Positions 1-64,000 of a stretch of DNA of 64,000 bases are shown here, in pieces (positions within the stretch are counted from its first letter, which is position 1; every line of letters starts with the position of its first letter). The position numbers and the translations under genes were made by a program. The stretch spans positions 2,279,369 to 2,343,368 of the forward strand of contig OZ244621.1 in the NCBI GenBank assembly GCA_965218425.1, written 5' to 3'. The notes under the pieces were generated by a model that was not told where the DNA came from, did no database searches, and worked only from the letters and a program-made list of their open reading frames with translations. The DNA is from an uncultured Candidatus Binatia bacterium. Lineage in GTDB: Bacteria; Desulfobacterota; Binatia; UBA9968; CAXXLF01.

Positions 1-42
1 CATGACAAGTACGACGATCTCTACAAGAAGCTCGCGAAGTGA
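1..42 (+). CDS. 3' end of a putative Phd/YefM-like antitoxin gene (partial, runs off the window start)
   Basis: Frame 1 reads ...HDKYDDLYKKLAK* and stops at 40-42; ATGA overlap with the downstream doc start at 39, typical antitoxin-toxin coupling. Identity as antitoxin is by position only. Confidence 0.35.
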   Translation, partial: HDKYDDLYKKLAK

Positions 43-416
43 CGGACTACCTCACGCCGGTGGAAGTTCTCGCCATTCACGCGGATCAGATCGAGCGGTA
101 CGGGGGGTCGCCCGGCGTCCGGGACCCTGGTCTTTTGGAGGCGGCGCTCTATCGGCCGCAAACCGGCTACTACGCCGATCTCGTTGAGGAAGCCGCTGCG
201 CTGTGGGAGAGTCTGGCCCAAAACCATCCGTTCATCGACGGTAACAAGCGCACGGCCTTTGCCGCGACGTACACGTTTCTGGCGATCAACGGCGCACAAC
301 TCACGGTCGACGCCGGTGAGGCCTACGCCTTCATTTCCGGACTGTACGAAGCAGGAACGTTCCGCTTTGACAATTTGGAACCGTGGCTGCGGCGCAGCGT
401 CAAGGTTGGCGCGTAA
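39..416 (+). CDS. doc: Doc (death-on-curing) / Fic-family type II toxin
   Basis: 125 aa; HxFxDGNKR Fic/Doc motif (NHPFIDGNKRTAF); size and sequence typical of Doc toxins. Confidence 0.85.
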   Translation: MTDYLTPVEVLAIHADQIERYGGSPGVRDPGLLEAALYRPQTGYYADLVEEAAALWESLAQNHPFIDGNKRTAFAATYTFLAINGAQLTVDAGEAYAFISGLYEAGTFRFDNLEPWLRRSVKVGA

Positions 417-741
417 ACAAAACAAGACGGGCCGCACGTCTATACTTGACGCGTCGTCAAGCATTTCTATGTTTTATCAATATCTTCCATCTCTTCAAAG
501 GAACTCGTTTTGCAGGAAAACAAGCTAATATGCTGAAAATGCCTTTGAATGCCTTTTTCTTAGCTATACTAATCTACTTGTTCTTCTAATTGTTCTTACT
601 GATTCAATGATCCGGGTAAATCTGCGGTTAAGGCTCTTTACGCCTTTAGTGTCTCGGCGCGAAAAACTTTGTGGACCGGTGTTGTTGAGGATTCCATGGG
701 TTAAGATCCAACAGGTCAGGGGAGCAGTGAATTTTTCCGGT

Positions 742-1785
742 TTATTTCTTGGCAGTGAAGATCAGGGTCTTCGGGTAATGGTCCACCCAACCGAACCAGA
801 AGGAGGGGGTGACAGGTACGGCCTCCAACCTTTGACCTTTCATTTGACCCTGAACGGCCTTTCCCGTTAGCCCATTCCACACGGAGCCGGTTGTGTCGTC
901 GGTAAGAAAGGTGCCTTTGTAGTTTTCCGGCTGCGTCTTCTTGAATGTAAGAACCCGGTCTTTCACCTGGCGTTTAAACACCATCCCCGTCGCGCTGTCC
1001 TTTTCGAAGACCGCAAGAATTGGGATCCCTTGGAATACGTCATTGACCACCGGCTGCTTGCTCAGGACGGAATAGGGGTAAGCCTTCGCTTTTCCATCGA
1101 TCACTAATCCAAGTACGTATTCTTTGGGATAGACCCTCTTATCAGACAAGCGAGTGGGAATAATCCCCGTGTCTGCGGAACTATAGTATGATTCGTAAGG
1201 GTCCCGTCCCAAGCTGAGGGGAAAAGGCCGTCCACTGGTTAAAACCTTGGAGTCCGGGTAGAGTCCCATCCAGGTCCCCCAACGAGTAAACGTGGATTCC
1301 ATGGGTTTGAGCTTGTTCCCGTCCATTGGGCCTTTGACCGCCGCTCCCACCAGGTGGCTCCAGAGGCTGTCCGTTTGGTGGTCGTACATTATCAGAGAAT
1401 TGGCATGGAGTTTCCCTGAGACCCCAAAGGTCAACTCCTTGTCTGCGATTCTACGGTCATACACGATGGCCGTATAACAGAGGGGTCACCAGGTGACCGC
1501 GATGGGTATGCCGCCAACTTTGTCGTTGACGATTTCAACCCGGCTCAGTGTGGCTACGGGGTAGGCGCGACTGTCCCCATTGATTTCCACACCGATGACG
1601 GATTCGTCCGCCTTGAGCCATTGGGCACTTTTGCCGTCCTGGAACTCGGGGGAGAGGATGGCCGCAATGGCATCCTTGGCCAGGACGGTAATAATCTCAT
1701 TCGGACGAAGGTCTGCCGCATGAGAATGATTTGGCAGGAATAGTAAGACCAACAGGATCAGCCATAGGGGAAGACAGTATTTCAA
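742..1785 (-). CDS. DUF3179-family secreted protein with in-frame TGA (candidate selenocysteine, W-U-P-L-C; alternatively a pseudogene)
   Basis: Two adjacent minus-strand ORFs (1486..1908 and 742..1464) are in the SAME frame separated only by TGA at 1483-1485 (...IAVTW-TGA-PLCYTAIVYDRR...). N-terminus has a signal peptide from a TTG start at 1785 (MKYCLPLWLILLVLLFLPNHSHA). An ATG at 1908 is an alternative start. Confidence 0.55.
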
Positions 1786-1798
1786 TGGGCCCTCTTGT

Positions 1799-2644
1799 TT
1801 AGCTCTGGATAGGTTTGGAAGCGGACCGGGCGAGGTGCAGGAGCTCCTGGATGGGTCTCTTGGAAACCAGAAGGCAGATTCGTTCTCCCATGCGGTGCAT
1901 GACCCCATTTATCCCATCGTTGGAGAAAGTATAAAAACTGACCTTTCTCTCCGGATCAAAGAGCCTGCGGGCTTGTGGTGGAGCGTCTTGTTCCGTGCCG
2001 AGAAAGGTAAAACAACTGACAGAAGGACCGGTGCCCTCGTACACGGCAATGAGGATATCGCGATTGCCGACTTCTTTGACCGTGCCGCCGACGGCCTTTA
2101 ATCCCGCGGAGGATAGATCATAACCCATTGGCGCGAATTTGCCCTCCATGGCCTGGTGCAATTGGTTTTTAATTGCTGATGGGCTTTCGGCTCGGACAAA
2201 GGAAAGGTCGCCTGAAGCAATCTGTGCATGCGCCTCTATGGCTGCCAGAGGCATAGGCTGACCGGTCGGCCAGGTCAGGTAAAATAAAGGGACGAGCAGT
2301 AAAATCAGTGCGGCCGATGCAAAGGCGGGGCGGGTGATGAAATTGGGTGTCCGGGAGAACCCTTTACAACCTTGGGTTGGTTCGGTGGCCTGAGGTGAGA
2401 TATGGTGATCCGCGAGGATCTTTGCTCTGAGATCGGAGGGGGCGGACACTTTGGCGCCGATGGAAAAGAGCTGTTTTTTGAGCTCCTTTTCCTGCTCAAA
2501 TACGGTTTGACAGTTCACGCAATTTTTTAGATGGCTCTCTATGGCCTGTCGCTCGAGGTCATTTAGTTCGCTATCCGCTAGAGCGGTTATAAGCTCCTCG
2601 GCCTCTTTACAAGTCATTTCCGTTACTTTCCTTCCTCCATGCAC
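1799..2644 (-). CDS. anti-sigma factor (zinc-finger HxxxCxxC N-terminal domain, one TM segment, periplasmic C-terminal domain)
   Basis: N-terminal ...MTCKEAEELITALADSELNDLERQAIESHLKNCVNCQ (putative zinc-finger anti-sigma motif), central hydrophobic segment. Likely true start at the internal Met near 2617. Confidence 0.6.
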   Translation of the reverse strand: MHGGRKVTEMTCKEAEELITALADSELNDLERQAIESHLKNCVNCQTVFEQEKELKKQLFSIGAKVSAPSDLRAKILADHHISPQATEPTQGCKGFSRTPNFITRPAFASAALILLLVPLFYLTWPTGQPMPLAAIEAHAQIASGDLSFVRAESPSAIKNQLHQAMEGKFAPMGYDLSSAGLKAVGGTVKEVGNRDILIAVYEGTGPSVSCFTFLGTEQDAPPQARRLFDPERKVSFYTFSNDGINGVMHRMGERICLLVSKRPIQELLHLARSASKPIQS

Positions 2645-2834
2645 AATAGCTATAACCTATACAACGTCGTTCCTACCCCAGGAGTTCCCGAAATATTACC
2701 CCTTTACGGCGGCAAATCGATATCATAGCTCTTGGATGATCCGGGTGATTGTGGTAAGGGGTCTCTTCGTTCCGTGTCTTGTCCTAGAAAATATTCTGCA
2801 CGGAGTCTTGCACGATGACAAGGGGAGAAAGTTT

Positions 2835-4205
2835 ATGACCACGAAATACGATGCCATCGTTATCGGTACAGGCCAGTCGGGCCCTTCCCTGGCCGCGCGG
2901 ATGGCGGGTGAAGGAATGAAAGTTGCCATCATTGAACGCAAGTCGTTTGGTGGCACCTGCGTTAATACCGGTTGAATACCCACCAAGACCCTGGTGGCCA
3001 GTGCCCATGCCGCTCACATTGCAAGGCGTGGGGCTGAATACGGGGTGATGATCGGCGGGCCGGTCACCGTGGATATGAAAAAGGTCAAGGAGCGTAAGGA
3101 CAAGGCGGTGCAGCGGTCCAATCAGGGAGTGGGCAATTGGGTCAAGAACCTGAAGAACGCTAAGGTTTACGAAGACCACGGGCGGTTCGAGGGACCCCAC
3201 GCGGTGCGTGTGGGAGGGGAGCTCATAGAGGCGGATAAGATTTTCATCAATGTCGGCGCGCGCGCGTCGGTAATGGACCTCCCTGGGGTAAATTACTTCA
3301 CCAATTCGAGCATCATGGAGGTGGATTTTCTCCCAAAGCACCTGATCGTGGTCGGCGGAAGCTACATCGGCCTGGAGTTTGGTCAGATGTACAGACGCTT
3401 CGGCAGCGAAGTGACCATCGTGGACCGTGGGCCTCGGTTGACCCAGCAGGATGATGAGGACACTTCCCTGGCGATCAAGGAGATTTTGGAAGCGGAGGGG
3501 GTGAACGTTCGGCTCGAAGCTGAATGTATTTCTGCTGCGCAAAAGGGCGATCAGATCACCGTCAATTTGGACTGCAAAACCGGAGGTAAGGAGGTAACGG
3601 GTACCCACCTGCTGCTCGCCATCGGACGGCGTCCCAACACGGACGACCTGGGCATAGATAAAGCAGGCCTCGAAGTGGATCGGCGGGGGTACATCAAGGT
3701 GGACGATCGGCTTCAGACCAACGTGCCTGGAGTTTGGGCCATTGGGGACTGCAATGGCAAGGGAGCCTTCACCCACACCTCGTATAACGACTATGAAATT
3801 GTTGCGGCCAATCTGTTCGACGACGACCCACGCCGGGTCAGCGACCGAATTTTAACCTATGGGATGTTTATCGATCCGCCCCTCGGACGCGCGGGAATGA
3901 TCGAAGATGCAGTGAAAAAATCAGGCCGCAAAGCGTTGATAGCAAAGAGGCCCATGACTCGTGTGGCGCGCGCCGTGGAGAAAGGCGAGACACAGGGATT
4001 TATGAAGATCTTGGTGGATGCCGAAACCAAAGAGATCCTCGGGGCCGCCGTCCTTGGTGTTGGTGGCGATGAAATCATTCATTCCATCCTGGATGTGATG
4101 TACGCCAAGGCGCCCTGCACGGTTATTCAGCGGGCTGTCCACGCCCACCCAACGGTGTCGGAGCTGATACCCACCATGCTGGGGGACCTGAAGCCGCTGG
4201 AGTGA
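2835..4205 (+). CDS. FAD/NAD(P)-dependent pyridine nucleotide-disulfide oxidoreductase (mercuric reductase / RclA-like class I) with selenocysteine at the redox-active site (GGTCVNTG-U-IPTK)
   Basis: ATG 2835 preceded by AGGGGAG RBS. GxGxxG FAD motif (VIGTGQSG). In-frame TGA at 2973-2975 sits exactly where the second Cys of the conserved CVNxGCIPSK disulfide motif is expected, and the frame continues uninterrupted to 4205 with a second Rossmann motif and the C-terminal HAHPTxSE dimerisation signature. A 7-bp hairpin lies at 2979-2998, just 3' of the TGA. Confidence 0.8.
2979..2998 (+). promoter_or_regulatory. hairpin immediately 3' of the Sec-TGA of the oxidoreductase (candidate bacterial SECIS core)
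   Basis: CCCACCA-AGACCC-TGGTGGG-like 7-bp stem / 6-nt loop at 2979-2998. Confidence 0.4.
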
Positions 4206-4359
4206 TGTGTCCTTCGCTTGGGCAAATGAGCATCAGGGCAAGCCCATCAATTATGAACGGCTAATCTGGACCCTTCCGCGGCTGGTACAGTGCTTGTACG
4301 TGTTTCGACCAGTTCGCAAGATGGATGATGCATGCCCCGGGCTGAGACCCGGGAAGTCT

Positions 4360-4950
4360 TCATTCTCGCTTTTTCCCGCCTTGTTTAACCTCTTCCACCA
4401 TGTAGCATCGTAGGTATTGGTGAAGGTATTTTCTACCCCGGGAAAGTCTGGAGCGAATGGTTCCCAAGGGGCATGAGAGCACCTCCGAGGCCTCTGCATA
4501 TGAAAGCTCTCCCATGTCCACCAGTACAATGGGCGCTCTAAATTCTTCAGGGATTTTGGTCAGGGCCTCATTGACCTTGACGCTCAATTCTTTAGTGTAG
4601 ACATTGTCTTCCGGCCCTGGCTCCGGTCCCGGAAGCGTCTCCCAATAATCTAAGCCCTCTTCGTCCCAGAGACCCCGTCCTTCCACGGCCGCCCATCTTC
4701 TCTTCCTGTGGTGGTGATCGAGAAAAAAGTTATAGAGGATCCGACTCAGCCACGCCTTCAGGTTGGTTCCAGGGGTGAACTGTTCGAATGAATCAAGGGC
4801 ACGTAGATAGGCTTCTTGGACAAGGTCTTGAGCTTCCTGAGGGTCCCTCGATAGGTGTAGGGCAACTCGATAAAGGTGATCGAGGTGTTGCAGCGCCTCT
4901 TGGGCGAAGCGCTCTCTCCCGGCTTTGGTGTTTTTGCCCCTCCGTATCAC
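4360..4950 (-). CDS. ECF (RpoE-like) sigma-70 family sigma factor
   Basis: 196 aa; region 2 (YLRALDSFEQF...AWLSRILYNFFLDHHHRKRR) and region 4 HTH (ELSYAEASEVLSCPLGTIRSRLSRGR). Confidence 0.85.
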   Translation of the reverse strand: MIRRGKNTKAGRERFAQEALQHLDHLYRVALHLSRDPQEAQDLVQEAYLRALDSFEQFTPGTNLKAWLSRILYNFFLDHHHRKRRWAAVEGRGLWDEEGLDYWETLPGPEPGPEDNVYTKELSVKVNEALTKIPEEFRAPIVLVDMGELSYAEASEVLSCPLGTIRSRLSRGRKYLHQYLRCYMVEEVKQGGKKRE

Positions 4951-5310
4951 GCGGCCATTCTAGCTGAGGGGATGGCCCGTGTCTACTTACTTAAATAGTG
5001 GTTCAGGTTTCGAGTCCACCACACCCGTGGGCCGATTCCCTCTGGGGAAGAGTTCCCACGGGCTCTACGACGTGGTGGGAAACACCTTTAGAGTGGACCT
5101 CCACGCCCGGAGAATAGTTTTGAAGGGATGTTCCTGGGATGATTTACCCGGCGCCTGTGGGGCGGCGCAAAAAACCGGAGGCGGCGGGAAGTGGGTTTAT
5201 CCGGGTTGAAGTGGGTTGATGCGGGCTGACGGAACGAAGATGTTGATTTTGACTTGCCGCGAGATTGCTGATATTACCGAAATCAATCTGGTCGTATCGA
5301 AGAGGCGTCT

Positions 5311-6273
5311 ATGCAGAGCTTCGCTGAGAAAATAAGACAAAGCGGCGACAGCTTCCTCAAGCGCAAGGTGGAAACCCTGCAGGTTAACATGGGGAAGTAC
5401 TGCAACCAGGCATGCCTGCACTGTCACGTGGAGGCGGGACCCACCCGGAAGGAAATCATGACTCTGGAAACGGTAGAGTCGGTGCTCCGTTTCCTCGAGA
5501 AGTCCGATGTGCCCACAGTGGACATCACGGGGGGCGCGCCGGAGCTCAACCCGCATTTCGACTACCTCGTGGAGCGCAGCGTCCAGCTTGGCCGCCACGT
5601 GATGGACCGATGCAATCTCACCGTCATCTTTGAACAGGGGAAGGAGTATCTCCCGGACTTCTTTCAAAAAAACCGGGTGGAGCTGATCTGCTCTCTTCCC
5701 TGCTACACAGAGGGGAACGTAGACCAACAGAGGGGCAAAGGGACCTTCAATCTGAGTATCCGGGCGCTGCGGCTTCTGAACGGCCTGGGATATGGAGTCG
5801 AAGGCACGGGTCTGGAGCTGCAATTGGTCTATAACCCGGTGGGGGCTTACCTTCCGTCGCCCCAGGAACGATTGGAACAGGACTATAAGACTATCCTCAA
5901 GGAAGAATACGGCATCGTTTTTAACCATCTCTACTGTCTTACCAATGTGCCCATCACTCGATTTGAGACCTTTCTGAAGGTGCGAAACGAGTATGACCGG
6001 TATATGGAGCTGATCCAGTCCGCGTTCAACCCGGATACCGTGGACAAGGTCATGTGCAGAAACATCTTGAGCGTAGGATGGGAGGGGTCCGTTTACGACT
6101 GTGACTTCAATCAGATGCTGGAGCTGCCGGTCTCGAACCGACAGGGTAAGCCGCTAAAGATCCAGGACCTCCATGCCGATGGCCTGGAAAATCAATCAAT
6201 CGTGGTCGGAAATCACTGCTACGCCTGTACGGCGGGAGCCGGGAGTAGCTGCGGCGGTTCATTAATAGCGTAA
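5311..6273 (+). CDS. arsS: arsenosugar-biosynthesis radical SAM (seleno)protein ArsS family, Cys form
   Basis: CNQACLHCHVEAGP radical-SAM cluster motif, DITGGAPELNP, CDFNQMLEL, and the family-specific C-terminal HCYACTAGAGSSCGG tail. No in-frame TGA here. Confidence 0.8.
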   Translation: MQSFAEKIRQSGDSFLKRKVETLQVNMGKYCNQACLHCHVEAGPTRKEIMTLETVESVLRFLEKSDVPTVDITGGAPELNPHFDYLVERSVQLGRHVMDRCNLTVIFEQGKEYLPDFFQKNRVELICSLPCYTEGNVDQQRGKGTFNLSIRALRLLNGLGYGVEGTGLELQLVYNPVGAYLPSPQERLEQDYKTILKEEYGIVFNHLYCLTNVPITRFETFLKVRNEYDRYMELIQSAFNPDTVDKVMCRNILSVGWEGSVYDCDFNQMLELPVSNRQGKPLKIQDLHADGLENQSIVVGNHCYACTAGAGSSCGGSLIA

Positions 6274-6275
6274 CC

Positions 6276-6345
6276 GCCGCTTTGCGCTGATGGTAAAACG
6301 CAAAGCGCATGGCGCTATACGCAAAGCGTCTTTTCAGTGACGGGT
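6276..6345 (+). terminator. hairpin-rich putative terminator / repeat element downstream of arsS
   Basis: CCGCTTTGCGC...GCGCAAAGCG inverted repeats (two nested stem-loops) followed by TCTTTTC. Confidence 0.4.
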
Positions 6346-6652
6346 TACGAGTACCGAGTGGAAATTGAGGGTGGGTCAAGGGTGTAGTGAAGTCCGCACT
6401 GTCAACCCTCCACTCCCTAACCTGACCCTTAAACACTTTCCACCGGCTACACCGTTTTCTGCTTACTGCGATCTTCATACGGTTTTCTTTGGCGTCTTGG
6501 CGCGAAAAACTCTTTTGAATTCGTTCTTTTAAAGAATTGATGGGTAGAATTCTAACGGCAAGGCGGGGCCGTGCAGGTCAGGCAGTGAGATTGAGGCGCC
6601 TAGACCCGGCCCCCCACAGGACCCGCAATTCGTTTGGGTTTTGCTCAGCTAG

Positions 6653-6847
6653 ATGGTAAATTACCCCATGGCTGATACATTCCTAAAGCGCAAGAAGGAG
6701 CAGGATCGGCAGAAAAAAAAGAGGGAAAAAGAGGCCATGCGACAGGACCGTAAAGCGGAAAAAGCGAATCGTAGGCCCCTGACTCCAGGCGAAGACCCTG
6801 ACATCGCGGGGATCAAGCCCGGCCCTCAACCGCCGATCGACTGGTAA
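6653..6847 (+). CDS. small highly basic hypothetical protein (64 aa, Lys/Arg/Glu-rich)
   Basis: ORF only; composition resembles small nucleic-acid-binding proteins; no recognisable family. Confidence 0.25.
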   Translation: MVNYPMADTFLKRKKEQDRQKKKREKEAMRQDRKAEKANRRPLTPGEDPDIAGIKPGPQPPIDW

Positions 6848-7012
6848 TCCGCCCCTTCACGAGCAACCTGACGTCCTTCCGCATTCACCCCTTGGACCAG
6901 AGGCCAAGTGCCGTCCTCTTTCAGCCTTATGAAAGACTTTTGCATGTCTCCGAACCCGGCGTTCTTTACCGCTCTCTGCCGGCAATCGTTGATCCGAATC
7001 GCTAAACGCGAA

Positions 7013-8317
7013 TCAGGCGCTATCCTCTGCTTTACTCTGCTTCCGATCCGACTCCAGTGACGCCAGCGCCTCCTTTACCAGCTTGCGCCGTAATTCTTTC
7101 TCTTCCTCGCCCGTCAGGTTTGCCGCGCCGGTGACGTGGACTATGCCGTTGCCCAAAACGACGCGGTTGGAACCGACCATCTTTGCAATGGGCATGGCCG
7201 AGGTAATCTGGACCACCGGGATGCCCGCCTTTTCCAGCTCGGTTGATATCGCAGCTCCGCTGCGAGTGCTCGTTCCTCAGGTGGAGGTGAGGATGACGGC
7301 GTCGACCTCCTCCCGCTTCACTTTTTCGGCCATCTCCCTGCCCAGGCGCCGCGTGTTCGAGAGCGGGTTCGATAGACCAGATGTGGAGATGAACTCGTGG
7401 TGGAGTTTTCCGATCCTGCCGCTTCTTTCCATCTCGCGCATGGCGTCGAGGGGCACGAGACGGTCCGGATCCTGTTGAACGAATCTCGGATCATAGCCGC
7501 CGTGAGAGATCTCGTAGTCCTCCCCCCTGAGATCATCCCGGCCGTCGATGCTATAGGAGCCCCACCGGGTGGCGGCTTGTCCTTCGATTTTGTCCGGGTT
7601 GCCCTTCGGAACGAGGCCGCCGTCGGTGATGAGCATGACCTTGGCCTTCGAAAGATCCCCCACGGCGGAGGGCATGGGAACCGGTTTAAAGGAAGTCGGC
7701 AACATCTCAGACTCGAAGGGCTCTCCTTTCACTTTCGTCAGGAGCATATCAACGAGCCGGACGGCGGCCGTCCGATCCGCCAGTTGATCGCGCAGGATAC
7801 CCCGGGAAAGGTAGCCTTCCTCTGCGGGCAGCCCGATGGACTTACCGTGGACGAGCTTTCCTCCCAGACGCGCCATTTTGGTTAGGACTTGCCGCATCTT
7901 GGCGGGGCTCGCACCCGAATTCACGATATAGAGCGCTTCCCGGTTGAGATCCGCCCCCGGGTTCTCGCTGCCCATCCCGGTAACGACGGGAATCCCCAGG
8001 TTGGACTGAACGGCGGCGCAGAGGGACCCCGCCGCCATCCCATATCGACCCGCTTCGAAGCAAGGACCGGCAACGAACAGCTCTGCACCCGCCTCCCGGA
8101 CCTTTGCCAGCACCGCGGCCGTCAACTCCTCCTGGTGTTCCACGGCATGGTTGTCTCCGGAAATGAGGGTCATAACCACACGTGAGCCATCGCCCAGCAG
8201 TTGTTCCAACAGCCTCCCCGGTCCTACGGCCCCCTCACGCGCCTCAAGGGGCATGCCCGCCTGCTCCTCTCCCCCGACTCCGCCGAAAAACTGATTCAAA
8301 TAGTGTACGATTCGCAT
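7013..8317 (-). CDS. grdB: glycine/sarcosine/betaine reductase component B selenoprotein (GrdB family) with in-frame Sec codon
   Basis: N-terminus MRIVHYLNQFFGGVGGEE...GPCFEAGRYG...GIPVVTGM matches GrdB. ORF 7277..8317 ends in TGA (7277-7279) in context EEVDAVILTST-U-GTSTRSGA, and the 67-aa ORF 7013..7216 is its in-frame continuation (...IPVVQITSAMPIA...EEEKELRRKLVKEAL). Confidence 0.85.
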
Positions 8318-8350
8318 TTTTTGACCCTCCTCACCGGATTCGCGACTGGA

Positions 8351-9631
8351 TCAAGTGACCAAAGCCCGCATTCTCGAGGCTCCCTGTTGATTGGTGACGC
8401 CGGCAACGTTCGCAGCGGCGACCTTCGTCGGTCCGGCCAACACCCTCCTCAACTCCGGGGTCGCGGCGATGATCCGATCCACCGGTGCCAACGTGTAATT
8501 CGTTCCGTTTCCGCCGTTGTATACGATGGCATTCACCTCCGGAAAGTTGAAGAGCAGAGCCGACTCGACCCGCCTGTCCCTTGCCATGTCCGAGACCATG
8601 ACAGTGGTTTTTATGCCCATACCTTCCAGGAGCCGAGCGGTCTCCGCCAAGTCGGCATGGGGAACACCGCCGCCGTACTTGGTTAGAATGACGGCGTCCG
8701 CTTTCAACGCCCACCTGACCAGATTCGCAGCCGTCCGACAGTTTCGGTCGCGGTCGAAGTTGTCGGAACCGGCAACGGTCGCCACCGTGCCCACGAAGTT
8801 GAGATGCCGCGCATGGTGGCGACCGTAGAGCTCCAGGATCACGGGGTGATTTTGATAGAAGTAGGTTTCCGCGCCGCCGATGGAAGAATGGTACGATGGG
8901 ACGACGGCGCCGTCCAGCCACTCGTCGGGATGAAGCGGGATGGGCAGCATCCCTTCCGTGTTGGCGCCATAGAGAATGGGCTCGTCCACGCCGGGCTTTC
9001 GCTGGCGCGAGAAGATCTGGCCTACATATGCGACCCGGGGAAGCCCCTCGCGTCCCGCCTCCGCGGGACCCGCCGGGTCGAATTGACGGGTGGATGCCGC
9101 AGGCTGACTCGCCGCAATGCGGGCCATATGAACCGAGAGCCTGAGACCGGCCCGACGATACGCTTTTCCGATGCTTTGAGCGGGCAACTCCGAACGCGTA
9201 CGGGGAATCGCCACCAGGTGGTGCAACGAGGAGTAATTGCTGCCTTCAGCGGCTGCCCCGCTCATCTCCAATACCCGGCCCGTCACGCCCCTGGACTCTC
9301 CCGGAGACCTCTCCGCCAGAACGGTGACGACGGCTCCTTCGAGCACATGGGTCGTCCCCATGCCCGCCGTTTCCGGCGCACCCAGGATGCCCGGGAAATC
9401 AGGGCTTGAGCCCTCTCCTTTAGCTCTGGGCTCGATGATGTCGAAGACGGGCGCGGCCCGACAACTCTCGCCGGGGCGCACGATTTGGAAATCCACGCCG
9501 GTAAGGGCATCGTCTTCAAGAACCAACCGGCGCAGTTCCTCCGGATCGACGACGAGGACCGAGCCGTCGAGACGGGCCGGTGTTTCCAAGCGGATCTCCG
9601 TGATGGGGTGACATGCCAGGGTCAAACGCAT
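8351..9631 (-). CDS. grdE: glycine reductase component B alpha/beta proprotein (GrdE family)
   Basis: MRLTLACHPITEIRLE...IVRPGESCRAAPVFDIIEPR... matches GrdE N-terminus; ~425 aa; internal N-C pair (DRDRNCR) as possible pyruvoyl-forming self-cleavage site. Confidence 0.75.
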   Translation of the reverse strand: MRLTLACHPITEIRLETPARLDGSVLVVDPEELRRLVLEDDALTGVDFQIVRPGESCRAAPVFDIIEPRAKGEGSSPDFPGILGAPETAGMGTTHVLEGAVVTVLAERSPGESRGVTGRVLEMSGAAAEGSNYSSLHHLVAIPRTRSELPAQSIGKAYRRAGLRLSVHMARIAASQPAASTRQFDPAGPAEAGREGLPRVAYVGQIFSRQRKPGVDEPILYGANTEGMLPIPLHPDEWLDGAVVPSYHSSIGGAETYFYQNHPVILELYGRHHARHLNFVGTVATVAGSDNFDRDRNCRTAANLVRWALKADAVILTKYGGGVPHADLAETARLLEGMGIKTTVMVSDMARDRRVESALLFNFPEVNAIVYNGGNGTNYTLAPVDRIIAATPELRRVLAGPTKVAAANVAGVTNQQGASRMRALVT

Positions 9632-9751
9632 TTTTCTTTCCTCTCGTGAAGACCCGGCAAGGGACCGGGAGTCCTCCAGGAGCGAGCGCAATCTCAGACC
9701 GGCTACTGCTCTGCTTATACCTCAAAGCAAGCTTGCCGCCAAGGGTTCAGC

Positions 9752-10219
9752 TTATCCGTCGGCGAGCCCGGAGCGAACCTCCCGCATCGCCGTGGCGATA
9801 GCCTCGGTTTCCACTGCCATCTCGATCAGGCCCACCTCGTCGGCGTAGGTCTCGGGGTCCACCTGCTCCTTGATCTCGGGCTCGGTGATGTGGAAGACGG
9901 GGAGTTTCAAGCCGACGCCGCCGAGCGCTCCCGCCCAGGTCGGATCCCCATCGGTCATGGTCAGGCCGAACAGTTTGCTGCTCTCTGCGGTGGGAGTTCC
10001 GAGAAGGACAACGACACCGGCAGTCCCCGTGGCGTCTACCTTCCGTTTGATTTCTTCTTGACCTTCCAGGTCAAGCGCGCCCGACGCCGTTCAGACGAAA
10101 CAGTGGGTGAGTTCAAGGATGACTTCGGCGCCCGCGCTTTTCGCGCAAAGAGCGATGGAGTTGCCTTGAACGCCGTCTCTTTCTCCCAGAACAATGACTT
10201 TCTTCCCGTTCAGCTTCAT
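9752..10219 (-). CDS. grdA: glycine reductase selenoprotein A (GrdA) with in-frame Sec codon
   Basis: ATG at 10219 with GGGGG RBS. Translation MKLNGKKVIVLGERDGVQGNSIALCAKSAGAEVILELTHCFV-U-TASGALDLEGQEE... closely matches GrdA (…TECFVUTAAGAMDLE…). TGA at 10091-10093; 155 codons. Confidence 0.9.
10057..10075 (-). promoter_or_regulatory. hairpin 3' of the grdA Sec-TGA (candidate SECIS)
   Basis: CUUGACC-UGGAA-GGUCAAG perfect 7-bp stem, 16 nt downstream of UGA on the mRNA. Confidence 0.5.
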
Positions 10220-10335
10220 AACGCCCCCGTCATTCATATCGAGCCGAGACTACGACCTCGCCAAGCCGGAACATCTAGCAGAGGACAGTAGGCGGCAAGA
10301 AATCAACCTCTTGACCTTACTTTTCTTAAATTTAG

Positions 10336-10394
10336 CTTTGACCGCCGCATACCGCTTACTGCGAACTGCTTACTGGTTTCGCTTTGCGCGAGTC
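10336..10394 (+). repeat. 58-bp GC-rich intergenic repeat, copy A (between grdC and grdA)
   Basis: GCCGCATACCGCTTACTGCGAACTGCTTACTGGTTTCGCTTTGCGCGAGTCATC; ~93% identical to the reverse complement of 62384-62445. Confidence 0.8.
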
Positions 10395-10402
10395 ATCCCC
10401 GG

Positions 10403-11854
10403 TTAGTTTTTCGGGTTACGCTCCAATACAAAGGATAATCCGTCCGCCATCTGAGTCATGCGGCCTAAAAACAGGCTCCCTTTGGCCAAGAACATGGCTC
10501 GATCCATAGCCCCCGACACGATACGGTCCACTGCGTGCCCCAGGAAAGGGATCGCCGAGGCGATATGGCCCTGAGTCGGGGCATAACCGGGCATTCCGTG
10601 TGTTTCCGCAAAACTTGAAATCTCGTTAGGGGCGATCTCTTTGTTCCGCGCCGCCAGGGCGGCGATAAGCCTGTAGTTCGTCAACGGAACGTTGCCGTTT
10701 CCGGACGGTTCCGTCACCTCCGGGTTGTGCAGCTCGGTGGCGTACTTGTCGATATCCCCGAAGCGCAATTTTAGTTTCTGCAGCGGCTCGGCCACCAGTG
10801 AGCCGAAGACGGCCTGCTGGCTCGAGCCGGCACCCACCCGGTGCATACCGACGGAATCCAGCCTTAGCCAAGGATGTTTCCCGTCGTCCCCGGAGACGTG
10901 GATGGCAACTCCCGCCAAAACATCCTCCAAGACCGGTTGTTCGTGTTTGAGATGGCCTTGAAACTTCATCCCGAGTTTCGCCAGAGAGCCGCCCCCGACG
11001 ACCACCACATTGCGGAACACACCCGCGCTCACGAGGCTGCCGGCCAGCAGCAAAGCATGGTTCGGACCCGAGCAAAAGCCTTTGACGTCGACCCCGCTCG
11101 CCATGGAGCACCCGCACATTTCCCCGATGGCCTTCGCCAGGTTTCCTCCGCCGCGCTGGTAACGGTCGCCCACCGCCTCCTCGCCGCTGTTTAGAACATA
11201 ATCAATGGCAGCGGCCTGTGCGCCTTCACCCTTCAGGAGCGTCTTCAGGGCCACTACCGCCGTCGCCTTGCAGGCCAGGTTCTCGAGGAGAATGTCGGGC
11301 GCAAGGGAGCGGTCCTCCCGATCGCCCGGCAGGACGCAGCCCACCAATTGCCCGTCCCGCAGATTGAGGGGGAGCGCGGGCGACGGACCGTCGATCCGAG
11401 CCTCGATGGCGGAGAGCGGCTTGCCGTCGTTGAGGTTCGCGGCTTCCACCTTCCCGAAGAGCGGATGGAGTTCCAACGCCCGCCGCGCCGTCCCGAGAAA
11501 ACCTTCCTCGAGCCAAAGCAGCCCGAAGAGATCGCAGAGCTTCATGACGGCGTAAAACTCCTCTTCCGGCATGAATTCACCATGCCGTTGCCGCCGTTCC
11601 GTATCCTGTCTCACGGCAAACCAGGGCCGTTGGAGGGATTTCAGTTCATCGGGGTAGATGGATCCTAGAAATACCCGGTTCGGCGGATAGGACAAAGCGT
11701 CCTCGAAGGAACGGAGCCGCTCCCGAATTCGTTCGCTTACCGCCGCTTCCCGGACGATTTCACGCGCCGGTTTCGAGCCGTGGGTGACAAGTCCGGGCGT
11801 ATGAGATAAAAAGTAGCGAACGGCCTTGATGACTGGTTGATTTCCCGGGGGCAT
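10403..11854 (-). CDS. grdC: glycine reductase complex component C-like protein (GrdC-like, beta-ketoacyl-synthase-like fold)
   Basis: 483 aa; size and context (immediately upstream of grdA-grdE-grdB) fit GrdC. Assignment GrdC versus GrdD is from size only. Confidence 0.5.
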   Translation of the reverse strand: MPPGNQPVIKAVRYFLSHTPGLVTHGSKPAREIVREAAVSERIRERLRSFEDALSYPPNRVFLGSIYPDELKSLQRPWFAVRQDTERRQRHGEFMPEEEFYAVMKLCDLFGLLWLEEGFLGTARRALELHPLFGKVEAANLNDGKPLSAIEARIDGPSPALPLNLRDGQLVGCVLPGDREDRSLAPDILLENLACKATAVVALKTLLKGEGAQAAAIDYVLNSGEEAVGDRYQRGGGNLAKAIGEMCGCSMASGVDVKGFCSGPNHALLLAGSLVSAGVFRNVVVVGGGSLAKLGMKFQGHLKHEQPVLEDVLAGVAIHVSGDDGKHPWLRLDSVGMHRVGAGSSQQAVFGSLVAEPLQKLKLRFGDIDKYATELHNPEVTEPSGNGNVPLTNYRLIAALAARNKEIAPNEISSFAETHGMPGYAPTQGHIASAIPFLGHAVDRIVSGAMDRAMFLAKGSLFLGRMTQMADGLSFVLERNPKN

Positions 11855-11979
11855 GGTCCAGCACTATATCCATTAGGGGCTTACCGGGTCAATCCTGCTC
11901 GAAACGGACGGACACAGTTGAATACTCTCTCGCAATCCTACGTTTCCTCCCACGCCGAGGCTGCCGGGGCGAATCGCTG

Positions 11980-13479
11980 ATGATCCGTCTCTCAACGATT
12001 CCCAATCGGGCGCACCTGATCAACTGGTTTGAATGGGGGGAAGAGGCGTTCCGCGCGGCTCGAGGCCACAATAAGCCCTTGATGCTTTTTTTGCACGCCT
12101 TTTGGTGCCGTATCTGCCAGCGAATGGACGAGGACGCCTTCTCTAACGACGAGAATATCACGTTGCTGAACGCCTACTTCGTCTCGGTCCGGGCGGAGAA
12201 CGCGAAGCGGCCCGACGTGGACGTTCGCTACAATCAAAACGGGTGGCCCACGATTGTTTTCATGACCCCGGAGGGGGAACAGCTCGCCTGCGCGAACAGC
12301 CTTGACGCGGAGGCGCTCGGAAGCCTTTTGGTTCGGGTCTATGAGGCTAATCGGAAGATTCGAAACGAAGTTCGCGGGAAAAAGGGAACACTCGCACGGG
12401 CCCCACGCGAGGCCGCGAGTCGGCCGGACCCCATCGACCATCGGGACTCTGGCGTTTCGGAGATTACCCAGCTGATCATGGGGCTCGCCGACCGCGTTCA
12501 CGGCGGCTACGGGCATGGTCGGAAATATATCCATTCGGATGCGAACGATTTTTTGCTCTCCCGTTATGGAGCGGCAAAGAATTCCGACTATCTCGATCAC
12601 GTGTGTTTAACTCTCGACCGGATGCGGGAGAGTCCGATCCACGATCGTGAAGAGGGCGGGTACTACCGCACTGCCTCCGGTGAGGACTGGAGCGGCCCCC
12701 ACCGGGAAAAGCTTCTGGCGGATCAGGCGGGCATCCTTAACAACTGCCTGGGGGTTTTCGAGATCACTAAAAACCCAACCTATGCGCGTATGGGTGAAGG
12801 CATTATCGACTACCTGAATAACAGGCTTTTGGATTCTTGCAGCGGAACCTATTTCGGTTGCGAGGATTTTATTCGAAGCGAAGACAAGGATGCTTCTTCC
12901 CGGGCAGGGTATTTCTCCATCCTGGACGACTGTATTTACACGGACGCGAACGCCGACGCCATCGGCGCTTACCTCAGAGCCTATGCCGTGTTGGGCAAGT
13001 CGGCCTGCAAGGAGATTGCGTTAAAGGCGCTGGAATTCATCTGGGACAAATGCCGGAGTCCCCGAGGGGGAGTCTATCATTACTTCGACGGCGCGCCTCA
13101 CGGGCCGGGATTGCTCGATGATCAAGCGCGCCTGGGCGCGGTGTTGGTGCATGCATGGAAAGCCACCGGCGAAACTCGGTATCTGGACCGCGCGAAGGAT
13201 TTGGCCGAATTCATTCTGGCGAGACTGAGAAACCCGGCCGGCGGCTACTACGATCTTTCGGCGCCGGGAGCCGCATACCTCCGCTACCCGCTGACTCTGA
13301 TCGAACGGAACGGAGCCGCTGCGGCGTTTTTTTTCGCCCTCGCCGAGTCCAGAGGCGAGGCCAAATACCGGGACGCAGGGGTTTGGGCCATCGGCGCGTT
13401 CACGGGAGATTTCGGTCGGTACGGAATTCACGCGGCGGGGTTCGGTCGAGCGCTCGCTGAATTCGTGCGGCGTCCTTAG
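11980..13479 (+). CDS. DUF255 / YyaL-family thioredoxin-domain protein (thioredoxin-like N-domain plus alpha/alpha-toroid domain)
   Basis: N-terminal NWFEWGEEAFRAARGHNKPLMLFLHAFWCRICQRM (DUF255 thioredoxin-like with CxxC), long helical C-terminal domain. Confidence 0.7.
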   Translation: MIRLSTIPNRAHLINWFEWGEEAFRAARGHNKPLMLFLHAFWCRICQRMDEDAFSNDENITLLNAYFVSVRAENAKRPDVDVRYNQNGWPTIVFMTPEGEQLACANSLDAEALGSLLVRVYEANRKIRNEVRGKKGTLARAPREAASRPDPIDHRDSGVSEITQLIMGLADRVHGGYGHGRKYIHSDANDFLLSRYGAAKNSDYLDHVCLTLDRMRESPIHDREEGGYYRTASGEDWSGPHREKLLADQAGILNNCLGVFEITKNPTYARMGEGIIDYLNNRLLDSCSGTYFGCEDFIRSEDKDASSRAGYFSILDDCIYTDANADAIGAYLRAYAVLGKSACKEIALKALEFIWDKCRSPRGGVYHYFDGAPHGPGLLDDQARLGAVLVHAWKATGETRYLDRAKDLAEFILARLRNPAGGYYDLSAPGAAYLRYPLTLIERNGAAAAFFFALAESRGEAKYRDAGVWAIGAFTGDFGRYGIHAAGFGRALAEFVRRP

Positions 13480-13552
13480 TGCAAGCGGCTTGCGAAGGAT
13501 ACTCGCGCGGGATAAGACTTCACTCATCGACTCACCTAAGGAACGGGAGGAA

Positions 13553-13960
13553 AAAATGGCTGAAAGCGCGCTTCGAGGGAGTTGTCTTTGTAAATCGGTT
13601 CAGTATGAGTTGTGGCCGCCGTTAACGAGGTTTAACCACTGCTATTGCTCGAGGTGCAGGAAGGCCACGGGAGCCGTGCGGGCAACGAATCTCGGGGTGC
13701 CCGTCAACCAGTTCCGTTGGACCAAAGGAGAGGAGATGATCTCGCGTTACGATCTTCCCGAGGCAAGAAGCTTTGCCACGGCCGTCTGTACCCGATGCAA
13801 TTGTCCCGTGCCTCATGCCTCTCGGAACGGTGAGCAAATGGTTGTCCCCTCGGGTACGCTGGACACCGATCCGGGGTCCAAACCTACCGTTCACAGGAAT
13901 TGGGGCAGTCGGGTGAGTTGGGCGGCCCTGGACGAGTCCCACCTGCCGTGTGAAGAGTGA
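13553..13960 (+). CDS. GFA-family protein (glutathione-dependent formaldehyde-activating / CENP-V-like Zn domain)
   Basis: GSCLCKSVQYEL...CYCSRCRK...CTRCNCPV cysteine pattern typical of GFA domain. Confidence 0.7.
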   Translation, partial: KMAESALRGSCLCKSVQYELWPPLTRFNHCYCSRCRKATGAVRATNLGVPVNQFRWTKGEEMISRYDLPEARSFATAVCTRCNCPVPHASRNGEQMVVPSGTLDTDPGSKPTVHRNWGSRVSWAALDESHLPCEE

Positions 13961-14086
13961 AAAAAAAGTAAAAGGGTAAAAGTCCGTCCGGCGCCCTTAT
14001 GTTACCTGATGAGCGGACCCCGGGCACGGCAAATTCGTAAGATCGGAACGCCCGCCGCCGGGCTTAAGTTTGGGGTGGATTAATAT

Positions 14087-15274
14087 ATGAGTGGATTGCG
14101 CGTACTGGTCGGCACGCGAAAGGGAGCATTTATCCTGACTTCGGACGCAGTGCGCCGGCGGTGGCAGGTCAGTGGTCCCCATTTTGCGGGCTGGGAGATC
14201 TACCATGTGAAAGGCTCTCCCGTGGAACCGAACCGACTCTATGCATCGCAGTCCAGTGGCTGGTTCGGGCAGATCATTCAACGTTCCGATGACGGCGGCA
14301 AGACTTGGCATCAACCCGGTACACCAAAGGGGGAGCCCGCCGCCACCCCGCAAGGCATGCCCAAGAGCGAGAGCAACAGGTTCGTTTACGATTCGTCTCC
14401 CGAAACCGGCAAGCCGCTTACCACGCACCAGTCGTACGACGGCACTCCACAACCGTGGGAGTTCAAGCGAGTCTGGCACCTCGAACCTTCGCTGAGCGAT
14501 CCTGACACTGTCTATGCCGGAGTGGAAGACGCGGCCTTGTTCCGCTCCACCGACGGCGGGCAGACGTGGCAAGAAGTCTCCGGTCTGCGCGGCCACGGCA
14601 CGGGATCTTCATGGCAGCCGGGTGCGGGTGGGATGTGCCTGCACACGATCCTTCTGGATCAGAGCAACCCGAACCGGATCTTCACCGCCATTTCGGCCGC
14701 GGGCGCCTTCCGCAGCGACGACGCCGGCAAAACGTGGCAACCCATCAACAGCGGTTTGAAGTCCGAATACATTCCCGACCCAACAGCGGAGGTGGGGCAT
14801 TGCGTGCACCGCCTCGCCATGCATCCTTCGCGTCCGGACGTGCTTTTCATGCAGAAGCACTGGGACGTCATGCGAAGCGATGATGCCGGCGGATCATGGC
14901 GCGAAGTGAGCGGCAATCTGCCCACTGACTTCGGGTTTGCCGTTGACGTTCACGCGCATGAGCCTGACACCGTCTACGTGGTTCCCATCAAGAGCGACTC
15001 GGGGCATTTCCCTCCCGAGGGAAAGCTCCGGGTGTACCGCAGCCGCACGGGTGGAAACGAGTGGGAGCCGCTTACCAAAGGGCTGCCGCAGCGCGATTGT
15101 TACGTCAACGTGTTGCGCGACGCCATGGCAGTGGACTCGCTGGATTTGTGCGGCGTGTACTTCGGCACCACCGGCGGGCAGGTATACGCCTCAAGCGACG
15201 CGGGTGACAGCTGGATCCCCATCGTTCGGGATCTCCCGGCTGTGCTTTCGGTTGAAGTCCAGACTCTGCCATGA
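14087..15274 (+). CDS. BNR/Asp-box repeat protein (sialidase-like beta-propeller fold)
   Basis: Five SxDxGxTW Asp-box repeats ([40 protein letters not shown]). Confidence 0.75.
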
Positions 15275-15567
15275 TCCGGGTGGCGCTCCCTACGCAACTC
15301 AAAAAACTCGCGCGGGTCGAGGGTGAGGTAAGGCTCCAAATCGAGGGTCCGGTCACGCAGGGCTCGGTTCTCGATGCCCTCGAAGCCCGGTATCCGATGC
15401 TCCGCGGGACCGTCCGCGATCAGGTCACGCAAAAGCGGAGAGCGTTCGTGAGATTTTTCGCCTGCGGAGAGGACCTGTCCCATGAAACGCCGGACACCGC
15501 GCTGCCTGAAAAGGTCGCCACGGGCGCGGAACCGTTTCTGATCGTTGGCGCCATCGCCGGGGGCTAG
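15271..15567 (+). CDS. MoaD/ThiS-family beta-grasp sulfur-carrier-like protein (C-terminal GG)
   Basis: 98 aa ending ...[10 protein letters not shown]; ATGA overlap with the upstream BNR gene stop. Confidence 0.6.
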
Positions 15568-16042
15568 AGCCGGCAAGGCATCGTGCAAGTTGCTATTATG
15601 TCCCCGGAACTCGAAAGTAAATATGTCGAAGTCCGTCCCCGAATACAGGCGATGTTTGCGGCGAGAAAATAAATCCGTCCCCATTGATGATTACTGATTA
15701 ACTTCGCGGCCGTCTTCGAGTCTCAATCGGAGGCACTCATCACCGACGTTAAAGAAGCGGCTTTTGCACGTCCAGTCCTCACCTCGATAGTTCAGCTTTG
15801 CTTGTTTTCCCGGCAATCATGTTGTGAAAAGCAAAACGTAGAGGCGCGGCACGTATTCACTTATGCGGTGGACGAATCACAGGCCGCGGGAGATCGTCAA
15901 GATTGAAAGGCCTGACCCCGTGACCGTGACTGACCCCGGCCACACTCTCCACATCGCCCGTTGCCTTGACAGGCAATAGGACGAGTGATATTGCCAAAGC
16001 ACGGATACTCTGGTGCGATGAGGCAGTGACAAAGGAGGCGAG

Positions 16043-17527
16043 ATGGCTTTAGGGACGGCTGAGATTGTGAAAGACGGCACCGATAAACCTTCGCAGGCCC
16101 CCCTGCTTCTGACCCGCGACCTGCATGGTTTTGTCCGGGAGTACGAGCGGGCCTATCCCGACGAGGTGGTGCACATCGAGAAACCGGTCGACGGCAAATG
16201 GGAGATCACCGCTCTGACCATGAAGCTGGAGCAGGCGAAGCGGTTCCCTTTGCTGGTCTTCCATAACGTCCTCATTAACGGCAAGCGGGCGGAGATGCCG
16301 CTGATGACCTTCATGATGGCAAGCCGCCTCAGGCTCGCTCGCGCCATGGGGGTTACGGTGCAGGAGGCCGGGATAGACTGTTTCGAGCGGGTGCAGCGGC
16401 GCGTGAAGCCCGTGGTGGTCTCCCGGTCGAGAGCCCCGGTCAAACAAGTGATCGAGAAAGGGGCGGAGATAGACGTTCGGCGCTTTCCCGCGCCTCACCA
16501 TCACAAGATGGATCCCGGAAGGTACATCACCGAGGGACTGTTTCTGACCTTCAACCGCACGAGCGGCCTCGACAATTCCGCGTATCATCGCGGCTGGCTC
16601 TCGGGACGCGACGAGATTCGCGTCCACCTGGGTCCCCATTCACACAACAGACGCAATCTCCGGGAGTACGAAGGGGCCGGCGAGGACATGCCCGCCGCCT
16701 ATTGGATCGGCCATCACCCGCTGGTCCTCCTGGGCGCGGAAAACCATATCGGACCCGATGAGAGCCATTACGAGACCGCCGGGGGGACCCTGGGCAGTCC
16801 CATGAGGCTCGCACCGTCGGAAACTCTGGGAGAGAACTTTCTCGTGCCTGCGGACGCCGAAGTGGTCATCGAAGGCTACGTGCCCCGCAACCTGCGGGGG
16901 CCCGAGGGACCCTTCGGGGAATTCACGCGCTACGTGGGGCCCCAGAACTGGGGGCCGATGTTCAAGGTCACTGCGGTCACCCGCCGCCGGGACGCCTACT
17001 GGGACGACGTCATGGTCGGGCACACCCACTGGCTGAGCAGCCTGACCAAGGAAGGCGACGTGCTCCGGGCCGTGCGTAAGCTCGTCCCGGGCGCCAAAGC
17101 CGCCCATGCCCCTATGTCCGGGTGCGGCGTGATGCACATGTACCTCCAGATCAAAAAGACCCTGGAAGACCACGGCAGGTCGGCCGCCATCGCGGCGTTC
17201 GGCTCGAGCCCCGGGATCAAGCATGTGTTCGTCTTCGACGAGGACGTGGATATCTTCCAGGAGAAGGAGGTCCTCCTGGCGCTCGCCACCCGATTCCAGG
17301 CGGACCGCGGCCTCATCGTCTTGAACGACATGATCGGCACCGCCCTGGACCCCAGCTCCCCTGGAAAGACCCGAACAACCAAGATCGCCTTCGACTGCAC
17401 CAAGCCGTTGGGCAAGCCCTTCGCCGAGCGACTATCGATCCCGGAGGAGATCCTCGAAAAGATGGACCCGCTGGAGCTGGTGGGAGGGGATCGTTTCGAA
17501 AAGATCCCCATGGAGCCCTGGGGTTAA
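16043..17527 (+). CDS. UbiD-family (prFMN-dependent) decarboxylase
   Basis: 494 aa; UbiD-family signatures throughout (…GPEGPFGEFTRYVG…, …KHVFVFDEDVDIF…ATRFQADRGL…). Confidence 0.8.
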   Translation: MALGTAEIVKDGTDKPSQAPLLLTRDLHGFVREYERAYPDEVVHIEKPVDGKWEITALTMKLEQAKRFPLLVFHNVLINGKRAEMPLMTFMMASRLRLARAMGVTVQEAGIDCFERVQRRVKPVVVSRSRAPVKQVIEKGAEIDVRRFPAPHHHKMDPGRYITEGLFLTFNRTSGLDNSAYHRGWLSGRDEIRVHLGPHSHNRRNLREYEGAGEDMPAAYWIGHHPLVLLGAENHIGPDESHYETAGGTLGSPMRLAPSETLGENFLVPADAEVVIEGYVPRNLRGPEGPFGEFTRYVGPQNWGPMFKVTAVTRRRDAYWDDVMVGHTHWLSSLTKEGDVLRAVRKLVPGAKAAHAPMSGCGVMHMYLQIKKTLEDHGRSAAIAAFGSSPGIKHVFVFDEDVDIFQEKEVLLALATRFQADRGLIVLNDMIGTALDPSSPGKTRTTKIAFDCTKPLGKPFAERLSIPEEILEKMDPLELVGGDRFEKIPMEPWG

Positions 17528-17636
17528 AAGAGATTAGCTGAGGGAGATCCCAAACCGAAGGCGACCTCGCTTACGTTGATTCCCTCCGGGCTATTTGCAA
17601 ACGGCAATAAGGCAAGCCTGCCCCCTCCAAGTCGTT

Positions 17637-20633
17637 TCAGGCCTCGGGCCGTTCGTACGTCAGACCGAACACCGTGTCCGTCATCCAACGCCGAAAAGAC
17701 TCGTTGTCCATGAACTGCTTGAAAAGCTCGGTGTCGTCCTTGAGCACGGCCGTCATCACGCGCGCCAATGCCTTATCGTGCTCGATACGGGCGTTCTGCT
17801 TGTCGGAGTTCCGCTTCGCGTTCCGGTAGGCCGTGTCCGCCGCGACGCGATTCGGGATGTCCTCGGTGATCAGCCTGTGCACCCGGTCCGAGTCGGTCCA
17901 CCGGATATTCCCGAACATCTCGTTGAAGGTCTTGAGGATGTTCGAGAGGCGGTCGAGTTCGGGTTCAGGTTTACGGCCGCCGCCGCCGGCCGGCACCGGC
18001 CCGATCTCGGCTTCCTCGTCCGGCAGTCGGACCTGCATCGCCGCCTTCTTCTCGACCCGGTAGCTGTCCATGTCGATGGACTCAAGGATGCCTCTGGACA
18101 GATCCTCTTCCACGGGCGCGGGGAGCTTCGGCACGAGGAAGTTCAGGAAGATGGAGAGCCTCTCCCACTCGGCGTTCGTGTAGGGCAGGATAGCGGCGAG
18201 GAAGTCGTACGCGCGCCCGAACGCCTTGGCCTTGCCCTTGAAGTCCACCTGCCCGTCCTCGTCGAGCTGCTCCCTGTAATGCGCAACGCAGGCGTCGAGG
18301 ATGGGGTCGAGCCGGTCGCGGTCGGCCCCACCGAGGTAGAGCGTCACGAGCCGGTCGATCTCCGCGTCGGCATAGACCTGGTAGCCGTCGAGGGCGGCCT
18401 TGAGGTCGTGCAGCTTGTTGGGATCGGTCTCCTCGCTCAGGATCGTCGTCCGGTAGTAGTCGGCGAACGCCGCTTGGATGGTGTTGGCATCGTTCATGAA
18501 GTCGAGGACGAACACGTCGTGTTTCTGCGGGTGCGCCCGGTTGAGACGCGACAGCGTCTGGACCGCCTTGATCCCGGACAGGACCTTGTCCACGTACATC
18601 GTGTGCAACAGCGGCTCGTCGTACCCGGTCTGGAACTTGTCGGCGCAAATGAGGAACCGATACGGGTCCTGCCGGATCTCGTCGGCGATCCGCCCGGGCG
18701 GGAAGCCGTTGAGGGACGCCTCACTGACCTTACCCCCGCCATACTCGTGCTCGCCCGAGAAGGCCACGATGGCCTGATACGGGCTCCTGCGCTCCAGGAG
18801 GTACTGCCGGATCGCGTGGTAATACTGGACCGCGCGCTCGATGCCGCCCGTCACCACCATCGCGCGGGCCTTGCCGCCGATCTTGTGGAGCGCCAGCACC
18901 TGTTCGTGGAAGTGGTCCACCATGATCTCGGCCTTGAGCCGGACGGCATGGTCGTGGCTCTCGACGTAGCGGCGCAGCTTCTTGCGGGCGCGCTTGGTGT
19001 CGAACTCGGGATCACCCTCGATCTTCTTGACGAGCTTGTAGTAGCTCTCGACCGGCGTGTAGCGCCCGAGCACGTCCAGGATGAAGCCCTCCTGGATCGC
19101 CTGCTTCATGGTGTAGCCGTGGAACGGTCGGCGCCTGGTCTTCCCGCCCGCGTCGTACGCTTCGCCGAAGGTCTCCAGCGTCTTGTTCTTGGGCGTGGCG
19201 GTGAAGGCGAAGTAGCTCGCGTTCGTGAGGAGCTTCCGCGCGTCCATGATGCGGTTGATCATGTCCTCGGCGGTCTCGTCCTCCTCCTCGGCGCCCGCCT
19301 CGGAGAGCGCCATGTTGAGCGCTGCCGAGGTCCTGCCGCCCTGGCTGGAATGCGCCTCGTCGATGATGATGGCGAAGCGCCGGCCCCGCTGCTCGTTCCC
19401 GATCTCTTCGAGGATGAACGGGAACTTCTGCACCGTCGAGATGATGATCTTCTTGCCGCTCTCGATAAACGCGCGGAGGTCGCCCGAGCGTTCGGCGTGA
19501 CCGACGGTGGCCCCGACCTGGGCGAACTGCTTGACCGTGTCGCGGATCTGCTTGTCGAGGATGCGCCGGTCGGTTACCACGATGATGGAGTCGAACGCCT
19601 CCGCGCCGTCTTTCCTGAGCCCGATCAACTGGTGGGCGAGCCAGGCGATGGAGTTGGACTTCCCGCTGCCGGCCGAGTGCTCGATGAGATACCGTTTCCC
19701 TGCGTCGTGCCGGCCGACGTCCGCCAAGAGGTTCCGCACCACGTCGAGCTGGTGGTAGCGCGGCCAGATCTGCACCGCACTCCTCTTGCCCGTCTTCTCA
19801 TCCTTGGCCTCGACGACCTGCGCATAGTTCTCCAGGATGTCGGTCAGCCCGTTGCGGGTAAGCAGGCGCTTCCAGAGGTAGTCGGTCTTGAGGCCGTTCG
19901 GGTTGGGCGGATTGCCCGCGCCGTCGTTCCAGCCCAGGTTGAAGGGCAGGAACCACGAACCCTTGCCCTTGAGGTGCGTGCAGAACCGCACCTCGTGGTC
20001 GTCCACCGCGAAGTGCGCCACGCAGCGGCCAAACTCGAAGAGCTTCTCGCGCGGGTCGCGGTCGCGTTTGTATTGCTGGACGGCGTCCTCGACAGTCTGC
20101 TTGGTGAGGCTGTTCTTCAGCTCGAAGGTGGCTACCGGCAGGCCGTTGATGAACAGGCCCAGGTCGAGAGCGAGCTGCGTCTCGTCGCGGCTGTAGCGGA
20201 GCTGGCGCGTGACCGAGAAGCGGTTCTGGGCGTAGCGTTCAGCGGCGAGGGGGTTGCCGGGAGACGGCGCGCCGTAGAAGAGTTCGGCGTGATGCGGCCC
20301 GTCCTTGACCCCCTTGCGGAGCACGTCGATGACGCCGCGCTTGCCGACCTCGCCTTGAAGACGCGCCAGGAACTTGCGCCGCGTCGGGCCGTCCTCTTCC
20401 AGGGCGAGCACCTCGGACGCCTTCGGTTGCGTCTCCCGCAGGAACTCCGAGAGCTGGACCAGGTCCACGCAATACTCCCGGTCGTAGTCGTTCGGGTTGC
20501 CGCAGATCCAGCCGGCGCCATAGGCGGCCGGACGCTCGCGCACCACGCCCGCTTGCGCCGGATCGCAGGGGGCTCCCGTCAGAGCCGCGCAGATGAGGCT
20601 TTCAAGTCCCTTCTCGCCGGTGTCGGTGGTCAC
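17637..20633 (-). CDS. hsdR: type I restriction-modification system endonuclease subunit R (HsdR)
   Basis: 998 aa; N-terminal endonuclease region, helicase motif I (HSAGSGKSNSIAW), DEAH box (IIDEAHSSQ), motif VI region; full length for the family. Confidence 0.9.
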   Translation of the reverse strand: MTTDTGEKGLESLICAALTGAPCDPAQAGVVRERPAAYGAGWICGNPNDYDREYCVDLVQLSEFLRETQPKASEVLALEEDGPTRRKFLARLQGEVGKRGVIDVLRKGVKDGPHHAELFYGAPSPGNPLAAERYAQNRFSVTRQLRYSRDETQLALDLGLFINGLPVATFELKNSLTKQTVEDAVQQYKRDRDPREKLFEFGRCVAHFAVDDHEVRFCTHLKGKGSWFLPFNLGWNDGAGNPPNPNGLKTDYLWKRLLTRNGLTDILENYAQVVEAKDEKTGKRSAVQIWPRYHQLDVVRNLLADVGRHDAGKRYLIEHSAGSGKSNSIAWLAHQLIGLRKDGAEAFDSIIVVTDRRILDKQIRDTVKQFAQVGATVGHAERSGDLRAFIESGKKIIISTVQKFPFILEEIGNEQRGRRFAIIIDEAHSSQGGRTSAALNMALSEAGAEEEDETAEDMINRIMDARKLLTNASYFAFTATPKNKTLETFGEAYDAGGKTRRRPFHGYTMKQAIQEGFILDVLGRYTPVESYYKLVKKIEGDPEFDTKRARKKLRRYVESHDHAVRLKAEIMVDHFHEQVLALHKIGGKARAMVVTGGIERAVQYYHAIRQYLLERRSPYQAIVAFSGEHEYGGGKVSEASLNGFPPGRIADEIRQDPYRFLICADKFQTGYDEPLLHTMYVDKVLSGIKAVQTLSRLNRAHPQKHDVFVLDFMNDANTIQAAFADYYRTTILSEETDPNKLHDLKAALDGYQVYADAEIDRLVTLYLGGADRDRLDPILDACVAHYREQLDEDGQVDFKGKAKAFGRAYDFLAAILPYTNAEWERLSIFLNFLVPKLPAPVEEDLSRGILESIDMDSYRVEKKAAMQVRLPDEEAEIGPVPAGGGGRKPEPELDRLSNILKTFNEMFGNIRWTDSDRVHRLITEDIPNRVAADTAYRNAKRNSDKQNARIEHDKALARVMTAVLKDDTELFKQFMDNESFRRWMTDTVFGLTYERPEA

Positions 20634-20651
20634 GCTATCCCTCTTCCATCT

Positions 20652-20969
20652 TCAGATCGGGACCTCTCTCAGTTCACCGGGGCGTATTTCGTCAAGGACA
20701 GTGCGATTCTCTTCTATCCGCGGCTGGATATAGGGCCATGCCGTGGACAGCAGGACGACAATCGCCAGTCGCCTATCTGTGAGATTCCGCTGGTATCGCA
20801 TATTCTGGTCAGTGGTGATGAGGACTTCGTAGCCTTCCTGCTCGGCCTCCTCAACCAAGTCTCCATTTCCGAGTCCTGACTATCCTTGCTCCGCTGCCGT
20901 ATCCACCGAGTGTCCGTGCAGATGCCCTCGAAGCGGCTTAGGCGTTCCCTGGTCGAATAGAATCTTCAC
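20652..20969 (-). pseudogene. DUF5615-family (PIN-like, toxin-like) gene with premature in-frame TAG
   Basis: Minus-strand translation from a GTG overlapping the DUF433 stop: (M)KILFDQGTPKPLRGHLHGHSVDTAAEQG-TAG-SGLGNGDLVEEAEQEGYEVLITTDQNMRYQRNLTDRRLAIVVL... matches DUF5615. The TAG at 20880-20882 falls where family members carry a conserved Trp (TGG). The supplied ORF track lists the distal part as '+', but the + strand there encodes only the antisense read-through of hsdR. Confidence 0.65.
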
Positions 20970-21193
20970 GGTTCTACGGAAACTTTGAGGGACTTTGCCG
21001 CGTGTTCGAGAACGGCTCTGACCTTCCATTCCTCCACGCCCTCGAACCAATCCAGGAACTGTTCTATCGTGGCGCCGCTCTCAAGGTTCTCGAAGAGGGC
21101 AGATACGGGCACTCTGGTTCCGGTGAACACCCAGGCTCCACTAAGCCTGCCGGGTACGCTTTCGACTGCCGGGCACTTTCCCCAGTCCGTCAT
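20966..21193 (-). CDS. DUF433-family protein (antitoxin-like partner of DUF5615)
   Basis: MTDWGKCPAVESVPGRLSGAWVFTGTRVPVSALFENLESGATIEQFLDWFEGV is a typical DUF433 sequence; the gene is immediately upstream of, and translationally coupled to, the DUF5615 gene. Confidence 0.75.
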   Translation of the reverse strand: MTDWGKCPAVESVPGRLSGAWVFTGTRVPVSALFENLESGATIEQFLDWFEGVEEWKVRAVLEHAAKSLKVSVEP

Positions 21194-21996
21194 ACCGTCA
21201 CCTCGGCAGGAGGGTGTAGGTTTCTATCTACACGGTCTGTCAATGGGCCGTCTTCCTCTGACGAGTCCTGCTCGTCCGCCTCATCGGGCAACCGTGCCGC
21301 CGCTTCGCGAACGTCGAGCTTGCCGGTGACCACGTCGGCGATGAGGCGGGTGCGGTACTCGCGGAGGAGGTTGATTTGGTGCTGGGCGCGGTCAATAGCA
21401 ACGTCGATAATGGCGGCAGCTTTGTCGAGATACGTAACGATGGCGGCTTGTTCGGGGAGGGGGGGTAAAGCAAGGATGAGAGCTTTGACCATGCCCGAGT
21501 TAAGCCCGCGCATGATCGAACCCTTCCCCGCAACCGCGATCTGCTTCTTCACATAGGTGGACTCGTCAATAAGCCGCGAGGCGAATCTGACATTGATGCT
21601 AACGTCAGTTCGCAATCGAAGGAGATGCGAATCCATGATACCCATGGGGGCATCGTCAGGAACATAGGTACACCTTCCGGTTGTTCCCATCATCGTCACC
21701 AACAGATCATTTGGGAGCACTTTGCAAGCGGATAGTTCGTTGAATTTCTCTTGGTCGACGAATTTCGTGCCGCGATCAAAGTCCCTGGCAATGACGTTGG
21801 CCTGGCCGTACACTTTGTAACCCGATGGTGACATCTGTTCGAGCTTCAGTTGGCTGCCGAAAGGGCCGATCTTAATCCCGTCATAAGTGCGGAGCTTTCG
21901 GCGAAGTGCGTCAACCTCCCAATGCACTGGAACCTCGCCCAGCCATGGCACGCCAGAGTCCTTCATCGCGGGGTAGGGCTTGAGATCGGCGATCAT
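21190..21996 (-). CDS. hsdS: type I R-M specificity subunit HsdS, half-size (single target-recognition domain plus conserved C-terminal coiled-coil)
   Basis: N-terminal conserved MKDSGVPWLGEVPVHWEV, one TRD, C-terminal LLREYRTRLIADVVTGKLDVREAAARLP. ~268 aa (full-size HsdS ~400-470). Confidence 0.7.
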   Translation of the reverse strand: MIADLKPYPAMKDSGVPWLGEVPVHWEVDALRRKLRTYDGIKIGPFGSQLKLEQMSPSGYKVYGQANVIARDFDRGTKFVDQEKFNELSACKVLPNDLLVTMMGTTGRCTYVPDDAPMGIMDSHLLRLRTDVSINVRFASRLIDESTYVKKQIAVAGKGSIMRGLNSGMVKALILALPPLPEQAAIVTYLDKAAAIIDVAIDRAQHQINLLREYRTRLIADVVTGKLDVREAAARLPDEADEQDSSEEDGPLTDRVDRNLHPPAEVTV

Positions 21997-22127
21997 GCTT
22001 CAGCCTCTCTGTTACCCATTTGCTTTTCGAAGGCTTGGCGCACGAGGCCCATCACGTAAGGCGGTTCGTCCGGCGTGCTCAAGACTACCTCCACGTCGCC
22101 GTTTCCACTGTGACCGATTCCCGTCAT
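21993..22127 (-). CDS. small hypothetical ORF (44 aa) overlapping the hsdS start (ATGA)
   Basis: MTGIGHSGNGDVEVVLSTPDEPPYVMGLVRQAFEKQMGNREAEA; coupling geometry only; could be a remnant of the upstream truncated gene. Confidence 0.2.
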   Translation of the reverse strand: MTGIGHSGNGDVEVVLSTPDEPPYVMGLVRQAFEKQMGNREAEA

Positions 22128-22321
22128 ATCCCGAGCCTGACCCCTGGGACTGGTTGCATTTCATTGCGCCTGCATCGCGCTGCGTAGGCATTGAAGTTCT
22201 CCGGAAAAGCGCGTTTGAACTGAAGCGCAATTCCGCGCCCCATGACCCCGACGCAGTTGACGGTATTGACCAGAGCTTCGGCTTCTTCGGCGAGGATGTC
22301 GCCGGTCTTGTATTCGATCAT
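22124..22321 (-). pseudogene. darG: DarG-like macrodomain (ADP-ribosyl glycohydrolase antitoxin) N-terminal fragment
   Basis: MIEYKTGDILAEEAEALVNTVNCVGVMGRGIALQFKRAFPENFNAYAARCRRNEM matches the N-terminal macrodomain of DarG antitoxins. ORF stops after 65 aa (full length ~340 aa); no DarT toxin gene nearby. Confidence 0.6.
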
Positions 22322-22454
22322 GGCCTTTCCCCTTCCTCGTCAGTAATACCACTCTTTCTTGATTTCAACAGGAGATCGTTCTCGGGAATGATAGAAGGCA
22401 GACGGTCTACATGGACGATGTGGTAGATCTTGGGATCGGCGGGTACCGGCATGG

Positions 22455-22891
22455 TCAGTACTCGGCATCCGACAGTTCGACATCTTGGTCAATGGGTTCG
22501 CGCCATTCCTCAAACTCATCGACTGGCTCCGGTCCCTCGACCTCGTCCGGGAGTCTTGCCGCCGCCTCGCGCACATCGAGCTTGCCGGTGACAATATCGG
22601 CGATGAGTCGGGTGCGGTATTCGCGGAGAAGGGCAAGTTCGCCGTGCGAGAGGTCAATAGCACGCCGTGCGTCTGCCGACTCTTTGCCGACGACCTCGAC
22701 GATAGTGCGCTGCTCCTCCTGTGGCGGACACAGCAACTTGATACGAAGGAACTCCTCCGGGTACATCCTCAGTCGTGACGAGCGGATACCCGTTGACCGG
22801 CGGATGTACTCGCTCTTATATGACGCCGTACGCAGCAGGAGATCAGCGTACTCGGCAAGCAGTCTCGAAGAGCGGTGTGGTTGGTAGACAG
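22455..22891 (-). pseudogene. hsdS: hsdS C-terminal portion, separated from its N-terminal portion by an IS3-family insertion
   Basis: Translation from the IS boundary reads ...YQPHRSSRLLAEYADLLL...LLREYRTRLIADIVTGKLDVREAAARLPDE (HsdS TRD2 plus C-terminal repeat). Joining 24160.. to ..22887 restores a continuous reading ...GIVSPSYAV-YQPHRS... Confidence 0.8.
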
Positions 22892-24159
22892 TGACCTTGC
22901 CCCCTAAAACGAGTCCAGGTGAAATGTTAGGGATTTTGATTTTAGGAAGGAGGCAAGGATGGCAAGAAAGCGATTTACGGCCGAGCAGATTATCCTCAAG
23001 CTGCGTGAGGCGGAGGTGAGCTTGGCCCAAGGGAAGGCGGTGGGCCAGGTGTGCAAGCAGGTGGGGGTAACCGTGCAGACCTACTACCGGTGGAGGAAGG
23101 AATATGGAGGCCTGAAGATGGATCAGGCCAAGAGGCTCAAGGCCTTGGACAAGGAGAATGCGCGGTTGAAGAAGCTGGTGGCGGATCTATCGCTGGACAA
23201 CCAGATCCTGAAGGAAGTGTCCTCGGGAAACTTCTAGGCCCGGCGAAGAGGAGACGAGCGGTGATATGGGCCAGAGAAAGATTGGGACCTGATCGAGTCT
23301 CCGAACGCCGGGCTTGCCAAGTGTTGGGACAGCCGCGATCGACGCAACGAAGAGTCCGAGAGATCCCGGAAGAGGAAGCAAGACTAGTGGCTCGGATGAT
23401 GGAGCTGGCCAGCGAATACGGGCGATACGGCTACCGGAGGATTACGGCCATGCTGCGTGGGGAGGGGTGGAAGGTCAACCACAAGCGAGTGGAGAGGCTC
23501 TGGAGGCAGGAAGGGCTGAAAGTCCTCAGCCGTCAGCCTAAGCGAGGGAGGCTCCGGTTGACTGATGGCTCCTGCATTCGCCTGAGACCGGCGCATCGAA
23601 ACCATGTGTGGAGTTATGACTTCGTGCACGAGCGAACCGAAGACGGTCGGGCCTTTCGGCTGTTGAGCATCCTGGATGAATACACCCGGGAGTGCTTGGC
23701 GATTGATGTGGCCAGACGGATGAATCACCGGGATGTGCTGGAACGGTTAGCGGAGCTATTCGTGGAACGGGGCGTGCCGCAGTCCCTTCGGTCCGACAAT
23801 GGCCCCGAGTTTACGGCTCAGGCTATCCGGGACTGGCTCAAGGCCATTGGTGTCAGGACACTCTACATCGAGCCTGGCAGTCCTTGGGAGAATGGCTACG
23901 TGGAGAGTTTTAACGGAAAACTCAGGGATGAGCTGCTCAACCGGGAGGTGTTTGAAACCCTGAGGGAAGCTCAGGTGCTGATCGAAAGATGGAGAAGAGA
24001 GTATAACCAGCGGCGGCCTCACAGCGCCCTGGGCTATCGTTCTCCGGCACCGGAGGCCTTTCTGCCCAGAGCGCAGGCTGGGAATTCATCCCCATGGGCT
24101 GGACTCCAGATAATTCCGGCTCTAACTTAAAGGGTGGTACCACTCCTGGGGGCAGGTCA
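22892..24159 (+). mobile_element. IS3-family insertion sequence (orfA HTH plus orfB DDE integrase), 1268 bp, imperfect terminal IRs TGACCTTGCCCCC / GGGGGCAGGTCA, 4-bp target-site duplication ACAG
   Basis: orfA 22959..23237 ([20 protein letters not shown]...[18 protein letters not shown]); overlapping orfB 23051..24130 in the -1 frame with the DDE core (…[10 protein letters not shown]…DNGPEFT…[20 protein letters not shown]…). TSD ACAG at 22888-22891 and 24160-24163. Confidence 0.85.
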
Positions 24160-25154
24160 ACAGCATACGAGGGGCTGACTATTCCAGTCTGCCTAGCAAC
24201 GCCCAGAGCGCCCATCCAAGCCCACATCGTATTGATGACCAGATCGCCGGGCCTACACAACTTGTGCCCGACGTTCGACACCGCCATAAACATCGTGATG
24301 TTCTTCTCACTTCGCGGCGTTACTCCGGTAATGTGAGACACGGACAGCAATTCCTCTGAGCCGGTCTCAGAGCGCTCATCCGTTTCCCGGAAGCACCATT
24401 TCGCTGGCCTTATTTCCCAATGCGCCGGCACCTTTCCCAGCCACTCAACGCCGGAGTCCTTGTAGGCCGGGTAGGGCTGGCCGGTGCAGATGTCCACTTG
24501 GCCCGTGACGGCGCGGTGGATGATGGCCTGCTTCTGCTCCTCCAGCAACTTGATCAGCTTCTGCTTGGCGCGGATGTAGCGCCGGATGCGCCGGTCGGCG
24601 TGGTCGAGGAAGCGGACGATGGCAGCCTGTTCGGGGAGGGGGGGGATAACTGTTCTAATCTCTCGGATTTCACTTTCACTAATAGCGGGTACTGGCCCTG
24701 GTTTCGCAATTGTTGCTAAATCAAGGTGCTCCAGCAGCAACAAGACGAACTGCGGGTTGCCACGACGGACGATGCAGCCCATCAGATTGTTGTCTATACA
24801 GCATGGACGCTCGACCACTCGCCTCTTGTTGGTCAATAGTGCCCCGCCAACTTTAGGGAACACGATTGTTCTAGACGGGAAAATGTTTGCGCCAAGTCTT
24901 GATGCGGTACTACGAGCAACGGAGTTATTCCAACTCCCCATCACTCTGTCGTTATTGGGAAGGTTCATATCGGAGACTTTGAAAAACGGCAGTTCCAGGT
25001 TCTGTTGGCCTTGTTCCAAAATTGGAAATCCAGCTCCGCTACTGAAATGCCCTAACCGCTTCAAGGCTATCACTTCCCAATGCGACGGCACATCACCGAG
25101 CCACTCGACACCGGAGGGCTTGTAGGCGGGGTGAGAGTGGATTCTGGCAGTCAT
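24160..25154 (-). pseudogene. hsdS: hsdS N-terminal portion (TRD1 plus central conserved region plus start of TRD2), interrupted by the IS3 element
   Basis: MTARIHSHPAYKPSGVEWLGDVPSHWEV...PLPEQAAIVRFLD...KQKLIKLLEEQKQAIIHRAVTGQVD...YKDSGVEWLGKVPAHWEI...GIVSPSYAV then runs into IS sequence. Confidence 0.8.
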
Positions 25155-27743
25155 GTGAGACCTGCACTTTGCACCGGGACACGAACGGCCAGCCGGTCTC
25201 TCACTTCCTGGTAGATTGGAATGTTGATTCCTTCGGCAACTTCCAGCGTCACGGCCAAGCCGAACCGTATCGGAGCAGGTATATCACTGGCATCGGCACG
25301 ACAGTTGACTTTGATCGCAATGGTGTCCCCGTCCTGGAAGGCCACCGCCCTAGCACCTTCAAGAACCTCGTGCTGAACCGTGCTTCTTTGGACCGCAAAG
25401 CCGTCGGCGCAAACGCGGTCGGGTGCTATATCGTATTTGGGATTGAACCAAAGGTGAGCGATCCGATAGTTCTGACTGGTACTGCTAACCGGAGAGATCC
25501 ATGCGAGCGTAATTGTCAAACGCCTGCGCTCGTTCACAGCTGACAGGCTGGGTGGCAGTGGAAGGATGAACTCAGCTCCTTCGCCATCGCTGAGTTCGCC
25601 AAACCCCAACACCGTGACGCGTTGCTCCGTGCCAGCCATGACCTTCGCGAGATCGACCGAGCCGTATCCCAAGAACCGTCCGAGGTACTCCTTGAGGACT
25701 CGGCTATTTTGGGCGTTCTTCAGGGCGGACTCGTATCGGAATCTAGCATCTGCCCAGTCTGCGCTGTGCACAAGAAGTGCTTTGATCAAAACCACGTCGA
25801 AGTCCGTGGGCAGGGGCGTGTCTAGTTGCCGGCGGAGTTGCTCGATCAGTTCATAAAGAAAGTATGCACCGCGTGCAGCAAGAGCCGCGGCATCGCTTGT
25901 GCCTCTTGTGTGCATTTTTCGGTTCAACTGCCCCGCGTTACCGGGAGTAGCAACGCAGTGTCCAGGAGGGCTAGTAAACCCGTTGGCCTGCAGAGTGGCC
26001 TTGGTATGAGGTAGTTCCCATCTTCTCGCCCAGGAACTGCCTTCCGCCTGGCAGGAAAACATCGGGCTTAATAGCGCGCCGGTATCCTGGTCCATGAGCG
26101 CTGATCACGTTCGGTAAATCTGTCCCTACAAAAGGGTCGATCAGGCGGTTCAGCGAGGGGGATGACGCATCTGCATGTACTGCCCCAATTGTGAGGCCGT
26201 TCAGCGTCTCGGCAGGTGATAACAGCCGCCGGTTACGCGTGTCCATCGCAAGCGCCTTTACCACAGCTCGTTCCCGTTCTTCGGCTGTTAGGGTGCTTAG
26301 GTCAGACCTTGGAAGGTCCAACTCAATATCCTGGAGATGATTGCCTGCACTGACTATGAACAGGATGTTGTACTTCCATGAAAGCCAGTCCAGGAGTCGC
26401 GCCCAGGAACTCATCTCACGGATAAGAGGACGCGTTTGATCGCATATGGACAGATTGATAATGCGAACGCTGAGTGCTGCTGGTGGCTCACCGTTTTCGG
26501 TCTCGTATAATCTCCGCACCGACCTATGGATCAGGTCTATTGGCAGCACATTCGTGGGTATGGCTTCCTCGATGAATCGCCCGGTAGAGTCGCGTCGGGG
26601 TTGCATGACCGGTCTCGTGTACAGCGGTTTTCCTGTCGCATCGCCGTGTTCATTGAGGTCTCCATGACAGATAAGTGATGTCATTGCGGTGCCATGCACA
26701 CGCTCGTGTGCCTGGTAGGCGTTCTCGTAACCATCCGGATCGTCGATGATCAACCGTCCGTCGAGCAGTTGGTGTCCCGTCAGAGGCATGCCGTCGAACA
26801 AGGCCACGACGGGGTCTCCCTGGGGCAGCTCTGGCTTCGGCTCATCCTGAAGAGAATCCGTCTCCTCAGAATCTTCGGACATACGAATCGCGCACTGCCC
26901 GACCGGACGCAGGTGCATTATGTCTTCGCACTGAAGCAACCTAACCTCCTGGAAGGCATGGAGTCGGTCGATGATATCCTGGACTCGGGTTCGGTGTAGT
27001 CGTCCCAGAACGGCATGGTAAGCAATGTCAGGAATGACACATTGCTGGATCACTTCACCGTTCAAGGACGCGATAATTTCGCGAATATTGGATTCAGCCT
27101 GTTCTGGGCGTCTGTCATCCGCCCTGAACCATAACTCGATTTCGAAAGGAACGTTTTCTTGTCCGTACTGTAGGCGATCCTGCCAATCCTCCATGAGGCC
27201 GGTCTCCCGAATCCGATCCTCTGCGTCCCACGGCCGTATGGTATGGAGGCATTCGAATGCGTGTTTCCATGGAGCCAAGCCCCTGGCAAACTTCGTGTTA
27301 CGATTCTTCCGCCACTCTCGAAATAAGTTATACAATTCCTGTAACGCCTGCAGGTCAGTCATTACAAGGAAGAGTTGGCCTTTCAGTTGCTTGTCCGGAC
27401 TCTTCTCATCCTCGAAGCCGTAGTCGGGAGAAATGTCGTCGAGTTCGTATTCAGCTAACCACTCCAACCCCGACACCTTTTCCACCGCTCGGATAAAGTT
27501 CTGTATTGAGCCAATGGTTTCAATCACCAGGACCTGTTCAGGTTGAAGGCCAAGAGGATGATCCTGAAGGGCAAGGCGTTTTTTTTCCATGTTCTCTTGA
27601 AGGCGTTGGAACTGCGGCTCCAGCCGTTCTGCCTGTCGTGATGCGTCCGGGATACTAACTTTCCCTCCGCCTCCACCACGTTTAGCGCGTTCAGTGCGGG
27701 CCGGTTCAGAAAAGACAAGAAGCGGAAGGTTGGTCTCGGCCAT
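25151..27743 (-). pseudogene. ietS: IetS-like S8 (subtilisin-family) serine peptidase, catalytic residues split across two overlapping frames
   Basis: ORF 25971..27743 carries the Asp (VALFDGMP), His (HGTAMTSL) and Asn (SAGN) motifs. ORF 25151..26095, in another frame and overlapping by ~125 nt, carries the Ser motif (GTSDAAALA). A single original gene of ~860 aa is implied, split by a frameshift or by a sequencing error. Confidence 0.6.
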
Positions 27744-27745
27744 GA

Positions 27746-28741
27746 TTAACTGCTTGCCTCTCTACTACTGGACTCCTTGAGTGTGAACCGCTTCTTCCAA
27801 TGGTACAGGTGCTGTTCAACCATATGCTTAATGTTCCCACCCGGCTGTTCCAATACGATTTTTCGGAGGATGTCAGTCCCGAAGTCCTCGACTTCCGCGA
27901 AGCTCAAGCCCCGCATTCGCTGTCCGAGACTACGCGGGGATAGCCCGAGCGGATGTCCGGTCCGCTTCTCGAACCGATTGAACCACTCCTCAATCTGACT
28001 TTGAGTGGGCTGCGGGAGCTCCAATCGAATCTGGAAGCGGCGCCATACGGCACGGTCGAGAAGTTCAGGATGGTTGCTGGCCGTCACGACCACTACGTAG
28101 CTGGGAAGGGCATCGATCTGGAGCAGCAGCGAACTCACGACTCGCTTAATCTCTCCGGTTTCGTGCAGGTCACCGCGTTCCTTTCCCACCGAGTCGAACT
28201 CGTCGAAGAACAGCACACAGTGGCGAGATCTGGCGTGCTCGAAGACTTGGCTTATCCTTTGCGCAGTCTCGCCCAGGTAGCTGCCGATGACTGCTTCATA
28301 GCGGACTACCATGAATGGAACGCTCAAGGCGTCGGCAAGTGCCTCCGCCAGAGTGGTCTTGCCATTCCCTGGAGGCCCGGCAAGCAGTATGCGGTTGCGC
28401 GGTTCGAGGTTGTACGACCGAAGCAGATCGGCGCGGTGCTGTTCGGTCACCAGTTCGCGAATGGTTTCCTCAGCATCGGCGGATAGTATAAGATCCTGCA
28501 GGCGGCGTACCGGGACAACATCTGCCACGAGAGGACCTGCCACCGAATGGGACGACCGTGACGCTGGCTGCGCATAGCGACCGTTCTCGATCTGAAGCTG
28601 CGCAAGCAACCGATCGGCTAGAATGGTGTGGTTCTTCGCACGCTCGTCGGCAGCCAGTGCCTCGACGGTCTTCCGGACTTGGCTCTCGTCGCCTTGTCTA
28701 CTGGCCTTTATCAGGCTCAGGATCAAGTCTGATCGTGCCAT
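27746..28741 (-). CDS. ietA: IetA-like AAA+ ATPase
   Basis: 331 aa; Walker A LLAGPPGNGKTTLA, Walker B VLFFDEFD, sensor region VVVTASNHPELLDRAVWRRF; directly upstream of and abutting the S8 peptidase gene. Confidence 0.65.
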   Translation of the reverse strand: MARSDLILSLIKASRQGDESQVRKTVEALAADERAKNHTILADRLLAQLQIENGRYAQPASRSSHSVAGPLVADVVPVRRLQDLILSADAEETIRELVTEQHRADLLRSYNLEPRNRILLAGPPGNGKTTLAEALADALSVPFMVVRYEAVIGSYLGETAQRISQVFEHARSRHCVLFFDEFDSVGKERGDLHETGEIKRVVSSLLLQIDALPSYVVVVTASNHPELLDRAVWRRFQIRLELPQPTQSQIEEWFNRFEKRTGHPLGLSPRSLGQRMRGLSFAEVEDFGTDILRKIVLEQPGGNIKHMVEQHLYHWKKRFTLKESSSREASS

Positions 28742-28743
28742 GG

Positions 28744-30804
28744 TTATCTCCTGTTACTCTCGGCAGGACGGTTAGACGTTTCGGCTGCCATAATCTTCTG
28801 TAGCAACCCCTCGGTTTCCTTCTCCACTGCCAGAATATCCGCCCGGATCTCTTCCAGCGTGCGCAGCGGCTGCGGCTTGTAGAAGTAGCGGGTGAAGCTG
28901 ATCTCGTAGCCGGTCTTGACGCTCGCCGGGTCGTACCAGGCGTCAGGGGCATAGGGCAGCACCTCGCGGCGAAGGAATGCTTCAATTCCGCCTTCCTCCA
29001 ACAGCGGCGCCTGCTCGGTGTCCCGCAGGTCGGTGTCCGGCTCGTACTCGACGACAGCCGGCTTGCCTTTGACGGTCGCCTCGAACAGGCCGCGCAGGGG
29101 GTCGGGCTCGACGCCCTTCCTGTGGATCTTCTTGATGACGGGCGGCGCGCTCTCGTCCCTCTCGGCGGTCTCCTTGAGCGCCTTGATCTCCTTCGGCGCG
29201 TAGACGCGGTCGGGGTCTATCCCCGTGAGCCGGAGGGGCCGCTCGACCGTCACCTTCCGATACCCGAAGGCGGCGTTCGGGAAGATCTTCGACTGCTCGG
29301 TCTCCTCGAAGGCCAGGAACGTGTCGCAGATGCGCTGGATGTCCTCGTCGGACAGCTCGCAGTTCTTCTTGCCGAGGTTCTTCCGGAGCGGCTTGTACCA
29401 GGGCGCGGCGTCGATGAGCTGGACCTTGCCTTGGCGATGGGCGGGTTTCCGGTTGGTCAGCACCCAGATGTAGGTGGCGATGCCGGTGTTGTAGAACATG
29501 TTGAGCGGCAGCGCGACGATCGCCTCCAGCCAGTCGTTTTCGATGATTCAGCGGCGGATGTTGCTCTCCCCCTGACCGGCGTCTCCGGTAAAGAGCGACG
29601 AGCCGTTGTGGACCTCGGCGATGCGGCTTCCCAGAGGGGCGCCGTGCTTCATCTTCGAGAGCATGTTCGCCAGGAACAGCATCTGACCGTCGCTGGAGCG
29701 GGTGATGAGCGAGTACTCGGCATCGCCGCCGTGTTCGATCAGAAAGCGCCGGTCCTTGATACCCTCCTTGCCGCCCAGGCGCTCCAGGTCGCTCTTCCAG
29801 CTCTTGCCGTAGGGCGGGTTGGAGAGCATGAAGTCGAACTCGCGGGACGGAAAGGCGTCGTTGGAGAGCGTCGAGTGTTCCGGCCCCCCGATGATGTTGT
29901 CGGCGGCTTCCCCCTCGCCCTTGAGGAGGAGGTCAGCCTTGGCGATGGCGTAGGTCTCGGCGTTGATCTCCTGGCCGTAGAGATGGGTGGCCGCCTGCTT
30001 GCCGCGCTGCCCGGCAATCTGCGTCAACGCCTCCTCGGCCACCGTCAACATGCCTCCGGTGCCGCAGGCGCCGTCGTATACCAGGTAGGTCCCGGAGTCG
30101 ATCCGGTCGGCGACAGGCAGGAGGACCAGCTTCGCCATGAGCTGCACGGCATCGCGGGGGGTCCAGTGCTCGCCGGCCTCCTCGTTGTTCTCCTCGTTGA
30201 AGCGGCGGACCAGCTCCTCGAAGACCGTGCCCATCGCGTGGTTATCGAGGCCGGGGTGTTTGATCGACCCGTCGCCGTGGAGGACCGGGTGCGGACTCAG
30301 GTTCACGTCCGGCGAAAGGAACTTCTCGATCAGCGTGCCGAGGGCGTCGGCCTTGGACAGGCGGGGGATCTGGTTCCGAAACTCGAACTTCTCCAGGATG
30401 TCCTGCACGTTCGGCGAGAAGCCGTCGAGATACGCCTCGAAGTCGGCCTTGAGCTGCTGTTGGCCGGCGCGGGCCTTGAGGTCGGGCAGCGTGAACTTCG
30501 ATGTGTTGTGGAACGCCTGGCCGGCGGCCTGACGCAGTGCCTGGTCCTGGTGGATGATCTTCGCCTGGTCGAGCGAGGCCTTCATCTCCAGCACGGCCGG
30601 CTTGCTCGGCTCCAGGAGGGAGTCGAGCCGCCGCAGCACGGTCATGGGCAAGATCACATCCCGATACTTGCCGCGGACGTAGAGGTCTCGCAGCACGTCA
30701 TCCGCGATGCCCCAGATGAAGTTGGCGATCCAGCCGAGTTGAGATTGGTCCACGGGAATCCTGGAAAGGCTCTGCCGGGATGTCCTTTTCGGCCGCCCCG
30801 GCAC
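28744..30804 (-). pseudogene. hsdM: type I R-M N6-adenine DNA methyltransferase HsdM with in-frame TGA at a conserved Trp position
   Basis: ORF 29548..30804 contains the HsdM N-domain and catalytic NPPYG, and stops at TGA (29548-29550) in ...FTGDAGQGESNIRR-TGA-IIENDWLEAIVALP... The frame then continues into ORF 28744..29499 (MFYNTGIATYIWVLTNRK...). Confidence 0.75.
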
Positions 30805-31386
30805 GTATTATTTAAGGTAACCGATCCACGGCCGCGATACAATGTATTGTATTGGGCCGCCACATCTTGCACTCTTCGGGTCTTCGCGTGCTCAATGAGA
30901 TGAGCCAACCCCCCGGGTGCAATGTCTTCGCAATAAGCTTCCCTGAAGGCTGTGGTCGGGACAATCGCTGACTTGTTCAGCGCCTCGATACCGTAGCAGC
31001 GTCCCCTCCGGTCACTACCGCTTTTTTGGTGTAGTTCGATCAATCGAAATGAACGAAACACGTTATCTACTGCACAAGACGTGACCCAGTGTTGCGCTCG
31101 GCGACGTCGTAGGCTCAGAATGAGGCGCCGCCCACCCCGATTTAACGGCCCTGAAAGGGCCGTTTTTCGACCCCTAAATGCCCCGGAAAATCCGGCCGGT
31201 TTCCGGCCCATTTCCAATTATTTCCGTCCGCCTACGCTCAATCGGTCAATCCCCCGGCGTGCTCTTCTACGTTTCATGATGCGATAGTAGGCGCCAGGGC
31301 ACTCGATCCGCAGTGGACGTGACATGCGTGGGACTCACTACGGCCAAGTTATCGCTATTCGTCCACCGATTATCACCCGGTCTCAC

Positions 31387-32178
31387 TTACTTGACAGTAT
31401 CGAACCCGGCCATGTCCTTCGCCCGCGAGGGCTCGATCCGTTCGACTCCGTCGTCATCGACGGTGAAAAAAGACCTCTCCTCGTACATGCAGCCGGACGG
31501 GCAGTCGCCCCAAGCCCTACGGAAGATGACATGCCAGGTCCCGCGCGACTTCGTTGCTTCGATATCGGAACCATCTCCAAGCAGCACATCGGGCTCCGCG
31601 TAGCTGACGCACTCCATCGCCTGGTAAGCCCTCCTCGCTGCGTCGATGTTCAGCGGTTCGTCGAAGTACATGGCGACCACACCGGTGGAGAAGAACGGCC
31701 GCACGGCCCACAGACCTAGTTTTGCATTGAGGGCATCGAACTCCGCGCGTGCGGTGCGGAGCGGGACGGAACCGCGTTCATCGTCAAGGAGACCGGACAC
31801 GGCTTCCAACAGCTTCGGCTCCAGACCGAGAAGAAGCGTCCCGAGCTTATGATCCTCCCGTGCGGAGATCTCCGCCATCGCCGGATACGCGTCTCGGATC
31901 CGCGCCAGAACCCGCCCGATCTCGCGGCCGAGCTCGCGTCGCCGACTTGCGTCCAACAACAAGTCATCGCTTTCTCTTCGCAGGATGCGATCGGCCAGAA
32001 CGGCAGCTTCCGTGGAGGCCGACGGTTGCCAGGGGTCCGCGCGGGCGAAGATCCGGACTTCGGCCTCTGCCGATGCTTCCGGGGGCGATGCGCCGCAGCC
32101 TGCCAGGGCCAGGGCGCAGCACGCCGCAAACCCGAAGCAAATCCACTCGGTCGGCCCTTTCAGACGTGACAGATCCAT
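31387..32178 (-). CDS. hypothetical lipoprotein
   Basis: Signal peptide plus lipobox (…CCALALAGCGAS…); no family recognised. Confidence 0.4.
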   Translation of the reverse strand: MDLSRLKGPTEWICFGFAACCALALAGCGASPPEASAEAEVRIFARADPWQPSASTEAAVLADRILRRESDDLLLDASRRRELGREIGRVLARIRDAYPAMAEISAREDHKLGTLLLGLEPKLLEAVSGLLDDERGSVPLRTARAEFDALNAKLGLWAVRPFFSTGVVAMYFDEPLNIDAARRAYQAMECVSYAEPDVLLGDGSDIEATKSRGTWHVIFRRAWGDCPSGCMYEERSFFTVDDDGVERIEPSRAKDMAGFDTVK

Positions 32179-32969
32179 CTCGAACGAAACACTCCTTAGC
32201 CGGCTGCCGACAATAAAGTATTTTAATTTATATAGCAACGGCATGTTCCCAGGACGCAAAGGCAAGTGGTCGGCTATTTCGATAATGCTGAGATGACACT
32301 AAATGACGAGCCGGATTCAAATTGAACTCACAGGCGTGAAGTATATTGAGCGGCTCGACCTGAAAATCGTCGAACAGAATCTGCCGATAGCTATCAACAA
32401 TTAGATCGCCCCGCCTTGGTTCACGCGAAGGGAACGGAATGACCGGGCATATTTCGTCTGGCCGCAGTTTTTCGCGGATCAAGGACAAGCGTTCGGCCAG
32501 TCTTGAACAGCTTTGTACCGCTATATTGTCTCCAGATAATAACGTTCCGTAACGGCTATATAAAGCTTTTAATCATGTGGAGGTATCCGGAGTGCAGGAT
32601 TACCCGTCTTCAGTTGTCCGGCAAAATAACCGACTGAAGCCTAACATTCGTTGCTACCTGTAGAGGTCAACACAGGTATTCGAACAGAAAACAAAATGAA
32701 ATTGGCATTGAAGTCAGGTATGATTTTTCGTATTTCGAACCTGCCACAAAATAGAAAGCCGCACGAAAATTGGTTAGCCCCGCCGATGGAATCGGTATGG
32801 GGCATAACCCGCCCGGTACTGAGGACCGAGGTGCACGTTCGGTTCCCGGCTCAACTCCGCCGCCCGCTCCAGGTCCCCCGCCTGGTGCGCTTCCTTCCGT
32901 CGATCCACGGGCTTTCGCCGGGCGCCGTCGCTGCCTTGCTCCGATCGACCGGCCCGCAGGGTCACAGAC

Positions 32970-33821
32970 CTACTCCACCGCTGCGATCCATTCCTTCTTC
33001 CAGGCCCCGACGCTCTTCCCTGTGACCCTCAAGATGCTTCCCCCGGTATCGCTGGCGGAATAGATCCGCATGATTTTCGAAACGCCTGTGTTCTTTAGGA
33101 GATAGCCGACGTAGGAGCCGGCAAAGATGTAGAACATCCGGCGCACGCGCCGATCATGAAATCCCGGAACGCCGTTTTTACCGATGAGATCCAAGGCTTC
33201 CAACGCCGTGTGTCGCCCCTCACGCAGCAGGTCTCGCGTCAATTCGTCAATCGGCGTGCCGAAATTCGGGAACGCCGGAAAGCCATCCAAGCGGTCGTTC
33301 AGATGCGCCGCCAGCCCCTCCTTCAGCCACAGTGCGTGCCAATCCCAACCGATAATATGAACCGTCTCGTGAAGAAAGGGCGTCCGCTGTTGCTTGGCGA
33401 AAGAGAGGAAGATGATGGGATGTAGGTATTTTCGGGGCTGGTAGCCGGTTATCGTGTGCGAAGGCTTGCGTCGGCTATGGACGAAATATTCGATCCTCTT
33501 CTGCTTATAGATATTGCTTGGAAACTTGACCCCCAAGAACGCTTCAACTTCGGCAATCCCCTTGTCGATCCGGCGATGCAGCTGTCGCGAAACGTCCTTG
33601 GAGAGGTAATCCGCTTCCACCCAGACAATGGAACGTTCGGAGACAAGCTTTTGCCCGCTCTCTTTGATGGACTCGATCATGCGGATGTCGCGGCACTTCC
33701 CTGCGATTGGCCCGTGCAGGCATTCTGCGGCCTGTCCTCTCCCCGCCTGAGTGGCTATGAGAGCGCAGCCTATGACCAACGCCGAGCGCCGAATGGGCCA
33801 TGTTTTCCATACGCCCCGCAT
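32970..33821 (-). CDS. hypothetical secreted protein with HExxH motif (possible metallopeptidase-like)
   Basis: N-terminal signal-like segment; FLHETVHIIGWDWH contains HExxH; otherwise no recognisable family. Confidence 0.35.
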   Translation of the reverse strand: MRGVWKTWPIRRSALVIGCALIATQAGRGQAAECLHGPIAGKCRDIRMIESIKESGQKLVSERSIVWVEADYLSKDVSRQLHRRIDKGIAEVEAFLGVKFPSNIYKQKRIEYFVHSRRKPSHTITGYQPRKYLHPIIFLSFAKQQRTPFLHETVHIIGWDWHALWLKEGLAAHLNDRLDGFPAFPNFGTPIDELTRDLLREGRHTALEALDLIGKNGVPGFHDRRVRRMFYIFAGSYVGYLLKNTGVSKIMRIYSASDTGGSILRVTGKSVGAWKKEWIAAVE

Positions 33822-34412
33822 GATCGTCCTTTTTTAAAATTAACCCGATTCCGCTCTTCCAGTCAACATAGCCCCTGGTAGTGGTTCAGTCTGAGCCGTC
33901 GGAAAAGAGTTTTCCCGTTGACCGTCATACTTGCTGGGGTAATATTCAATGCATGCCAACCAAAGGACCGGGTAAGAAGCGAGACTTCACACAGATCGCC
34001 AAAGCCATCATCGACAAGGTGACCGGCAACACCCCACCAGAGAAACCGGATACCAGAAACCCGCACTCTGTCGCGCTGAGCAGGCTATGCGCGAGCAAAA
34101 GAGGGTAAGCGCGGGCCAAAAGCCTTTCAGCGAAGCGACGAAGGGAAATAGCTCAAAATGCAGTACTGGTGGCGAGCAGCAGGCAGAATATCATATTTGG
34201 AAAGGCGTTAAAGATTCCCCCTTGTCCCCGGAGAGGGATGCCGCTTGCTTACAGCCGGTAAGTGCTTGTTGACCCGACAATCAAAAAACCGCCGCTATCG
34301 AGGCCACGGAATCCGTTGGGTCAAATGTCGATCAACGTCCGATCGCCCTCCGGCATAGCGGCATTGAGCGGCAACTGGAGTCAGTTGCCGCCGTCTGCCG
34401 TTATTCTTGACC

Positions 34413-35975
34413 CTATTTATCCAGCCAGAGGTAATTGAGCCCGCCGCCATGGTAGCGGAAGTGACCCCCACTATCCGTATTGAAGCCCTTGACGTAGTCC
34501 CGGAACATAAAAAAGCGGGGTGTAAAGCCGATGGGTATATCCGGTATGTCTTCGGTCACTTTGGCGACAATTTTTTGAAAGAGTTCCTTCCGCTTCTCGG
34601 GATCGGACTCGACCTCGGCCTGTTTAATGAATGAGTCCATCTCCTTGTCGCAGTAACCGGCTGAATTTGCGGCCCGTTTCTTCAGATCGTGTTCGCATAT
34701 GAACTCAGGCCCATACGTAGGGTAAGGATCGGGATCGAATGAACCCCCGGAAAACCTCAAGGCGAAATCGCCTGAGCGTTGGCTTGCGACATAGGCACTG
34801 TAGTCCATGACCTGAAGGACGACCTTCAAGCCGATCTTTTTAAGCTGGGCCTGAAGCGTTGCCCCTTCGGTTTCCATGTCTTCGCCCTGCCGCCCCGTGA
34901 TCGCGATCGGCTCTCCCTTATAGCCGGATTCCTTCAGGAGGGCTTTGGCCTTTTTGAGATCCAGCTTCGGCGTAGGTATCCCCTTGAAATGCCAGACATG
35001 CCCCTTGGGATATAGTTGGTTGGTAGTTTCTCCAAACCCAAAATAGGCTGCCTCTAGAATTTCCTTTTTGTTGATGGCATGGGCTACGGCCTGGCGCAGC
35101 TTCTTGTTGTTGAAGGGCGCGCCTGCGACGTTAAAGTTGAGGTGGCGATAACCGGCATGAGGGGCTTGCACATGGCGGATCCCTTTGATCTTGCCATTGA
35201 GGACCTGCTTCACCCACTCGTAGGGAGCCCGCTCGATGATGTCCACGTCTCCCGCGCGCAATGCCGTGAAGCGCACGGTGGAATTCCGGATGGGCCTGAT
35301 TACGAGCTTGTCGATGAAGGCCTTGTGCCCCCAATAGCCGTCATAGCGTTCGAGGACGATTCGCTGCCTGGCCCGCCACTCAACGAACTTGAACGGCCCG
35401 GTCCCCGGGGGAAACGAGCTGGGCTTGGAAATACCCGCTTGCACGGATTCTTTGGGGATGACGGAAAAGGCGCGGATGTCCGAAAGCAGCGAAAGAAACG
35501 CCGGGCTGGCTTTTTTCAGGGAAATCTTCAGCGTATGTTTATCTACGGCTTCCGCCCGCTCAACCAGGGTGAGCCGGACAAAACCGTAGGCTCCATTCTT
35601 GGGATTCTTCGTGTAGTCGATGGCGAACTTCGCGTCTTCTGCCGTCACCTCCCGGCCGTTGTGGAATTTGACTCCTTTGCGCAGCCGGAACGTATATTGC
35701 CTGCCGTCCTTGGAGATCTCCCACGACTCGGCGAGGTTCGGGCGAATTTTTCCCTCTAGATCAATGGTCAAGAGCGACTCGAACATGAGGTCACGGAGGG
35801 ATTTATCGGTGGATGAAGTTCTGACCAGAGGGTTCATCATGGTCAGATCCTTACGGGTTGAAAAGGTTAAAGTGCCGCCCCGCTTGGGTTGGCCTTGCGC
35901 GTTACCGGCCGGCGCCGCAAGGGCCAATAAGAAGGATGATAAAACTAGGCCTGCAATAATATTCCATTGCTTCAT
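34413..35975 (-). CDS. ABC transporter substrate-binding protein, family 5 (peptide/nickel type)
   Basis: 520 aa, signal peptide, SBP_bac_5-like sequence throughout. Confidence 0.8.
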   Translation of the reverse strand: MKQWNIIAGLVLSSFLLALAAPAGNAQGQPKRGGTLTFSTRKDLTMMNPLVRTSSTDKSLRDLMFESLLTIDLEGKIRPNLAESWEISKDGRQYTFRLRKGVKFHNGREVTAEDAKFAIDYTKNPKNGAYGFVRLTLVERAEAVDKHTLKISLKKASPAFLSLLSDIRAFSVIPKESVQAGISKPSSFPPGTGPFKFVEWRARQRIVLERYDGYWGHKAFIDKLVIRPIRNSTVRFTALRAGDVDIIERAPYEWVKQVLNGKIKGIRHVQAPHAGYRHLNFNVAGAPFNNKKLRQAVAHAINKKEILEAAYFGFGETTNQLYPKGHVWHFKGIPTPKLDLKKAKALLKESGYKGEPIAITGRQGEDMETEGATLQAQLKKIGLKVVLQVMDYSAYVASQRSGDFALRFSGGSFDPDPYPTYGPEFICEHDLKKRAANSAGYCDKEMDSFIKQAEVESDPEKRKELFQKIVAKVTEDIPDIPIGFTPRFFMFRDYVKGFNTDSGGHFRYHGGGLNYLWLDK

Positions 35976-36014
35976 GGTAAAGCCCTCCTTTTGAAGCGAT
36001 TGATTACCATTAGG

Positions 36015-36245
36015 TCATGGCCATGTCAATATCTCGCCCGCCGGCCGGTCTTGCCGTCGGGGAGATGGATCGCGGCGTCGAACCGGGCGGCGGCATCGGC
36101 GTGGTCGATTTCGTCGATCGGCCTCCTGCCGAAGGCGGGGAGGATGCGGGCCTTGAGATAGATGCGCGCGGTCTTGCGCCCGGAGGGTTTCCAATTGGGG
36201 TCGGGGCGGCGCAGATATTGCTCGGCGAACGCCTTGAAAGATTGA
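36015..36245 (-). pseudogene. remnant of a P4-type tyrosine integrase (N-terminal SAM-like domain fragment only)
   Basis: Minus-strand frame without start codon: ...RPWLFQSFKAFAEQYLRRPDPNWKPSGRKTARIYLKARILPAFGRRPIDEIDHADAAARFDAA... matches the integrase N-terminal domain; catalytic domain absent. Confidence 0.5.
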
Positions 36246-36320
36246 AACAGCCAAGGTCTTGTTGTACCGATCTTTCAGTTCCTGTAGCGTCGGCCTTAAC
36301 GGGCCGGTGAGGATTGAAAT

Positions 36321-36959
36321 ATGATCAAGGCTGCATTCCTGACCTGTTTGACGGTCGTGCACGCGATCCTGTTGGCAAGCGCCGCCGGGGCCCGGTCGAT
36401 GGAAGCGGCGCACGCCGCATTCGCCGAAGGCCGATTTGTCAAGGCCGCCGAGATCGGCCAAGCCCTCAAGACATCCGACGGATATGCGCTGGCGGCCAAG
36501 TCGCTGGCGATACACGGCTACTTAATCGCAAAAGAGGAAGAGAAGCAGGCTTTGTTCGACCGCGCCATGCTGTTGGCGGAAGAGGCGGTCCGGCTCGACG
36601 CGGCCAATCCGGAGGCCCATCTCCAGTCGGCCCATGCCATGGGCCGATACGCGCAGACAATCGGCATGTTGCAAGCAGTCAGTGGAGGATATGCGACGAA
36701 GGTGCGCGAGGCCGTCGGAGAGGCGCTACGGCTGGACCCGAAAATGGCGGCCGCTCATTTGGGCCTGGCCACGTGGCACGCGGAACTCGTCAACGGCGCG
36801 GGTTTAATGTCCGGTTTTCTTTATGGGGCTACCGAAAAGCAAGCTCATGCACACTACGAGCGGACCCTTGAGCTTGCGCCCGATGAAAAGGTGGCGTTTG
36901 TCGAATACGCGTTCGGCCTTTTGCTGATGGGCGACCATAAACCGCGAGCAGGCGCGTGA
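36321..36959 (+). CDS. hypothetical exported protein (TPR-like helical)
   Basis: N-terminal signal peptide (MIKAAFLTCLTVVHAILLASAAGA); no family assigned. Confidence 0.4.
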   Translation: MIKAAFLTCLTVVHAILLASAAGARSMEAAHAAFAEGRFVKAAEIGQALKTSDGYALAAKSLAIHGYLIAKEEEKQALFDRAMLLAEEAVRLDAANPEAHLQSAHAMGRYAQTIGMLQAVSGGYATKVREAVGEALRLDPKMAAAHLGLATWHAELVNGAGLMSGFLYGATEKQAHAHYERTLELAPDEKVAFVEYAFGLLLMGDHKPRAGA

Positions 36960-37570
36960 TTTGCTCATGAGCGCGATCAAGATGCCGTCCAAGGACGCTT
37001 TCGACCGTCTCATTCACCAAAAGGCGGTGGAGCGACTGGCGTCCCTCGACGGCAGGTAGTCAAGTCGAAGAAGTTCGAAGTCTGAAGTTTGAAAATAGGG
37101 CAAAGGCTTTTCTTCTCCCTATAATCCGCACCGCGACGCTTACGGGATAACCTCAAAGCTCATTTGCCGGAGGTGATGGTCCAACGTCAATGCCCGGCAA
37201 ATTCGCAATTCTCGCATGAGAACAAAGCCGCGGCAGTTGGTAAAGGGGAACTCCTTGTCCCGGTAGCGGAAGAAGGGCGACCGTGCCAATTCTCTTCGTG
37301 CTTCGTCAATGGACTCGATCCGCAGTCGCGCCGCGCCGTCGATTTGCGGCTACCAAGCTTCAGCGGCATCAAGACCAAGGCGGAACCGGATGGTGGTTAA
37401 CGTCTCGTCGATCACATAGTCGGTGGTCGCTAGCGCGCCTCCCTCCGATAACCGTTGACCCCGAGCTTGCCGTATGGCCGAGTTCGCGGCATCGGTGCGG
37501 TCGGTGGCGGCAATCTACTTTTGAGGACCAAGGTCTGAATGCCAGACCTATTCATCGGATATTTCACGTC

Positions 37571-38044
37571 TCAAATAGTGACACAAGGAACCGATTCCCG
37601 GTCAACCGGACGTTCAGCTTCAGCCAAGTTTCGAAGCGGCGTTGCCAAGGAGACTTCTCGCCTCCTCGAAGGATGTAATGCGAAGAGGACCGAGCACGCC
37701 GGCGTCTCGGCGGCCTCCGTTTGGCAGAAGAAAAACCGCCGGCTATCGAACTCCTCCGGGTCCGTCCAGTGCTCCAACAGTCGCTTGGTAATTCCCGTAA
37801 CGCCCGGATACCCGGCTTCGCGCCATGCCCGCACGCACGGCCGAATCCGGTTGACCAGAGGGATCTCGATGAAATGGCCCGGGTCATCGAATGATCGGGA
37901 GCCCTCCGAGGCAATGACGTATCCGGCCGGGCGACGACCTTCTGCAAGATCGAACAGATGCGTCGTCCGATCGTAACTCCAGTGCCGGGCCGGCTCCTCG
38001 TAGGGTGAGTTGACGATCAGCTGGTCAATAGTTGTTCGCGCCAT
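37571..38044 (-). pseudogene. N-terminal fragment of a type III restriction Res-subunit / DEAD-box helicase family protein
   Basis: MARTTIDQLIVNSPYEEPARHWSYDRTTHLFDLAEGRRPAGYVIASEGSRSFDDPGHFIEIPLVNRIRPCVRAWREAGYPGVTGITKRLLEHWTDPEE...RRFFFCQTEAAET matches the characteristic N-terminus of res-like helicases; ORF only 157 aa. Confidence 0.55.
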
Positions 38045-38046
38045 TA

Positions 38047-38463
38047 TCAGCCCTGTGAAGGAATGTCAGGCTCAGGCGGCACGAGTGGTTCGAGCAGGGC
38101 GATCAACCTTGGCAGGTCTTCCCGCACCGTTTGCCACACAATATCAAGGTTTATGCTGAAATACGCATGCCGACGATTTCCTCCCACGGAATGGCTGACA
38201 ACTGTCCGCGAGTGGTTTCGATTATCTGTAGTGGGGTCGGGTAGAGGGCCTAAGGTCCAGGGGCACGTTCCGGCTGAGTAGATCCGTGACCGCATGACCG
38301 TGTCGTCCAAAGTGAGCCTTCGCGTCAGCCGCACACGATCTTGCGGGCCTTCCAGCGTTTTCCGGTTCAGCAGCCGTTTCTGATACACCACCTGATTCTG
38401 TTCATCGATCAGTCCCACGACACTGTTGTTAGAGTGCAAGTCGATGACACCGTACAATTGCAT
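38047..38463 (-). mobile_element. IS110-family (DEDD) transposase N-terminal fragment
   Basis: MQLYGVIDLHSNNSVVGLIDEQNQVVYQKRLLN... matches IS110-family transposase N-termini; the rest of the ORF is out of family, so it is truncated or frameshifted. Confidence 0.45.
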
Positions 38464-38640
38464 AAGCTCCCTCCTTGAGTTGTAATGTTGGTTATCAAAC
38501 CAACTTACCGCCTCTTGGTGGAGCCTTCTAAATGATTATCAAATCTTTTGCTGACAAATTAGTGGTCCAGCTTGCAGCTGAAAACCGATGGCCCGTCATT
38601 TAGATTTGATGCCGGCGGTCAAGTAGATAAGGGGTTTTTC

Positions 38641-38925
38641 ACCTTTAGTTAAGGATGTCTTTGAAAATATGCGGGGGAGCTACTCCGGAACCGGAGGTGA
38701 ACCAGAGCATAGGTCCGAACTGTTGGATGGCCAGGTTCCCGCTGAAGTAGAGCCCCGGGATACTTGACTGGAAATGTTCGTCCAGGAGGGGGAATCCTCC
38801 GGATACCTTCAGGTGAATAAGAATAGTTTCATAATCTAGAAAAAAGAGGTTGGATACCGCAGGCCGAAAACCCGTGCCTAGGATGATATGGTCCGCCTCC
38901 AGCGGCTGCGGAGTTAAGGCTCGCC
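38641..38925 (-). pseudogene. C-terminal remnant of an FAD-dependent pyridine-nucleotide oxidoreductase
   Basis: Minus-strand frame ...PQPLEADHIILGTGFRPAVSNLFFLDYETILIHLKVSGGFPLLDEHFQSSIPGLYFSGNLAIQQFGPMLWFTSGSGVAPPHIFKDILN*. Its upstream part overlaps the amidohydrolase 3' end in another frame. Confidence 0.35.
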
Positions 38926-40038
38926 GTAAAAACGCACGGCGTTGTCGTACAGGAATTTTCCCTTCTGTGCCTTCGTGAGGTCGGTTCGGTTCACCAGCTC
39001 CGTCGCCGCGTTCTCCCTTGCCTCGCCGTGCGGAAAGTCTGAAGCGAAAAGCACGTGGTTTTCACCCATGAGCTCGATCTCACCGGGCAAGAGCGGGTCC
39101 TCGGCCTCCGGGGCCACGAACAACTTTCCCGATTTGAGATAGTGTCCGATATCTCTCTGCGGCAGTGTCTTTATCGCCGCGTCTGTCCGGTAGGTTGGAA
39201 GATAGTGGCCAATACGCCCCGCCATGTAAAATAGCCACTCGGCTCCAAATTCCAAGAAGGCTACCTTTAAGTCGGGATACTTGTCGAGCATGCCATGTCC
39301 CACCACCGCCACAAAAGCAAGTACCGCGGGGAGGGACATTCCGATGGCATGGGCATCGAGTCTGCTCTGGCAGAGGCGCTCGAAGGGAGGGAAGCTCATT
39401 CCCATGTGGACGCAGAGCGGAAGCCCGCTATGGGCCAATTCATCCCAGACAGGACCGAAGGTGGAATCAGACAACATGCACTCCCCCGCTGTTCCGTATA
39501 CAACCGCGGCGCTTGCCCCCATTCCCAGCATCTCTTGGAGAGCCTCGCACCCTTGTCGGGAATCACGCAGAGGCAGGAGGCCGGCCCACTTGAGCCGCTT
39601 TGAGAAGTGGGTACACTGGCGTCCGACGTAGCGGTTATAGGCTCGAAACAGGACCGCTTCGAAGGTTGGGTCCGACGTAGCATTGGCATACAGCGTCGTG
39701 GGAAATACAAATTGAACATCAATTCCTGCCCTGTCCAGTTCACGAATTCGAGACTCCGGGTTCGACAGGTCAAGACTTTCTACGACCTGCGGTGATGCGC
39801 CGAACTCCTCAAGGACATCCGTTGGCTTATTGGCGCCTTGAGTAGCCGGCCCAAATGGGTGAGGCTGCATTCGACCATCCATCAGCCACCCTGTGTTCCA
39901 TCTGCCCATACCGTCGTGGTCAGAGACTCTTACGGCACGAGGACGCCGCGCCGCGTACTCGGGAGGCAGGTCTTCCCACATCTTGGGACTCAAAATTACA
40001 TGCGCATCAGCATCGTAAATGCGATAGTCCTGAAACAT
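38914..40038 (-). CDS. amidohydrolase-2 family metal-dependent hydrolase
   Basis: 374 aa; ...MGENHVLFASDFPHGE... and overall TIM-barrel amidohydrolase pattern. Confidence 0.7.
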   Translation of the reverse strand: MFQDYRIYDADAHVILSPKMWEDLPPEYAARRPRAVRVSDHDGMGRWNTGWLMDGRMQPHPFGPATQGANKPTDVLEEFGASPQVVESLDLSNPESRIRELDRAGIDVQFVFPTTLYANATSDPTFEAVLFRAYNRYVGRQCTHFSKRLKWAGLLPLRDSRQGCEALQEMLGMGASAAVVYGTAGECMLSDSTFGPVWDELAHSGLPLCVHMGMSFPPFERLCQSRLDAHAIGMSLPAVLAFVAVVGHGMLDKYPDLKVAFLEFGAEWLFYMAGRIGHYLPTYRTDAAIKTLPQRDIGHYLKSGKLFVAPEAEDPLLPGEIELMGENHVLFASDFPHGEARENAATELVNRTDLTKAQKGKFLYDNAVRFYGEP

Positions 40039-40499
40039 ATTTACCGTCCCCCGTCAGCAAAATGATTTCCCAAACATTCTCTACATGAGTATGAACACTT
40101 GGCGCGCCCCATAAATGTTTCCGGTCAGTCCACGCCCCGTCCCTTTAGCAGAAAAGAGTGTCCGACATCAAGCTACTAGGTCAATTCCCTATATACGCTT
40201 CCTTAGCATTGTGTTTTTGATATCGAAATTATCGGTCTAACAGCCAAATTTGGTTGTGCTGCAATTTTCAGATTTAAAAACAGTCAATTGGCTTGGTCCA
40301 GCGCGGCGTGGAAGAAAGATTGTCAAGATATCCAGGCCCGACCCCTTGACCTTCCACTTCGATAGGCCATAAGGGTCTTTATTGTCCGACCTTGTCGGTT
40401 GGCTCCAAAATAATCCACCTTCAATAAATGGGTGCCGATCTTTAAAAGAGCCCGAGAGGTTCTTTAATTCCTTAGGAGTCGCTGGACTCCCGCGCACCT

Positions 40500-40742
40500 T
40501 TAGTTTGCCCTCTTTTTTTGCCGCTCGATCCGGGGCTTGGGCAATTGGAGCTCTTGGTCGATCCCGTCCAGAATGGAAGGGTCAAGCTTGAATCGTTCCA
40601 GCAGCTCCGGCGTTGATTTCGGTATTTGCGCGGTAAACCCATTTTGCGGGAGTATTAGCAAGAGGGCCAGGAAGCATAAAGAGCCCGTAAGTTTCTTGGA
40701 GTTTTTTACCATGGCCTTTCTCCTTTCGTGGAGCCCACGCAT
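40500..40742 (-). CDS. small secreted hypothetical protein
   Basis: Signal peptide MVKNSKKLTGSLCFLALLLILPQNGFTAQ; 80 aa. Confidence 0.3.
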   Translation of the reverse strand: MRGLHERRKAMVKNSKKLTGSLCFLALLLILPQNGFTAQIPKSTPELLERFKLDPSILDGIDQELQLPKPRIERQKKRAN

Positions 40743-41023
40743 AATAGTTCCACTTGGATTCTGTCGAGGCGCGTCCTCCCAGCGAACCGTATCTCAGTAT
40801 TTTATTGACAATTGACATGCATTCGAAGCTTTACTAGAGGTTACCTGAGGCAGGAACTCTCCAAACATTAGCGAAACTTTCGGTAGGATATGAGGCCAGC
40901 GAGGGCGGGGAGCGGCAAGGACCAATAATTTCCAAAGGTTTATTAGCCGGCCGGGATTGTAGGATTCCCTGATCCGAATTCTGTTAAAGGTTTTTAACGG
41001 GAGGCTCTTGAAGAGTTAAGAAA

Positions 41024-43339
41024 GTGAAAATGAATAACACAAGTTCTGTAACAGGTCAGGCAAGATCGGCAGACATCGCGCGGGCCCTCAAGGTTTCCGA
41101 GCAACGCCTCGATGGCCCGTTAAAGGTGAGTGGACAGGCGCGTTTCACAGCTGACGTATGCCTCCCGGGGATGTTGTGGGCCAAGTTTCTATTGAGCCCT
41201 GTAGCCCACGCGCGCGTCGTTTCTGTTGACGTATCAGCCGCCAAAGCGTTCCCGGATGTGCATGCTGTGCTGACGGGTGCTGATATTGGCCAAAGACGGT
41301 TCGGCCGCCAATATTATGATTGGCCAGTGCTGGCAACCGACCGAGTAAGGTTCATCGGTGATCGAGTGGCCGCAGTGGCGGCCACGAGCCCGGAGGTTGC
41401 TGAGGAAGCAGTGAATCTTATTAAATTCGAGTATGAAGAGCTTCCTTCTGTCTTTGATCCAGAAGCTGCTCTGGGCGATAACACACCCATCCTGCATCCT
41501 GACCGGTCAGAGTACTATTACCGGTCAGGTCAGTTTCCGGCAGTGCCCCACCCGAACCTGCAAGGGCATCGGCTGATACAGAAAGGTGATTTGGACATTG
41601 AGGGGGCTTTTGCCCGGGCTGACCGCGTCTTCGAGGACATCTACACGGCTCCACGTCAGCATCAGGGCTTTATCGAACCGCATACAGCCGTAGTCTGGAT
41701 TGAATCCGATGGAACGGTGCGCGTCGTGTCGACCAATAAATCTCCGTTCCTGTTAAGGCATCAATTGTCAGTGGTCACTGGAGTTGTTCCCGAGCGGATC
41801 ATGGTTGACAGCATGTATATCGGCGGTGACTTTGGTGGCAAGGGGCTCTCAATCGACGAGTTTGCCTGTTATTACCTAGCTCAGGCAACCAGCCTTCCCG
41901 TAAAATCGGTTATGTCATACACGGATGAACTACAAGCCTCGAACCCATTGCACTCCGCCAAATTCTATTTGCGTACAGGAGTAACCAAAGATGGCCACAT
42001 CATTGCGCACCAATCCCGCGTGTTCTTTAATGGCGGCGCCTATGCTGCGGGGAAACCAATTCCAGGCCTAACTCCTCCGTCTGGGTGGGGTGCCCTTGAG
42101 GTTTACAACGTGCCCAACGCCCGAATGGAGACCTTCCTCTGCTACACCAACACGGTCCCGGCTGGGCAAAGGCGGGCTACCGGCGCTGTGTTCTCCGCGC
42201 TGGCAGGCGAGGGGCATGTGGATCATATTGCGCGAGAATTGCAGATGGACCCGCTGAACTTCCGGCTCGCGAATGCGATTCGTGACGGCGACACGGGCCT
42301 CGCAGGGGAAGGTATAAGGAACCCAAGGGTTCTCGCTGTACTGGAAGCGATTCGAGGCAAAACAAAGTGGGGTAGGAAAGCCAAGCGACCAAACCATGGA
42401 CGTGGGATAGCGATACGTCGGAGCCATGTAGGCCAAGGCAAAACGGAGACTGCCTTTCACCTTCGCCCCGTAGGAAAAATTGAAACGGTCTACGGGACGC
42501 CGGATCAAGGTAGCGGTTCCCACACGGTGATCCAGCGAATCGCAGCCGCTGTGCTTTCAGTCAAACCCGAGCGAATTCTGGTAAAATATGAGACGACCGC
42601 AAAGGCACCTTACGATCCAGACGGCGCGGGTTCGAGCCGGGTGACCCATATTGCAGGGCAGAGCGCAATCTCGGGGGCGACAAAACTTAAGGAGAAGTTA
42701 GAGCATCTTGCCTCGGAGGTAATGGGCTGGCCTGCAGGCAAGGTCAGCCTCAAGCAGGACAGGTTTGTGGTCGGTCGTGGATCCTCGAATTGGGCGAGCT
42801 TTGAAGAGGTTACAGACCGCATTTTACTTCAAGGGCCAGTAGAGGTCCTCGGCTCGTATGATAGCAGCAGCCAACAACCGGAAGCTCGCGACTTTAATTT
42901 CTGCGCGTACATGATTGAGGTCCGAATAGATCCAGTCACTGGTCAAGTTCACCCCATCGAGGCGGTCATGGCTGTGGACGTTGGGACCATCATCAACCCA
43001 ATTGCCCACCAGGGTCAACTGGAAGGCAACTTTGTCTTCGGGCTGAGTAGCGCATTGATGGAAGAGTTACTTGTCGAGGATGGGAAAGTTACCAATCTAA
43101 GTCTGGGCGAGTATAAACTTCCGACAACAATGGACATACCTCCGTTACAAACTGTCTTAGTGCCCACTGACATCGGACCCGGCCCCTTCGGGGCTAAATC
43201 AGTGGGTGAGATCGCAAACAGCGCAGTTGTTCCTGCTATTGCCAATGCTGTGTACGACGCGGTCGGGTGCCGTGTCATGACCTTACCCATCACTGCGGAA
43301 AGAGTGTTCAAAGCCCTCAGAAAATCAGACAAGGCGTGA
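41024..43339 (+). CDS. xanthine dehydrogenase / aldehyde oxidase family molybdopterin-binding large subunit (CoxL/XdhA-like)
   Basis: 771 aa; a/b hammerhead and MoCo-binding domains recognisable. No FeS or FAD subunit genes adjacent. Confidence 0.8.
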   Translation: MKMNNTSSVTGQARSADIARALKVSEQRLDGPLKVSGQARFTADVCLPGMLWAKFLLSPVAHARVVSVDVSAAKAFPDVHAVLTGADIGQRRFGRQYYDWPVLATDRVRFIGDRVAAVAATSPEVAEEAVNLIKFEYEELPSVFDPEAALGDNTPILHPDRSEYYYRSGQFPAVPHPNLQGHRLIQKGDLDIEGAFARADRVFEDIYTAPRQHQGFIEPHTAVVWIESDGTVRVVSTNKSPFLLRHQLSVVTGVVPERIMVDSMYIGGDFGGKGLSIDEFACYYLAQATSLPVKSVMSYTDELQASNPLHSAKFYLRTGVTKDGHIIAHQSRVFFNGGAYAAGKPIPGLTPPSGWGALEVYNVPNARMETFLCYTNTVPAGQRRATGAVFSALAGEGHVDHIARELQMDPLNFRLANAIRDGDTGLAGEGIRNPRVLAVLEAIRGKTKWGRKAKRPNHGRGIAIRRSHVGQGKTETAFHLRPVGKIETVYGTPDQGSGSHTVIQRIAAAVLSVKPERILVKYETTAKAPYDPDGAGSSRVTHIAGQSAISGATKLKEKLEHLASEVMGWPAGKVSLKQDRFVVGRGSSNWASFEEVTDRILLQGPVEVLGSYDSSSQQPEARDFNFCAYMIEVRIDPVTGQVHPIEAVMAVDVGTIINPIAHQGQLEGNFVFGLSSALMEELLVEDGKVTNLSLGEYKLPTTMDIPPLQTVLVPTDIGPGPFGAKSVGEIANSAVVPAIANAVYDAVGCRVMTLPITAERVFKALRKSDKA

Positions 43340-43377
43340 ATCGCCTGACCTAGGGAACCCCTGGCGGTTTCTTGTTC

Positions 43378-44168
43378 TTATCGTAATAAATAGGTGGCGG
43401 TAAACTCGGGTTTGCGACGCTCGGTGAAGGCAGCGGACCCTTCATCATAGGCTTTGCTCTGGCGCAGGTGTGCGTAGTACTCACGATGCACTTTGAACCC
43501 TTCTTCCCAGCCCTGGATATCGTACAACAGTTTGTAGATGTACTCTTTGGTATGAGCGGCGATGAGTCTTCCGTTCCGATTGATGGTTGTGCATAGTTTC
43601 ATGCAGTCATCAACCAGCTTGTCGGGTTCACAGATCTTTTGCACCAACCCGAGTCGAAAGGCCGTCTCGGCGTCAACCATTTGGCCGGTGAAGGCAAACC
43701 AGAAGGCCCGGCCCGAGGTGAGGGTTGTCAAGTATGAAGGCCAAGCAGCCAGATGAGACCAACGGACCTCAGAGCAACCGAATTTCGCCTGTGGGACACA
43801 GTATCGAACGTCGCAGTTCAGGGCGAGACTGAAGCCGCCACCGACGGCAAAGCCGTTGATCGCGGCGATAACCGGCTTGTTCATCTCCAGGTCGCGCAGG
43901 TTCGAGTAATTCCGATTTCCAAAGCGTGGTTTTGAAACTCACCTCTTGCCGCGGCCAGGTTTTCTTTCAAGTCCCCACCCGCGCAAAAGGAATCCCCGGA
44001 GCCGGTTAAAATAATGGTCCAGACATCGTCGTCGTCCTTGGCCCTTTGCCACGCCTCGTCCAAAGCCCGGTGAAGGTCACTGCTGATGGAATTCTTTTTC
44101 TCTGGACGATTGAGCTGAATGATTGCCGTATGTGGCTCTCGTTTTTCGTAGATTAGAAGGTCTGCCAT
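43378..44168 (-). pseudogene. enoyl-CoA hydratase/isomerase (crotonase) family gene split by a frameshift
   Basis: ORF 43881..44168 gives the N-terminal part (…LNRPEKKNSISSDLHRALDEAW…ILTGSGDSFCAGGDLKE…). ORF 43378..43884 in another frame gives the remainder (MNKPVIAAINGFAVGGGFSLALNCDV…). Confidence 0.7.
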
Positions 44169-44245
44169 GGCCGCTCCCTTTTTCTGATACAGAAGACCAT
44201 CGGATTAAATGGATGCCTAATCTCAGGATCCAATGGTTCGATCGT

Positions 44246-44752
44246 CTATTCATGAATGTCGATGAACACGCAATCGAGGTCAGACAGGTGGGACTTCCCG
44301 TAGCGACAGGTTGCTAATAGCGCGAGTCTTGCCTCCCTATCCGGACCCAGCCCTACCGGCTTTGCGGCGCTGGACGGGTCGGACTTCTCTAGATTTTCTA
44401 AATCCTTTCTTACGGTATCGATGCTTTCGACTTTGAAACCTACATGGTCCAAACTGGGTTTCTCGATCCCTGTCCCTTTGAAATTCGTGATGTCCCAAGA
44501 ATTAATTACTAGAGTTACCCTCCCATCGGTCAGGTAATAATTAGAATCCTCCAGTGCTTTGTCCTCCTCTTCGAGTTCAAATATCTCCCGATAAAACCGT
44601 GCAATTTCTGGCGGATCTAGGACACGCAATACGAAGTGGTCTATAGGCGTGAATAAGGGGTCAAGTTGACCCCTTTGCCTCCAACGAAAACACCGTTGAA
44701 ACTCCGATTTTTCAAGCCGGAAATCTCCTGAGGATTTCCAGGGCATTCGCAA
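44246..44752 (-). CDS. VOC (glyoxalase/bleomycin-resistance/dioxygenase) family protein
   Basis: …IDHFVLRVLDPPEIARFYREIFELEE…DHVGFKVESIDTVRKDLE… VOC fold pattern. Confidence 0.55.
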   Translation of the reverse strand: MRMPWKSSGDFRLEKSEFQRCFRWRQRGQLDPLFTPIDHFVLRVLDPPEIARFYREIFELEEEDKALEDSNYYLTDGRVTLVINSWDITNFKGTGIEKPSLDHVGFKVESIDTVRKDLENLEKSDPSSAAKPVGLGPDREARLALLATCRYGKSHLSDLDCVFIDIHE

Positions 44753-44953
44753 TGAATTCTGTCCGCTAACAAAAGCCGTTATGTCAGGCGGGCGAGCCCC
44801 GGGTAAGTACCGGGTGAGAAACCGTGCGCAATGCGCGTCGGAGACGGTACGGATAGCCTCAGGAACCGTGGCGGTTCCGGCTGTCCCGGCGAGCGGACGC
44901 GCATCTTCCCGCCTGAGACCTCGATCCCGCCGAGGGGTGGATGCCGGTCAAGG

Positions 44954-45856
44954 TCAGCGGCGTCGAATGCGCGGATCCAGGGCGTCGCGCAGGCCGTCGC
45001 CCATGTAGTTCACGCTCAATACGGTCAGCGAGATTGCAAGACCCGGCCAGATCGCGCGGGCCGGAGTGATGTTGAGGAAAGGCACACCGTCGTAAAGCAA
45101 CCGACCCCAGGTCGGGAAATCGGACGGGAATCCGAGACCGAGAAAACTCAGTGCGCTTTCCGTAATGATCGCTTGCGCGATGCCGAGCGTGGCCGCAACC
45201 ATGATCGGGCTCAACGCATTGGGGAAGACATGCCGCAGGATGACCCGGTGCGGCCGCGCGCCGAGGCCGCGGGCGGCGAGGACAAACTCCCGCTGTTTGA
45301 TCCCGAGCACCTCTCCGCGAACGATACGCGCGGTCTGCATCCAGCTTGTGATGCCGATGACGACTACGATCAGGATGAATATTCCGACCTCCGATCCCAG
45401 GGTGGATCGCAGCGGGTCCCGGAATAACATGATGCTGACGAGCAGCAACGGCAGAACCGGCAACGCCAGGAAGAGATCGGTCAGCCGCATCAGCAAACCG
45501 TCGAGTCTCCGTAAGAAGCCTGCCATGACGCCGATGAAGGCTCCGAGGGTCAATGACAGAACCATTGCGGTGACTCCCACGGCAAGCGAAATCCGCCCGC
45601 CTGCCAGCACCCGGGCGAACATGTCGCGGCCGAGATTGTCCGTGCCCATCGGGTGAGCGAACGACATGCCCTGGTTCTTGGCCTTGTAGTCGAGAAATTG
45701 CGGGTCGATGCCGTGGACGGCGGATCCGAACAGGACCGCCGACGCGATCAGCGAAAATGCCGCGGCGCCGACCAGCGCACCCTTATGTTTCAGGAACTGA
45801 TGCCAGACATATTGCGTTGGCGAGCGGTATCGCTCGGAATGAACCGGTTCAGTCAT
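44954..45856 (-). CDS. ABC transporter permease (DppC/OppC-like)
   Basis: 300 aa, six TM segments, binding-protein-dependent transport signature. Confidence 0.8.
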   Translation of the reverse strand: MTEPVHSERYRSPTQYVWHQFLKHKGALVGAAAFSLIASAVLFGSAVHGIDPQFLDYKAKNQGMSFAHPMGTDNLGRDMFARVLAGGRISLAVGVTAMVLSLTLGAFIGVMAGFLRRLDGLLMRLTDLFLALPVLPLLLVSIMLFRDPLRSTLGSEVGIFILIVVVIGITSWMQTARIVRGEVLGIKQREFVLAARGLGARPHRVILRHVFPNALSPIMVAATLGIAQAIITESALSFLGLGFPSDFPTWGRLLYDGVPFLNITPARAIWPGLAISLTVLSVNYMGDGLRDALDPRIRRR

Positions 45857-46868
45857 ATCGAATCTGCGGGTCCAATACCCCGTACAGGAGGTCCGCCACC
45901 AGATTGAACATCACGATCAGGACCGCGAAGATAAACGTCACGGTTTGCACGGTGGGGATGTCGGCGCCTTCGATTGCGCCGATCAGCAACTGACCGACAC
46001 CGTTAATGCGGAATATCTGTTCGGTGATGATGGCCCCCGCGAAGGTCGACGGGAGTCCGAGTGCGATCACCGTGACGACCGGTATCATGCTGTTGCGTAG
46101 CACGTGGACCAGGATGACGACCGGTTCCGCGAGCCCCTTGGCACGCGCGGTGCGCACGTATTCCTGTTTGAGGTTGTCGAGGACCGCGGAGCGGGTGAAG
46201 CGACTGAGCTGCGCCGCGTTGAACAGCCCGAGCACCATGACCGGCATGATCATCTGCTTGACCTGGTAGACGAAGCCGTCGAGGTCGGTCACCTTGTGGG
46301 TGGTGTCGTAGATCGACGGCAGCCAGCCGAGAATGGCGCTGAAGATCACGATGAGCACCGTTCCCGTGAAGAAGGTCGGAATCGAGAAGCCTACCATGGT
46401 GACGAAAGTGCCGACCTGGTCGAAGACCGAGTACTGCCGGTAGGCGGAGAAGACACCGACCGGCACCGCGATCAGGATGGCGACAAGGTAGGAGATGCCC
46501 ACGACGGTCAGGGTCTGCGGCAGCCGAGTTGCGATCAGGTCCACCACCGGCGAGCGGGTCGACCATGAGCGCACGCGCAGGCGCTCGCCGGAATTACCGA
46601 TCTCGATTCCCCACAGCTGCTCGAGCATATTAAGCGGCTCATTGATCATGAACTGCTCAAGCCACCTGAAATAGCGGATGTGGAACGGCTGTCCGAGCCC
46701 GAGACTCTCCCTGATCATTTTCCGGGTCTCCGGAGGGATCGTCAGCGGAAGTTGAGCGGTGGGGTCATTCGGTGCCAGGTCGAGCAGTGCGAAAATGACG
46801 AAGCTGATCGCCAGCAGCGTTGGGATCGAGAAAAGCAGGCGTCTGGCCGCGTACCTTAACATGGACAT
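45849..46868 (-). CDS. ABC transporter permease (DppB/OppB-like)
   Basis: 339 aa; overlaps the downstream permease start. Confidence 0.8.
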   Translation of the reverse strand: MSMLRYAARRLLFSIPTLLAISFVIFALLDLAPNDPTAQLPLTIPPETRKMIRESLGLGQPFHIRYFRWLEQFMINEPLNMLEQLWGIEIGNSGERLRVRSWSTRSPVVDLIATRLPQTLTVVGISYLVAILIAVPVGVFSAYRQYSVFDQVGTFVTMVGFSIPTFFTGTVLIVIFSAILGWLPSIYDTTHKVTDLDGFVYQVKQMIMPVMVLGLFNAAQLSRFTRSAVLDNLKQEYVRTARAKGLAEPVVILVHVLRNSMIPVVTVIALGLPSTFAGAIITEQIFRINGVGQLLIGAIEGADIPTVQTVTFIFAVLIVMFNLVADLLYGVLDPQIRYD

Positions 46869-46947
46869 GGCTCGTGCGCTTGACGGATCACGGGAAGCGT
46901 GCGGGCTGGGGGTGCCGCGGGCCTTCCAAAATCAGCTCCACGTCACG

Positions 46948-48665
46948 CTACTTCCGGCGGCGCCACTCCTGAATGTTCCATGGTGTTGCGTCCCAGGCGT
47001 TATGCCGGACGCCGTCGAGGGACAGCGCCTTTGCGGCGACATCGCCGCGGTGGATCAGGGGGATCAACGCACCGTAGTCCACCAGCATGTCGTTCATCGA
47101 CCTGGCAATGGCCGCGCGTTTCTCGATCCCCGCCGTTTTGGCAAACAACTCCGCCAGCTTGTCGTATTTCGGGTTGCAATAGCGTGGCACATTGCGGCCG
47201 ATCCATTGCTTTTCGGGACCCGGGATCTCATCGCAGATCCAGTTCTGCGTGTAGGCCTGTGGATCGGTCCCGTCGAAGTTGTCGGTGTACATCTCGATGT
47301 CCGCGTAGAACTTCTGGTAGGTGTCCGGGCTCGACGGATCGCTGCCGAAAAACACCGACGCGTTGATGTTCTTCAACTCGGTCTCGACGCCGATCTCACG
47401 CCACATCTGCTTGATCAGGGCCTGGGTGCCCTGACGGACGGAATTGGTCGAGGTCTGGTAGAGGATCGAAAGCCGGGTCCCATCCTTTGCGCGAATGCCG
47501 TCCGGGCCACGGGTCCAGCCGGCGGCGTCGAGCAGCCTGTTGGCGCCCGCGATGTCCTGGGTCTTGCACCAGTCGTTGGCGGTCGAGGCATAGACCGCCG
47601 GGGCCGGGAGAATGTTGCAGGTCACCCGACCTGCGGGACCGTAACCGGCGTCGACCAGGATCTCCCGGTCGATGGCCATCGACAGCGCACGCCGCACCGC
47701 CGGATCCGAGAGGAAGGGGTGCGGGTTCCCGCCGCCCTGGTAGGTTGCTCTTTTGTCGCCCAGCGCCGGATCGGGATTGCTGAGCTGCACCACCAGGCGC
47801 TCGACCATGGTACCGAAGGCCGATATCACCTCGCCCCTGCCGGTATCAGCCATGGCAGCGAGGATCTCGGGCTCGACCTGGAGATTCCAGGCATAGTCGA
47901 ACTCGCCGGTCTGAAGTACGGCGCGGGCCGCCGAAACCGCATCGCCGCCGCCCTTCAGCAGAACCGAGGAGAAGGCCGGCAGGTCGGGATCGCGGTATCT
48001 GCCGTTCAGTTCGTACCGGACGACGTCGTTGGGCCGGAATTCCTTCACCTTGAAAGGGCCGGTACCGATGGGACCGAAGTTCTGCCTGGTGCACTCCGGC
48101 GCCTTTGCACCCATGCAGTTCTCGAATTGCCGCTTCTGTATGACCGGCGAGACCGAACCGACGAACGGAGCGTAGGGGAACGGCATCGGAACACCGAAAG
48201 ATATCCGTACCGCGTGGTCGGCGACAGCCTCGACGGACTCGACGTCCTGAAACCGGCTGGCCGCGTTGCAGCCGCCTTCGGGATCCATGCAGTAGGCTGC
48301 CGTGAACGCGACGTCCGCCGCGGTAAACGGTGTGCCGTCCGACCACACCACGTCATTCCTGAGCTTCCAGGTGATCGACATAAGATCCGTCGAGACTCCG
48401 CCATTCTCGACGGTTGGAATCTCCGCAGCCAGCGCGGGAACCATGATGCCGTTCTCGTCGTAGCGCGCCAGTGGCTCGAGGATGATCGAAGCCGCGTGGA
48501 TATCCTTGGTTCCCCCCGACAGGAACGGGTTCAGGATCGACGGCGCCTGCCAGTAGAGTATCTTCAACCGGCCGTCGGTCCCTTGCTCGGCGACGGCCGC
48601 GGAAGCGAGCGTCGCGACGGCGAACGCTGTCAGGATGAACGATCGTGGTTTCACATCAAAGGCAC
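46948..48665 (-). CDS. ABC transporter substrate-binding protein, family 5
   Basis: Signal peptide VKPRSFILTAFAVATLASAAVA (GTG start inferred); SBP_bac_5-like. Confidence 0.75.
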
Positions 48666-49332
48666 CAGGGCAAAGGTCACCTATTAGAAGGCGGTAGTCA
48701 AGAGGCAAGACTGATCCGCTGAGAAATAATTCCCTTTGGTTCACCCGCCGGCATTGTGATCGCCGGTAACGCGCGCCTGTTTTCGTTGGTTCGGTGTCGG
48801 ACATGGTCCGCACCACTCACCCATCAGGATCAAGTCTTGGCCTATATACTTGATGTCACAATTACATAGGCGATACGGGTTCTAGTGCTGAACGATCGAT
48901 TTCCCTGTTCGGTCTGAACAGCCCCGGACCAGGCCCATTACCCGCGACTTTGCAAGCGCTTTCAGGGCGACGTGTCCAGCATAAGGCGCAAGCGAGTTTC
49001 GTCATCCCCGTGCATAGCGCATTTTGCTTCTTTCAACAGGAATTGGCAGCCTATATTGTTCGAGGTACCCAGGTCCCTTTCCGCTGCCCGAACTCGCCGT
49101 CGAACGGCCTGTCGCTGCGCTGTGACATTCACAACCCGTTCGACGCCGGCTACGCGACGATAACACTGGCACCTGAAAGCGGGATCATGCTATCATCCTC
49201 ACCATGAGGATTATCGCGCTGGCGGCCCTAGAGGGTCTTTCTCGATGCCGGCCGCCTAGCATCAGGGGAATGATGCGCCCATGTGATGATCGTTTCGATC
49301 GCTGTTGAGAACTGTCCGGCAATGGAGGAGAG

Positions 49333-50307
49333 GTGATCATGAAATGGTTGATTGGAATGGCCGCGGGTATGGTCCTTGCCGCCGGCGCGGCGCATGCCGG
49401 CGAGACATGGAATATGCCCACGGCTTACGCGGACTCGAACTACCATACCCGCAACGCCAAGCTGTTCGCCGAAGCGGTGGGGCTCTGCACCGGGAGCGAG
49501 TTGAAGATCGTCGTGCACGGAGACGGCTCGCTGATCAAGGGCGACCAGATCAAGCGCGCCGTACAGACCGGCCAAGCTCCCATCGGCGAACGGCTCCTGA
49601 GCGCACATCAGGACGAGAACGCGCTGTTCGGGTTCGACTCGGTGCCGTTTCTGGCCTCGTCCTTCGAGGCGTCGGAGAAACTCTGGCGCGCGGCGAAGCG
49701 GAAACTGACCGCGATCCTCGCCGACCAGAACCTGGTGTTGCTCTATTCGGTGCCCTGGCCGCCGCAGGGGATGTACTTCAAGAAGGAGATCACCGCCGTG
49801 GCGGACATGGCCGGGATCAAATTCCGCGCCTATAGCGCCGCTACCGCTCGGCTCGCGGAACTCGCAAAGATGTTGCCCGTGCAAGTCGAGGCCGCCGAGC
49901 TCATGCATGTACTGGCGACCGGGGTGGCCGAGGCCTTCATCTCCTCGGCCGCGACCGGTTATTACCGCAAGGTCTGGAAACATGTCGGCTATTTCTACGA
50001 CACTCGGGCTTGGCTGCCGCGCAACTACGTGTTCGCCAATAAGGAAGCGTTCGAGACCCTGAGCTCGCAGGCACGTAACTGCCTGCGCTCCTCCGCCTTG
50101 TTGGCGGAAGCCGCGGGCACGACGCGCGCCCGCGAGCTGATGGGATGGCATCTGAAGCAGCTTGCCGCCAACGGTATGAGCGTACGGGCGCCTGGCAAGC
50201 AGCTCGCCGCCGATCTCGCCGAGATTGGCGCGACGATGTCGGCCGAGTGGGCCGCCGCCGCAGGAAGCGACGGCGCGGCGATCATCAAGGCCTATAAGAT
50301 GCAATAA
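49333..50307 (+). CDS. TRAP transporter substrate-binding protein (DctP family)
   Basis: 324 aa, signal peptide, DctP-like sequence; no dctQ/dctM adjacent. Confidence 0.7.
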   Translation: MIMKWLIGMAAGMVLAAGAAHAGETWNMPTAYADSNYHTRNAKLFAEAVGLCTGSELKIVVHGDGSLIKGDQIKRAVQTGQAPIGERLLSAHQDENALFGFDSVPFLASSFEASEKLWRAAKRKLTAILADQNLVLLYSVPWPPQGMYFKKEITAVADMAGIKFRAYSAATARLAELAKMLPVQVEAAELMHVLATGVAEAFISSAATGYYRKVWKHVGYFYDTRAWLPRNYVFANKEAFETLSSQARNCLRSSALLAEAAGTTRARELMGWHLKQLAANGMSVRAPGKQLAADLAEIGATMSAEWAAAAGSDGAAIIKAYKMQ

Positions 50308-50735
50308 AGGGAGGAGCGCAAGCCTCAGCCTCCCCCTTGTGAAGGCGGCCATGACGCCGACGTTATGCCGCCTTCCGCCGCCCCCCTCGGATGACACGGG
50401 AGTGAGGGAGTTGGAATGAGGCAAGAAACGTGGCGATCTATATCGGAGGACTGCAAAGGGCTATGATACAGTTCCGTCAGTGGAATCATCTTATGGGGTA
50501 GAAAGTAAGATGGCGGGATCTGGAAAGCCACGGAAACGGATTGAAGAGATCGAGAGACATATTCTCAGCCGGCAAGCGTAGGCTTGACCCCTTGCCTTCT
50601 AACACCCGACCATGCGGGTTTCAATGTCATGGAAGCAAGGCATTCACTTGCGCCCGGCGCCGGTGTTCGTTACCGTAGTCGGGTGGAGCGGGATTCAGAC
50701 TTCGCCGTCCTTCGCGCGGCAATTCGGATGTCACA

Positions 50736-51596
50736 GTGGGATTCGTAACCGACGTTGTTCTACCGATTGCGCTTGCCTTCATCATGTTCGCGCTCGGCCT
50801 CGGTCTTACCTTCGGCGACTTTGCCCGGGTCGCGACGCGTCCGCGCGATTTCGTTGTGGGCCTCCTGTCCCAGGTCCTGCTACTGCCCGTGGTGGCCTTC
50901 CTGCTTGTCAGCGTGTGGCCGCTGCCGCCGGAGTTGGCGCTTGGCGTCATGATCATAGCGGCGGCCCCGGGGGGTGTGACTTCCAACATCCTGACCGCGT
51001 TTGCGCGGGGTGACGTGGCATTGTCGATATCACTGACCGCGGTGATGAGCCTGCTCTGCGTCGTCACCGTTCCGTTCGTCGTTACGTTCTCCTACAGTCA
51101 TCTCGTAGGCGGCGATACCGCAGCCGACGTGTCCGTTGCCCGCACGGCGGTCAGCGTGTTCGTCATTGTCACTCTACCCGTTCTGATTGGCCTATTGGTG
51201 CGTCGGCTGGCCGGAGGCTTTGCCGTCCGGTTCGGGCCGACGGCGCGAAAGATTTCGGCCGTGCTTTTCGTGCTGGTCCTGGCGAGCGCGATCTACCAGG
51301 AGCGCAACAACATCGTCAACTACTTCGCTCAGGCTGGCCTGGTCACGCTGGTGCTCAACCTGGCCATGATGGTGCTGGCCTATCTTTTGGCACAGCTCTT
51401 CGCTTCCGGCCTGCGCCAGCGTATCGCCATCACCATCGAATGCGGCCTTCAGAACGGCACCTTGGCCATCGCCGTGGCCACCTTGCTGTTCGGCAGCGGC
51501 CTCGCCACAATTCCCGCGGCAACTTACAGCCTGATCATGTTCGCGACCGCGCTCATCTTCATCACGATCCTGCGCTGCCGCGTTCCGGAGCGGTAG
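50736..51596 (+). CDS. bile acid:sodium symporter (BASS) family transporter
   Basis: 286 aa, multi-TM, BASS-like motifs. Confidence 0.7.
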   Translation: MGFVTDVVLPIALAFIMFALGLGLTFGDFARVATRPRDFVVGLLSQVLLLPVVAFLLVSVWPLPPELALGVMIIAAAPGGVTSNILTAFARGDVALSISLTAVMSLLCVVTVPFVVTFSYSHLVGGDTAADVSVARTAVSVFVIVTLPVLIGLLVRRLAGGFAVRFGPTARKISAVLFVLVLASAIYQERNNIVNYFAQAGLVTLVLNLAMMVLAYLLAQLFASGLRQRIAITIECGLQNGTLAIAVATLLFGSGLATIPAATYSLIMFATALIFITILRCRVPER

Positions 51597-51728
51597 TGGA
51601 GCCGGCTGGTCCGTTATCGGTTGGGACTATCCGATCTCGTCTTCGGCGCGGCGAAGCAGTAAAGATCAAGCCGTTTGTGTCAAAGGGATAAACGCAGCCG
51701 CAGATAATAACAACCAAGGAGGTTCGAA

Positions 51729-52019
51729 ATGCTGTCACAGATTCGCATTTACACGATCAACAAGGGCCAGATGGAGGCCTTCCTCAAGCACTTCAAAGAG
51801 GAAATTATTGTGGTGCACGAGAAAATCGGCCTTCCTATTATCGGCACTTGGGTGAACCGTCCGCAGAACGAGTTTATCTGGGTCAGGACCTACAGAGACG
51901 AGGCGGACCGTGAGGCGAAGGGCAAAGCGTTCCAGGCGGAGATAAAAGCGGCCGGGATCAAGCTGGGAGGGAACGTCGCGAAGATGGAAGTACGCGATGT
52001 CGAAACGGCGTTCGCCTAG
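51729..52019 (+). CDS. NIPSNAP family protein
   Basis: 96 aa; MLSQIRIYTINKGQMEAFLKHFKEEIIVVHEKIG... typical NIPSNAP. Confidence 0.7.
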   Translation: MLSQIRIYTINKGQMEAFLKHFKEEIIVVHEKIGLPIIGTWVNRPQNEFIWVRTYRDEADREAKGKAFQAEIKAAGIKLGGNVAKMEVRDVETAFA

Positions 52020-52459
52020 CCGGCAACGCGCTCCTGAACCACGGTTGGCGGGGTGGTCCCGGATATCTGCCTGAAGAGGGGGCAAGTTGAATCGACCCGG
52101 GTTTCGAAGGGGATTACGCGCGCTGCCAGGTCGGACCGGCCGATTTCGCGGCTTGGCAAAAAGTATGGACTGGGCCAGCCGCGTAAAGAGTCAGAGGGGT
52201 CGGGCCTTGCACTCTATGAAAGGGGACGTTGCGACTTTTATGACCTTCTGCGCGTGGTTGGACACGCAGCGGGACATTGTGTCGCTAATCTTGTCGTGGG
52301 CAGGCGCGTCGAGGCGCTTGTGTTGTTTCAGCTCAGTCCGGCGATATGCTATTCTTGATCACGCTCGTTCTTGGAGACCGACTCTGTCCCCTGGGCCTGA
52401 AGGTCAACCCTATCCGGAAGCTTCCTTGACCCTGTCAGCCTAACAGACAAAATACCGTC

Positions 52460-53137
52460 ATGTCTCCTATGAAAGGATTGCAGATGAGATCCATTATTCG
52501 TTTCCTCGGAGTTTTGCTCATGGGGTGCCTGGTCGCCACTAACGCGCATGCGATGCAGGATGATGTGGATCAAGCCTTGACGATTTTCAAACGCTTTCAG
52601 AGCATTCCCGAGAACGCCATTCCACCAGCGGTGATGCGGGACGCGAAGGGCCTGGCGATACTTACCGTCACAAAAGCCGGTTTCATCTTTAGTGGTCGAG
52701 GAGGGACGGGCATAGTCGTCGCGCGAACCGGTAAAGGTTGGAGCGGTCCTTCAGGGATCGGTTCGGGAGGGGTAGGCGTGGGATTTCAGGCTGGGGCCAA
52801 CACCACTGAATTCGTGATCGTTCTCAACACGGACAAGGCCGTTGACGCGTTCGCAAAAAGGGGTAACGTTACCCTCGGGGGCGCCCTCAGTGTTGCGGTC
52901 GGACCCGTTGGACGCTCCGCCGAAGCCGACGTGGCCATCCAGGCGGCCATGTACACTTACAGTCGCTCCCAGGGAGTCTTCGCCGGCGTATCTTTGGAGG
53001 GTACCGTCATTGGCGTGCGGACCAAGGCCAACGCGAAATACTACGGCAAGCCCGTCAAAGCGAAAGATATTCTCGCAGGCAAGGTGAAACCTCCAGCCGG
53101 TGCGCAGAACCTGTTGAAAGAGTTATCGAAATACTGA
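52460..53137 (+). CDS. SYLF (Ysc84/DUF500) lipid-binding domain protein, secreted
   Basis: Signal peptide; SYLF-domain sequence (…GLAILTVTKAGFIFSGRGGTGIVVAR…). Confidence 0.7.
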   Translation: MSPMKGLQMRSIIRFLGVLLMGCLVATNAHAMQDDVDQALTIFKRFQSIPENAIPPAVMRDAKGLAILTVTKAGFIFSGRGGTGIVVARTGKGWSGPSGIGSGGVGVGFQAGANTTEFVIVLNTDKAVDAFAKRGNVTLGGALSVAVGPVGRSAEADVAIQAAMYTYSRSQGVFAGVSLEGTVIGVRTKANAKYYGKPVKAKDILAGKVKPPAGAQNLLKELSKY

Positions 53138-53267
53138 AGGTGGTCGATGTTTTTGCCTTCACGCCAGGACTGACTAGGTTCTGGGGTCAGACCTGGATAT
53201 ATGGATAATCTTGCAGACCGTGGTTTCGAACGGTGCGATCAACGCCCTGTCATTTTCGTAATCGTGG

Positions 53268-53774
53268 TTATGCGTGTTCGGACACGTATTGGCGCATGGT
53301 GTCGAGGGTCTTTTCGCCGATACCTTTAATGTCCTGAAGCTTGTCTTGGTCCAGGGCTTTTTTGAGATCCTTGAGGCTTCGGATCTTATATTTTTTACTA
53401 AGGACCCGGATCGTCTTTGCGCCGAGGCCGGGTATAGCCGTTAACTCCAGGACGGTTTTCGGGACCCGGTGTACCCATTGCTCCATCTTGGCGCAGGTGC
53501 CCGTCTTGAGGAACTCTCCGATGATCCCGGCAATGGTAGCGCCCACGCCGGGAATCTTGTTAAGGCGTCCCTCCTGATGTAATTGAATTACCGATTCGGG
53601 AAAGCGCGAGATGGTATAGGCTACCCGTCCGTACTGTTTCGCGTGGGATTCGTCGTATCCGCAAATAATCAGATAGTCTCCCATACCTTTGATCTGGTCG
53701 GCAATCTTATCATTGCCGCGCCAGCGCTTCCTGCCTTTCGCATCGGTATAGGATTGATCTCCGTTGGTTGTCAT
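53268..53774 (-). CDS. helix-hairpin-helix DNA-binding protein (Pol X N-terminal-like)
   Basis: Two HhH motifs (…IPGVGATIAGII…, …IPGLGAKTIRVL…, …IKGIGEKTLDTM…). Confidence 0.55.
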   Translation of the reverse strand: MTTNGDQSYTDAKGRKRWRGNDKIADQIKGMGDYLIICGYDESHAKQYGRVAYTISRFPESVIQLHQEGRLNKIPGVGATIAGIIGEFLKTGTCAKMEQWVHRVPKTVLELTAIPGLGAKTIRVLSKKYKIRSLKDLKKALDQDKLQDIKGIGEKTLDTMRQYVSEHA

Positions 53775-53959
53775 AGGGGAAAGACCGCGAAGAGTTTTAA
53801 CGCAGATTTACGCGGATACTTGAATAGCAAAGAGCAGAGCACTCAGAGAAGTGAGCAATAAGCAGTGTTCTCCCGTGGCTCAGTACTCTTTTCTCAGTAC
53901 TAAATGGCGTCTTTGCGCGAGGTATCTTTTTTCCGAGTCCGGAATCCAAACCCCCAGTT

Positions 53960-54649
53960 TTAAAGCATACCGTGATCGCTGAAACTGAAATACCGATCGT
54001 GACCGATCACCACATGGTCCAGGACCCGGATGCCCATCACTTCTCCTACTTCTTTTAACCTTCTGGTAATCTCTATATCCTCCTGGCTGGGGGTAGGGTC
54101 GCCGCTGGGGTGATTGTGGACAAAGAGCACTGCTGCGGCGGATTCCCGGATGATGGGATTGTAGACCTCACGGGGATGCACCAAAGAGGCAGTGAGGGAT
54201 CCCTCGGAGATTTTGACCTCACGAATTTTCCGGTTTTTATTGTTTAGGAGGACCGCGTAAAAGATCTCACGATTCACTTTGTGGAACTTGTCCTGGAAGT
54301 GCCGGAAGACGTTTTCCGGGGATTTTAATGGTTCTCCCGCCTTCCATGTTTCACGTCCCATTCTACGGCCTATTTCCAGGCAGGCCTTGATCTGGGCCAA
54401 CTTGGCTGAGCCTAAACCTTTGATAACCCTCAGTTCCTTTGGGGAAGCCTCGTCGAGGCCTTTTAGCCCATTAAACCGTTTTAGTAGGGCCCGGGCATGA
54501 TCCAGGGCGGTTTCTTTTGTACTTGCGTTTCCGGTTCTCAGGATGATGGCGAGGAGCTCGGCCTCGGTGAGGGATTGAGGGCCGTTGTGGAGGAGTTTTT
54601 CCCTGGGCCGGTCCTCTTCCGGCCACTCTTTAATGGTTTGGTATCGAGC
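53960..54649 (-). CDS. radC: RadC-family JAB/MPN domain protein
   Basis: HNHPSGDPTPSQEDIEITRRL JAMM motif; HhH N-domain. Confidence 0.8.
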   Translation of the reverse strand, partial: ARYQTIKEWPEEDRPREKLLHNGPQSLTEAELLAIILRTGNASTKETALDHARALLKRFNGLKGLDEASPKELRVIKGLGSAKLAQIKACLEIGRRMGRETWKAGEPLKSPENVFRHFQDKFHKVNREIFYAVLLNNKNRKIREVKISEGSLTASLVHPREVYNPIIRESAAAVLFVHNHPSGDPTPSQEDIEITRRLKEVGEVMGIRVLDHVVIGHDRYFSFSDHGML

Positions 54650-54695
54650 CATAATAATGCCTATTCCAATAACAAACTTTTTCGCGCCAAGACAC

Positions 54696-54800
54696 CAAGC
54701 TCGCAAAGATAAGAATCTAGCTCTTGTTTCCGAACCTGGCGTTCTTTGCGCCTTTGCGCGAGTTGTCTTTATCCGAATCCCTTTAACTGATGCCCAATAT
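54696..54800. repeat. ~100-bp intergenic repeat (family 2), copy between moaC and radC
   Basis: TTCGCGCCAAGACACCAAGCTCGCAAAGA...CGCCTTTGCGCGAGTTGTCTTTATCCGAATCCC; homologous to 56306-56420 and partially to 53905-53945, 6481-6520, 641-670. Confidence 0.7.
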
Positions 54801-55279
54801 TACTTTTTACGGCTAAAGGTTCCGCTTTTGCCGCCACTTTTTTGAGTTAGCTGGATCTCGCCGATGGTCATCTCACGATCGGCGGCTTTGCACATGTCAT
54901 AGATGGTAAGTGCGGAAACTGACACGGCGGTCATGGCCTCCATCTCGACGCCGGTCTGGCCTGTCACTTTTATGGTAGCTTCAATTTCCACCCTGGAAGG
55001 GTTCTTCTCAGGAGTGAGAGTGATTTCAACTGATGTAATGTTGAGGGGGTGGCACATGGGGACGAGGTCGGACGTCCTTTTAGCTCCCATGATTCCGGCC
55101 ACCCGGGCCACGGAAAAAACGTCTCCCTTTGCCACTCTTTTTTCTATAATCATGGCGAGGGTTTCGGCACGCATGAGTATTTTTCCCCGCGCCGCCGCCA
55201 CTCGGCAGGTTATGTCCTTTTCCGTCACGTCCACCATCCGCGCGCGGCCTTGGGCGTCCAAATGGGAGAGTTTGGCCAT
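54800..55279 (-). CDS. moaC: cyclic pyranopterin monophosphate synthase MoaC
   Basis: 159 aa; MoaC signature (…MVDVTEKD…GDVF…ARVAGIMGAKRTSDLVPMCHPL…). Confidence 0.9.
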   Translation of the reverse strand: MAKLSHLDAQGRARMVDVTEKDITCRVAAARGKILMRAETLAMIIEKRVAKGDVFSVARVAGIMGAKRTSDLVPMCHPLNITSVEITLTPEKNPSRVEIEATIKVTGQTGVEMEAMTAVSVSALTIYDMCKAADREMTIGEIQLTQKSGGKSGTFSRKK

Positions 55280-55350
55280 GGTTGCCTCCTTAGACCCGAT
55301 GGGATCTGCAGTTTCTTCCTGCCAAAGGGTTTTTATGGTACAAGAATCAC

Positions 55351-56292
55351 ATGGAGAAAAAAAGCCACTACCGCGTAATCATTCTGGGATCCGGTCCGGC
55401 GGGCCTTACCGCCGCCCTCTATGCGGCCAGGGCAGAGCTGGAGCCCCTGGTGATAGAAGGGAGCCAGCCGGGGGGCCAACTAACCATTACCACCGACGTG
55501 GAGAACTATCCAGGATTTCCCAAGGGTATCCTTGGTCCCGAACTGATGGATGAATTCAAAAGACAGGCGGAGCGATTTGGTACCCGGACTTTATTTGGCG
55601 ATGTGACAGAGGTCAGCCTCCAGAAAAGGCCTTTTCAGCTCGAAGTAGGTAAAAATACCCTCACGTGCGATACTCTTATTATTTCAACGGGTGCCTCGGC
55701 AAAGCTTTTGGGGCTGGAATCGGAAAAGAAACTGATGGGATACGGCGTCTCGGCCTGCGCCACCTGCGACGGTTTTTTCTTTAAAGAAAAGGAAGTGGTC
55801 TGCGTCGGGGGAGGAGACACGGCCATGGAGGAGGCCACCTTTCTCACCAAGTTCGCTTCAAAAGTCCATGTGGTCCATCGCCGGAACAAGCTCCGGGCAT
55901 CGAAAATCATGCAGGATCGCGCCATGAAAAACCCCAAGATCAATTTCATCTGGGACAGTGTAGTGGAAGAGATTAACGGTGATTCCCAAAATGGTGGCGT
56001 CACCGGTGTGAGGCTAAAGAACGTAAAAACGGGAAAGACCGAGGAGTTTAAGTGTGACGGTGTGTTTCTGGCCATCGGGCACGAACCCAACAGCAAGCCC
56101 TTCGCGGGACAGTTGGAAATGGATGAGCAGGGATATATCCTCACCCATGACGGTACCAAGACCAGCATTCCTGGCGTCTTTGCCTGTGGCGATATACAGG
56201 ACCATGTCTATCGTCAGGCTGTCACCGCTGCCGGCTCCGGTTGCATGGCGGCCATCGATGCGGAACGGTTCTTGGAAAGCCAGGAATCCTGA
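55351..56292 (+). CDS. trxB: thioredoxin-disulfide reductase
   Basis: 313 aa; GSGPAG FAD motif, CATC redox motif, [15 protein letters not shown] motif. Confidence 0.9.
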
Positions 56293-56305
56293 TCACGTCA
56301 ACAAA

Positions 56306-56420
56306 GATTAAAAATTCTCGCGCCAGGACGCCAAGCTCGCAAAGAAGAGATGTTTTCTCGCTGAGGGACTTAGCGCCCTTTGCACAAGCCATCCCATTCC
56401 GGATCCCTTAATCCAGAATT
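56306..56420. repeat. ~100-bp intergenic repeat (family 2), copy downstream of trxB
   Basis: TCTCGCGCCAGGACGCCAAGCTCGCAAAGAAG...CGCCCTTTGCACAAGCCATCCCATTCCGGATCCC. Confidence 0.7.
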
Positions 56421-56605
56421 CAGCAGAGAATTTAAATATCATTGACTCCTCTTTAAAAAGAGCAATGTTTTTGTTTGTCGTCGGCTCCCGACAAACAAAA
56501 GGTTAATTCTCTGCGCCCTCTGCGGTGAGATGTCCGAATCTTTATCTGCGAGAGTCTGCGTTTAATCGTATTTGACGCTTTGCGCCATGCGCTTTGCCTT
56601 TTTGG

Positions 56606-57463
56606 TTACCAATAGTTGTTTGCCATCTGGTAGACCGCGTGGACCACACCCTCACAGACTTTTGCCATGAACCCCAAGTCCAGGGTATCGATGGTGTCGG
56701 TGCGGCCATGATAGTTCGGATTACGAAAAAACGAAGTGTCGGTCACCAAGAGCGCAGGATAGTCGAGGTCCCAAAAAGGGGAATGGTCGCTCAAGCGTAC
56801 CGCGGGAATCAGGGATCCGTTGCCCGGGACCGCCAGGGTTTCAACGGGCAACCCGGGTACTTTTCGTGTCAGGCGGGAAAACTTTTTCAGCAGCGAGTTT
56901 GAGTTCCAATTGCCGACCACAGCAATGAAGTTCCCTTGTTCAGGGTAAAACCAACTGAGCCCAATGGGGTACTTCTGGCTGCCTGGGCGGTTGTCGGTGT
57001 AGCCAACCATTTCGAGAGATATCATGGCATTGACTTTAGCTCCGGCAGCCCTGAGTTTTTTCGCGAAATGAGTGCTACCGATCATGTTGAGCTCTTCAAG
57101 GTTGAAGGCGCAAAATAGCACCGGAGACCGCAGTCTCGTTTGTGCCAGAGTGCGGGCGGCCTCAAGCAACACGGCGACGCCGCTCGCGTTGTCGTCTGCT
57201 CCCGGGGTCCCCATCACGGAATCGAAGTGGGCGCCAACGATGATCAGGGGTGAGCGTGGGTTTGATCCACCCCGGCCAATGATGTTGCGGAATTTTCTCC
57301 TTCTGTAGTTAAAGGTGTCGTTCTCAACGGTAAGCCCGTAGCTCCGGAATTCCTTCTCGATGTAGCTTTCGACTGCAGCGAGATGCCCCGGGCTGCTGAA
57401 GGGACTTCTCTCTGATACGATGCGTTGGAGTTTTTTTTCGATCTCTTTAGGGTCGATTCTCAA
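56606..57463 (-). CDS. M28-family peptidase (aminopeptidase)
   Basis: …[23 protein letters not shown]… M28 zinc-binding pattern. Confidence 0.75.
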
Positions 57464-58230
57464 GAAGTACTATCCCGCATTCTCACGGGAACCCCCCGAT
57501 CTTTGAGATAGGATTTGCACTCCTGGATGGTGTATTCCTGATAATGGAAGATGGATGCGGCCAGGGCGGCACTGGCATTGCCCGTTGCGAGTCCCTGGTG
57601 GATATGTTTGGGTGTCCCCACGCCGCCGGATGCGATAACAGGAATGACGACTCGGTCTGAGATGGCTCGGGTGAGCTTTAGATCATAGCCGTTCTTGGTA
57701 CCATCCCGATCCATGCTGGTCAGGAGTATTTCACCGGCACCGAAGGTTGCCATTTGATCCGCCCAGGTGCAGGCATCGAGTCCGGTGGGCTTTCTTCCCC
57801 CATGGGTAAAGACTTCCCAATGGTCACCCACACTCTTGGCGTCAATGGCGACAACGATACATTGGCTGCCAAAGGTTTCTGCCGCTTCCCGAACGAACTC
57901 TGGCCTGGTCACCGCCCCGGTGTTGATGGAAACTTTGTCGGCACCGGCCTTGAGGAGCTTTCTGATGTCGTCCAGTTGATTGATCCCGCCTCCGACCGTG
58001 AGGGGCATAAAGACCTGATCAGCGGTCCGCGCCACGATGTCCAAGATGATTTGTCTCTTCTCGTGGGAAGCGGTGATATCCAAAAAGCAGAGCTCGTCGG
58101 CTCCCTCCTGATCGTAGAGCCTGGCAACCTCCACCGGGTCTCCCGCGTCCTTGAGTCCGACAAAATTGACCCCCTTGACAACCCGTCCCGCGTCAACGTC
58201 AAGGCATGGGATGATTCGTTTGGTCAGCAT
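57460..58230 (-). CDS. hisF: imidazole glycerol phosphate synthase cyclase subunit HisF
   Basis: 256 aa; [12 protein letters not shown]…, …SGGVG… canonical HisF. Confidence 0.9.
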
Positions 58231-58496
58231 AAAAACTATTTTTGCTCTCGCGTTCCGCGATTATTCCTTATTTCCTAACTTTAAGACCTAGACAGAAATA
58301 TAATCAAAAGGCGGCAGAATAGGAAGCGCCCTAATATTCACTCTCCCGGTGCGGATTTTTGACCGAGAAAGGGGGCTTTTCGTGTCAGTACGGGTGCTTT
58401 CGTGGATTAAGGAGAGAGTTTGTGGATGATTGACATTAGCTTTCTTGCGGTGATAGGGTTCGGGCCGTCAGTCGTCAGACAAGAGGAGACAGTACG

Positions 58497-59528
58497 ATGA
58501 AAAGAACAATACTTGTTTTTTTCAGTTTGTCTCTAGCCGTCGTTTCTGTGATAGCGTCCTCGACAATAGCTTCAAGCGAGGACTTTTACAAAGGTAAGAC
58601 CCTAAGGTTTCTCGTGCCATTTCCGCCTAGCGGCGGTTGGGATGCCTATAGAAGAGTCGCCGCTAAACACATTACCAAATACATTCCCGGAAAACCTTCC
58701 ATCATTGTTCAGAACATGCCTGGGGCCAGCGGCATGGTAGGGGTGAATTTTCTCTACAATAGGGTAAAGCCAGACGGGCTCACCATAGGAATGTTTCAGA
58801 CCACCAATGCCTTTTTGCAGCTTGCGGGAGACTCGGCCGTAAAGTTCGACGTAGGGAAAGCAAACTGGCTCGGCGTTTTTTCCACCCGCGTCAGTACCTG
58901 TGTGGTGCGCACGGATTCTCCCTTCAAGACAATCCAGGATATAATTGATTCCAAGGAACCCTTGCATAGTGACGCAGTGTCACGGAGTGGCGGAACAACC
59001 ATGGAACCCATGTTGATGAACAAGATCCTGAAAACGAACATCGAAGTGGTTTCGGGGTATCCGGGGACCTCTGCTATTCGTATGGCCTTGAGACGAGGAG
59101 CAGTGCAGGGGATTTGTGGGTGGGGCTGGGCTTCGGTCAAGTCCACTGGCAAGGAACTTTTGGAAAAGGGGACCATCCGGGTTCTGATACAGGCTGCTAA
59201 CCAACGTGAGCCTGACATTCCGAAGGATGTGTCTCTGATCACCGACTTGGCTCCCAGTGATATGCGCCCCCTTTTAAACGTCGATCTTATCCCCCGGACC
59301 GTGGGATGGAACATGATGCTGCAGCCAGGCGTGCCTCAGGATCGGGTGAATATACTTCAAGATGCTTTTGACACGACTATGAAGGACCCGAAGTTTCTAG
59401 AGCACGCCGAAAAGGTCAGGCTGCCCATAAGGCCCTTAAGGGGAGAGCGGATTGCCCAAATGTTTGATCAACTCTTCAAGGAAGCGACTCCAGACGTAAT
59501 CACCGAGCTTAAAAAAATAATGCACTAA
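58497..59528 (+). CDS. tripartite tricarboxylate transporter substrate-binding protein (TctC/Bug family)
   Basis: 343 aa, signal peptide, …FLVPFPPSGGWDAYRR…NMPGASG… Bug-family pattern; no tctA/tctB adjacent. Confidence 0.65.
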   Translation: MKRTILVFFSLSLAVVSVIASSTIASSEDFYKGKTLRFLVPFPPSGGWDAYRRVAAKHITKYIPGKPSIIVQNMPGASGMVGVNFLYNRVKPDGLTIGMFQTTNAFLQLAGDSAVKFDVGKANWLGVFSTRVSTCVVRTDSPFKTIQDIIDSKEPLHSDAVSRSGGTTMEPMLMNKILKTNIEVVSGYPGTSAIRMALRRGAVQGICGWGWASVKSTGKELLEKGTIRVLIQAANQREPDIPKDVSLITDLAPSDMRPLLNVDLIPRTVGWNMMLQPGVPQDRVNILQDAFDTTMKDPKFLEHAEKVRLPIRPLRGERIAQMFDQLFKEATPDVITELKKIMH

Positions 59529-59564
59529 TCACCCCATCCATTTTACTACGAGGATTAGACAACT

Positions 59565-60524
59565 ATGGTGAAGAATTCACACGTCAAGATGGTTTTGCCA
59601 CCTGCCCCCTGGACGAAGGCCCTCGAGGAAGGCTCCGTGAAAGTGCCCGGGCTATCGTGGGAAGCCATGACCGAAATCTCTGGCGCCCCTGAACGTTTTG
59701 TGGCGACCCATGCAGAGGATATAGACGTAGGGGAGAATGGTCTGCGGCGATACATCATTGACCTGCTAAAGGGTGCTCCCCGCCTGGCGATTCCAGCTTT
59801 CTTTGGCCGTGAACACATGCAGCGTAACCTCCTTGTGAGTGCAGATTCGGGTTTCACCCACCCGCGAGACCTGGCGGGTAAAAAAATCGGCTCGCGCCTG
59901 ACCGTTTCCTCCGGTACAGGCGCCGCAGTGCTCATGATGCTGGAACAGGGGTACAATCTACCCCTCGGCGATATGATTTTCTGCATGGGGGATCCGGACA
60001 ATCTCAAAAACAACCGAATGGGTCTTCAGGTCAAACAGGGACCCGCCACCGACAAGGAGGGTTTCCAGCTTCTGATCAAAGGGGAGCTGGACGCGCTCAT
60101 TCTCACCAGTGGTCCGCGCTATTTTTCCATGTTCGGTCACGACCGGCTCGACGAGGCGGTGGCCGCCCATCCCGGGGTACGGGTACTGATTAACGACCCA
60201 TCCATGATTGCGGAGACCTATCGTAGGTCAGGGCTATACCCCATATCGGACCTAGTGGTTCTGGGCCAAAAGGCCGTTGCCACCGACCCCGAAGTGCCGG
60301 CGAAGGTACTTACGGCCCTTTCCGAAGCGAATAAACGGTCGTCCAACTATCGCAATGAAGCGGAAGAAAAATTGGCCCGGGACGAGATAGCGCTCCTTGG
60401 TACCGACCCCCATGAATACAAGCTCGGGACGGAGCAACGAAAAAATATCGCGGCCTATACGGACTTCTTCTATCGGATGGGCGCTATTGAAAAGTACGTG
60501 GAACCGGAGGATCTCTTTATATAA
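59565..60524 (+). CDS. PBP2-fold (NMT1/THI5/SsuA-like) domain protein, no signal peptide
   Basis: 319 aa; weak resemblance to NMT1/PhnD-like binding-fold proteins; cytoplasmic. Confidence 0.3.
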   Translation: MVKNSHVKMVLPPAPWTKALEEGSVKVPGLSWEAMTEISGAPERFVATHAEDIDVGENGLRRYIIDLLKGAPRLAIPAFFGREHMQRNLLVSADSGFTHPRDLAGKKIGSRLTVSSGTGAAVLMMLEQGYNLPLGDMIFCMGDPDNLKNNRMGLQVKQGPATDKEGFQLLIKGELDALILTSGPRYFSMFGHDRLDEAVAAHPGVRVLINDPSMIAETYRRSGLYPISDLVVLGQKAVATDPEVPAKVLTALSEANKRSSNYRNEAEEKLARDEIALLGTDPHEYKLGTEQRKNIAAYTDFFYRMGAIEKYVEPEDLFI

Positions 60525-60565
60525 CGCTGCCGGTGGAAATCTTTATGGTTGGTAACCGTACTCTA

Positions 60566-61032
60566 TCAACCGTTTGAGCATTCGTTCCTGAATCTCCACG
60601 GGCCAGGCCGCATCAAAAGAGGATTTCGCCGGGATCTGCTCCTTGCTCCAATGCTTTGGCCAGGTACAGTCGAAAAGGGCCCTGGCACCCCGAGCGTTTT
60701 TCTCTCTTCCGAGCTCAAAAACGGGATCAAGGATCCTCTCACCGTGGGTGAGAACTTGTGAATATTGCGTTCAGGGTGACAGCGAGTGCTGAAGGCCCAA
60801 AGGACCTCTCCCATGTTGGTCACATCAATGTCTTCGTCAAAAATAAATAGGTGATAGGGCAGGGGGCGTACGGCCTGGGAGCTCCAGACGGCCGATGCCG
60901 TGGGGTCCGTGCATAATAGGGGTAAAGCATTTTCGTAGAAACAAACAGGAGATTGGTGGCGCCTTCAGGAGGCGAATAGAGTCCGGTGACGGGGAAACCC
61001 CGATCCCTGAGATCTTCTAGTAGAGCGCCCAT
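60566..61032 (-). pseudogene. C-terminal remnant of a UbiD-family decarboxylase (frameshifted, N-terminal ~300 codons absent)
   Basis: Frame A: ...GFPVTGLYSPPEGATNLLFVSTKMLYPYYAR.... Frame B: ...AVWSSQAVRPLPYHLFIFDEDIDVTNMGEVLWAFSTRCHPERN.... Together these align to the UbiD C-terminal region. Confidence 0.5.
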
Positions 61033-61164
61033 TGTTTACGTATAAATGGTTGACTTATCAAGCATTTATCAGCAATATCAACATAATCAGTCGATCAGCG
61101 TTGAAACGATGATCAAGGGACGAGAATGAGCCGCGAAATGTGATGGTAAGGGAAGAGAGGCGCT

Positions 61165-62250
61165 TCAGTCTCGAATATCTTGGGTAAACCAATTCGTTGG
61201 GACTTCCAGGCCAAGGCCAAGTTCCCTTGCCCTGCGGACCACGTACTCGGCCACGGATGCGAACTGGAGACCCTGAGTGCCGTCATTAACGAAAAAGGTT
61301 TTTTGTCCGTTGTCAGTCCGTCCTTGTATCCTTCCAGACATTATTTCGGTCAAGGTGGGATAGCTCTTTTCGAAGAGATCCACAGCGGGTTGGCGAATTC
61401 TTCCCATCTCCGACTCGCTTCCGGCTACGTAGGCGGCATAGCCGGCGATGCGCTGCATCCCTTCATCGAGGCTTAGGATCGTCCCGCGCCCGAGTTTGAT
61501 TACCAGGTGACAGTGATCAACGATTTCCGGAGACCACTCGTTTGGTCTGACGCAGGTGAGGTGGACTCCGGGCGCGATCCAGCCTGGCTCCCGCACCACC
61601 ACCTCAATGGAATCGGTGCAGGTGGCTACGATGTCCGACCCCTTTACGACCTTTTGTATGTCCTGTTCGGGGACCACGTCCAACTTGAGTTGAGCGCTCA
61701 TTTCCCTCGCAAAAGTTTCGCGGTGCTCCCTGGTCGGGCTGTAAACCTTGACCCTGCTCAAATCTCGTACTTCGTGAAAAGCTTCGAGATAGCTGCGTGC
61801 CATGCCGCCGGACCCAAGCATGCCCACCACGGATGCGTCGGCTCTTGCCAGGTACCTGGCGCCCAATCCGGCACAGGCCCCCACCCTCATGTGCTGTATG
61901 ATACCGTCGTTGACCATGGCCAGCGGCTCCGCGTTACGGGTGGAAAAAACCAGGATCAATCCACAATAGGTCCCCGGTTCGATGCAGTACTTCTCAACTG
62001 TCTTTCCATCCGGCCAATGAAGCATGTCGGACTTCATGCGAATGGCAAAAGTCTCATGGGTACGGGAGACTCCCTCCATGGTACCCCAGCGAAACATTAA
62101 CTCCGGGTCATCGTTTGGAGCGAAGATATCGATCCTCGGTCTGTAACGCGCTCGATCCTGGCTGAGATCCTTGTAGCCGACCTCCAGGGCTTCCAGACAT
62201 CCCTTCATGTTGAGGATCTTTTCCACAGTCTGGTTATTTATGATTAGCAT
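61165..62250 (-). CDS. ornithine cyclodeaminase / mu-crystallin family protein
   Basis: 361 aa; Rossmann GSGGMARS motif and OCD-family pattern. Confidence 0.75.
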   Translation of the reverse strand: MLIINNQTVEKILNMKGCLEALEVGYKDLSQDRARYRPRIDIFAPNDDPELMFRWGTMEGVSRTHETFAIRMKSDMLHWPDGKTVEKYCIEPGTYCGLILVFSTRNAEPLAMVNDGIIQHMRVGACAGLGARYLARADASVVGMLGSGGMARSYLEAFHEVRDLSRVKVYSPTREHRETFAREMSAQLKLDVVPEQDIQKVVKGSDIVATCTDSIEVVVREPGWIAPGVHLTCVRPNEWSPEIVDHCHLVIKLGRGTILSLDEGMQRIAGYAAYVAGSESEMGRIRQPAVDLFEKSYPTLTEIMSGRIQGRTDNGQKTFFVNDGTQGLQFASVAEYVVRRARELGLGLEVPTNWFTQDIRD

Positions 62251-62383
62251 GGCTCATCCCTATCATATTTCGAAAGCCCAGCCAAAGTTTGAAGAACTAT
62301 TAACCGTAGATATTCGCAGACTGGGAAACGGCAAGATGCATAGTGCAAAACGCAGGAAGTGGATTGCTGAATCGGGATGAAGA

Positions 62384-62445
62384 TGTCTCGCGCAAAGCGA
62401 AACCAGTGGGCAGTTCGCAGTGAGCGGTATGCGGTAGTCAAGGTT
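62384..62445 (-). repeat. 58-bp GC-rich intergenic repeat, copy B (inverted; between ocd and MFS transporter)
   Basis: Reverse complement CCGCATACCGCTCACTGCGAACTGCCCACTGGTTTCGCTTTGCGCGAGACATC. Confidence 0.8.
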
Positions 62446-62593
62446 GAATTCAAGAAAGGCAAGGTGGAGGGACTGATTTCTTGCTGCTTGCTGCCTCCCG
62501 CTCGCTGTTCTCGCTTTGCGAACTTACCCCCCTATTGAACCGGTTCCTTTTGTCGTATAGTCTTTCATCCAAAACGAATGCCCCTAGCCGGCA

Positions 62594-63973
62594 TTGGACT
62601 CCAAAAAATTTATTGAACTCAGCAACACCAACCATCCGATGCTGAAGCGAATCGTTGACGTAAAAAACGGCGAATCCCGTGCCCTGTGGTGGTCTTTTGC
62701 ATACTTCTTTTTTTTGTTGTGCAGCTACTACATTTTACGCCCGGTGCGAGATGAAATGGGCATCCAGGGCGGAGTGAGAAGTCTCAAGTGGGTGTTCACG
62801 GGTACCTTTGTGGCCATGCTATTCGCCGTTCCGATCTTTGGTGCAGTGGCCGCACGGTTCCCCCGGCAAAAACTCCTGCCGATTGTTTATTATTTTTTCA
62901 TTATCGACATCCTGATTTTCTATGTCTTGTTGGAAAGCGGCATCGCAACCCCTTATGTGGCGCGGGCCTTCTTTATCTGGGTCAGCGTCTTCAACCTCTT
63001 TGTGATCTCTGTCTTCTGGAGTTTTATGGCAGACTTGTTCACCAACGAACAGGCACGGCGACTTTTTGGCTTTATTGCTGCCGGTGGGAGCGCGGGGGCC
63101 ATCATAGGTCCATCGGTGACGGCGGTGCTCGCCAGGCCCCTTGGAACGTTTAACCTGTTATTGATTTCTGCCGTGATTCTGGGTTTGGCGGTTGTATGTA
63201 TCCGGCAATTGGGAAACTGGGCCGCACAGTCCGAAGGCATTGTCACTTCGAATGAAAATGAGATTTCGGAAGAAGTAACGGCGACGGACGCCCAATATGC
63301 GAAGGCGCCTGTTGGAGGGGGTGTCTTCACCGGGATAAAGGCGGTTTTCCAGTCACCCTATCTACTGGGAATCGGCCTTTATATCTGGCTATACACGACG
63401 CTGTCTACCTTTTTGTATTTTGAGCAGGCCCATATCGTGAAGGAGGCTTTTGCCGACTCAGAAAGCAGAACTGCACTATTCGCTTACATGGACCTTGCGG
63501 TGAATTCCCTCACGGTGGTTGGACAGGTGCTCGTCACGGCGAAAATCGTTGGCCGTTTTGGTCTGCCAATTACCCTGGCACTTTTACCTGGCCTGGCGGT
63601 ATTGGGCTTTTTCGTGTTGGGATTATTCCCTTCTCTCGCCGTGCTCATCGGTTTTCAAATCGTGCGCAGGGCCGGTAACTATGGCATCGCATGGCCGGCC
63701 CGGGAGATGCTCTACACGGTGATAAGCCGTGAGGAGAAGTACAAGGCAAAAAATTTCATCGACACGGTGCTTTACCGTGGGGGCGACGCGGTGAGCGGAT
63801 GGGTTTTTGCAGCTCTGCAAGGCGCAGGACTCGGGCTCTCGGCGATCTCTTTTGTGGCCGCTCCCATTGCCGCTGTTTGGTTGGTCACGGGCTGGGGATT
63901 GGGAAAGAAACAGGAGACCCTACGAACACCACCAACCAACGAAGCAATACCGGAACACGTTTTACAGACCTGA
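62594..63973 (+). CDS. MFS-type transporter (TLC / nucleotide-transporter-like)
   Basis: 459 aa, ~12 TM segments; N-terminal …LCSYYILRPVRDEMG… motif. Confidence 0.55.
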   Translation: MDSKKFIELSNTNHPMLKRIVDVKNGESRALWWSFAYFFFLLCSYYILRPVRDEMGIQGGVRSLKWVFTGTFVAMLFAVPIFGAVAARFPRQKLLPIVYYFFIIDILIFYVLLESGIATPYVARAFFIWVSVFNLFVISVFWSFMADLFTNEQARRLFGFIAAGGSAGAIIGPSVTAVLARPLGTFNLLLISAVILGLAVVCIRQLGNWAAQSEGIVTSNENEISEEVTATDAQYAKAPVGGGVFTGIKAVFQSPYLLGIGLYIWLYTTLSTFLYFEQAHIVKEAFADSESRTALFAYMDLAVNSLTVVGQVLVTAKIVGRFGLPITLALLPGLAVLGFFVLGLFPSLAVLIGFQIVRRAGNYGIAWPAREMLYTVISREEKYKAKNFIDTVLYRGGDAVSGWVFAALQGAGLGLSAISFVAAPIAAVWLVTGWGLGKKQETLRTPPTNEAIPEHVLQT

Positions 63974-64000
63974 ATGTAGTTATAGTATTTGGCATGGAGG

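Follow-up and report, generated by a model that had tools for sequence, protein, structure and literature searches.

An IetAS-family gene pair with a frameshifted protease gene inside a damaged type I restriction-modification operon of an uncultured Candidatus Binatia bacterium

A 64,000-nt stretch of DNA from an uncultured Candidatus Binatia bacterium (GCA_965218425.1, OZ244621.1:2279369-2343368; hereafter the window) carries an AAA+ ATPase gene followed by a gene for a large S8 peptidase that is spread over two reading frames. The first-pass annotation had read the two genes as an IetAS-like module embedded in a type I restriction-modification (R-M) operon. This raises the questions of whether the pair belongs to the IetAS family beyond its generic domains, and whether the split protease gene reflects decay, an assembly error or a functional arrangement. 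In characterized IetAS systems, the two proteins have toxin and antitoxin roles and protease activity is required (PMC13069673, PMC5006074), and abortive infection is set off by a phage protein (10.1101/2022.08.27.505566). Anti-phage IetAS was described by Gao et al. (2020), and the system of B. cereus m1293 by Stokar-Avihail et al. (10.1101/2022.08.27.505566; PMC13069673).

On the evidence of profile and pairwise comparisons, the locus is a genuine IetAS family member. The first gene, ietA (27746-28741, minus strand, 331 aa; PADLOC, Pfam and BLASTP), appears intact and its product equals that of relatives in size. The protein matched the PADLOC IetA profile over its full length (E 2.2e-146) and Pfam AAA (E 1.1e-31); other PADLOC IetA models followed at E 3e-90, 5e-78 and 3e-64, and the next family, TRIP13, reached just 1e-13. 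Walker A, Walker B, sensor and arginine finger are all present. The Walker A motif GPPGNGKT, already noticed in this 331-aa protein directly upstream of the S8 peptidase, lies at residues 122-129, Walker B (LFFDEFD) at 177-183, the pore loop (GSYLGE) at 153-158, the sensor (TASN) at 220-223 and WRRF at 233-236. With Cdc48/p97/VCP as its nearest solved structures (E about 1e-41 to 1e-43), IetA is, judged by sequence, a Cdc48-like protein of the classic AAA+ clade. The gene order is an AAA+ gene (~330 aa) immediately upstream of a co-oriented S8 gene (~840-870 aa), and ietA directly precedes ietS in all 78 assessable related loci as well as in pTiC58. The older PADLOC models for anti-phage IetAS (PDLC02195-02202) gave E-values of 5e-78 and 3e-64 for IetA and 2e-19 and 1e-18 for IetS, whereas the later models PDLC04232/PDLC04233 fit the window far better (2e-146 and 6e-222). 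Because the latter matches far exceed the former, the pair can be placed in a divergent IetAS clade, of which we found no experimentally tested member in the literature examined.

The founding IetAS pair, that of Agrobacterium pTiC58, is a toxin-antitoxin and plasmid-stability module and shares with the window the two-gene order and a gap of a few bases (in the window, 2 nt separate the ietA stop from the start of ietS). Its IetA (NC_003065.3 97873-98859; 328 aa) was 35% identical to the window protein by BLASTP from residue 1 (E 1e-45), and the alignment takes in N-terminal sequence that is not part of the AAA domain. Its IetS (NC_003065.3 98863-101373) has 836 aa, compared with 863 aa for the window protein when restored in frame. 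Similarity outside the generic S8 domain was found for IetS too, in the PADLOC profile (positions 1-851) and with hhalign, which aligned the IetS family profile to pTiC58 IetS at a probability of 96.6% (columns 304-849 versus 285-832). The S8 and C-terminal domains of the two are colinear, but the N-terminal ~300 aa gave no alignment with pTiC58 IetS. Unlike the pTiC58 pair, for which no R-M genes are annotated alongside in the stretch examined, the window pair is chromosomal, lies inside a type I R-M operon and is frameshifted.

The 5' ORF of ietS (25971-27743, minus strand, 590 aa) encodes the N-terminal region followed by the first two thirds of the S8 domain; it ends in 12 out-of-frame residues. 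The 3' part of the gene lies in the +1 frame (25151-26008, minus strand) and encodes the Ser616 helix (GTSDAAA), the remaining S8 domain and a C-terminal beta-sandwich; the ORF that carries it (25151-26095, minus strand, 314 aa) has its own ATG and overlaps the 590-aa ORF by 125 nt in a different frame. As originally described, the Asp, His and Asn motifs (Asp317, His350 and Asn468) are in the first ORF and the Ser (Ser616 of GTSDAAA) is in the second. In a family alignment of 131 IetS sequences, His350, Asn468 and Ser616 were invariant and Asp317 was at least 90% conserved. The HMM comparison suggested in the first-pass annotation gave matches for IetA and IetS alike, with the two ORFs covering adjoining parts of a single 855-position profile (PDLC04233): residues 1-579 of the 590-aa ORF aligned to positions 1-570 (E 6.4e-222) and residues 31-309 of the 314-aa ORF to positions 569-851 (E 1.2e-93). 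Pfam Peptidase_S8 matched the 590-aa ORF at only E 3.3e-9. As with IetA, no other PADLOC model came close to the Iet models for IetS. No single polypeptide carries the full catalytic set of Asp, His, Ser and oxyanion Asn: the shift in frame falls after Asn468 and before Ser616, so that the nucleophile and the central helix are missing from the 590-aa product. As assembled, ietS is a pseudogene in which all four catalytic residues are encoded, with Ser616 off-frame. AlphaFold2 predicted IetS with a pLDDT of 93.9 and Foldseek returned ACT/ferredoxin-like matches for the N-terminal part; a sequence search of the PDB found no structure of an IetS relative.

The exact site of the frameshift, left to be located by alignment with homologues, is a single extra C within ACCT (26009-26011, minus strand; extra base at 26010/26011). 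The window reads AACTACCTCAT where four close relatives read AACTA-CTCAT; in longer form, GGAACTACCTCATACC stands against GGAACTA-CTCATACC in loci L003, L005, L089 and L090. Each of these four nucleotide alignments has a 1-nt gap at 26010/26011, and the unshifted relatives are 95-99.5% identical to the window (L090, 99.5%). The two frames join between GTT and HTKATL, and deleting the extra C in silico gave ...GEKMGTTHTKATLQ... in a protein of 863 aa that fits the GTTH-x-KATL consensus of the homologues. In four related loci, IetS is disrupted independently, at other positions.

Could the two ORFs nevertheless be functional, through a programmed +1 ribosomal frameshift or as a two-chain protease whose fragments reassemble? 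The ATG of the 314-aa ORF and its 125-nt overlap with the upstream ORF would fit such an arrangement, and no further support was found. The IetS homologues numbered 2,079, nearly all of them single chains of 857-876 aa, and of the 1,058 representative clusters at E < 1e-30, nearly all of the 150 listed measured ~850-880 aa; the one-chain form of these ~2,000 homologues shows that the split is not a natural one. None is split at the same site, the closely related loci are unshifted there, and the disruptions in other genomes sit at different positions. Moreover, ACC-UCA-UAC offers no slippery or stop-codon context, neither candidate start of the 3' ORF is preceded by a Shine-Dalgarno sequence, and in the AlphaFold2 model the break would part the Ser-bearing central helix from the remaining fold. 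We regard a functional split as barely credible and close to refuted; the earlier call of a frameshifted protease stands.

Whether the extra C exists in the cell is less clear-cut. It is conceivable, if on balance doubtful, that it arose as an error in the consensus of a long-read assembly of low coverage, that ietS is intact in the cell and that IetAS is potentially functional. Long-read coverage of the contig is only 8x (record name ctg256646_8x_l), and all that separates the window from L090, itself a 2x contig, are short indels in homopolymer length (A5/A4, A4/A5, G2/G3), a class to which C to CC belongs; it is because of this coverage and these indels among sister contigs that an error at 26010/26011 has to be considered. 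The absence of the base from all four relatives and a broken frame in an unrelated gene of the window, for enoyl-CoA hydratase, point the same way. Against an error, the longer alignments to L005 contain few indels (1 in 4,010 nt and 1 in 3,008 nt), a C/CC dinucleotide favours such errors only weakly, and the identical truncated 590-aa ORF is recorded on two contigs, although the second (4.46 Mb) is possibly not an independent assembly. The same operon also carries two lesions that do not resemble errors, a base change that creates a stop codon and an insertion sequence (IS) with a target duplication, which makes relaxed selection on ietS plausible. Even if the extra C were an error, the R-M system would remain disabled by these two lesions, in hsdM and hsdS.

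The tightly coupled operon reads hsdM-ietA-ietS-hsdS-(DarTG stubs)-hsdS'-(DUF433 pair)-hsdR. IetAS lies between hsdM (upstream) and hsdS (downstream), as the first-pass annotation had it, and this arrangement recurs in 16 of the 78 related loci. The methyltransferase gene hsdM (28744-30753, minus strand; PADLOC MTase_I PDLC03029) contains an in-frame stop: its N part matched MTase_I at E 2.6e-147 (profile 4-370 of 661) and its C part at E 1.8e-74 (best stretch, profile 388-479). Read through the stop, it is colinear with the intact 666-aa HsdM of L005, and comparison with L005 shows a TGA nonsense codon in place of a conserved Trp codon, TGG (29548-29550, minus strand; window CGCCGCTGAATCATC, ...SNIRR-stop-IIENDWLEA..., versus CGCCGCTGGATCATC). 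TGA is a normal stop in the source genome, where it ends 11 of 27 long ORFs, hsdR included.

The start of hsdS overlaps the ietS stop (ATGA). Its 5' part (24160-25154, minus strand; PADLOC Specificity_I E 6.7e-59, Pfam Methylase_S) encodes the first target-recognition domain and the start of the second, and its 3' part (22455-22891, minus strand) is displaced by a 1,268-bp IS3-family element (22892-24159, plus strand). This element has orfA with HTH_Tnp_1 and orfB with rve/rve_3 (Pfam), terminal repeats TGACCT(T)GCCCCC and a 4-bp target duplication, ACAG, at 22888-22891 and 24160-24163. Its in silico excision gave an in-frame HsdS of 475 aa, with ...SPSYAVYQPHRSS... continuous across the excision site. 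At this place L090, at 99.5% identity, has no match to the element, and its hsdS 3' half differs there.

Next come stubs in place of full-length DarT (~200 aa) and DarG (~330 aa): 44 codons of the DarT N-terminus (22318-22452, minus strand; PADLOC E 3.2e-7, profile 5-35 of 196) and 65 codons of the DarG macro domain (22124-22321, minus strand; PADLOC E 3.4e-30, profile 1-57 of 329; Pfam Macro E 3.2e-8). A second, half-size hsdS (21190-21996, minus strand; PADLOC Specificity_I E 2.1e-50, only at profile 217-442 of 448) has one target-recognition domain and the conserved C-terminal region, and shares a duplicated 3' end with the first hsdS. A DUF433 gene (20966-21193; Pfam E 2.1e-12) and a 68-aa ORF (20652-20858) without a family match in the Pfam and PADLOC searches, which together span 20652-21193 on the minus strand, may form a small pair of toxin-antitoxin type, located between hsdS and hsdR. 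The restriction/translocase gene hsdR (17637-20633, minus strand, 998 aa; PADLOC REase_I E 5.1e-40; precomputed Pfam domains HSDR_N, ResIII, SWI2_SNF2 and T1R_D3-like) appears intact and is 87% identical in nucleotides to that of L003. PADLOC thus recovered hsdM, hsdS and hsdR in one cluster, with only hsdR intact. The damage is clustered: three inactivating lesions and the DarTG stubs fall within ~13 kb, and a partial scan of the remaining 51 kb of the window found one frame break.

Since the protease is broken by one base and the operon carries two further inactivating lesions, the locus is an ordinary decaying defence island with a degraded copy of the known IetAS pair, not a new system. 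The complete account, a bona fide IetAS in an R-M operon with ietS broken by one base, a dead R-M system and an island in decay, is the one we favour as fairly probable. An intact IetS (~860 aa) would consist of two N-terminal ferredoxin-like modules, the S8 catalytic domain and the C-terminal beta-sandwich, and would act as toxin or abortive-infection effector. IetA, as antitoxin, would keep it harmless in an ATP-dependent manner, by a mode of restraint that we infer, until a phage cue frees or activates the protease and the cell is arrested or dies. The toxin-antitoxin behaviour, abortive infection, phage trigger and need for protease activity are taken from publications on IetAS systems other than this one; neutralization of IetS toxicity by IetA and anti-phage protection likewise come from other family members only (PMC13069673; 10.1101/2022.08.27.505566). 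In the window, the inserted C at 26010/26011 would have killed the module and left ietA as an orphan antitoxin, and the TGG-to-TGA codon in hsdM and the IS3-family insertion in hsdS would have killed the host R-M system. With both dead, the island would be in neutral decay after loss of function.

We surveyed the neighbourhoods of this IetAS clade in the 78 related loci. Type I R-M genes adjoined IetAS in 25 of them (~32%), at two different insertion points and with two HsdM/HsdR families (62-80% and about 37-40% identical to the window proteins). In nine further loci IetAS followed DUF1156 and DUF499 (Hma-like) genes, and in two it followed ResIII and RE_endonuc genes. The five-gene hsdM-ietAS-hsdS-hsdR unit is kept across phyla (Chloroflexota, Neomoorella, Nitrospirae, Desulfosarcina, Spirochaetia). 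The clade has repeatedly been inserted into R-M-type operons.

These recurrent settings and the cross-phylum unit could mean that the clade is functionally coupled to its host R-M system, as a PrrC-like guard that fires on R-M inhibition or by using the HsdR translocase, a reading that applies whether or not the window copy is broken. The helicase requirement of ietHAS (PMC13069673), the precedent of PrrC (PMC12707154) and the non-random co-localization of RM III and ietAS in E. coli (bioRxiv 10.1101/2022.08.21.504612) agree with it. However, 44 of the 78 loci have no type I or Hma neighbour (12 of these 44 with short flanks), cloned IetAS works alone (Gao 2020, cited in PMC13069673; 10.1101/2022.08.27.505566), and many unrelated systems are embedded likewise (Payne et al., 2024, 10.1101/2024.01.29.577857). 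The varied hosts and insertion points favour generic benefits, such as co-transfer and co-expression, over specific protein-protein coupling, and we consider coupling unlikely. A shade less likely still is the stronger proposal of a dedicated second-line module wired mechanistically to helicase/translocase restriction systems (type I, Hma-like, type III-like). If it were true, IetA and IetS together might detect a stalled or inhibited restriction complex, or might rely on HsdR much as ietHAS relies on its SNF2 helicase; the conserved hsdM-ietA-ietS-hsdS-hsdR unit would then be one composite system rather than a product of co-transfer alone.

In ietHAS (Liu-DS4; PMC13069673), IetAS is joined by an SF2/SNF2-type helicase that is needed for defence and contributes to toxin control. 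The window likewise has IetAS in one operon with the SF2 translocase HsdR. IetH, however, is a dedicated, DrmD-like SNF2 protein whose gene accompanies ietAS, whereas the window helicase belongs to the type I R-M system. PrrC (EcoprrI) and TgvAB (V. cholerae VPI-2) are, as here, defence genes lodged between hsd genes in type I operons (PMC12707154; PMC11411939); PrrC, an ABC-ATPase anticodon nuclease, and TgvAB, a GmrSD-like type IV enzyme, are both unrelated to IetAS. PrrC is almost exclusively embedded (Payne et al., 2024), whereas no more than about a third of the loci of the window's clade have type I genes alongside. A PrrC-type guard in the family sense was rejected for the window: the PADLOC search gave no PrrC match, IetA is of the classic AAA+ clade, and ~32% of loci are type I-adjacent.

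Embedding of IetAS in restriction operons is already known. Supplementary Table 8 of Payne et al. (2024; 10.1101/2024.01.29.577857) lists cassette CAS_00044 with the remark 'Incorporate into IetAS model'; these two genes, embedded in BREX, DISARM or type I R-M, a setting like that of the window, were recognized as IetAS and added to PADLOC. Judging by model numbering and match strength, CAS_00044 would correspond to models PDLC04231-04234 and may be of this very clade. This earlier merger into PADLOC, the operon-wide damage and the possible low-coverage error are points that the first-pass annotation had not raised.

The ORF map reproduced exactly the three minus-strand ORFs that the first-pass annotation had assigned to an IetAS-like pair. 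The ietA gene (27746-28741, 331 aa) matched the PADLOC IetA model over its full length (E 2.2e-146) as well as the Pfam AAA family (E 1.1e-31), and its product has an aromatic pore loop (GSYLGE). Two ORFs of 590 aa (25971-27743) and 314 aa (25151-26095) follow, overlapping by 125 nt in different frames. As they matched abutting stretches of the same PADLOC IetS model, PDLC04233 (positions 1-570 of 855, E 6.4e-222, and positions 569-851, E 1.2e-93), they represent consecutive pieces of one gene, ietS. The catalytic Asp, His and Asn are indeed encoded by the 5' ORF and the Ser (GTSDAAA) by the 3' ORF, as had been read from the sequence. In an alignment of 131 sequences, His350, Asn468 and Ser616 (numbered on the restored protein) were invariant in the family and Asp317 was at least 90% conserved. 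We also retrieved the founding IetAS pair of Agrobacterium pTiC58 (NC_003065.3, 97873-101373). Its IetA was 35% identical to the window IetA from residue 1 (E 1e-45), and its IetS aligned with the IetS family profile (columns 304-849 to 285-832, probability 96.6%), but not with the first ~300 residues of the window-type IetS. Together with the PADLOC matches, the IetA similarity and the partial IetS alignment support the IetAS-like identity and show that the window pair is a divergent but genuine IetAS.

At the junction of the two ietS ORFs, frame A reads GEKMGTTSYQGHSAGQRVY followed by a stop and frame B reads PHTKATLQANGFTSPPG, while homologues carry GT(T/A)H-x-KATL. Loci L003, L005, L089 and L090, close relatives found in sister metagenome samples, carry GGAACTA-CTCATACC in place of the GGAACTACCTCATACC of the window. 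Since each of the four nucleotide alignments contains this one gap of 1 nt, the suspected frameshift corresponds to a single extra C at 26010/26011, and its removal gives an 863-aa protein. Homologues proved to be single chains: 2,079 matches at E ≤1e-20 among 5.8 billion proteins were nearly all 857-876 aa long, and 1,058 clusters (50% identity, E <1e-30) came from an exhaustive HMMER search, nearly all of the 150 listed measuring ~850-880 aa. Protein P0122 from L003, in the same 90%-identity cluster as the window ORF, is intact at 857 aa. These lengths rule out a natural two-chain S8 protease. A programmed frameshift is also very unlikely, as relatives at 95-99.5% nucleotide identity are unshifted; examination of the shift site revealed neither a slippery nor a stop-codon context.

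We modeled the restored IetS with AlphaFold2 using 131 diverse sequences (pLDDT 93.9, pTM 0.95); an earlier run with 30 sequences reached a pLDDT of 50 and was discarded. The high-confidence model predicts an S8 domain preceded by two N-terminal modules of ferredoxin-like fold and followed by a beta-sandwich. In the model, the shift lies between the strands at 571-573 and 581-586, so that the helix bearing Ser616 (615-637) is lost, and the 590-aa product cannot act as an active subtilase. No PDB entry matched the IetS alignment at E <1e-3 in a profile search, and the nearest solved relatives of IetA were the Cdc48/p97/VCP rings (E ~1e-41 to 1e-43). IetAS has been described as a plasmid-stability module, with IetS as protease toxin and IetA as ATPase antitoxin, and also as a phage defence system that needs protease activity (PMC13069673; PMC5006074). 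A Bacillus cereus IetAS works through abortive infection, with expression of a phage SPbeta gene as its trigger (bioRxiv 10.1101/2022.08.27.505566). A possible mechanism is that an ATP-driven IetA ring engages IetS, plausibly through its pro-domain-like N-terminal modules, and holds it inactive; a phage cue would lift this restraint, and the freed protease would then arrest the cell.

The pair lies within a compact minus-strand operon. Between the stop of hsdM and the start of ietA lie 2 nt, as they do between the stop of ietA and the start of ietS; in ATGA, the hsdS start codon overlaps with the ietS stop. While hsdM does flank the pair as first annotated, it is not intact as had been assumed, since it carries an in-frame TGA at 29548-29550 (ESNIRR-stop-IIENDWLEA). 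In L005, this codon is TGG (Trp) and the hsdM ORF is uninterrupted (666 aa). Recoding of the TGA was rejected on the basis of this Trp codon and of the use of TGA as an ordinary stop in the window, where it ends 11 of 27 long ORFs; Trp is, moreover, not a selenocysteine-type position, although the organism probably decodes Sec at other sites. Low-level read-through would regenerate wild-type HsdM, since UGA, the leakiest of the stop codons, is near-cognate to tRNA-Trp. The hsdS gene is interrupted at 22892-24159 by an IS3-family element of 1,268 bp, present in one copy within the window, with intact orfA (HTH_Tnp_1) and orfB (rve), terminal repeats TGACCT(T)GCCCCC and a 4-bp target duplication (ACAG). 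Its ends were missed by an inverted-repeat finder and were found by aligning both flanks by hand. In silico removal of the element and one duplicate gave an in-frame HsdS of 475 aa with two target-recognition domains. Nothing matching the element was found at the hsdS site of L090, the 3' half of whose hsdS is not alignable over this interval.

Further along the minus strand, two stubs lie within 22124-22452: 44 codons of DarT (PADLOC E 3e-7, profile 5-35 of 196) and 65 codons of the DarG macro domain (E 3e-30, profile 1-57 of 329). Both remnants also occur in L090. A half-size second hsdS (21190-21996, profile 217-442 of 448) has a 3' end that duplicates that of the first hsdS. Next, at 20652-21193 and just upstream of hsdR, come a gene of the DUF433 family and an ORF of 68 aa without family match, possibly a small toxin-antitoxin pair. 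The hsdR gene downstream of these two appears intact (998 aa). A promoter and terminator scan of 20.5-31.5 kb gave fewer matches than shuffled controls.

The window derives from a 1.495-Mb metagenome contig labelled 8x, and the extra C in ietS must be weighed against the error profile of such assemblies. An assembly error in an otherwise intact ietS is, in our view, rather unlikely, and we consider with moderate confidence that the frameshift is real. Over 4.7 kb, the window is 99.5% identical to the 2x contig L090, which comes from a different sample. The four indels between them, namely the C/CC at issue and three others (A5/A4, A4/A5 and G2/G3), are all changes in the length of short homopolymers; a difference of the C/CC type is thus also what errors in these assemblies typically look like. 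In the longer alignments with the 14x contig L005, however, indels were few (1 in 4,010 nt and 1 in 3,008 nt). A search for independent support did not find the extra C in any of L003, L005, L089 and L090, yet two recorded contigs, not necessarily independent assemblies, carry the identical truncated 590-aa ORF. The two other lesions of the operon, the hsdM TGA and the IS in hsdS, are not error-like, which also argues for a genuine mutation. Pointing the other way, a second frame break occurs in an unrelated minus-strand gene at 43378-44168, encoding an enoyl-CoA hydratase, in which the ECH_1 profile is divided between ORF 43881-44168 (profile 7-67) and ORF 43378-43884 (88-249). Whether it marks another pseudogene or another consensus indel, this break bears on the trust to be placed in the ietS frameshift.

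Three independent inactivating lesions and the DarTG remnants are found within ~13 kb, while one frame break was seen in the remaining 51 kb of the window, which were scanned in part. Such clustering is as expected from the neutral decay of a disused defence island. The toxin/effector gene has been lost along with the methylase and specificity genes of the R-M system, and the antitoxin gene and hsdR remain. ietA is of normal length with every motif retained, and the damage pattern fits a toxin-antitoxin logic, in which the toxin gene ietS was hit and the antitoxin gene kept. For annotation, ietS and hsdM should be recorded as pseudogenes, the IS as lying in hsdS and DarTG as stubs only; the locus offers a small example of defence-island decay.

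We compared the window with 80 related loci (40-95% identity) from species-representative genomes, of which 78 were assessable, and classified the neighbours by tblastn with the window Hsd proteins and by Pfam. In all 78, ietA was immediately 5' of ietS. The hsdM-ietAS-hsdS arrangement was found at 16 loci (including three cut by a contig end) and hsdM-hsdS-ietAS-hsdR at four; hsdR was directly downstream at two loci with a short upstream flank, ietAS preceded hsdM at two, and one had hsdM upstream only. At nine loci (L012, L057, L059, L065, L066, L068, L077, L080 and L081), ietAS came directly after Hma-like genes encoding a methylase (DUF1156) and an ATPase (DUF499). At the remaining 44 loci, 12 of them with short flanks, neither type I nor Hma-like genes were detected alongside; this class includes two (L006 and L054) with ietAS after a ResIII and RE_endonuc gene. 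Hence, type I R-M genes adjoin about one third of the loci of this clade, at two insertion points, and Hma-like genes about one tenth. An Eco57I/MmeI-like methylase gene was seen downstream of ietAS in L040. Across the hsdM-ietAS-hsdS group, which spans several phyla, HsdM and HsdR were 62-80% and 66-77% identical to the window proteins, indicating that the five-gene unit travels as a cassette.

IetS was independently disrupted at other sites in four other species-representative genomes: by a break near aa 81-83 (L041), a frameshift near aa 294-304 (L053), a 2.8-kb insertion with a methylase-HNH gene and an IS1595-type transposase (L052) and an IS4-like insertion (L076). A Fic/DOC gene and a 105-aa ORF lie between hsdM and ietA in L005 (8515-9998) and L003 (679-2166), and this insert is bracketed by two copies of ~220 bp from the 3' end of hsdM; L005 hsdM additionally lacks 1 nt close to its 3' end. 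Neither insert nor duplication is present in the window, reflecting either a deletion between the repeats or the ancestral state.

The IetAS module of the window is a degraded copy of a known, already catalogued defence system. Defence genes embedded in type I R-M operons have been described for PrrC (PMC12707154) and TgvAB (PMC11411939), and such embedding was surveyed systematically by Payne et al. (2024; bioRxiv 10.1101/2024.01.29.577857). Their Supplementary Table 8 lists CAS_00044, a two-gene embedded cassette with 514 homologues, with the remark 'Incorporate into IetAS model', which probably explains the good fit of the later models PDLC04232 and PDLC04233 to the window proteins. In Escherichia coli, RM III and ietAS are reported to co-localise non-randomly (bioRxiv 10.1101/2022.08.21.504612). 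Our census is compatible with a functional coupling of this IetAS clade to host restriction systems but does not require it, because no such system was seen alongside at more than half of the loci, and unrelated systems are commonly embedded too. The loci L011, L021 and L029 are intact, and an intact five-gene cassette in a cultured strain, Neomoorella carbonis ACPs (L013), makes any dependence of embedded IetAS on the host R-M system directly testable.

Elsewhere in the window, a minus-strand DUF3179 gene (742-1908) contains an in-frame TGA at ~1486-1488 (IAVTW-TGA-PLCYTAIV), with the Pfam match continuing on both sides (profile 1-64 and 74-292). The TGA occupies what we take to be the position of the first Cys of a CxxC motif, and the product is a candidate selenocysteine (UxxC) protein. 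A scan of the whole window at Rfam gathering thresholds gave no match, and hence no RNA element or SECIS family for this in-frame stop or that of hsdM. Glycine/sarcosine/betaine reductase genes are present on the minus strand at 7277-9691, comprising a GrdB (selenoprotein B) ORF (7277-8317; Pfam GRDB 2-347 of 347) that stops at a TGA and a component B gene (8351-9691). These genes, including GrdB, are consistent with a selenocysteine-decoding organism. Finally, a minus-strand HepT-like ORF (38047-38463, Pfam E 7e-6) adjoins a 157-aa ORF without match, and together (37571-38463) they may form an MNT/HepT-type toxin-antitoxin pair ~7 kb beyond hsdM.

Follow-up and report, generated by a model that had tools for sequence, protein, structure and literature searches.

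In an uncultured, Binatia-like soil bacterium, two ordinary metabolic genes flank a 2.9-kb interval (positions 35976-38913 of a 64,000-nucleotide stretch of DNA, here called the window) that carries pieces of mobile-element, toxin and restriction genes. Does it encode a working system, the margin of an integrated island, or only what is left of several unrelated genes? The original prediction described degraded mobile or foreign DNA with four fragments (integrase, Res, IS110 transposase and flavoprotein), none of full length. All four were recovered on the minus strand, match intact relatives far above chance and are truncated against them. In total seven gene remnants were counted, these four together with a HepT, a VapC/PIN and a TPR remnant, and no gene in the interval is demonstrably intact. 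Its features, with the evidence for each, are as follows:

36035-36241, minus strand: P4-type tyrosine integrase remnant (Pfam, tblastn and DNA alignment)
36321-37059, plus strand: gene for a secreted TPR protein (RMD1-3/TPR-like; Pfam after frame repair, and homologues)
37140-37514, minus strand: VapC/PIN toxin remnant, aa 12-131 of ~135 (tblastn with protein P0040)
37515-37702: 188 nt without assignment, between the Res and VapC remnants
37703-38044, minus strand: remnant of a type III restriction Res subunit (BPTD_3080 family), aa 1-115 of ~940-970 (NCBIfam and tblastn)
38047-38228, minus strand: HepT (DUF86) toxin remnant, aa 54-119 of 119 (Pfam, tblastn and DNA alignment)
38229-38364: 136 nt without assignment, linking the IS110 stub to the HepT stub
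38365-38547, minus strand: IS110-family remnant, an 84-nt left end with ribosome-binding site (RBS) and transposase codons 1-33 (DNA alignment and tblastn)
38548-38647: 100 nt without assignment, between the flavoprotein stop codon and the IS110 left end
38648-38914, minus strand: C-terminus of a Pyr_redox_2/K_oxygenase-type flavoprotein, 88 codons and stop (tblastn, DNA alignment and Pfam)

DNA without assignment amounts to four stretches of 100-190 nt and a few shorter gaps. Comparison with intact homologues resolved the breakpoints to the single nucleotide, and the pieces proved to be truncated or mutated mobile-element, toxin-antitoxin or restriction genes, in keeping with the degraded foreign DNA that had been proposed. 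Most of the lesions are cleanly joined deletions, the smallest 19 nt and the largest more than 2 kb long; two of them (in hepT and int) are flanked by short direct repeats. A GC profile gave values of 0.44 to 0.69 for the individual pieces, compared with 0.571 for the window. Judged from these comparisons, the interval very likely represents a non-functional mosaic of gene remnants that were gained at different times and then eroded.

Such a patchwork could in principle be produced by chimeric joins or indel errors in a low-coverage long-read contig. The contig name indicates 8x coverage, and single-base lesions are present (the TPR frameshift, a TAG in vapC and a TGA in the nearby hsdM). However, two further assemblies contain the sequence without indels, one from a different sample at 12x coverage and the other a Logan assembly of a third run. 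Across the three independent metagenome assemblies the patch is essentially identical, with at most one mismatch (identities of 99.995% over 20.6 kb, 99.994% over 17.7 kb and 99.9% over 1.1 kb). Clean-junction deletions of the sizes seen here are also not the kind of damage that base-calling errors cause. Because the three assemblies agree, an artefact is extremely improbable, and the sampled population is fixed for the patch.

Decay is general in the region, as shown by neighbouring pseudogenes: hsdM, interrupted in frame by a TGA at a Trp position, and a frameshifted enoyl-CoA hydratase gene. Recoding of stop codons at Trp positions (TGA in hsdM, TAG in vapC) was considered and dropped, as two different stops are involved and TAA, TAG and TGA each terminate confident genes. 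The standard code therefore applies.

At the left end of the patch, an integrase SAM-like domain lacking both start and catalytic domain had been placed at 36015-36245; this was borne out, with homology covering 36035-36241. The remnant scored above the cut-off of two Pfam profiles, Phage_int_SAM_3 (PF14659; 29.9 bits, cut-off 22.6) and Phage_int_M (PF22022; 29.7 bits, cut-off 27), showing that the SAM-like/central core-binding domain is retained. When four intact P4-type enzymes (P0044, P0045, P0049 and P0052) were used as tblastn queries, aa 98-154 of these 384-403 aa proteins matched 36241 to 36071 (E 3e-23) and aa 255-267 matched 36073 to 36035. The two segments are joined in frame by a 299-nt deletion between GGCGA-like short repeats, and in DNA alignment to locus L060 positions 36070-36233 correspond to 10463-10300 and positions 36034-36073 to 10802-10763. 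Upstream of the equivalent of aa 98 there were no tblastn matches in any frame, and the arm-binding domain (PF13356) is absent. Thirteen residues (aa 255-267) are left of the catalytic domain (PF00589, R-H-R-Y), the remainder being deleted. The reading frame terminates at 36026-36028, 50 nt ahead of the start codon of the flanking SBP gene (34413-35975). In loci L060-L063 the intact relatives neighbour other integrases and IS elements.

The second mobile piece, an IS110 DEDD-transposase N-terminus, was likewise confirmed. Only codons 1-33 of the transposase survive (38463 to 38365 by tblastn; 91% identical to PF01548 proteins), preceded by an 84-nt left end (38547 to 38464). Over positions 447-628 of L065, a locus from another metagenome, the DNA is 91% identical and the match ends sharply at both sides; a further copy in L028 is 73% identical, and the L065 and L028 copies share a common left boundary. 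Deletion has removed everything beyond that, at least 1.1 kb of the element. A search of the window for the IS110 3' end found none, and the DEDD transposase (PF01548 and PF02371) is incomplete. The 100 nt on the flavoprotein side (38548-38647) gave zero matches across the DNA searches.

The flavoprotein stub corresponds to aa 298-385 of a ~392-aa protein (38914 to 38651) and is 78-86% identical to P0036 and P0037 at the amino-acid level (tblastn, E 2e-40 to 3e-47). At the DNA level it is 89.6% identical to L064 over 38899 to 38649. It matches positions 225-285 of the 291-position Pfam profile PF07992, below the cut-off, and the N-terminal FAD and NAD(P) dinucleotide-binding regions are absent. 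An oxidoreductase C-terminus overlapping the amidohydrolase gene had been proposed: the C-terminus is real, but homology begins at the final base of the amidohydrolase stop codon. What looked like overlap is run-on of the open reading frame through amidohydrolase sequence in a different frame.

The TPR gene had not been noticed in the original prediction. Its annotated ORF (36321-36959, 212 aa) stops short of its homology, which is picked up by the +1 frame at 36928 and lasts until 37056. A frameshift near 36940, most simply one extra C, costs ~35 C-terminal residues. After repair of the frame the Pfam TPR_CcmH_CycH score rose from 14.7 to 25.7 bits with the match reaching aa 225, and homologues on Deinococcus plasmids align to repaired residues 75-245 and 98-243.

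A VapC/PIN remnant, also overlooked at first, is 54% identical to P0040 (PF01850; tblastn, E 6e-38). P0040 itself matches Mycobacterium tuberculosis VapC20 at E 4e-15, and the remnant does so at E 9e-4. The remnant contains an in-frame TAG at 37350-37352 where homologues have a Trp codon, lacks in-frame aa 1-11 including the N-terminal acidic residue, and has a conserved (catalytic) Asp replaced by Asn (FTNC, compared with FTDC/FVDA in homologues). An uninterrupted PIN domain with its conserved acidic residues is thus not present. The adjoining 188 nt (37515-37702) may hold an out-of-frame VapC start, MNRSGIQTLVLKS, with an ATG at 37555. In the same stretch, upstream of the PIN remnant, no VapB antitoxin was recognisable by Pfam or by comparison with the closest PIN locus, antitoxins being short and diverse; that locus, L058, is likewise without a visible antitoxin and its upstream region is dissimilar to 37515-37702.

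The 157-aa ORF read as a Res/helicase N-terminus was confirmed in part of its length. Homology is limited to aa 1-115 (38044 to 37703), and the final 42 aa are run-on, to 37571. Against NCBIfam NF046055 (BPTD_3080 family restriction endonuclease) the remnant matched profile positions 2-120 of 970 with 114 bits (E 5.5e-33), where the family cut-off is 800 bits. No full-length NF046055 match was found, and the helicase and endonuclease regions are absent. Searching the window by tblastn with P0197 and P0190 (943 and 694 aa) recovered aa 3-115 only, and no further Res pieces were found there. Within 35.9-40 kb there is no mod methyltransferase gene adjoining res; its neighbours are the HepT and VapC remnants.

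HepT is the third remnant absent from the original prediction. It scores 26.2 bits against Pfam PF01934 and is spread over two frames in tblastn. DNA alignment to the intact MNT-HepT locus L021, in which homology begins at 38226, revealed a 19-nt deletion between 7-nt GCATGCG repeats (junction 38167/38166). This deletion shifts the frame and removes the codons between GMR and HAY, breaking the RX4HXY motif. The N-terminal half (aa 1-53) is absent. Upstream of hepT, where L021 has the MNT (NTP_transf_2) antitoxin gene, that gene is missing and the IS110 stub is found instead. The adjacency of HepT and res recurs in L021, an unrelated locus in which res is cut to ~40 nt, and L059, from another lineage, carries a res stub of 221 aa. 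On its other side the HepT stub is joined in frame to the IS110 stub through 38229-38364, whose translations have no Pfam hit and whose DNA has no match; the result is a chimeric 138-aa ORF (38047-38463).

Public annotations call both the 157-aa and the 138-aa ORF as genes, and both have start codons. Could such remnants have been domesticated as small genes, the first as a translationally coupled 115-aa Res module and the second as an IS110-HepT chimera? Both ORFs start with ATG, the 138-aa ORF has a good RBS (AAGGAGGG), and the ATG of the 157-aa ORF lies 2 nt past the stop codon of the 138-aa ORF. N-terminal-only Res ORFs also exist on Mb-sized contigs of other lineages. Against this, the HepT catalytic motif of the 138-aa ORF is wrecked by the 19-nt deletion, the tails of both ORFs are without homologues, and the hits to short proteins reflect fragmentary contigs and a ranking biased towards proteins of query length. 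An index-free search at equal similarity returned full-length relatives of the Res remnant of 900-1200 aa. In view of this result, and with hits tracking query length, a genuine family of small Res-like proteins was also dropped as a candidate. Domestication of either ORF is therefore highly unlikely. The bolder proposal that the Res stub is kept as a stand-alone small protein, for instance a modulator or decoy derived from the type III restriction enzyme, with recurrence of short ORFs reflecting repeated domestication and not decay, we regard as extremely doubtful.

PADLOC made zero defence-system calls inside the patch, a scan for promoters and terminators gave signal no higher than in shuffled controls, and plasmid blastn returned a sole match, 68% to Res in Planktothrix.

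The original prediction had further placed the patch at the eroded edge of an integrated element or island. This is plausible in so far as a strain-variable defence island (17.6-30.8 kb; type I R-M, IetAS and an IS3 element) ends ~5 kb to its left. Two assemblies differ from each other in this island (in IetAS and type I R-M, left of 29229), whose left border is sharp and follows immediately after ubiD at 17.5 kb. If the patch were the margin of that single island, the P4-type integrase would be its recombinase, the type I R-M and IetAS genes its cargo, and the integrase remnant at 36.0-36.2 kb would fit as the right-hand end. However, the flanking signals that had been suggested as a check did not appear: the 64 kb hold no tRNA or tmRNA gene (nor any Rfam hit), and direct repeats in 32-42 kb are at chance level, with no att-like repeat flanking the patch. 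Apparently ordinary genes (the SBP gene and two unknown ORFs) separate the defence genes from the integrase, the toxin-antitoxin, Res and IS110 remnants lie on its far side, and the patch is invariant across the available assemblies. A single island is accordingly unlikely. The wide range of GC among the pieces, and the fact that their closest relatives differ, speak for multiple insertions and deletions that were independent of one another; the pieces probably arrived by several events rather than as a single element.

Any number and order assigned to these events would be conjectural, because neither an ancestral empty site nor an intact version of the locus was found. The nearest genome has an amidohydrolase 91% identical but no synteny; in a scan of genome contigs with the amidohydrolase, the nearest Binatia MAGs shared only a 1.2-kb block (38908-40114). 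As only this gene is shared, the empty site cannot be reconstructed. Scanning metagenome contigs with the SBP protein yielded paralogues of at most 65% identity in tandem SBP arrays, again without synteny.

A history can nevertheless be proposed. The original gene set would have included a type III restriction module whose res gene was immediately preceded by an MNT-HepT pair. Other sources would have been an IS110 element, a P4-type integrase and a gene for a VapC toxin, with the flavoprotein and TPR protein genes as two passengers. Their arrival would have been spread over time, at a chromosomal site where gene turnover is high. They would subsequently have been reduced by deletions, frameshifts and a nonsense mutation, in an order that we infer only provisionally. 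Loss of the partners (mod, the MNT antitoxin and the VapB antitoxin) may have promoted, or simply allowed, the inactivation of res and of the toxins. The most that the remnants might do at present is provide spacer or promoter DNA to the SBP and TPR genes beside them.

The mobile and defence leftovers at this locus are an ordinary by-product of gene gain and loss and constitute no new system. For annotation, the public calls of 157 and 138 aa represent debris of pseudogenes, to be left out of any count of proteins, defence systems or toxin-antitoxin systems. The locus offers a clean worked example of restriction and toxin genes disabled, presumably after loss of their protective partners, and it marks 17.6-38.9 kb as a high-turnover spot in this lineage, with no new mechanism implied.

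The mobile-element, restriction and toxin remnants each resemble a known system in the part that survives. The SAM-like/central domain is 64-77% identical to that of 384-403 aa P4-type tyrosine integrases (Arm-DNA-bind_3, SAM-like and Phage_integrase), whereas here the arm-binding and catalytic domains are deleted and no tRNA gene is adjacent. The left end and first 33 codons share 91% DNA identity with the L065 copy of an IS110 insertion sequence (PF01548 and PF02371), but most of the DEDD domain, the Transposase_20 domain and the 3' non-coding end are gone. In the type III Res subunits of the BPTD_3080 family (NF046055), members are 70-83% identical to the N-terminal 115 aa; in contrast to them, the remnant has lost ~88% of the protein, including helicase motifs and nuclease, and has no mod gene. 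Compared with MNT-HepT (DUF86, PF01934) type VII toxin-antitoxin systems, the C-terminal half matches intact HepT and the junction to res is as in L021, but MNT and the N-terminal half are missing and the RX4HXY region carries the 19-nt deletion. VapC (PIN) toxins such as M. tuberculosis VapC20 (PDB 5WZF) share fold-wide sequence similarity over aa 12-131; they differ from the remnant in its premature TAG, lost N-terminus, Asp to Asn exchange and lack of a detectable antitoxin.

The overall picture fits a published model (Belot et al. 2026, PMC13617665) in which toxin-antitoxin genes are acquired and then erode in spots of high turnover. It differs from the eroded toxin-antitoxin and defence genes described there in that the Binatia-like genome is known from metagenomes only and, with no syntenic relatives retrieved, the steps of gain and loss are not placed on a phylogeny. 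As in that model and in the defence-island concept, toxins have been pseudogenised through nonsense mutation, deletions and antitoxin loss, and they cluster with integrase and transposase remnants near variable defence genes.

The patch at 35976-38913 is very probably a gene graveyard, left after selfish and defence modules had settled in a permissive spot and later been inactivated and trimmed. It was translated stop to stop in six frames and the pieces were mapped with intact homologues from protein databases. This confirmed the four gene fragments of the original prediction but raised the total of damaged genes to seven, every piece being supported by E values of 1e-15 to 1e-47 against intact proteins or by 78-91% DNA identity with sharp boundaries.

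Pieces of the patch and flanking genes
38914-40038, minus strand: Amidohydro_2 protein (Pfam E 2e-15)
38914 to 38651, minus strand: flavoprotein remnant, Pyr_redox_2 / K_oxygenase type, 88 codons corresponding to aa 298-385 of 392-aa flavoproteins
38547 to 38365, minus strand: IS110-family remnant, an 84-nt left end, which carries the ribosome-binding site AAGGAGGG, followed by codons 1-33 of the transposase
38228 to 38050, minus strand: HepT (DUF86) toxin remnant, aa 54-119 of 119 aa (Pfam 26.2 bits; tblastn)
38044 to 37703, minus strand: type III restriction Res subunit remnant, aa 1-115 (NCBIfam NF046055, BPTD_3080 family, E 5.5e-33)
37514 to 37143, minus strand: VapC/PIN toxin remnant, aa 12-131 of a PIN toxin (54% identity to the intact PIN protein P0040, E 6e-38)
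36321-36959, plus strand: secreted TPR protein gene, 212 aa, frameshifted
36241 to 36035, minus strand: remnant of a P4-type integrase in which aa 98-154, the SAM-like/central domain (Pfam scores exceed the cut-off), continue in frame into aa 255-267
34413-35975, minus strand: SBP_bac_5 solute-binding protein (Pfam E 5e-95)

The same mapping recognised no gene piece in 38548-38647, 38229-38364, 37515-37702 and 36242-36320, nor in the 80-nt convergent spacer (37060-37139) or the 50 nt between the end of the integrase reading frame and the solute-binding protein start codon.

The window sequence is found in the ENA metagenome assembly ERZ25072670 (1.5-Mb contig ctg256646_8x_l). Positions 29229-46959 recur with 99.99% identity and zero indels in ERZ25067264 (12x), a second assembly made from a different sample, and 36293-37394 was found again with one mismatch in the Logan assembly of run ERR13605531. 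Because these further assemblies carry the same sequence, the patch structure is not an accident of assembly; with three concordant assemblies contradicting it, an artefact is very unlikely.

The flavoprotein remnant is 78-86% identical to intact 392-aa proteins (best E 3e-47), and its DNA is 89.6% identical to a retrieved comparison locus (L064). Its first base is the final base of the amidohydrolase stop codon. The amidohydrolase has 91% protein identity to its counterpart in an uncultured Candidatus Binatia MAG, and DNA homology to that MAG ends at 38911. An overlap of the oxidoreductase ORF with the amidohydrolase 3' end had been proposed; the overlapping part is the amidohydrolase gene read out of frame, so there is no real coding overlap. 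The sole block common with the nearest Binatia genomes is 38908-40114 (87% DNA identity), comprising the amidohydrolase gene and 76 nt upstream, which suggests that the gene itself moved, by relocation or transfer, as a single 1.2-kb unit. Its context is wholly different in the sister species (a NicX-like gene, the amidohydrolase, then BCCT transporter fragments), and therefore allows no ancestral state to be inferred. The BCCT fragments there (L066-L072, about 11600-14200) encode 58-145 aa, and IS insertions (rve, Transposase_mut) vary among strains.

The IS110 remnant is 91% and 73% identical to the copies in comparison loci L065 and L028, respectively. Since these two copies have one left boundary, 38547 is a true IS terminus; nothing of the remaining element (at least 1.1 kb) is present. 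The 136 nt from 38364 to 38229 join the stub in frame to the HepT piece, creating a chimeric 138-aa ORF to which public gene calls give a weak HepT match. The IS110 relative (L065 453-1767, L028 1-1320) has conserved non-coding DNA of ~80 nt at its 5' end and at least 220 nt at its 3' end. Some IS110/IS1111 elements encode a guide (bridge) RNA, for which the 3' region would, judging by its length, offer enough room.

Compared by alignment with L021, an intact MNT-HepT locus, the HepT remnant lacks 19 nt between two GCATGCG repeats (GGCATGCG[CAATCGCCTCGTGCATGCG]TATTTC), a loss that causes a frameshift and takes out some of the RX4HXY region. The patch has neither the MNT gene nor the N-terminal half of HepT. 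The alignment continues past the HepT stop into the first ~40 nt of res, indicating that HepT directly upstream of res is an older arrangement, decayed in L021 too. In L021, on an unrelated contig, the MNT-HepT pair is intact and the ~40 nt after its HepT stop (10358-10400) resemble the res start with the ATG lost, so that the HepT-res junction is common to both and res decayed independently in L021.

Of the 970 profile positions, the Res remnant matches just 2-120, and its score of 114 bits lies below the cut-off of 800. Its relatives in an index-free search are full-length proteins of 900-1200 aa; short Res-like proteins in a first homology search reflected the length bias of that tool. A tblastn search with two full-length relatives found no further Res piece in the window, and the 157-aa ORF ends in 42 residues for which there is no homologue. 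That this stub or the chimeric ORF is a domesticated gene is highly improbable.

P0040 matches the Mycobacterium tuberculosis toxin VapC20 with E 4e-15, and the VapC/PIN remnant matches it directly with E 9e-4. In the remnant a TAG (37350-37352) stands where homologues have Trp, the first 11 residues, including the first catalytic Asp, are lost in frame, and Asn replaces the conserved Asp in the FTDC motif. No antitoxin was recognisable upstream. The 212-aa TPR ORF is the sole whole-looking one in the patch, yet it is damaged: between 36928 and 37056 the homology goes on in the +1 frame, frame repair raises the TPR_CcmH_CycH Pfam score from 14.7 to 25.7 bits, and Deinococcus plasmid proteins align with the repaired residues as far as 243-245. 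Most simply, one extra C near 36940 causes a frameshift that removes the last ~35 residues. The integrase fusion reflects a 299-nt deletion with a GGCGA-like repeat common to both ends; the arm-binding domain and nearly the entire catalytic domain are absent.

Degraded foreign or mobile DNA, as originally predicted, stands. Its assignment to the eroded edge of one integrated island is plausible but less likely: the usual landmarks are missing, with no tRNA or tmRNA gene in the 64-kb window and no direct or inverted repeat of note near the patch. Such an edge would also leave unexplained why toxin-antitoxin, Res and IS pieces lie past the integrase, and why the composition is so heterogeneous, with a GC of 0.571 for the window but of 0.44 (IS110) to 0.69 (integrase) for the pieces.

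Left of the patch, a defence island follows immediately on ubiD (16043-17527).

Features of the surroundings
17637-20633: hsdR
21190-21996: second hsdS fragment, with small DUF433 and Macro-domain ORFs
about 22960-24130: IS3-family transposase (HTH_Tnp_1 ORF and rve ORF), inserted at, or overlapping with, the hsdS 3' end
23937-25154: hsdS
25971-28741: IetS protease and IetA ATPase (PADLOC E 6e-222 and 2e-146), between hsdM and hsdS of the type I R-M system
29548-29550, minus strand: in-frame TGA in hsdM where Trp is conserved (NIRR*IIENDWLEAIVALP)
43378-44168, minus strand, right of the patch: enoyl-CoA hydratase gene, frameshifted into 95-aa and 168-aa pieces

The IetS/IetA defence pair is apparently intact. 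In both assemblies the TGA leaves hsdM as two ORFs, one of 401/418 aa and one of 251 aa. In the second assembly (L002/L057) a GmrSD_N fragment, HsdS and HsdR replace IetAS, and from 29229 on the sequence again matches the window. This variation and the damaged hsdM and enoyl-CoA hydratase genes indicate that decay and turnover are general in the neighbourhood. The window has no Rfam family. A glycine-reductase-like cluster (about 7277-9960) contains GRDB and Gly_reductase, plus a GRDA ORF that is just 68 aa long; the short call might be a selenocysteine TGA effect, and no SECIS element or other Rfam match was reported.

For the graveyard reading, several selfish or defence modules would have entered a permissive chromosomal spot and then been inactivated and trimmed by deletions, a stop codon and a frameshift. 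Alignment to intact homologues mapped the breakpoints: two junctions, the 19-nt HepT and 299-nt integrase losses, are deletions between short direct repeats, and the other lesions include a conserved Trp position turned into a stop codon, and a single-base frameshift. A res gene without mod, or a toxin gene without its antitoxin, is harmful, so inactivation is expected after partner loss. In practice the patch serves as a warning for annotation and neatly illustrates microhomology-associated gene erosion. The phenomenon itself is familiar; the same stepwise gain and erosion of toxin-antitoxin loci in high-turnover spots is described for Photorhabdus (PMC13617665).

Follow-up and report, generated by a model that had tools for sequence, protein, structure and literature searches.

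The family-2 repeat, comparable to a MITE or a REPIN, is probably a miniature and gene-less version of a hairpin-bounded cassette carrying a GxxExxY gene. The arrangement of the complete cassette, in which a GxxExxY gene is held between two complementary arms, is general among relatives of the organism studied and in many phyla. The window, that is the whole stretch of 64,000 nucleotides analysed, comes from a Candidatus Binatia-like MAG and holds two full and four partial family-2 copies. Each full copy is an imperfect palindrome. Its two arms, of about 28 nt, are each made of three words of 8-9 nt (CGCCAAGA/CGCAAAGA) and are closed by TCTCGCG...CGCGAGA; a loop of about 25-40 nt separates them, and a tail specific to the lineage (Binatia) follows. 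Because a palindromic hairpin of this kind encloses a GxxExxY gene in relatives and in many phyla, family 2 looks like a miniature selfish element rather than a host regulatory signal.

Family-2 copies in the window

The original prediction described a dispersed repeat family, and this was borne out with a profile made from seven copies of other Binatia MAGs, window sequence excluded. All six window copies were recovered, with E-values ranging from 8.8e-26 to 4.3e-4. The core CTTTGCGCGAG occurs four times in the window for 0.02 expected, and the 5′ module TCGCGCCRRGACRCYAAR four times for 0 expected. A generic two-word regular expression had given 4 matches in the window for 2.4 expected; it was too permissive, and was replaced by these specific motifs. 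Copies A and B have 31 nt in common, at 90% identity. The copies share ordered blocks (5′ arm, loop, 3′ arm, tail), and the similarity is therefore more than a low-complexity, GC-rich resemblance. A further copy is found immediately beyond the window end (L001 19863-19960).

Copy A occupies 54670-54782 on the + strand (E=8.8e-26), between the stop of moaC (54800, -) and the start of radC (54652, -). It consists of a 5′ arm at 54680-54709 (TTTCGCGCCAAGACACCAAGCTCGCAAAGA), a loop at 54710-54734, a 3′ arm at 54735-54762 (CCTGGCGTTCTTTGCGCCTTTGCGCGAG) and a tail at 54763-54782, all on the + strand. Read as TTTCGCGCCAAGACACCAAGCTCGCAAAGA / ...CTTTGCGCCTTTGCGCGAG, it shows both the arm of two to three tandem CRCNRAGR words and the closing ends (T)CTC[GA]CG / CG[TC]GAG(A). 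Copy B, at 56306-56447 (+, E=1.8e-18), begins 14 nt past the stop of trxB (56292), in the interval where trxB (+) converges with an M28 peptidase gene (56606-57463, -). Its 5′ arm lies at 56316-56345 (+), its 3′ arm at 56369-56388 (+, CTTAGCGCCCTTTGCACAAG), and its tail at 56389-56447 (+, TCCGGATCCC...TTTAAATATCATTG). It is analogous to copy A in its word arms and closing ends, and the architecture of both matches that of GxxExxY loci. Both had been predicted, with limits that needed correction: copy A, placed at 54696-54800, starts about 25 nt earlier (54670), and copy B, placed at 56306-56420, runs about 30 nt further (to ~56447).

Partial copies had been proposed near 53905-53945, 6481-6520 and 641-670, and the profile found one at each place. 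Copy C (53906-53951, +, E=7.5e-8) has only the 3′ arm and tail (GGCGTCTTTGCGCGAGGTATCTTTTTTCCGAGTCCGGAATCC) and directly follows the stop of radC (53960, -). A word of another type, CTCAGTACT, is fused to it, and the identical chimera is kept in the relative L120. The second (6489-6545, -, E=2.9e-11) has only the 5′ flank and 5′ arm (TTTTTCGCGCCAAGACGCCAAAG), downstream of a radical-SAM/DUF3641 gene (5311-6273, +), and the third (635-697, -, E=1.8e-4) only the 5′ arm (TTTTTCGCGCCGAGACACTAAAGGCGTAAAGA), 45 nt downstream of the stop of a DUF3179 gene (742, -). The profile added a fourth (62361-62397, -, E=4.3e-4), a 3′ arm with tail (CTTTGCGCGAGACATCTTCATCCCGATTCAGCAATCC) that adjoins a family-1 copy in the region between the divergent OCD (61165-62250, -) and MFS (62594-63973, +) genes. 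This last copy is the exception to the expectation that the repeats sit mostly at gene 3′ ends; with copy A (moaC/radC, one transcription unit) included, 5/6 copies follow a gene stop, and all six lie between protein-coding genes. With respect to the host genes, gene-less copies are found in either orientation.

The tandem 8-9-nt words of the arms, their near-identical recurrence across phyla and their bracketing of GxxExxY genes go beyond what had been predicted. Inspection ruled out a sigma-54 reading of TGGCG...TTGCG, which would need 12 nt for the GG-GC spacing where there are 9-10.

GxxExxY genes between word-built arms

GxxExxY (TIGR04256 / PF13366) is an uncharacterised family of minimal PD-(D/E)XK nucleases of about 125 aa. 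It is very large (a single search gave more than 7,800 close homologues), widespread and often multi-copy. An AlphaFold model of mediocre quality (pLDDT 70) has an alpha-alpha-beta-beta-beta-alpha-beta core. With this model, Foldseek gave no PDB match at E<0.04, the top weak matches being Cas4 and archaeal splicing endonucleases, and a sequence search of the PDB gave no match. In the literature, we found no paper with the arm sequence, and none tying GxxExxY/PF13366 to repeats.

The link with family 2 is most direct at the moaC-radC site. In the relatives L120 (RadC 91% identical) and L208 (89%), a 128-aa GxxExxY ORF lies exactly between the arms, whereas the window has copy A, the arms without a gene. 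Flanks and arms align with those of the window at 29/35 and 18/22. Since both relatives have the ORF at the orthologous site and the window copies lack it, the latter are the gene-less form. Two other relatives, L211 and L121, carry other modules at this site, and the content of orthologous sites thus turns over fast among relatives with RadC identities of 85-91%. No clean empty site was found. The orthologue of copy B in L120 is at 2874-2996.

The same arrangement was found far from Binatia. Word-built inverted repeats of 25-35 nt bracket each of the GxxExxY genes found on replicons of Gemmatirosa, Sphingomonas and Bernardetia. Among 75 metagenomic GxxExxY loci, a run of purine words was present upstream in 59, a run of pyrimidine words downstream in 59, and both in 51, when such a run is expected by chance in about 0.3% of cases per flank. 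The most frequent start of the 3′ arm is within ~10 nt of the GxxExxY stop (median 16). Compensatory changes were seen in 15 of the 23 stem pairs at GxxExxY loci. In 51/57 cases the arm type was that of the nearest protein neighbour, and 0/2000 permutations reached the observed difference, an agreement that could partly stem from shared host lineage. This arm type may be shared with IVS-protein genes; no such gene, encoding the four-helix-bundle IVS protein, nor any other small ORF family was found between word arms in the loci examined. GxxExxY genes are co-oriented with their upstream neighbour in 76% of cases and with the downstream one in 73%, which we judge to be probably no more than is usual for adjacent bacterial genes.

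The arms also occur as intergenic hairpins. The 20-nt 5′ arm was found at more than 118 loci in at least 12 phyla, several of the cross-phylum matches being in Scytonema, Tolypothrix and Anabaena. A complementary arm followed within 260 nt in 51/122 matches, versus ~1% expected. The near-identical arms in Binatia, Planctomycetota, Acidobacteriota, Cyanobacteria, Gemmatimonadota, Bacteroidota and Proteobacteria suggest one system. Jackhmmer detected no GxxExxY in the window nor in the ~0.8 Mb of hairpin-bearing loci (118 pattern loci). Among the pattern loci, an ORF between arms separated by 260-2000 nt was seen in only two cases, and in both the interval was filled with other nested repeats.

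Hairpins without a gene are far more numerous than those with one. On the Gemmatirosa plasmids, each with at least 40 arm sites, we found only three gene sites, all of them on plasmid 1, and a 50-kb sample contained five empty hairpins and one gene. One Binatia MAG has copies on four contigs that agree in loop and tail, and other MAGs have the same conserved loop and tail. As gene-less hairpins at unrelated loci share them, the gene-less unit itself has been copied.

Alternative explanations and known systems

Family 2 matches no Rfam family, and it is neither a terminator nor a classical REP or IS-derived MITE. The original prediction had considered two possibilities: a MITE with terminal inverted repeats and target-site duplications, and a conserved hairpin of the REP or terminator kind. 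From the former the inverted-repeat arms were found and the duplications were not; from the latter the hairpin stands, without U-tract, excess of terminator sites or terminal GTAG/CGTC tag.

The hairpins could instead be palindromes of host or REP-like origin that existed beforehand and served as homing targets for a free-standing GxxExxY gene; the window copies would then be empty targets, spread by other means. Several observations fit. No ORF remnant could be detected in the loop of copy A: the similarity of this loop to the ORF ends scored no better than the shuffled mean, so that an origin by internal deletion is not supported. Hairpin loops clearly attract nested insertions of other modules, and the Gemmatirosa gene lies between two complete hairpins, not within one. 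However, the tightness of the arms on the ORF, the single arm architecture across phyla and the arm type that follows protein relatedness fit co-inheritance as one unit, and homing leaves the spread of the empty hairpins without explanation. We judge it unlikely. Alternatively, the repeats may be host-selected RNA structures (terminators, mRNA stabilisers, RNase III sites or sRNAs) that recur by function and not by mobility. Compared with shuffled sequences, copy B gives a much more stable RNA fold on the - strand (-47.2 kcal/mol, z=-4.15, with G:U pairs) and not on the + strand (-25.8 kcal/mol, z=-0.5); for copy A the values are -34.3 kcal/mol (- strand) versus -28.2 (+ strand). In both copies the better-folding strand is that of local transcription, and the position of most copies downstream of a gene stop is also as such a role would have it. 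On the other hand, the arm mismatches have no strand asymmetry (A.C 31 vs G.T 25), and hence do not point to selection acting on the sense-strand RNA. Rfam had no match in the whole window at gathering score, rRNA included, and at E<=10 a single nonsense match (E=9.4) in 53700-56700. The promoter and terminator scan found no excess over shuffles: 53700-56700 has 4 terminator-like sites for 3.8 expected, and a T-run is missing from the stem end of the full hairpins. Near copy B there is a genuine terminator-like hairpin (56468-56501), which is a separate feature. Host function would also have to accommodate mixed orientations and rapid turnover at orthologous sites, and leaves unexplained why identical arms recur across phyla and bracket a nuclease gene. 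In our opinion it is quite unlikely.

Were family 2 a REP or REPIN moved by a RAYT encoded elsewhere in the genome, its association with GxxExxY would be incidental. The resemblance to the REP/RAYT system is extensive: short extragenic palindromes that form hairpins in ssDNA or mRNA, many non-coding copies versus few small genes flanked by the same repeats, and a preference for 3′ ends and convergent genes (Bertels & Rainey 2011, PMC3116915; PMC3733652). Family 2 also shares with REPINs the inverted doublet forming a hairpin, extragenic and in many copies (PMC3116915). REPs, though, are palindromes of 20-40 bp in two super-families with a conserved terminal tetranucleotide, GTAG or CGTC (Di Nocera et al. 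2013, PMC3733652), whereas here each arm, of ~28 nt, consists of three tandem words, and the arms end in TCTCGCG...CGCGAGA or CTCACG...CGTGAG, with CGTC only inside words. REPs are moreover lineage-specific, while these arms are near-identical across phyla, and they flank a Y1/HUH transposase, when the gene between family-2-type arms is the PD-(D/E)XK protein GxxExxY in the 51 bracketed loci; no RAYT was noticed. We regard a RAYT-driven origin as very unlikely. Classical MITEs, moved by the DDE transposase of an insertion sequence, would likewise be short (~110-200 nt here), intergenic, non-coding and non-autonomous, with terminal inverted repeats and presumed mobilisation in trans (PMC10969869). 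Bacterial MITEs have target-site duplications and a parent IS, but no duplication was found in the flanks of ~50 GxxExxY loci or of the window copies, and neither in the window nor in ~0.9 Mb of loci did we see an IS with matching ends. Unlike IS ends, the inverted repeats are arrays of words; GxxExxY, the only gene found between such arms, makes the candidate parent a nuclease and not a transposase element. This origin is hardly credible.

ORF-bearing intervening sequences (IVS) of 23S rRNA offer another likeness. That of Coxiella burnetii, with its S23p ORF, is a small selfish insert with a long inverted-end stem and a small ORF in the loop; it resides inside a host transcript, where it is tolerated as the stem permits excision by RNase III (PMC4990558). 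IVSs differ in lying within rRNA and encoding a four-helix-bundle protein, whereas family 2 is intergenic and the cassette ORF is GxxExxY. The small dispersed and heptamer STRR repeats of cyanobacteria, very short word-like repeats nested in hairpin-forming intergenic elements, may be a further parallel.

Proposed unit and related repeats

In the cassette reading that we favour, the full unit, as found in relatives and in many phyla, has as its 5′ arm three purine-rich words of 8-9 nt (CRCNRAGR, here CGCAAAGA/CGCCAAGA), with (T)CTC[G/A]CG in front; the GxxExxY gene of ~125 aa follows, and then a complementary 3′ arm that begins within a few nt of the stop. The window copies retain the arms, the TCTCGCG/CGCGAGA ends and the Binatia tail, with a short loop of 23-25 nt in place of the gene. 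Judging from its family membership, GxxExxY would be an active nuclease and would act on the hairpin. Gene-less copies could then be non-autonomous, spread or maintained in trans by this nuclease upon recognition of the hairpin or cruciform, in a partnership to which the REPIN/RAYT and MITE/transposase pairs are analogues. Transcribed copies would form long stems, possibly RNase III sites or barriers to 3′-exonucleases, for which ORF-bearing rRNA intervening sequences and REPs provide the models.

Intergenic palindromic repeats are common and are understood in few systems (REP/RAYT, IS-derived MITEs); for family 2 there is now a partner that is specific and can be tested, an uncharacterised 125-aa nuclease. 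Should this nuclease act on the hairpin, GxxExxY would gain a function, and a good part of the orphan intergenic repeats and spurious small MAG ORFs (translated arms such as QRRKGRQG or LGVLARE) would be accounted for. So would many assembly breaks, as most close GxxExxY homologues are on contigs of less than 2 kb.

More tentatively, GxxExxY genes may be the autonomous members of an unrecognised, multi-phylum class of selfish elements, with gene-less hairpins (family 2, probably also family 1) as their non-autonomous offspring. Such a class would be a nuclease-based counterpart of RAYT/REPIN, and an intergenic counterpart of the ORF-bearing rRNA intervening sequences. The core CTTTGCGCGAG is common to families 1 and 2, as had been predicted. 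One family-1 copy is at 10258-10397 (+), between the 10403-11854 gene and grdA on the - strand, and a second, inverted relative to the first, at 62382-62521 (-); the two are 79% identical over 140 nt. Family 1 is a nested hairpin, with an outer stem of family-2-type words (CTCGCCAAG ... CTTTGCGCGAG) and an inner stem of CAGTAAG-type words, and the + strand of the copy at 10258-10397 folds with z=-3.69.

Copies of the repeat in the window

The 18-nt 5' module of family 2, a dispersed hairpin repeat, is present four times in the window against 0 expected, and CTTTGCGCGAG four times against 0.02. To avoid circularity, a profile was built from seven copies, all from other Binatia MAGs, and run against the window. 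It recovered copy A (54670-54782, E=8.8e-26), copy B (56306-56447, E=1.8e-18) and four partial copies, at 53906-53951 on the + strand and at 635-697, 6489-6545 and 62361-62397 on the - strand. The repeat of the original prediction is thus real. Copies A and B have 31 nt in common at 90% identity, and an additional copy lies directly outside the window end (locus L001, 19863-19960). Blocks of the consensus stand in a fixed order (5' flank, 5' arm, loop, 3' arm, tail of about 60 nt), so that the similarity is not of a low-complexity nature only. The region encodes an HHH protein (53268-53774, -), radC (53960-54652, -), moaC (54800-55279, -), trxB (55351-56292, +) and an M28 peptidase (56606-57463, -).

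Both full copies are imperfect palindromes. Their arms consist of three 8-9-nt words each, CGCCAAGA or CGCAAAGA, with the complements TCTTGGCG or TCTTTGCG; copy A has TTTCGCGCCAAGACACCAAGCTCGCAAAGA as its 5' arm and CCTGGCGTTCTTTGCGCCTTTGCGCGAG as its 3' arm. Folded as RNA, copy A reached -34.3 kcal/mol on the - strand versus -28.2 on the + strand, and copy B -47.2 (z=-4.15) versus -25.8 (z=-0.5), the strand difference in copy B being due to G:U pairs. Transcription of moaC-radC and of the M28 gene runs in the direction of this better-folding strand; relative to host genes in general, orientation is mixed. Family 1, the other repeat family of the window (10258-10397 and 62382-62521), is a nested hairpin with an inner stem of CAGTAAG-type words and an outer stem of family-2 words. 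This makes the two families relatives of each other, as had been suspected.

Several known categories were considered. Family 2 has no match in Rfam. A terminator role, envisaged at first, did not hold, as terminator-like sites (like promoter-like ones) were not in excess in our scan, and the genuine terminator-like hairpin near copy B (56468-56501) is a separate feature. The latter is of the classical bidirectional type (TTTTTGTTTGTCGTCGGCTCCCGACAAACAAAAG), between the convergent trxB and M28 genes; a near-identical module occupies another locus, moaC-radC, in relatives L209-L211, so that this hairpin, too, behaves like a movable unit. The terminal GTAG/CGTC tag that marks REP super-families (PMC3733652) is missing from family-2 termini. 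Target-site duplications, proposed as the sign of a MITE, were not visible, and no clean empty site was found.

One site with and without a GxxExxY gene

Orthologous loci of close relatives were retrieved via RadC, whose named homologues at 75-85% identity belong to Candidatus Binatia and 'Deltaproteobacteria' MAGs. Synteny of hisF, the M28 gene, trxB, moaC, radC and the HHH gene is kept. Between moaC and radC, the window has the arms of copy A without a gene; in relatives L120 and L208 (RadC 91% and 89% identical), the same arms (CTCTCGCAAAGACGCAAAGGACGCCAAGG ... CTTTGCGCCCTTTGCGTCTTTGCGAGAAAAA) surround a 128-aa ORF encoding a GxxExxY protein, a predicted nuclease (TIGR04256, 140 bits; PF13366 PDDEXK_3). 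In the alignment of the window with L208, flanks and arms match at 29/35 and 18/22 positions. Hairpins with and without the gene share a common architecture, and this one site exists in both states. L211 (87%) has the 3' arm only, beside a different, CGCAGAG-type hairpin, and in L121 (85%) the arms enclose 200 nt of other repeats. An orthologue of copy B is present in L120; at this site the window has some 150 nt of other modules in addition, and the element is absent from more distant relatives. Such differing content at both sites indicates quick turnover.

Word-built arms and their candidate enzyme

The degenerate 20-mer TYTCGCGCCRRGACRCYAAR, searched in one genome per species, matched at least 118 loci, compared with roughly 70 expected by our own estimate under uniform base composition. 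About 15 matches are coding coincidences, such as a conserved ...SRQDAK... stretch, which we take to be FlhA-like. A complementary arm follows within 260 nt downstream in 51 of the 122 matches listed (about 1% expected), and most of the matches run on into a third word, nCGCMAAG. The matches listed include Binatia, Planctomycetota, Acidobacteriota, Cyanobacteria, Verrucomicrobiota, Nitrospirota, Desulfobacterota, several Proteobacteria and others, with isolates of Botrimarina, Scytonema, Tolypothrix and Natronospira. Within a genome arms are conserved and loops variable, with other palindromic modules nested in the loops of some lineages. A second cross-phylum motif, GTCATTTCGACCGAAGGGAGAAATC, GTCATCCCGAACGAAGTGAGGGATC and GTCATTCCGAGCGCAGCGAGGAATC as inverted pairs, was seen in loops of L002, L028, L088, L111 and L086 (7100-7300, for instance). 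In a Methylacidiphilum MAG (L098, ~4917-5163), a complete CGCCAAG/CGCAAAG hairpin is repeated three times head-to-tail with an 84-nt period, so that tandem arrays are a further form that the gene-less hairpin can take.

On replicons of Gemmatirosa (Gemmatimonadota), Sphingomonas (in the fabD/fabG interval) and Bernardetia (Bacteroidota), GxxExxY genes lie inside three-word inverted repeats of 25-35 nt, built from CGCAGAGG, CGCGAAGG and CACAGAGA, respectively. Among 80 metagenome GxxExxY loci, 75 had enough flank to be counted: a purine-word run was found within 200 nt upstream in 59, a pyrimidine-word run downstream in 59, and both in 51 (chance about 0.3% per flank). From the stop codon to the 3' arm the distance is most often no more than about 10 nt (median 16 nt). 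A closing (T)CTC[G/A]CG / CG[T/C]GAG(A) is common to the arms, and the window's CGCCAAG type recurs at several loci (L137 and L173, for example). Stems covary, with compensatory changes at 15/23 positions in 24 arm pairs. In 51/57 cases a protein and its nearest neighbour share their arm type (CGC or CAC words), and the observed difference was attained in 0/2000 permutations; arm type thus follows protein relatedness, and part of this agreement may stem from shared host lineage. In the alignments, the PD-(D/E)XK motif keeps its conserved D and E-x-K residues. Most close homologues listed (74-94% identity) are on 0.5-2 kb contigs, which fits multi-copy cassettes breaking short-read assemblies. 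On a Sphingomonas parapaucimobilis plasmid (L126, 371-799), the annotated CDS of the GxxExxY gene inserted between fabD and fabG reads through both arms, so the deposited protein includes their translations (..RRREDAK.., ..SSRLRVNQ); it may be common for arms to lengthen annotated ORFs or to give rise to spurious ones.

Gene-less copies are in numerical excess. Two Gemmatirosa plasmids of roughly 1 Mb carry at least 40 arm sites each, and three GxxExxY sites were found, on plasmid 1 only; in a 50-kb sample, five hairpins were empty and a single gene, with a frameshift, lay between two hairpins. Neither the window nor about 0.8 Mb of hairpin-bearing loci contained a GxxExxY ORF, no ORF remnant was detected in the copy A loop, and arm mismatches displayed no strand asymmetry. 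The same loop and tail recur on four contigs of one Binatia MAG and in other MAGs, which argues that the gene-less unit itself was copied, rather than arising by independent deletion each time.

Our interpretation is that family 2 consists of non-autonomous versions, lacking the gene, of a GxxExxY cassette bounded by hairpins. The chief alternative takes the hairpins to be sites to which the gene homes, rather than derivatives of it, and the present data fit either. As in RAYT/REPIN systems (PMC3116915), the predicted nuclease would recognise the hairpin or cruciform and, acting in trans, drive the spread or maintenance of the copies. Transcribed stems may be processed or stabilising, by analogy with REPs and with rRNA intervening sequences that carry an ORF (PMC4990558). 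The published entry for the GxxExxY family reads 'function unknown, multiple transfers' (PMC3424549). Neither the arm sequence nor a link between GxxExxY/PF13366 and repeats was found in the limited literature searched, and the link may be known elsewhere. We class family 2 among miniature palindromic mobile elements, a known kind; its candidate partner enzyme is of a new type.

Other features of the window

Further word-doublets, TTCTCTGCGCCCTCTGCGGTGAG (CGCAGAG type) and GACGCTTTGCGCCATGCGCTTTGCC, are present at 56505-56530, 56574-56607 and 6276-6330, GACGCTTTGCGCCATGCGCTTTGCC being inverted at 6297-6330. They look like additional types of arm within this general class; the Gemmatirosa GxxExxY gene is flanked by arms of the CGCAGAG type.

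A glycine/sarcosine/betaine reductase cluster of this Binatia-like genome (7013-11854, -) comprises GRDB (7277-8317, -), whose ORF probably continues past a Sec codon, Gly_reductase (8351-9691, -), grdA (9752-10219, -) and a DUF5940/ACP_syn_III-like gene (10403-11854, -), with a family-1 hairpin between the last two. The in-frame TGA of grdA (CFV*TASG) is read as a probable selenocysteine codon. Direct repeats D1, D2 and D6 (135, 59 and 47 nt; 73-83% identity) at 21190-25154 are within long ORFs and look like paralogous genes rather than intergenic repeats.
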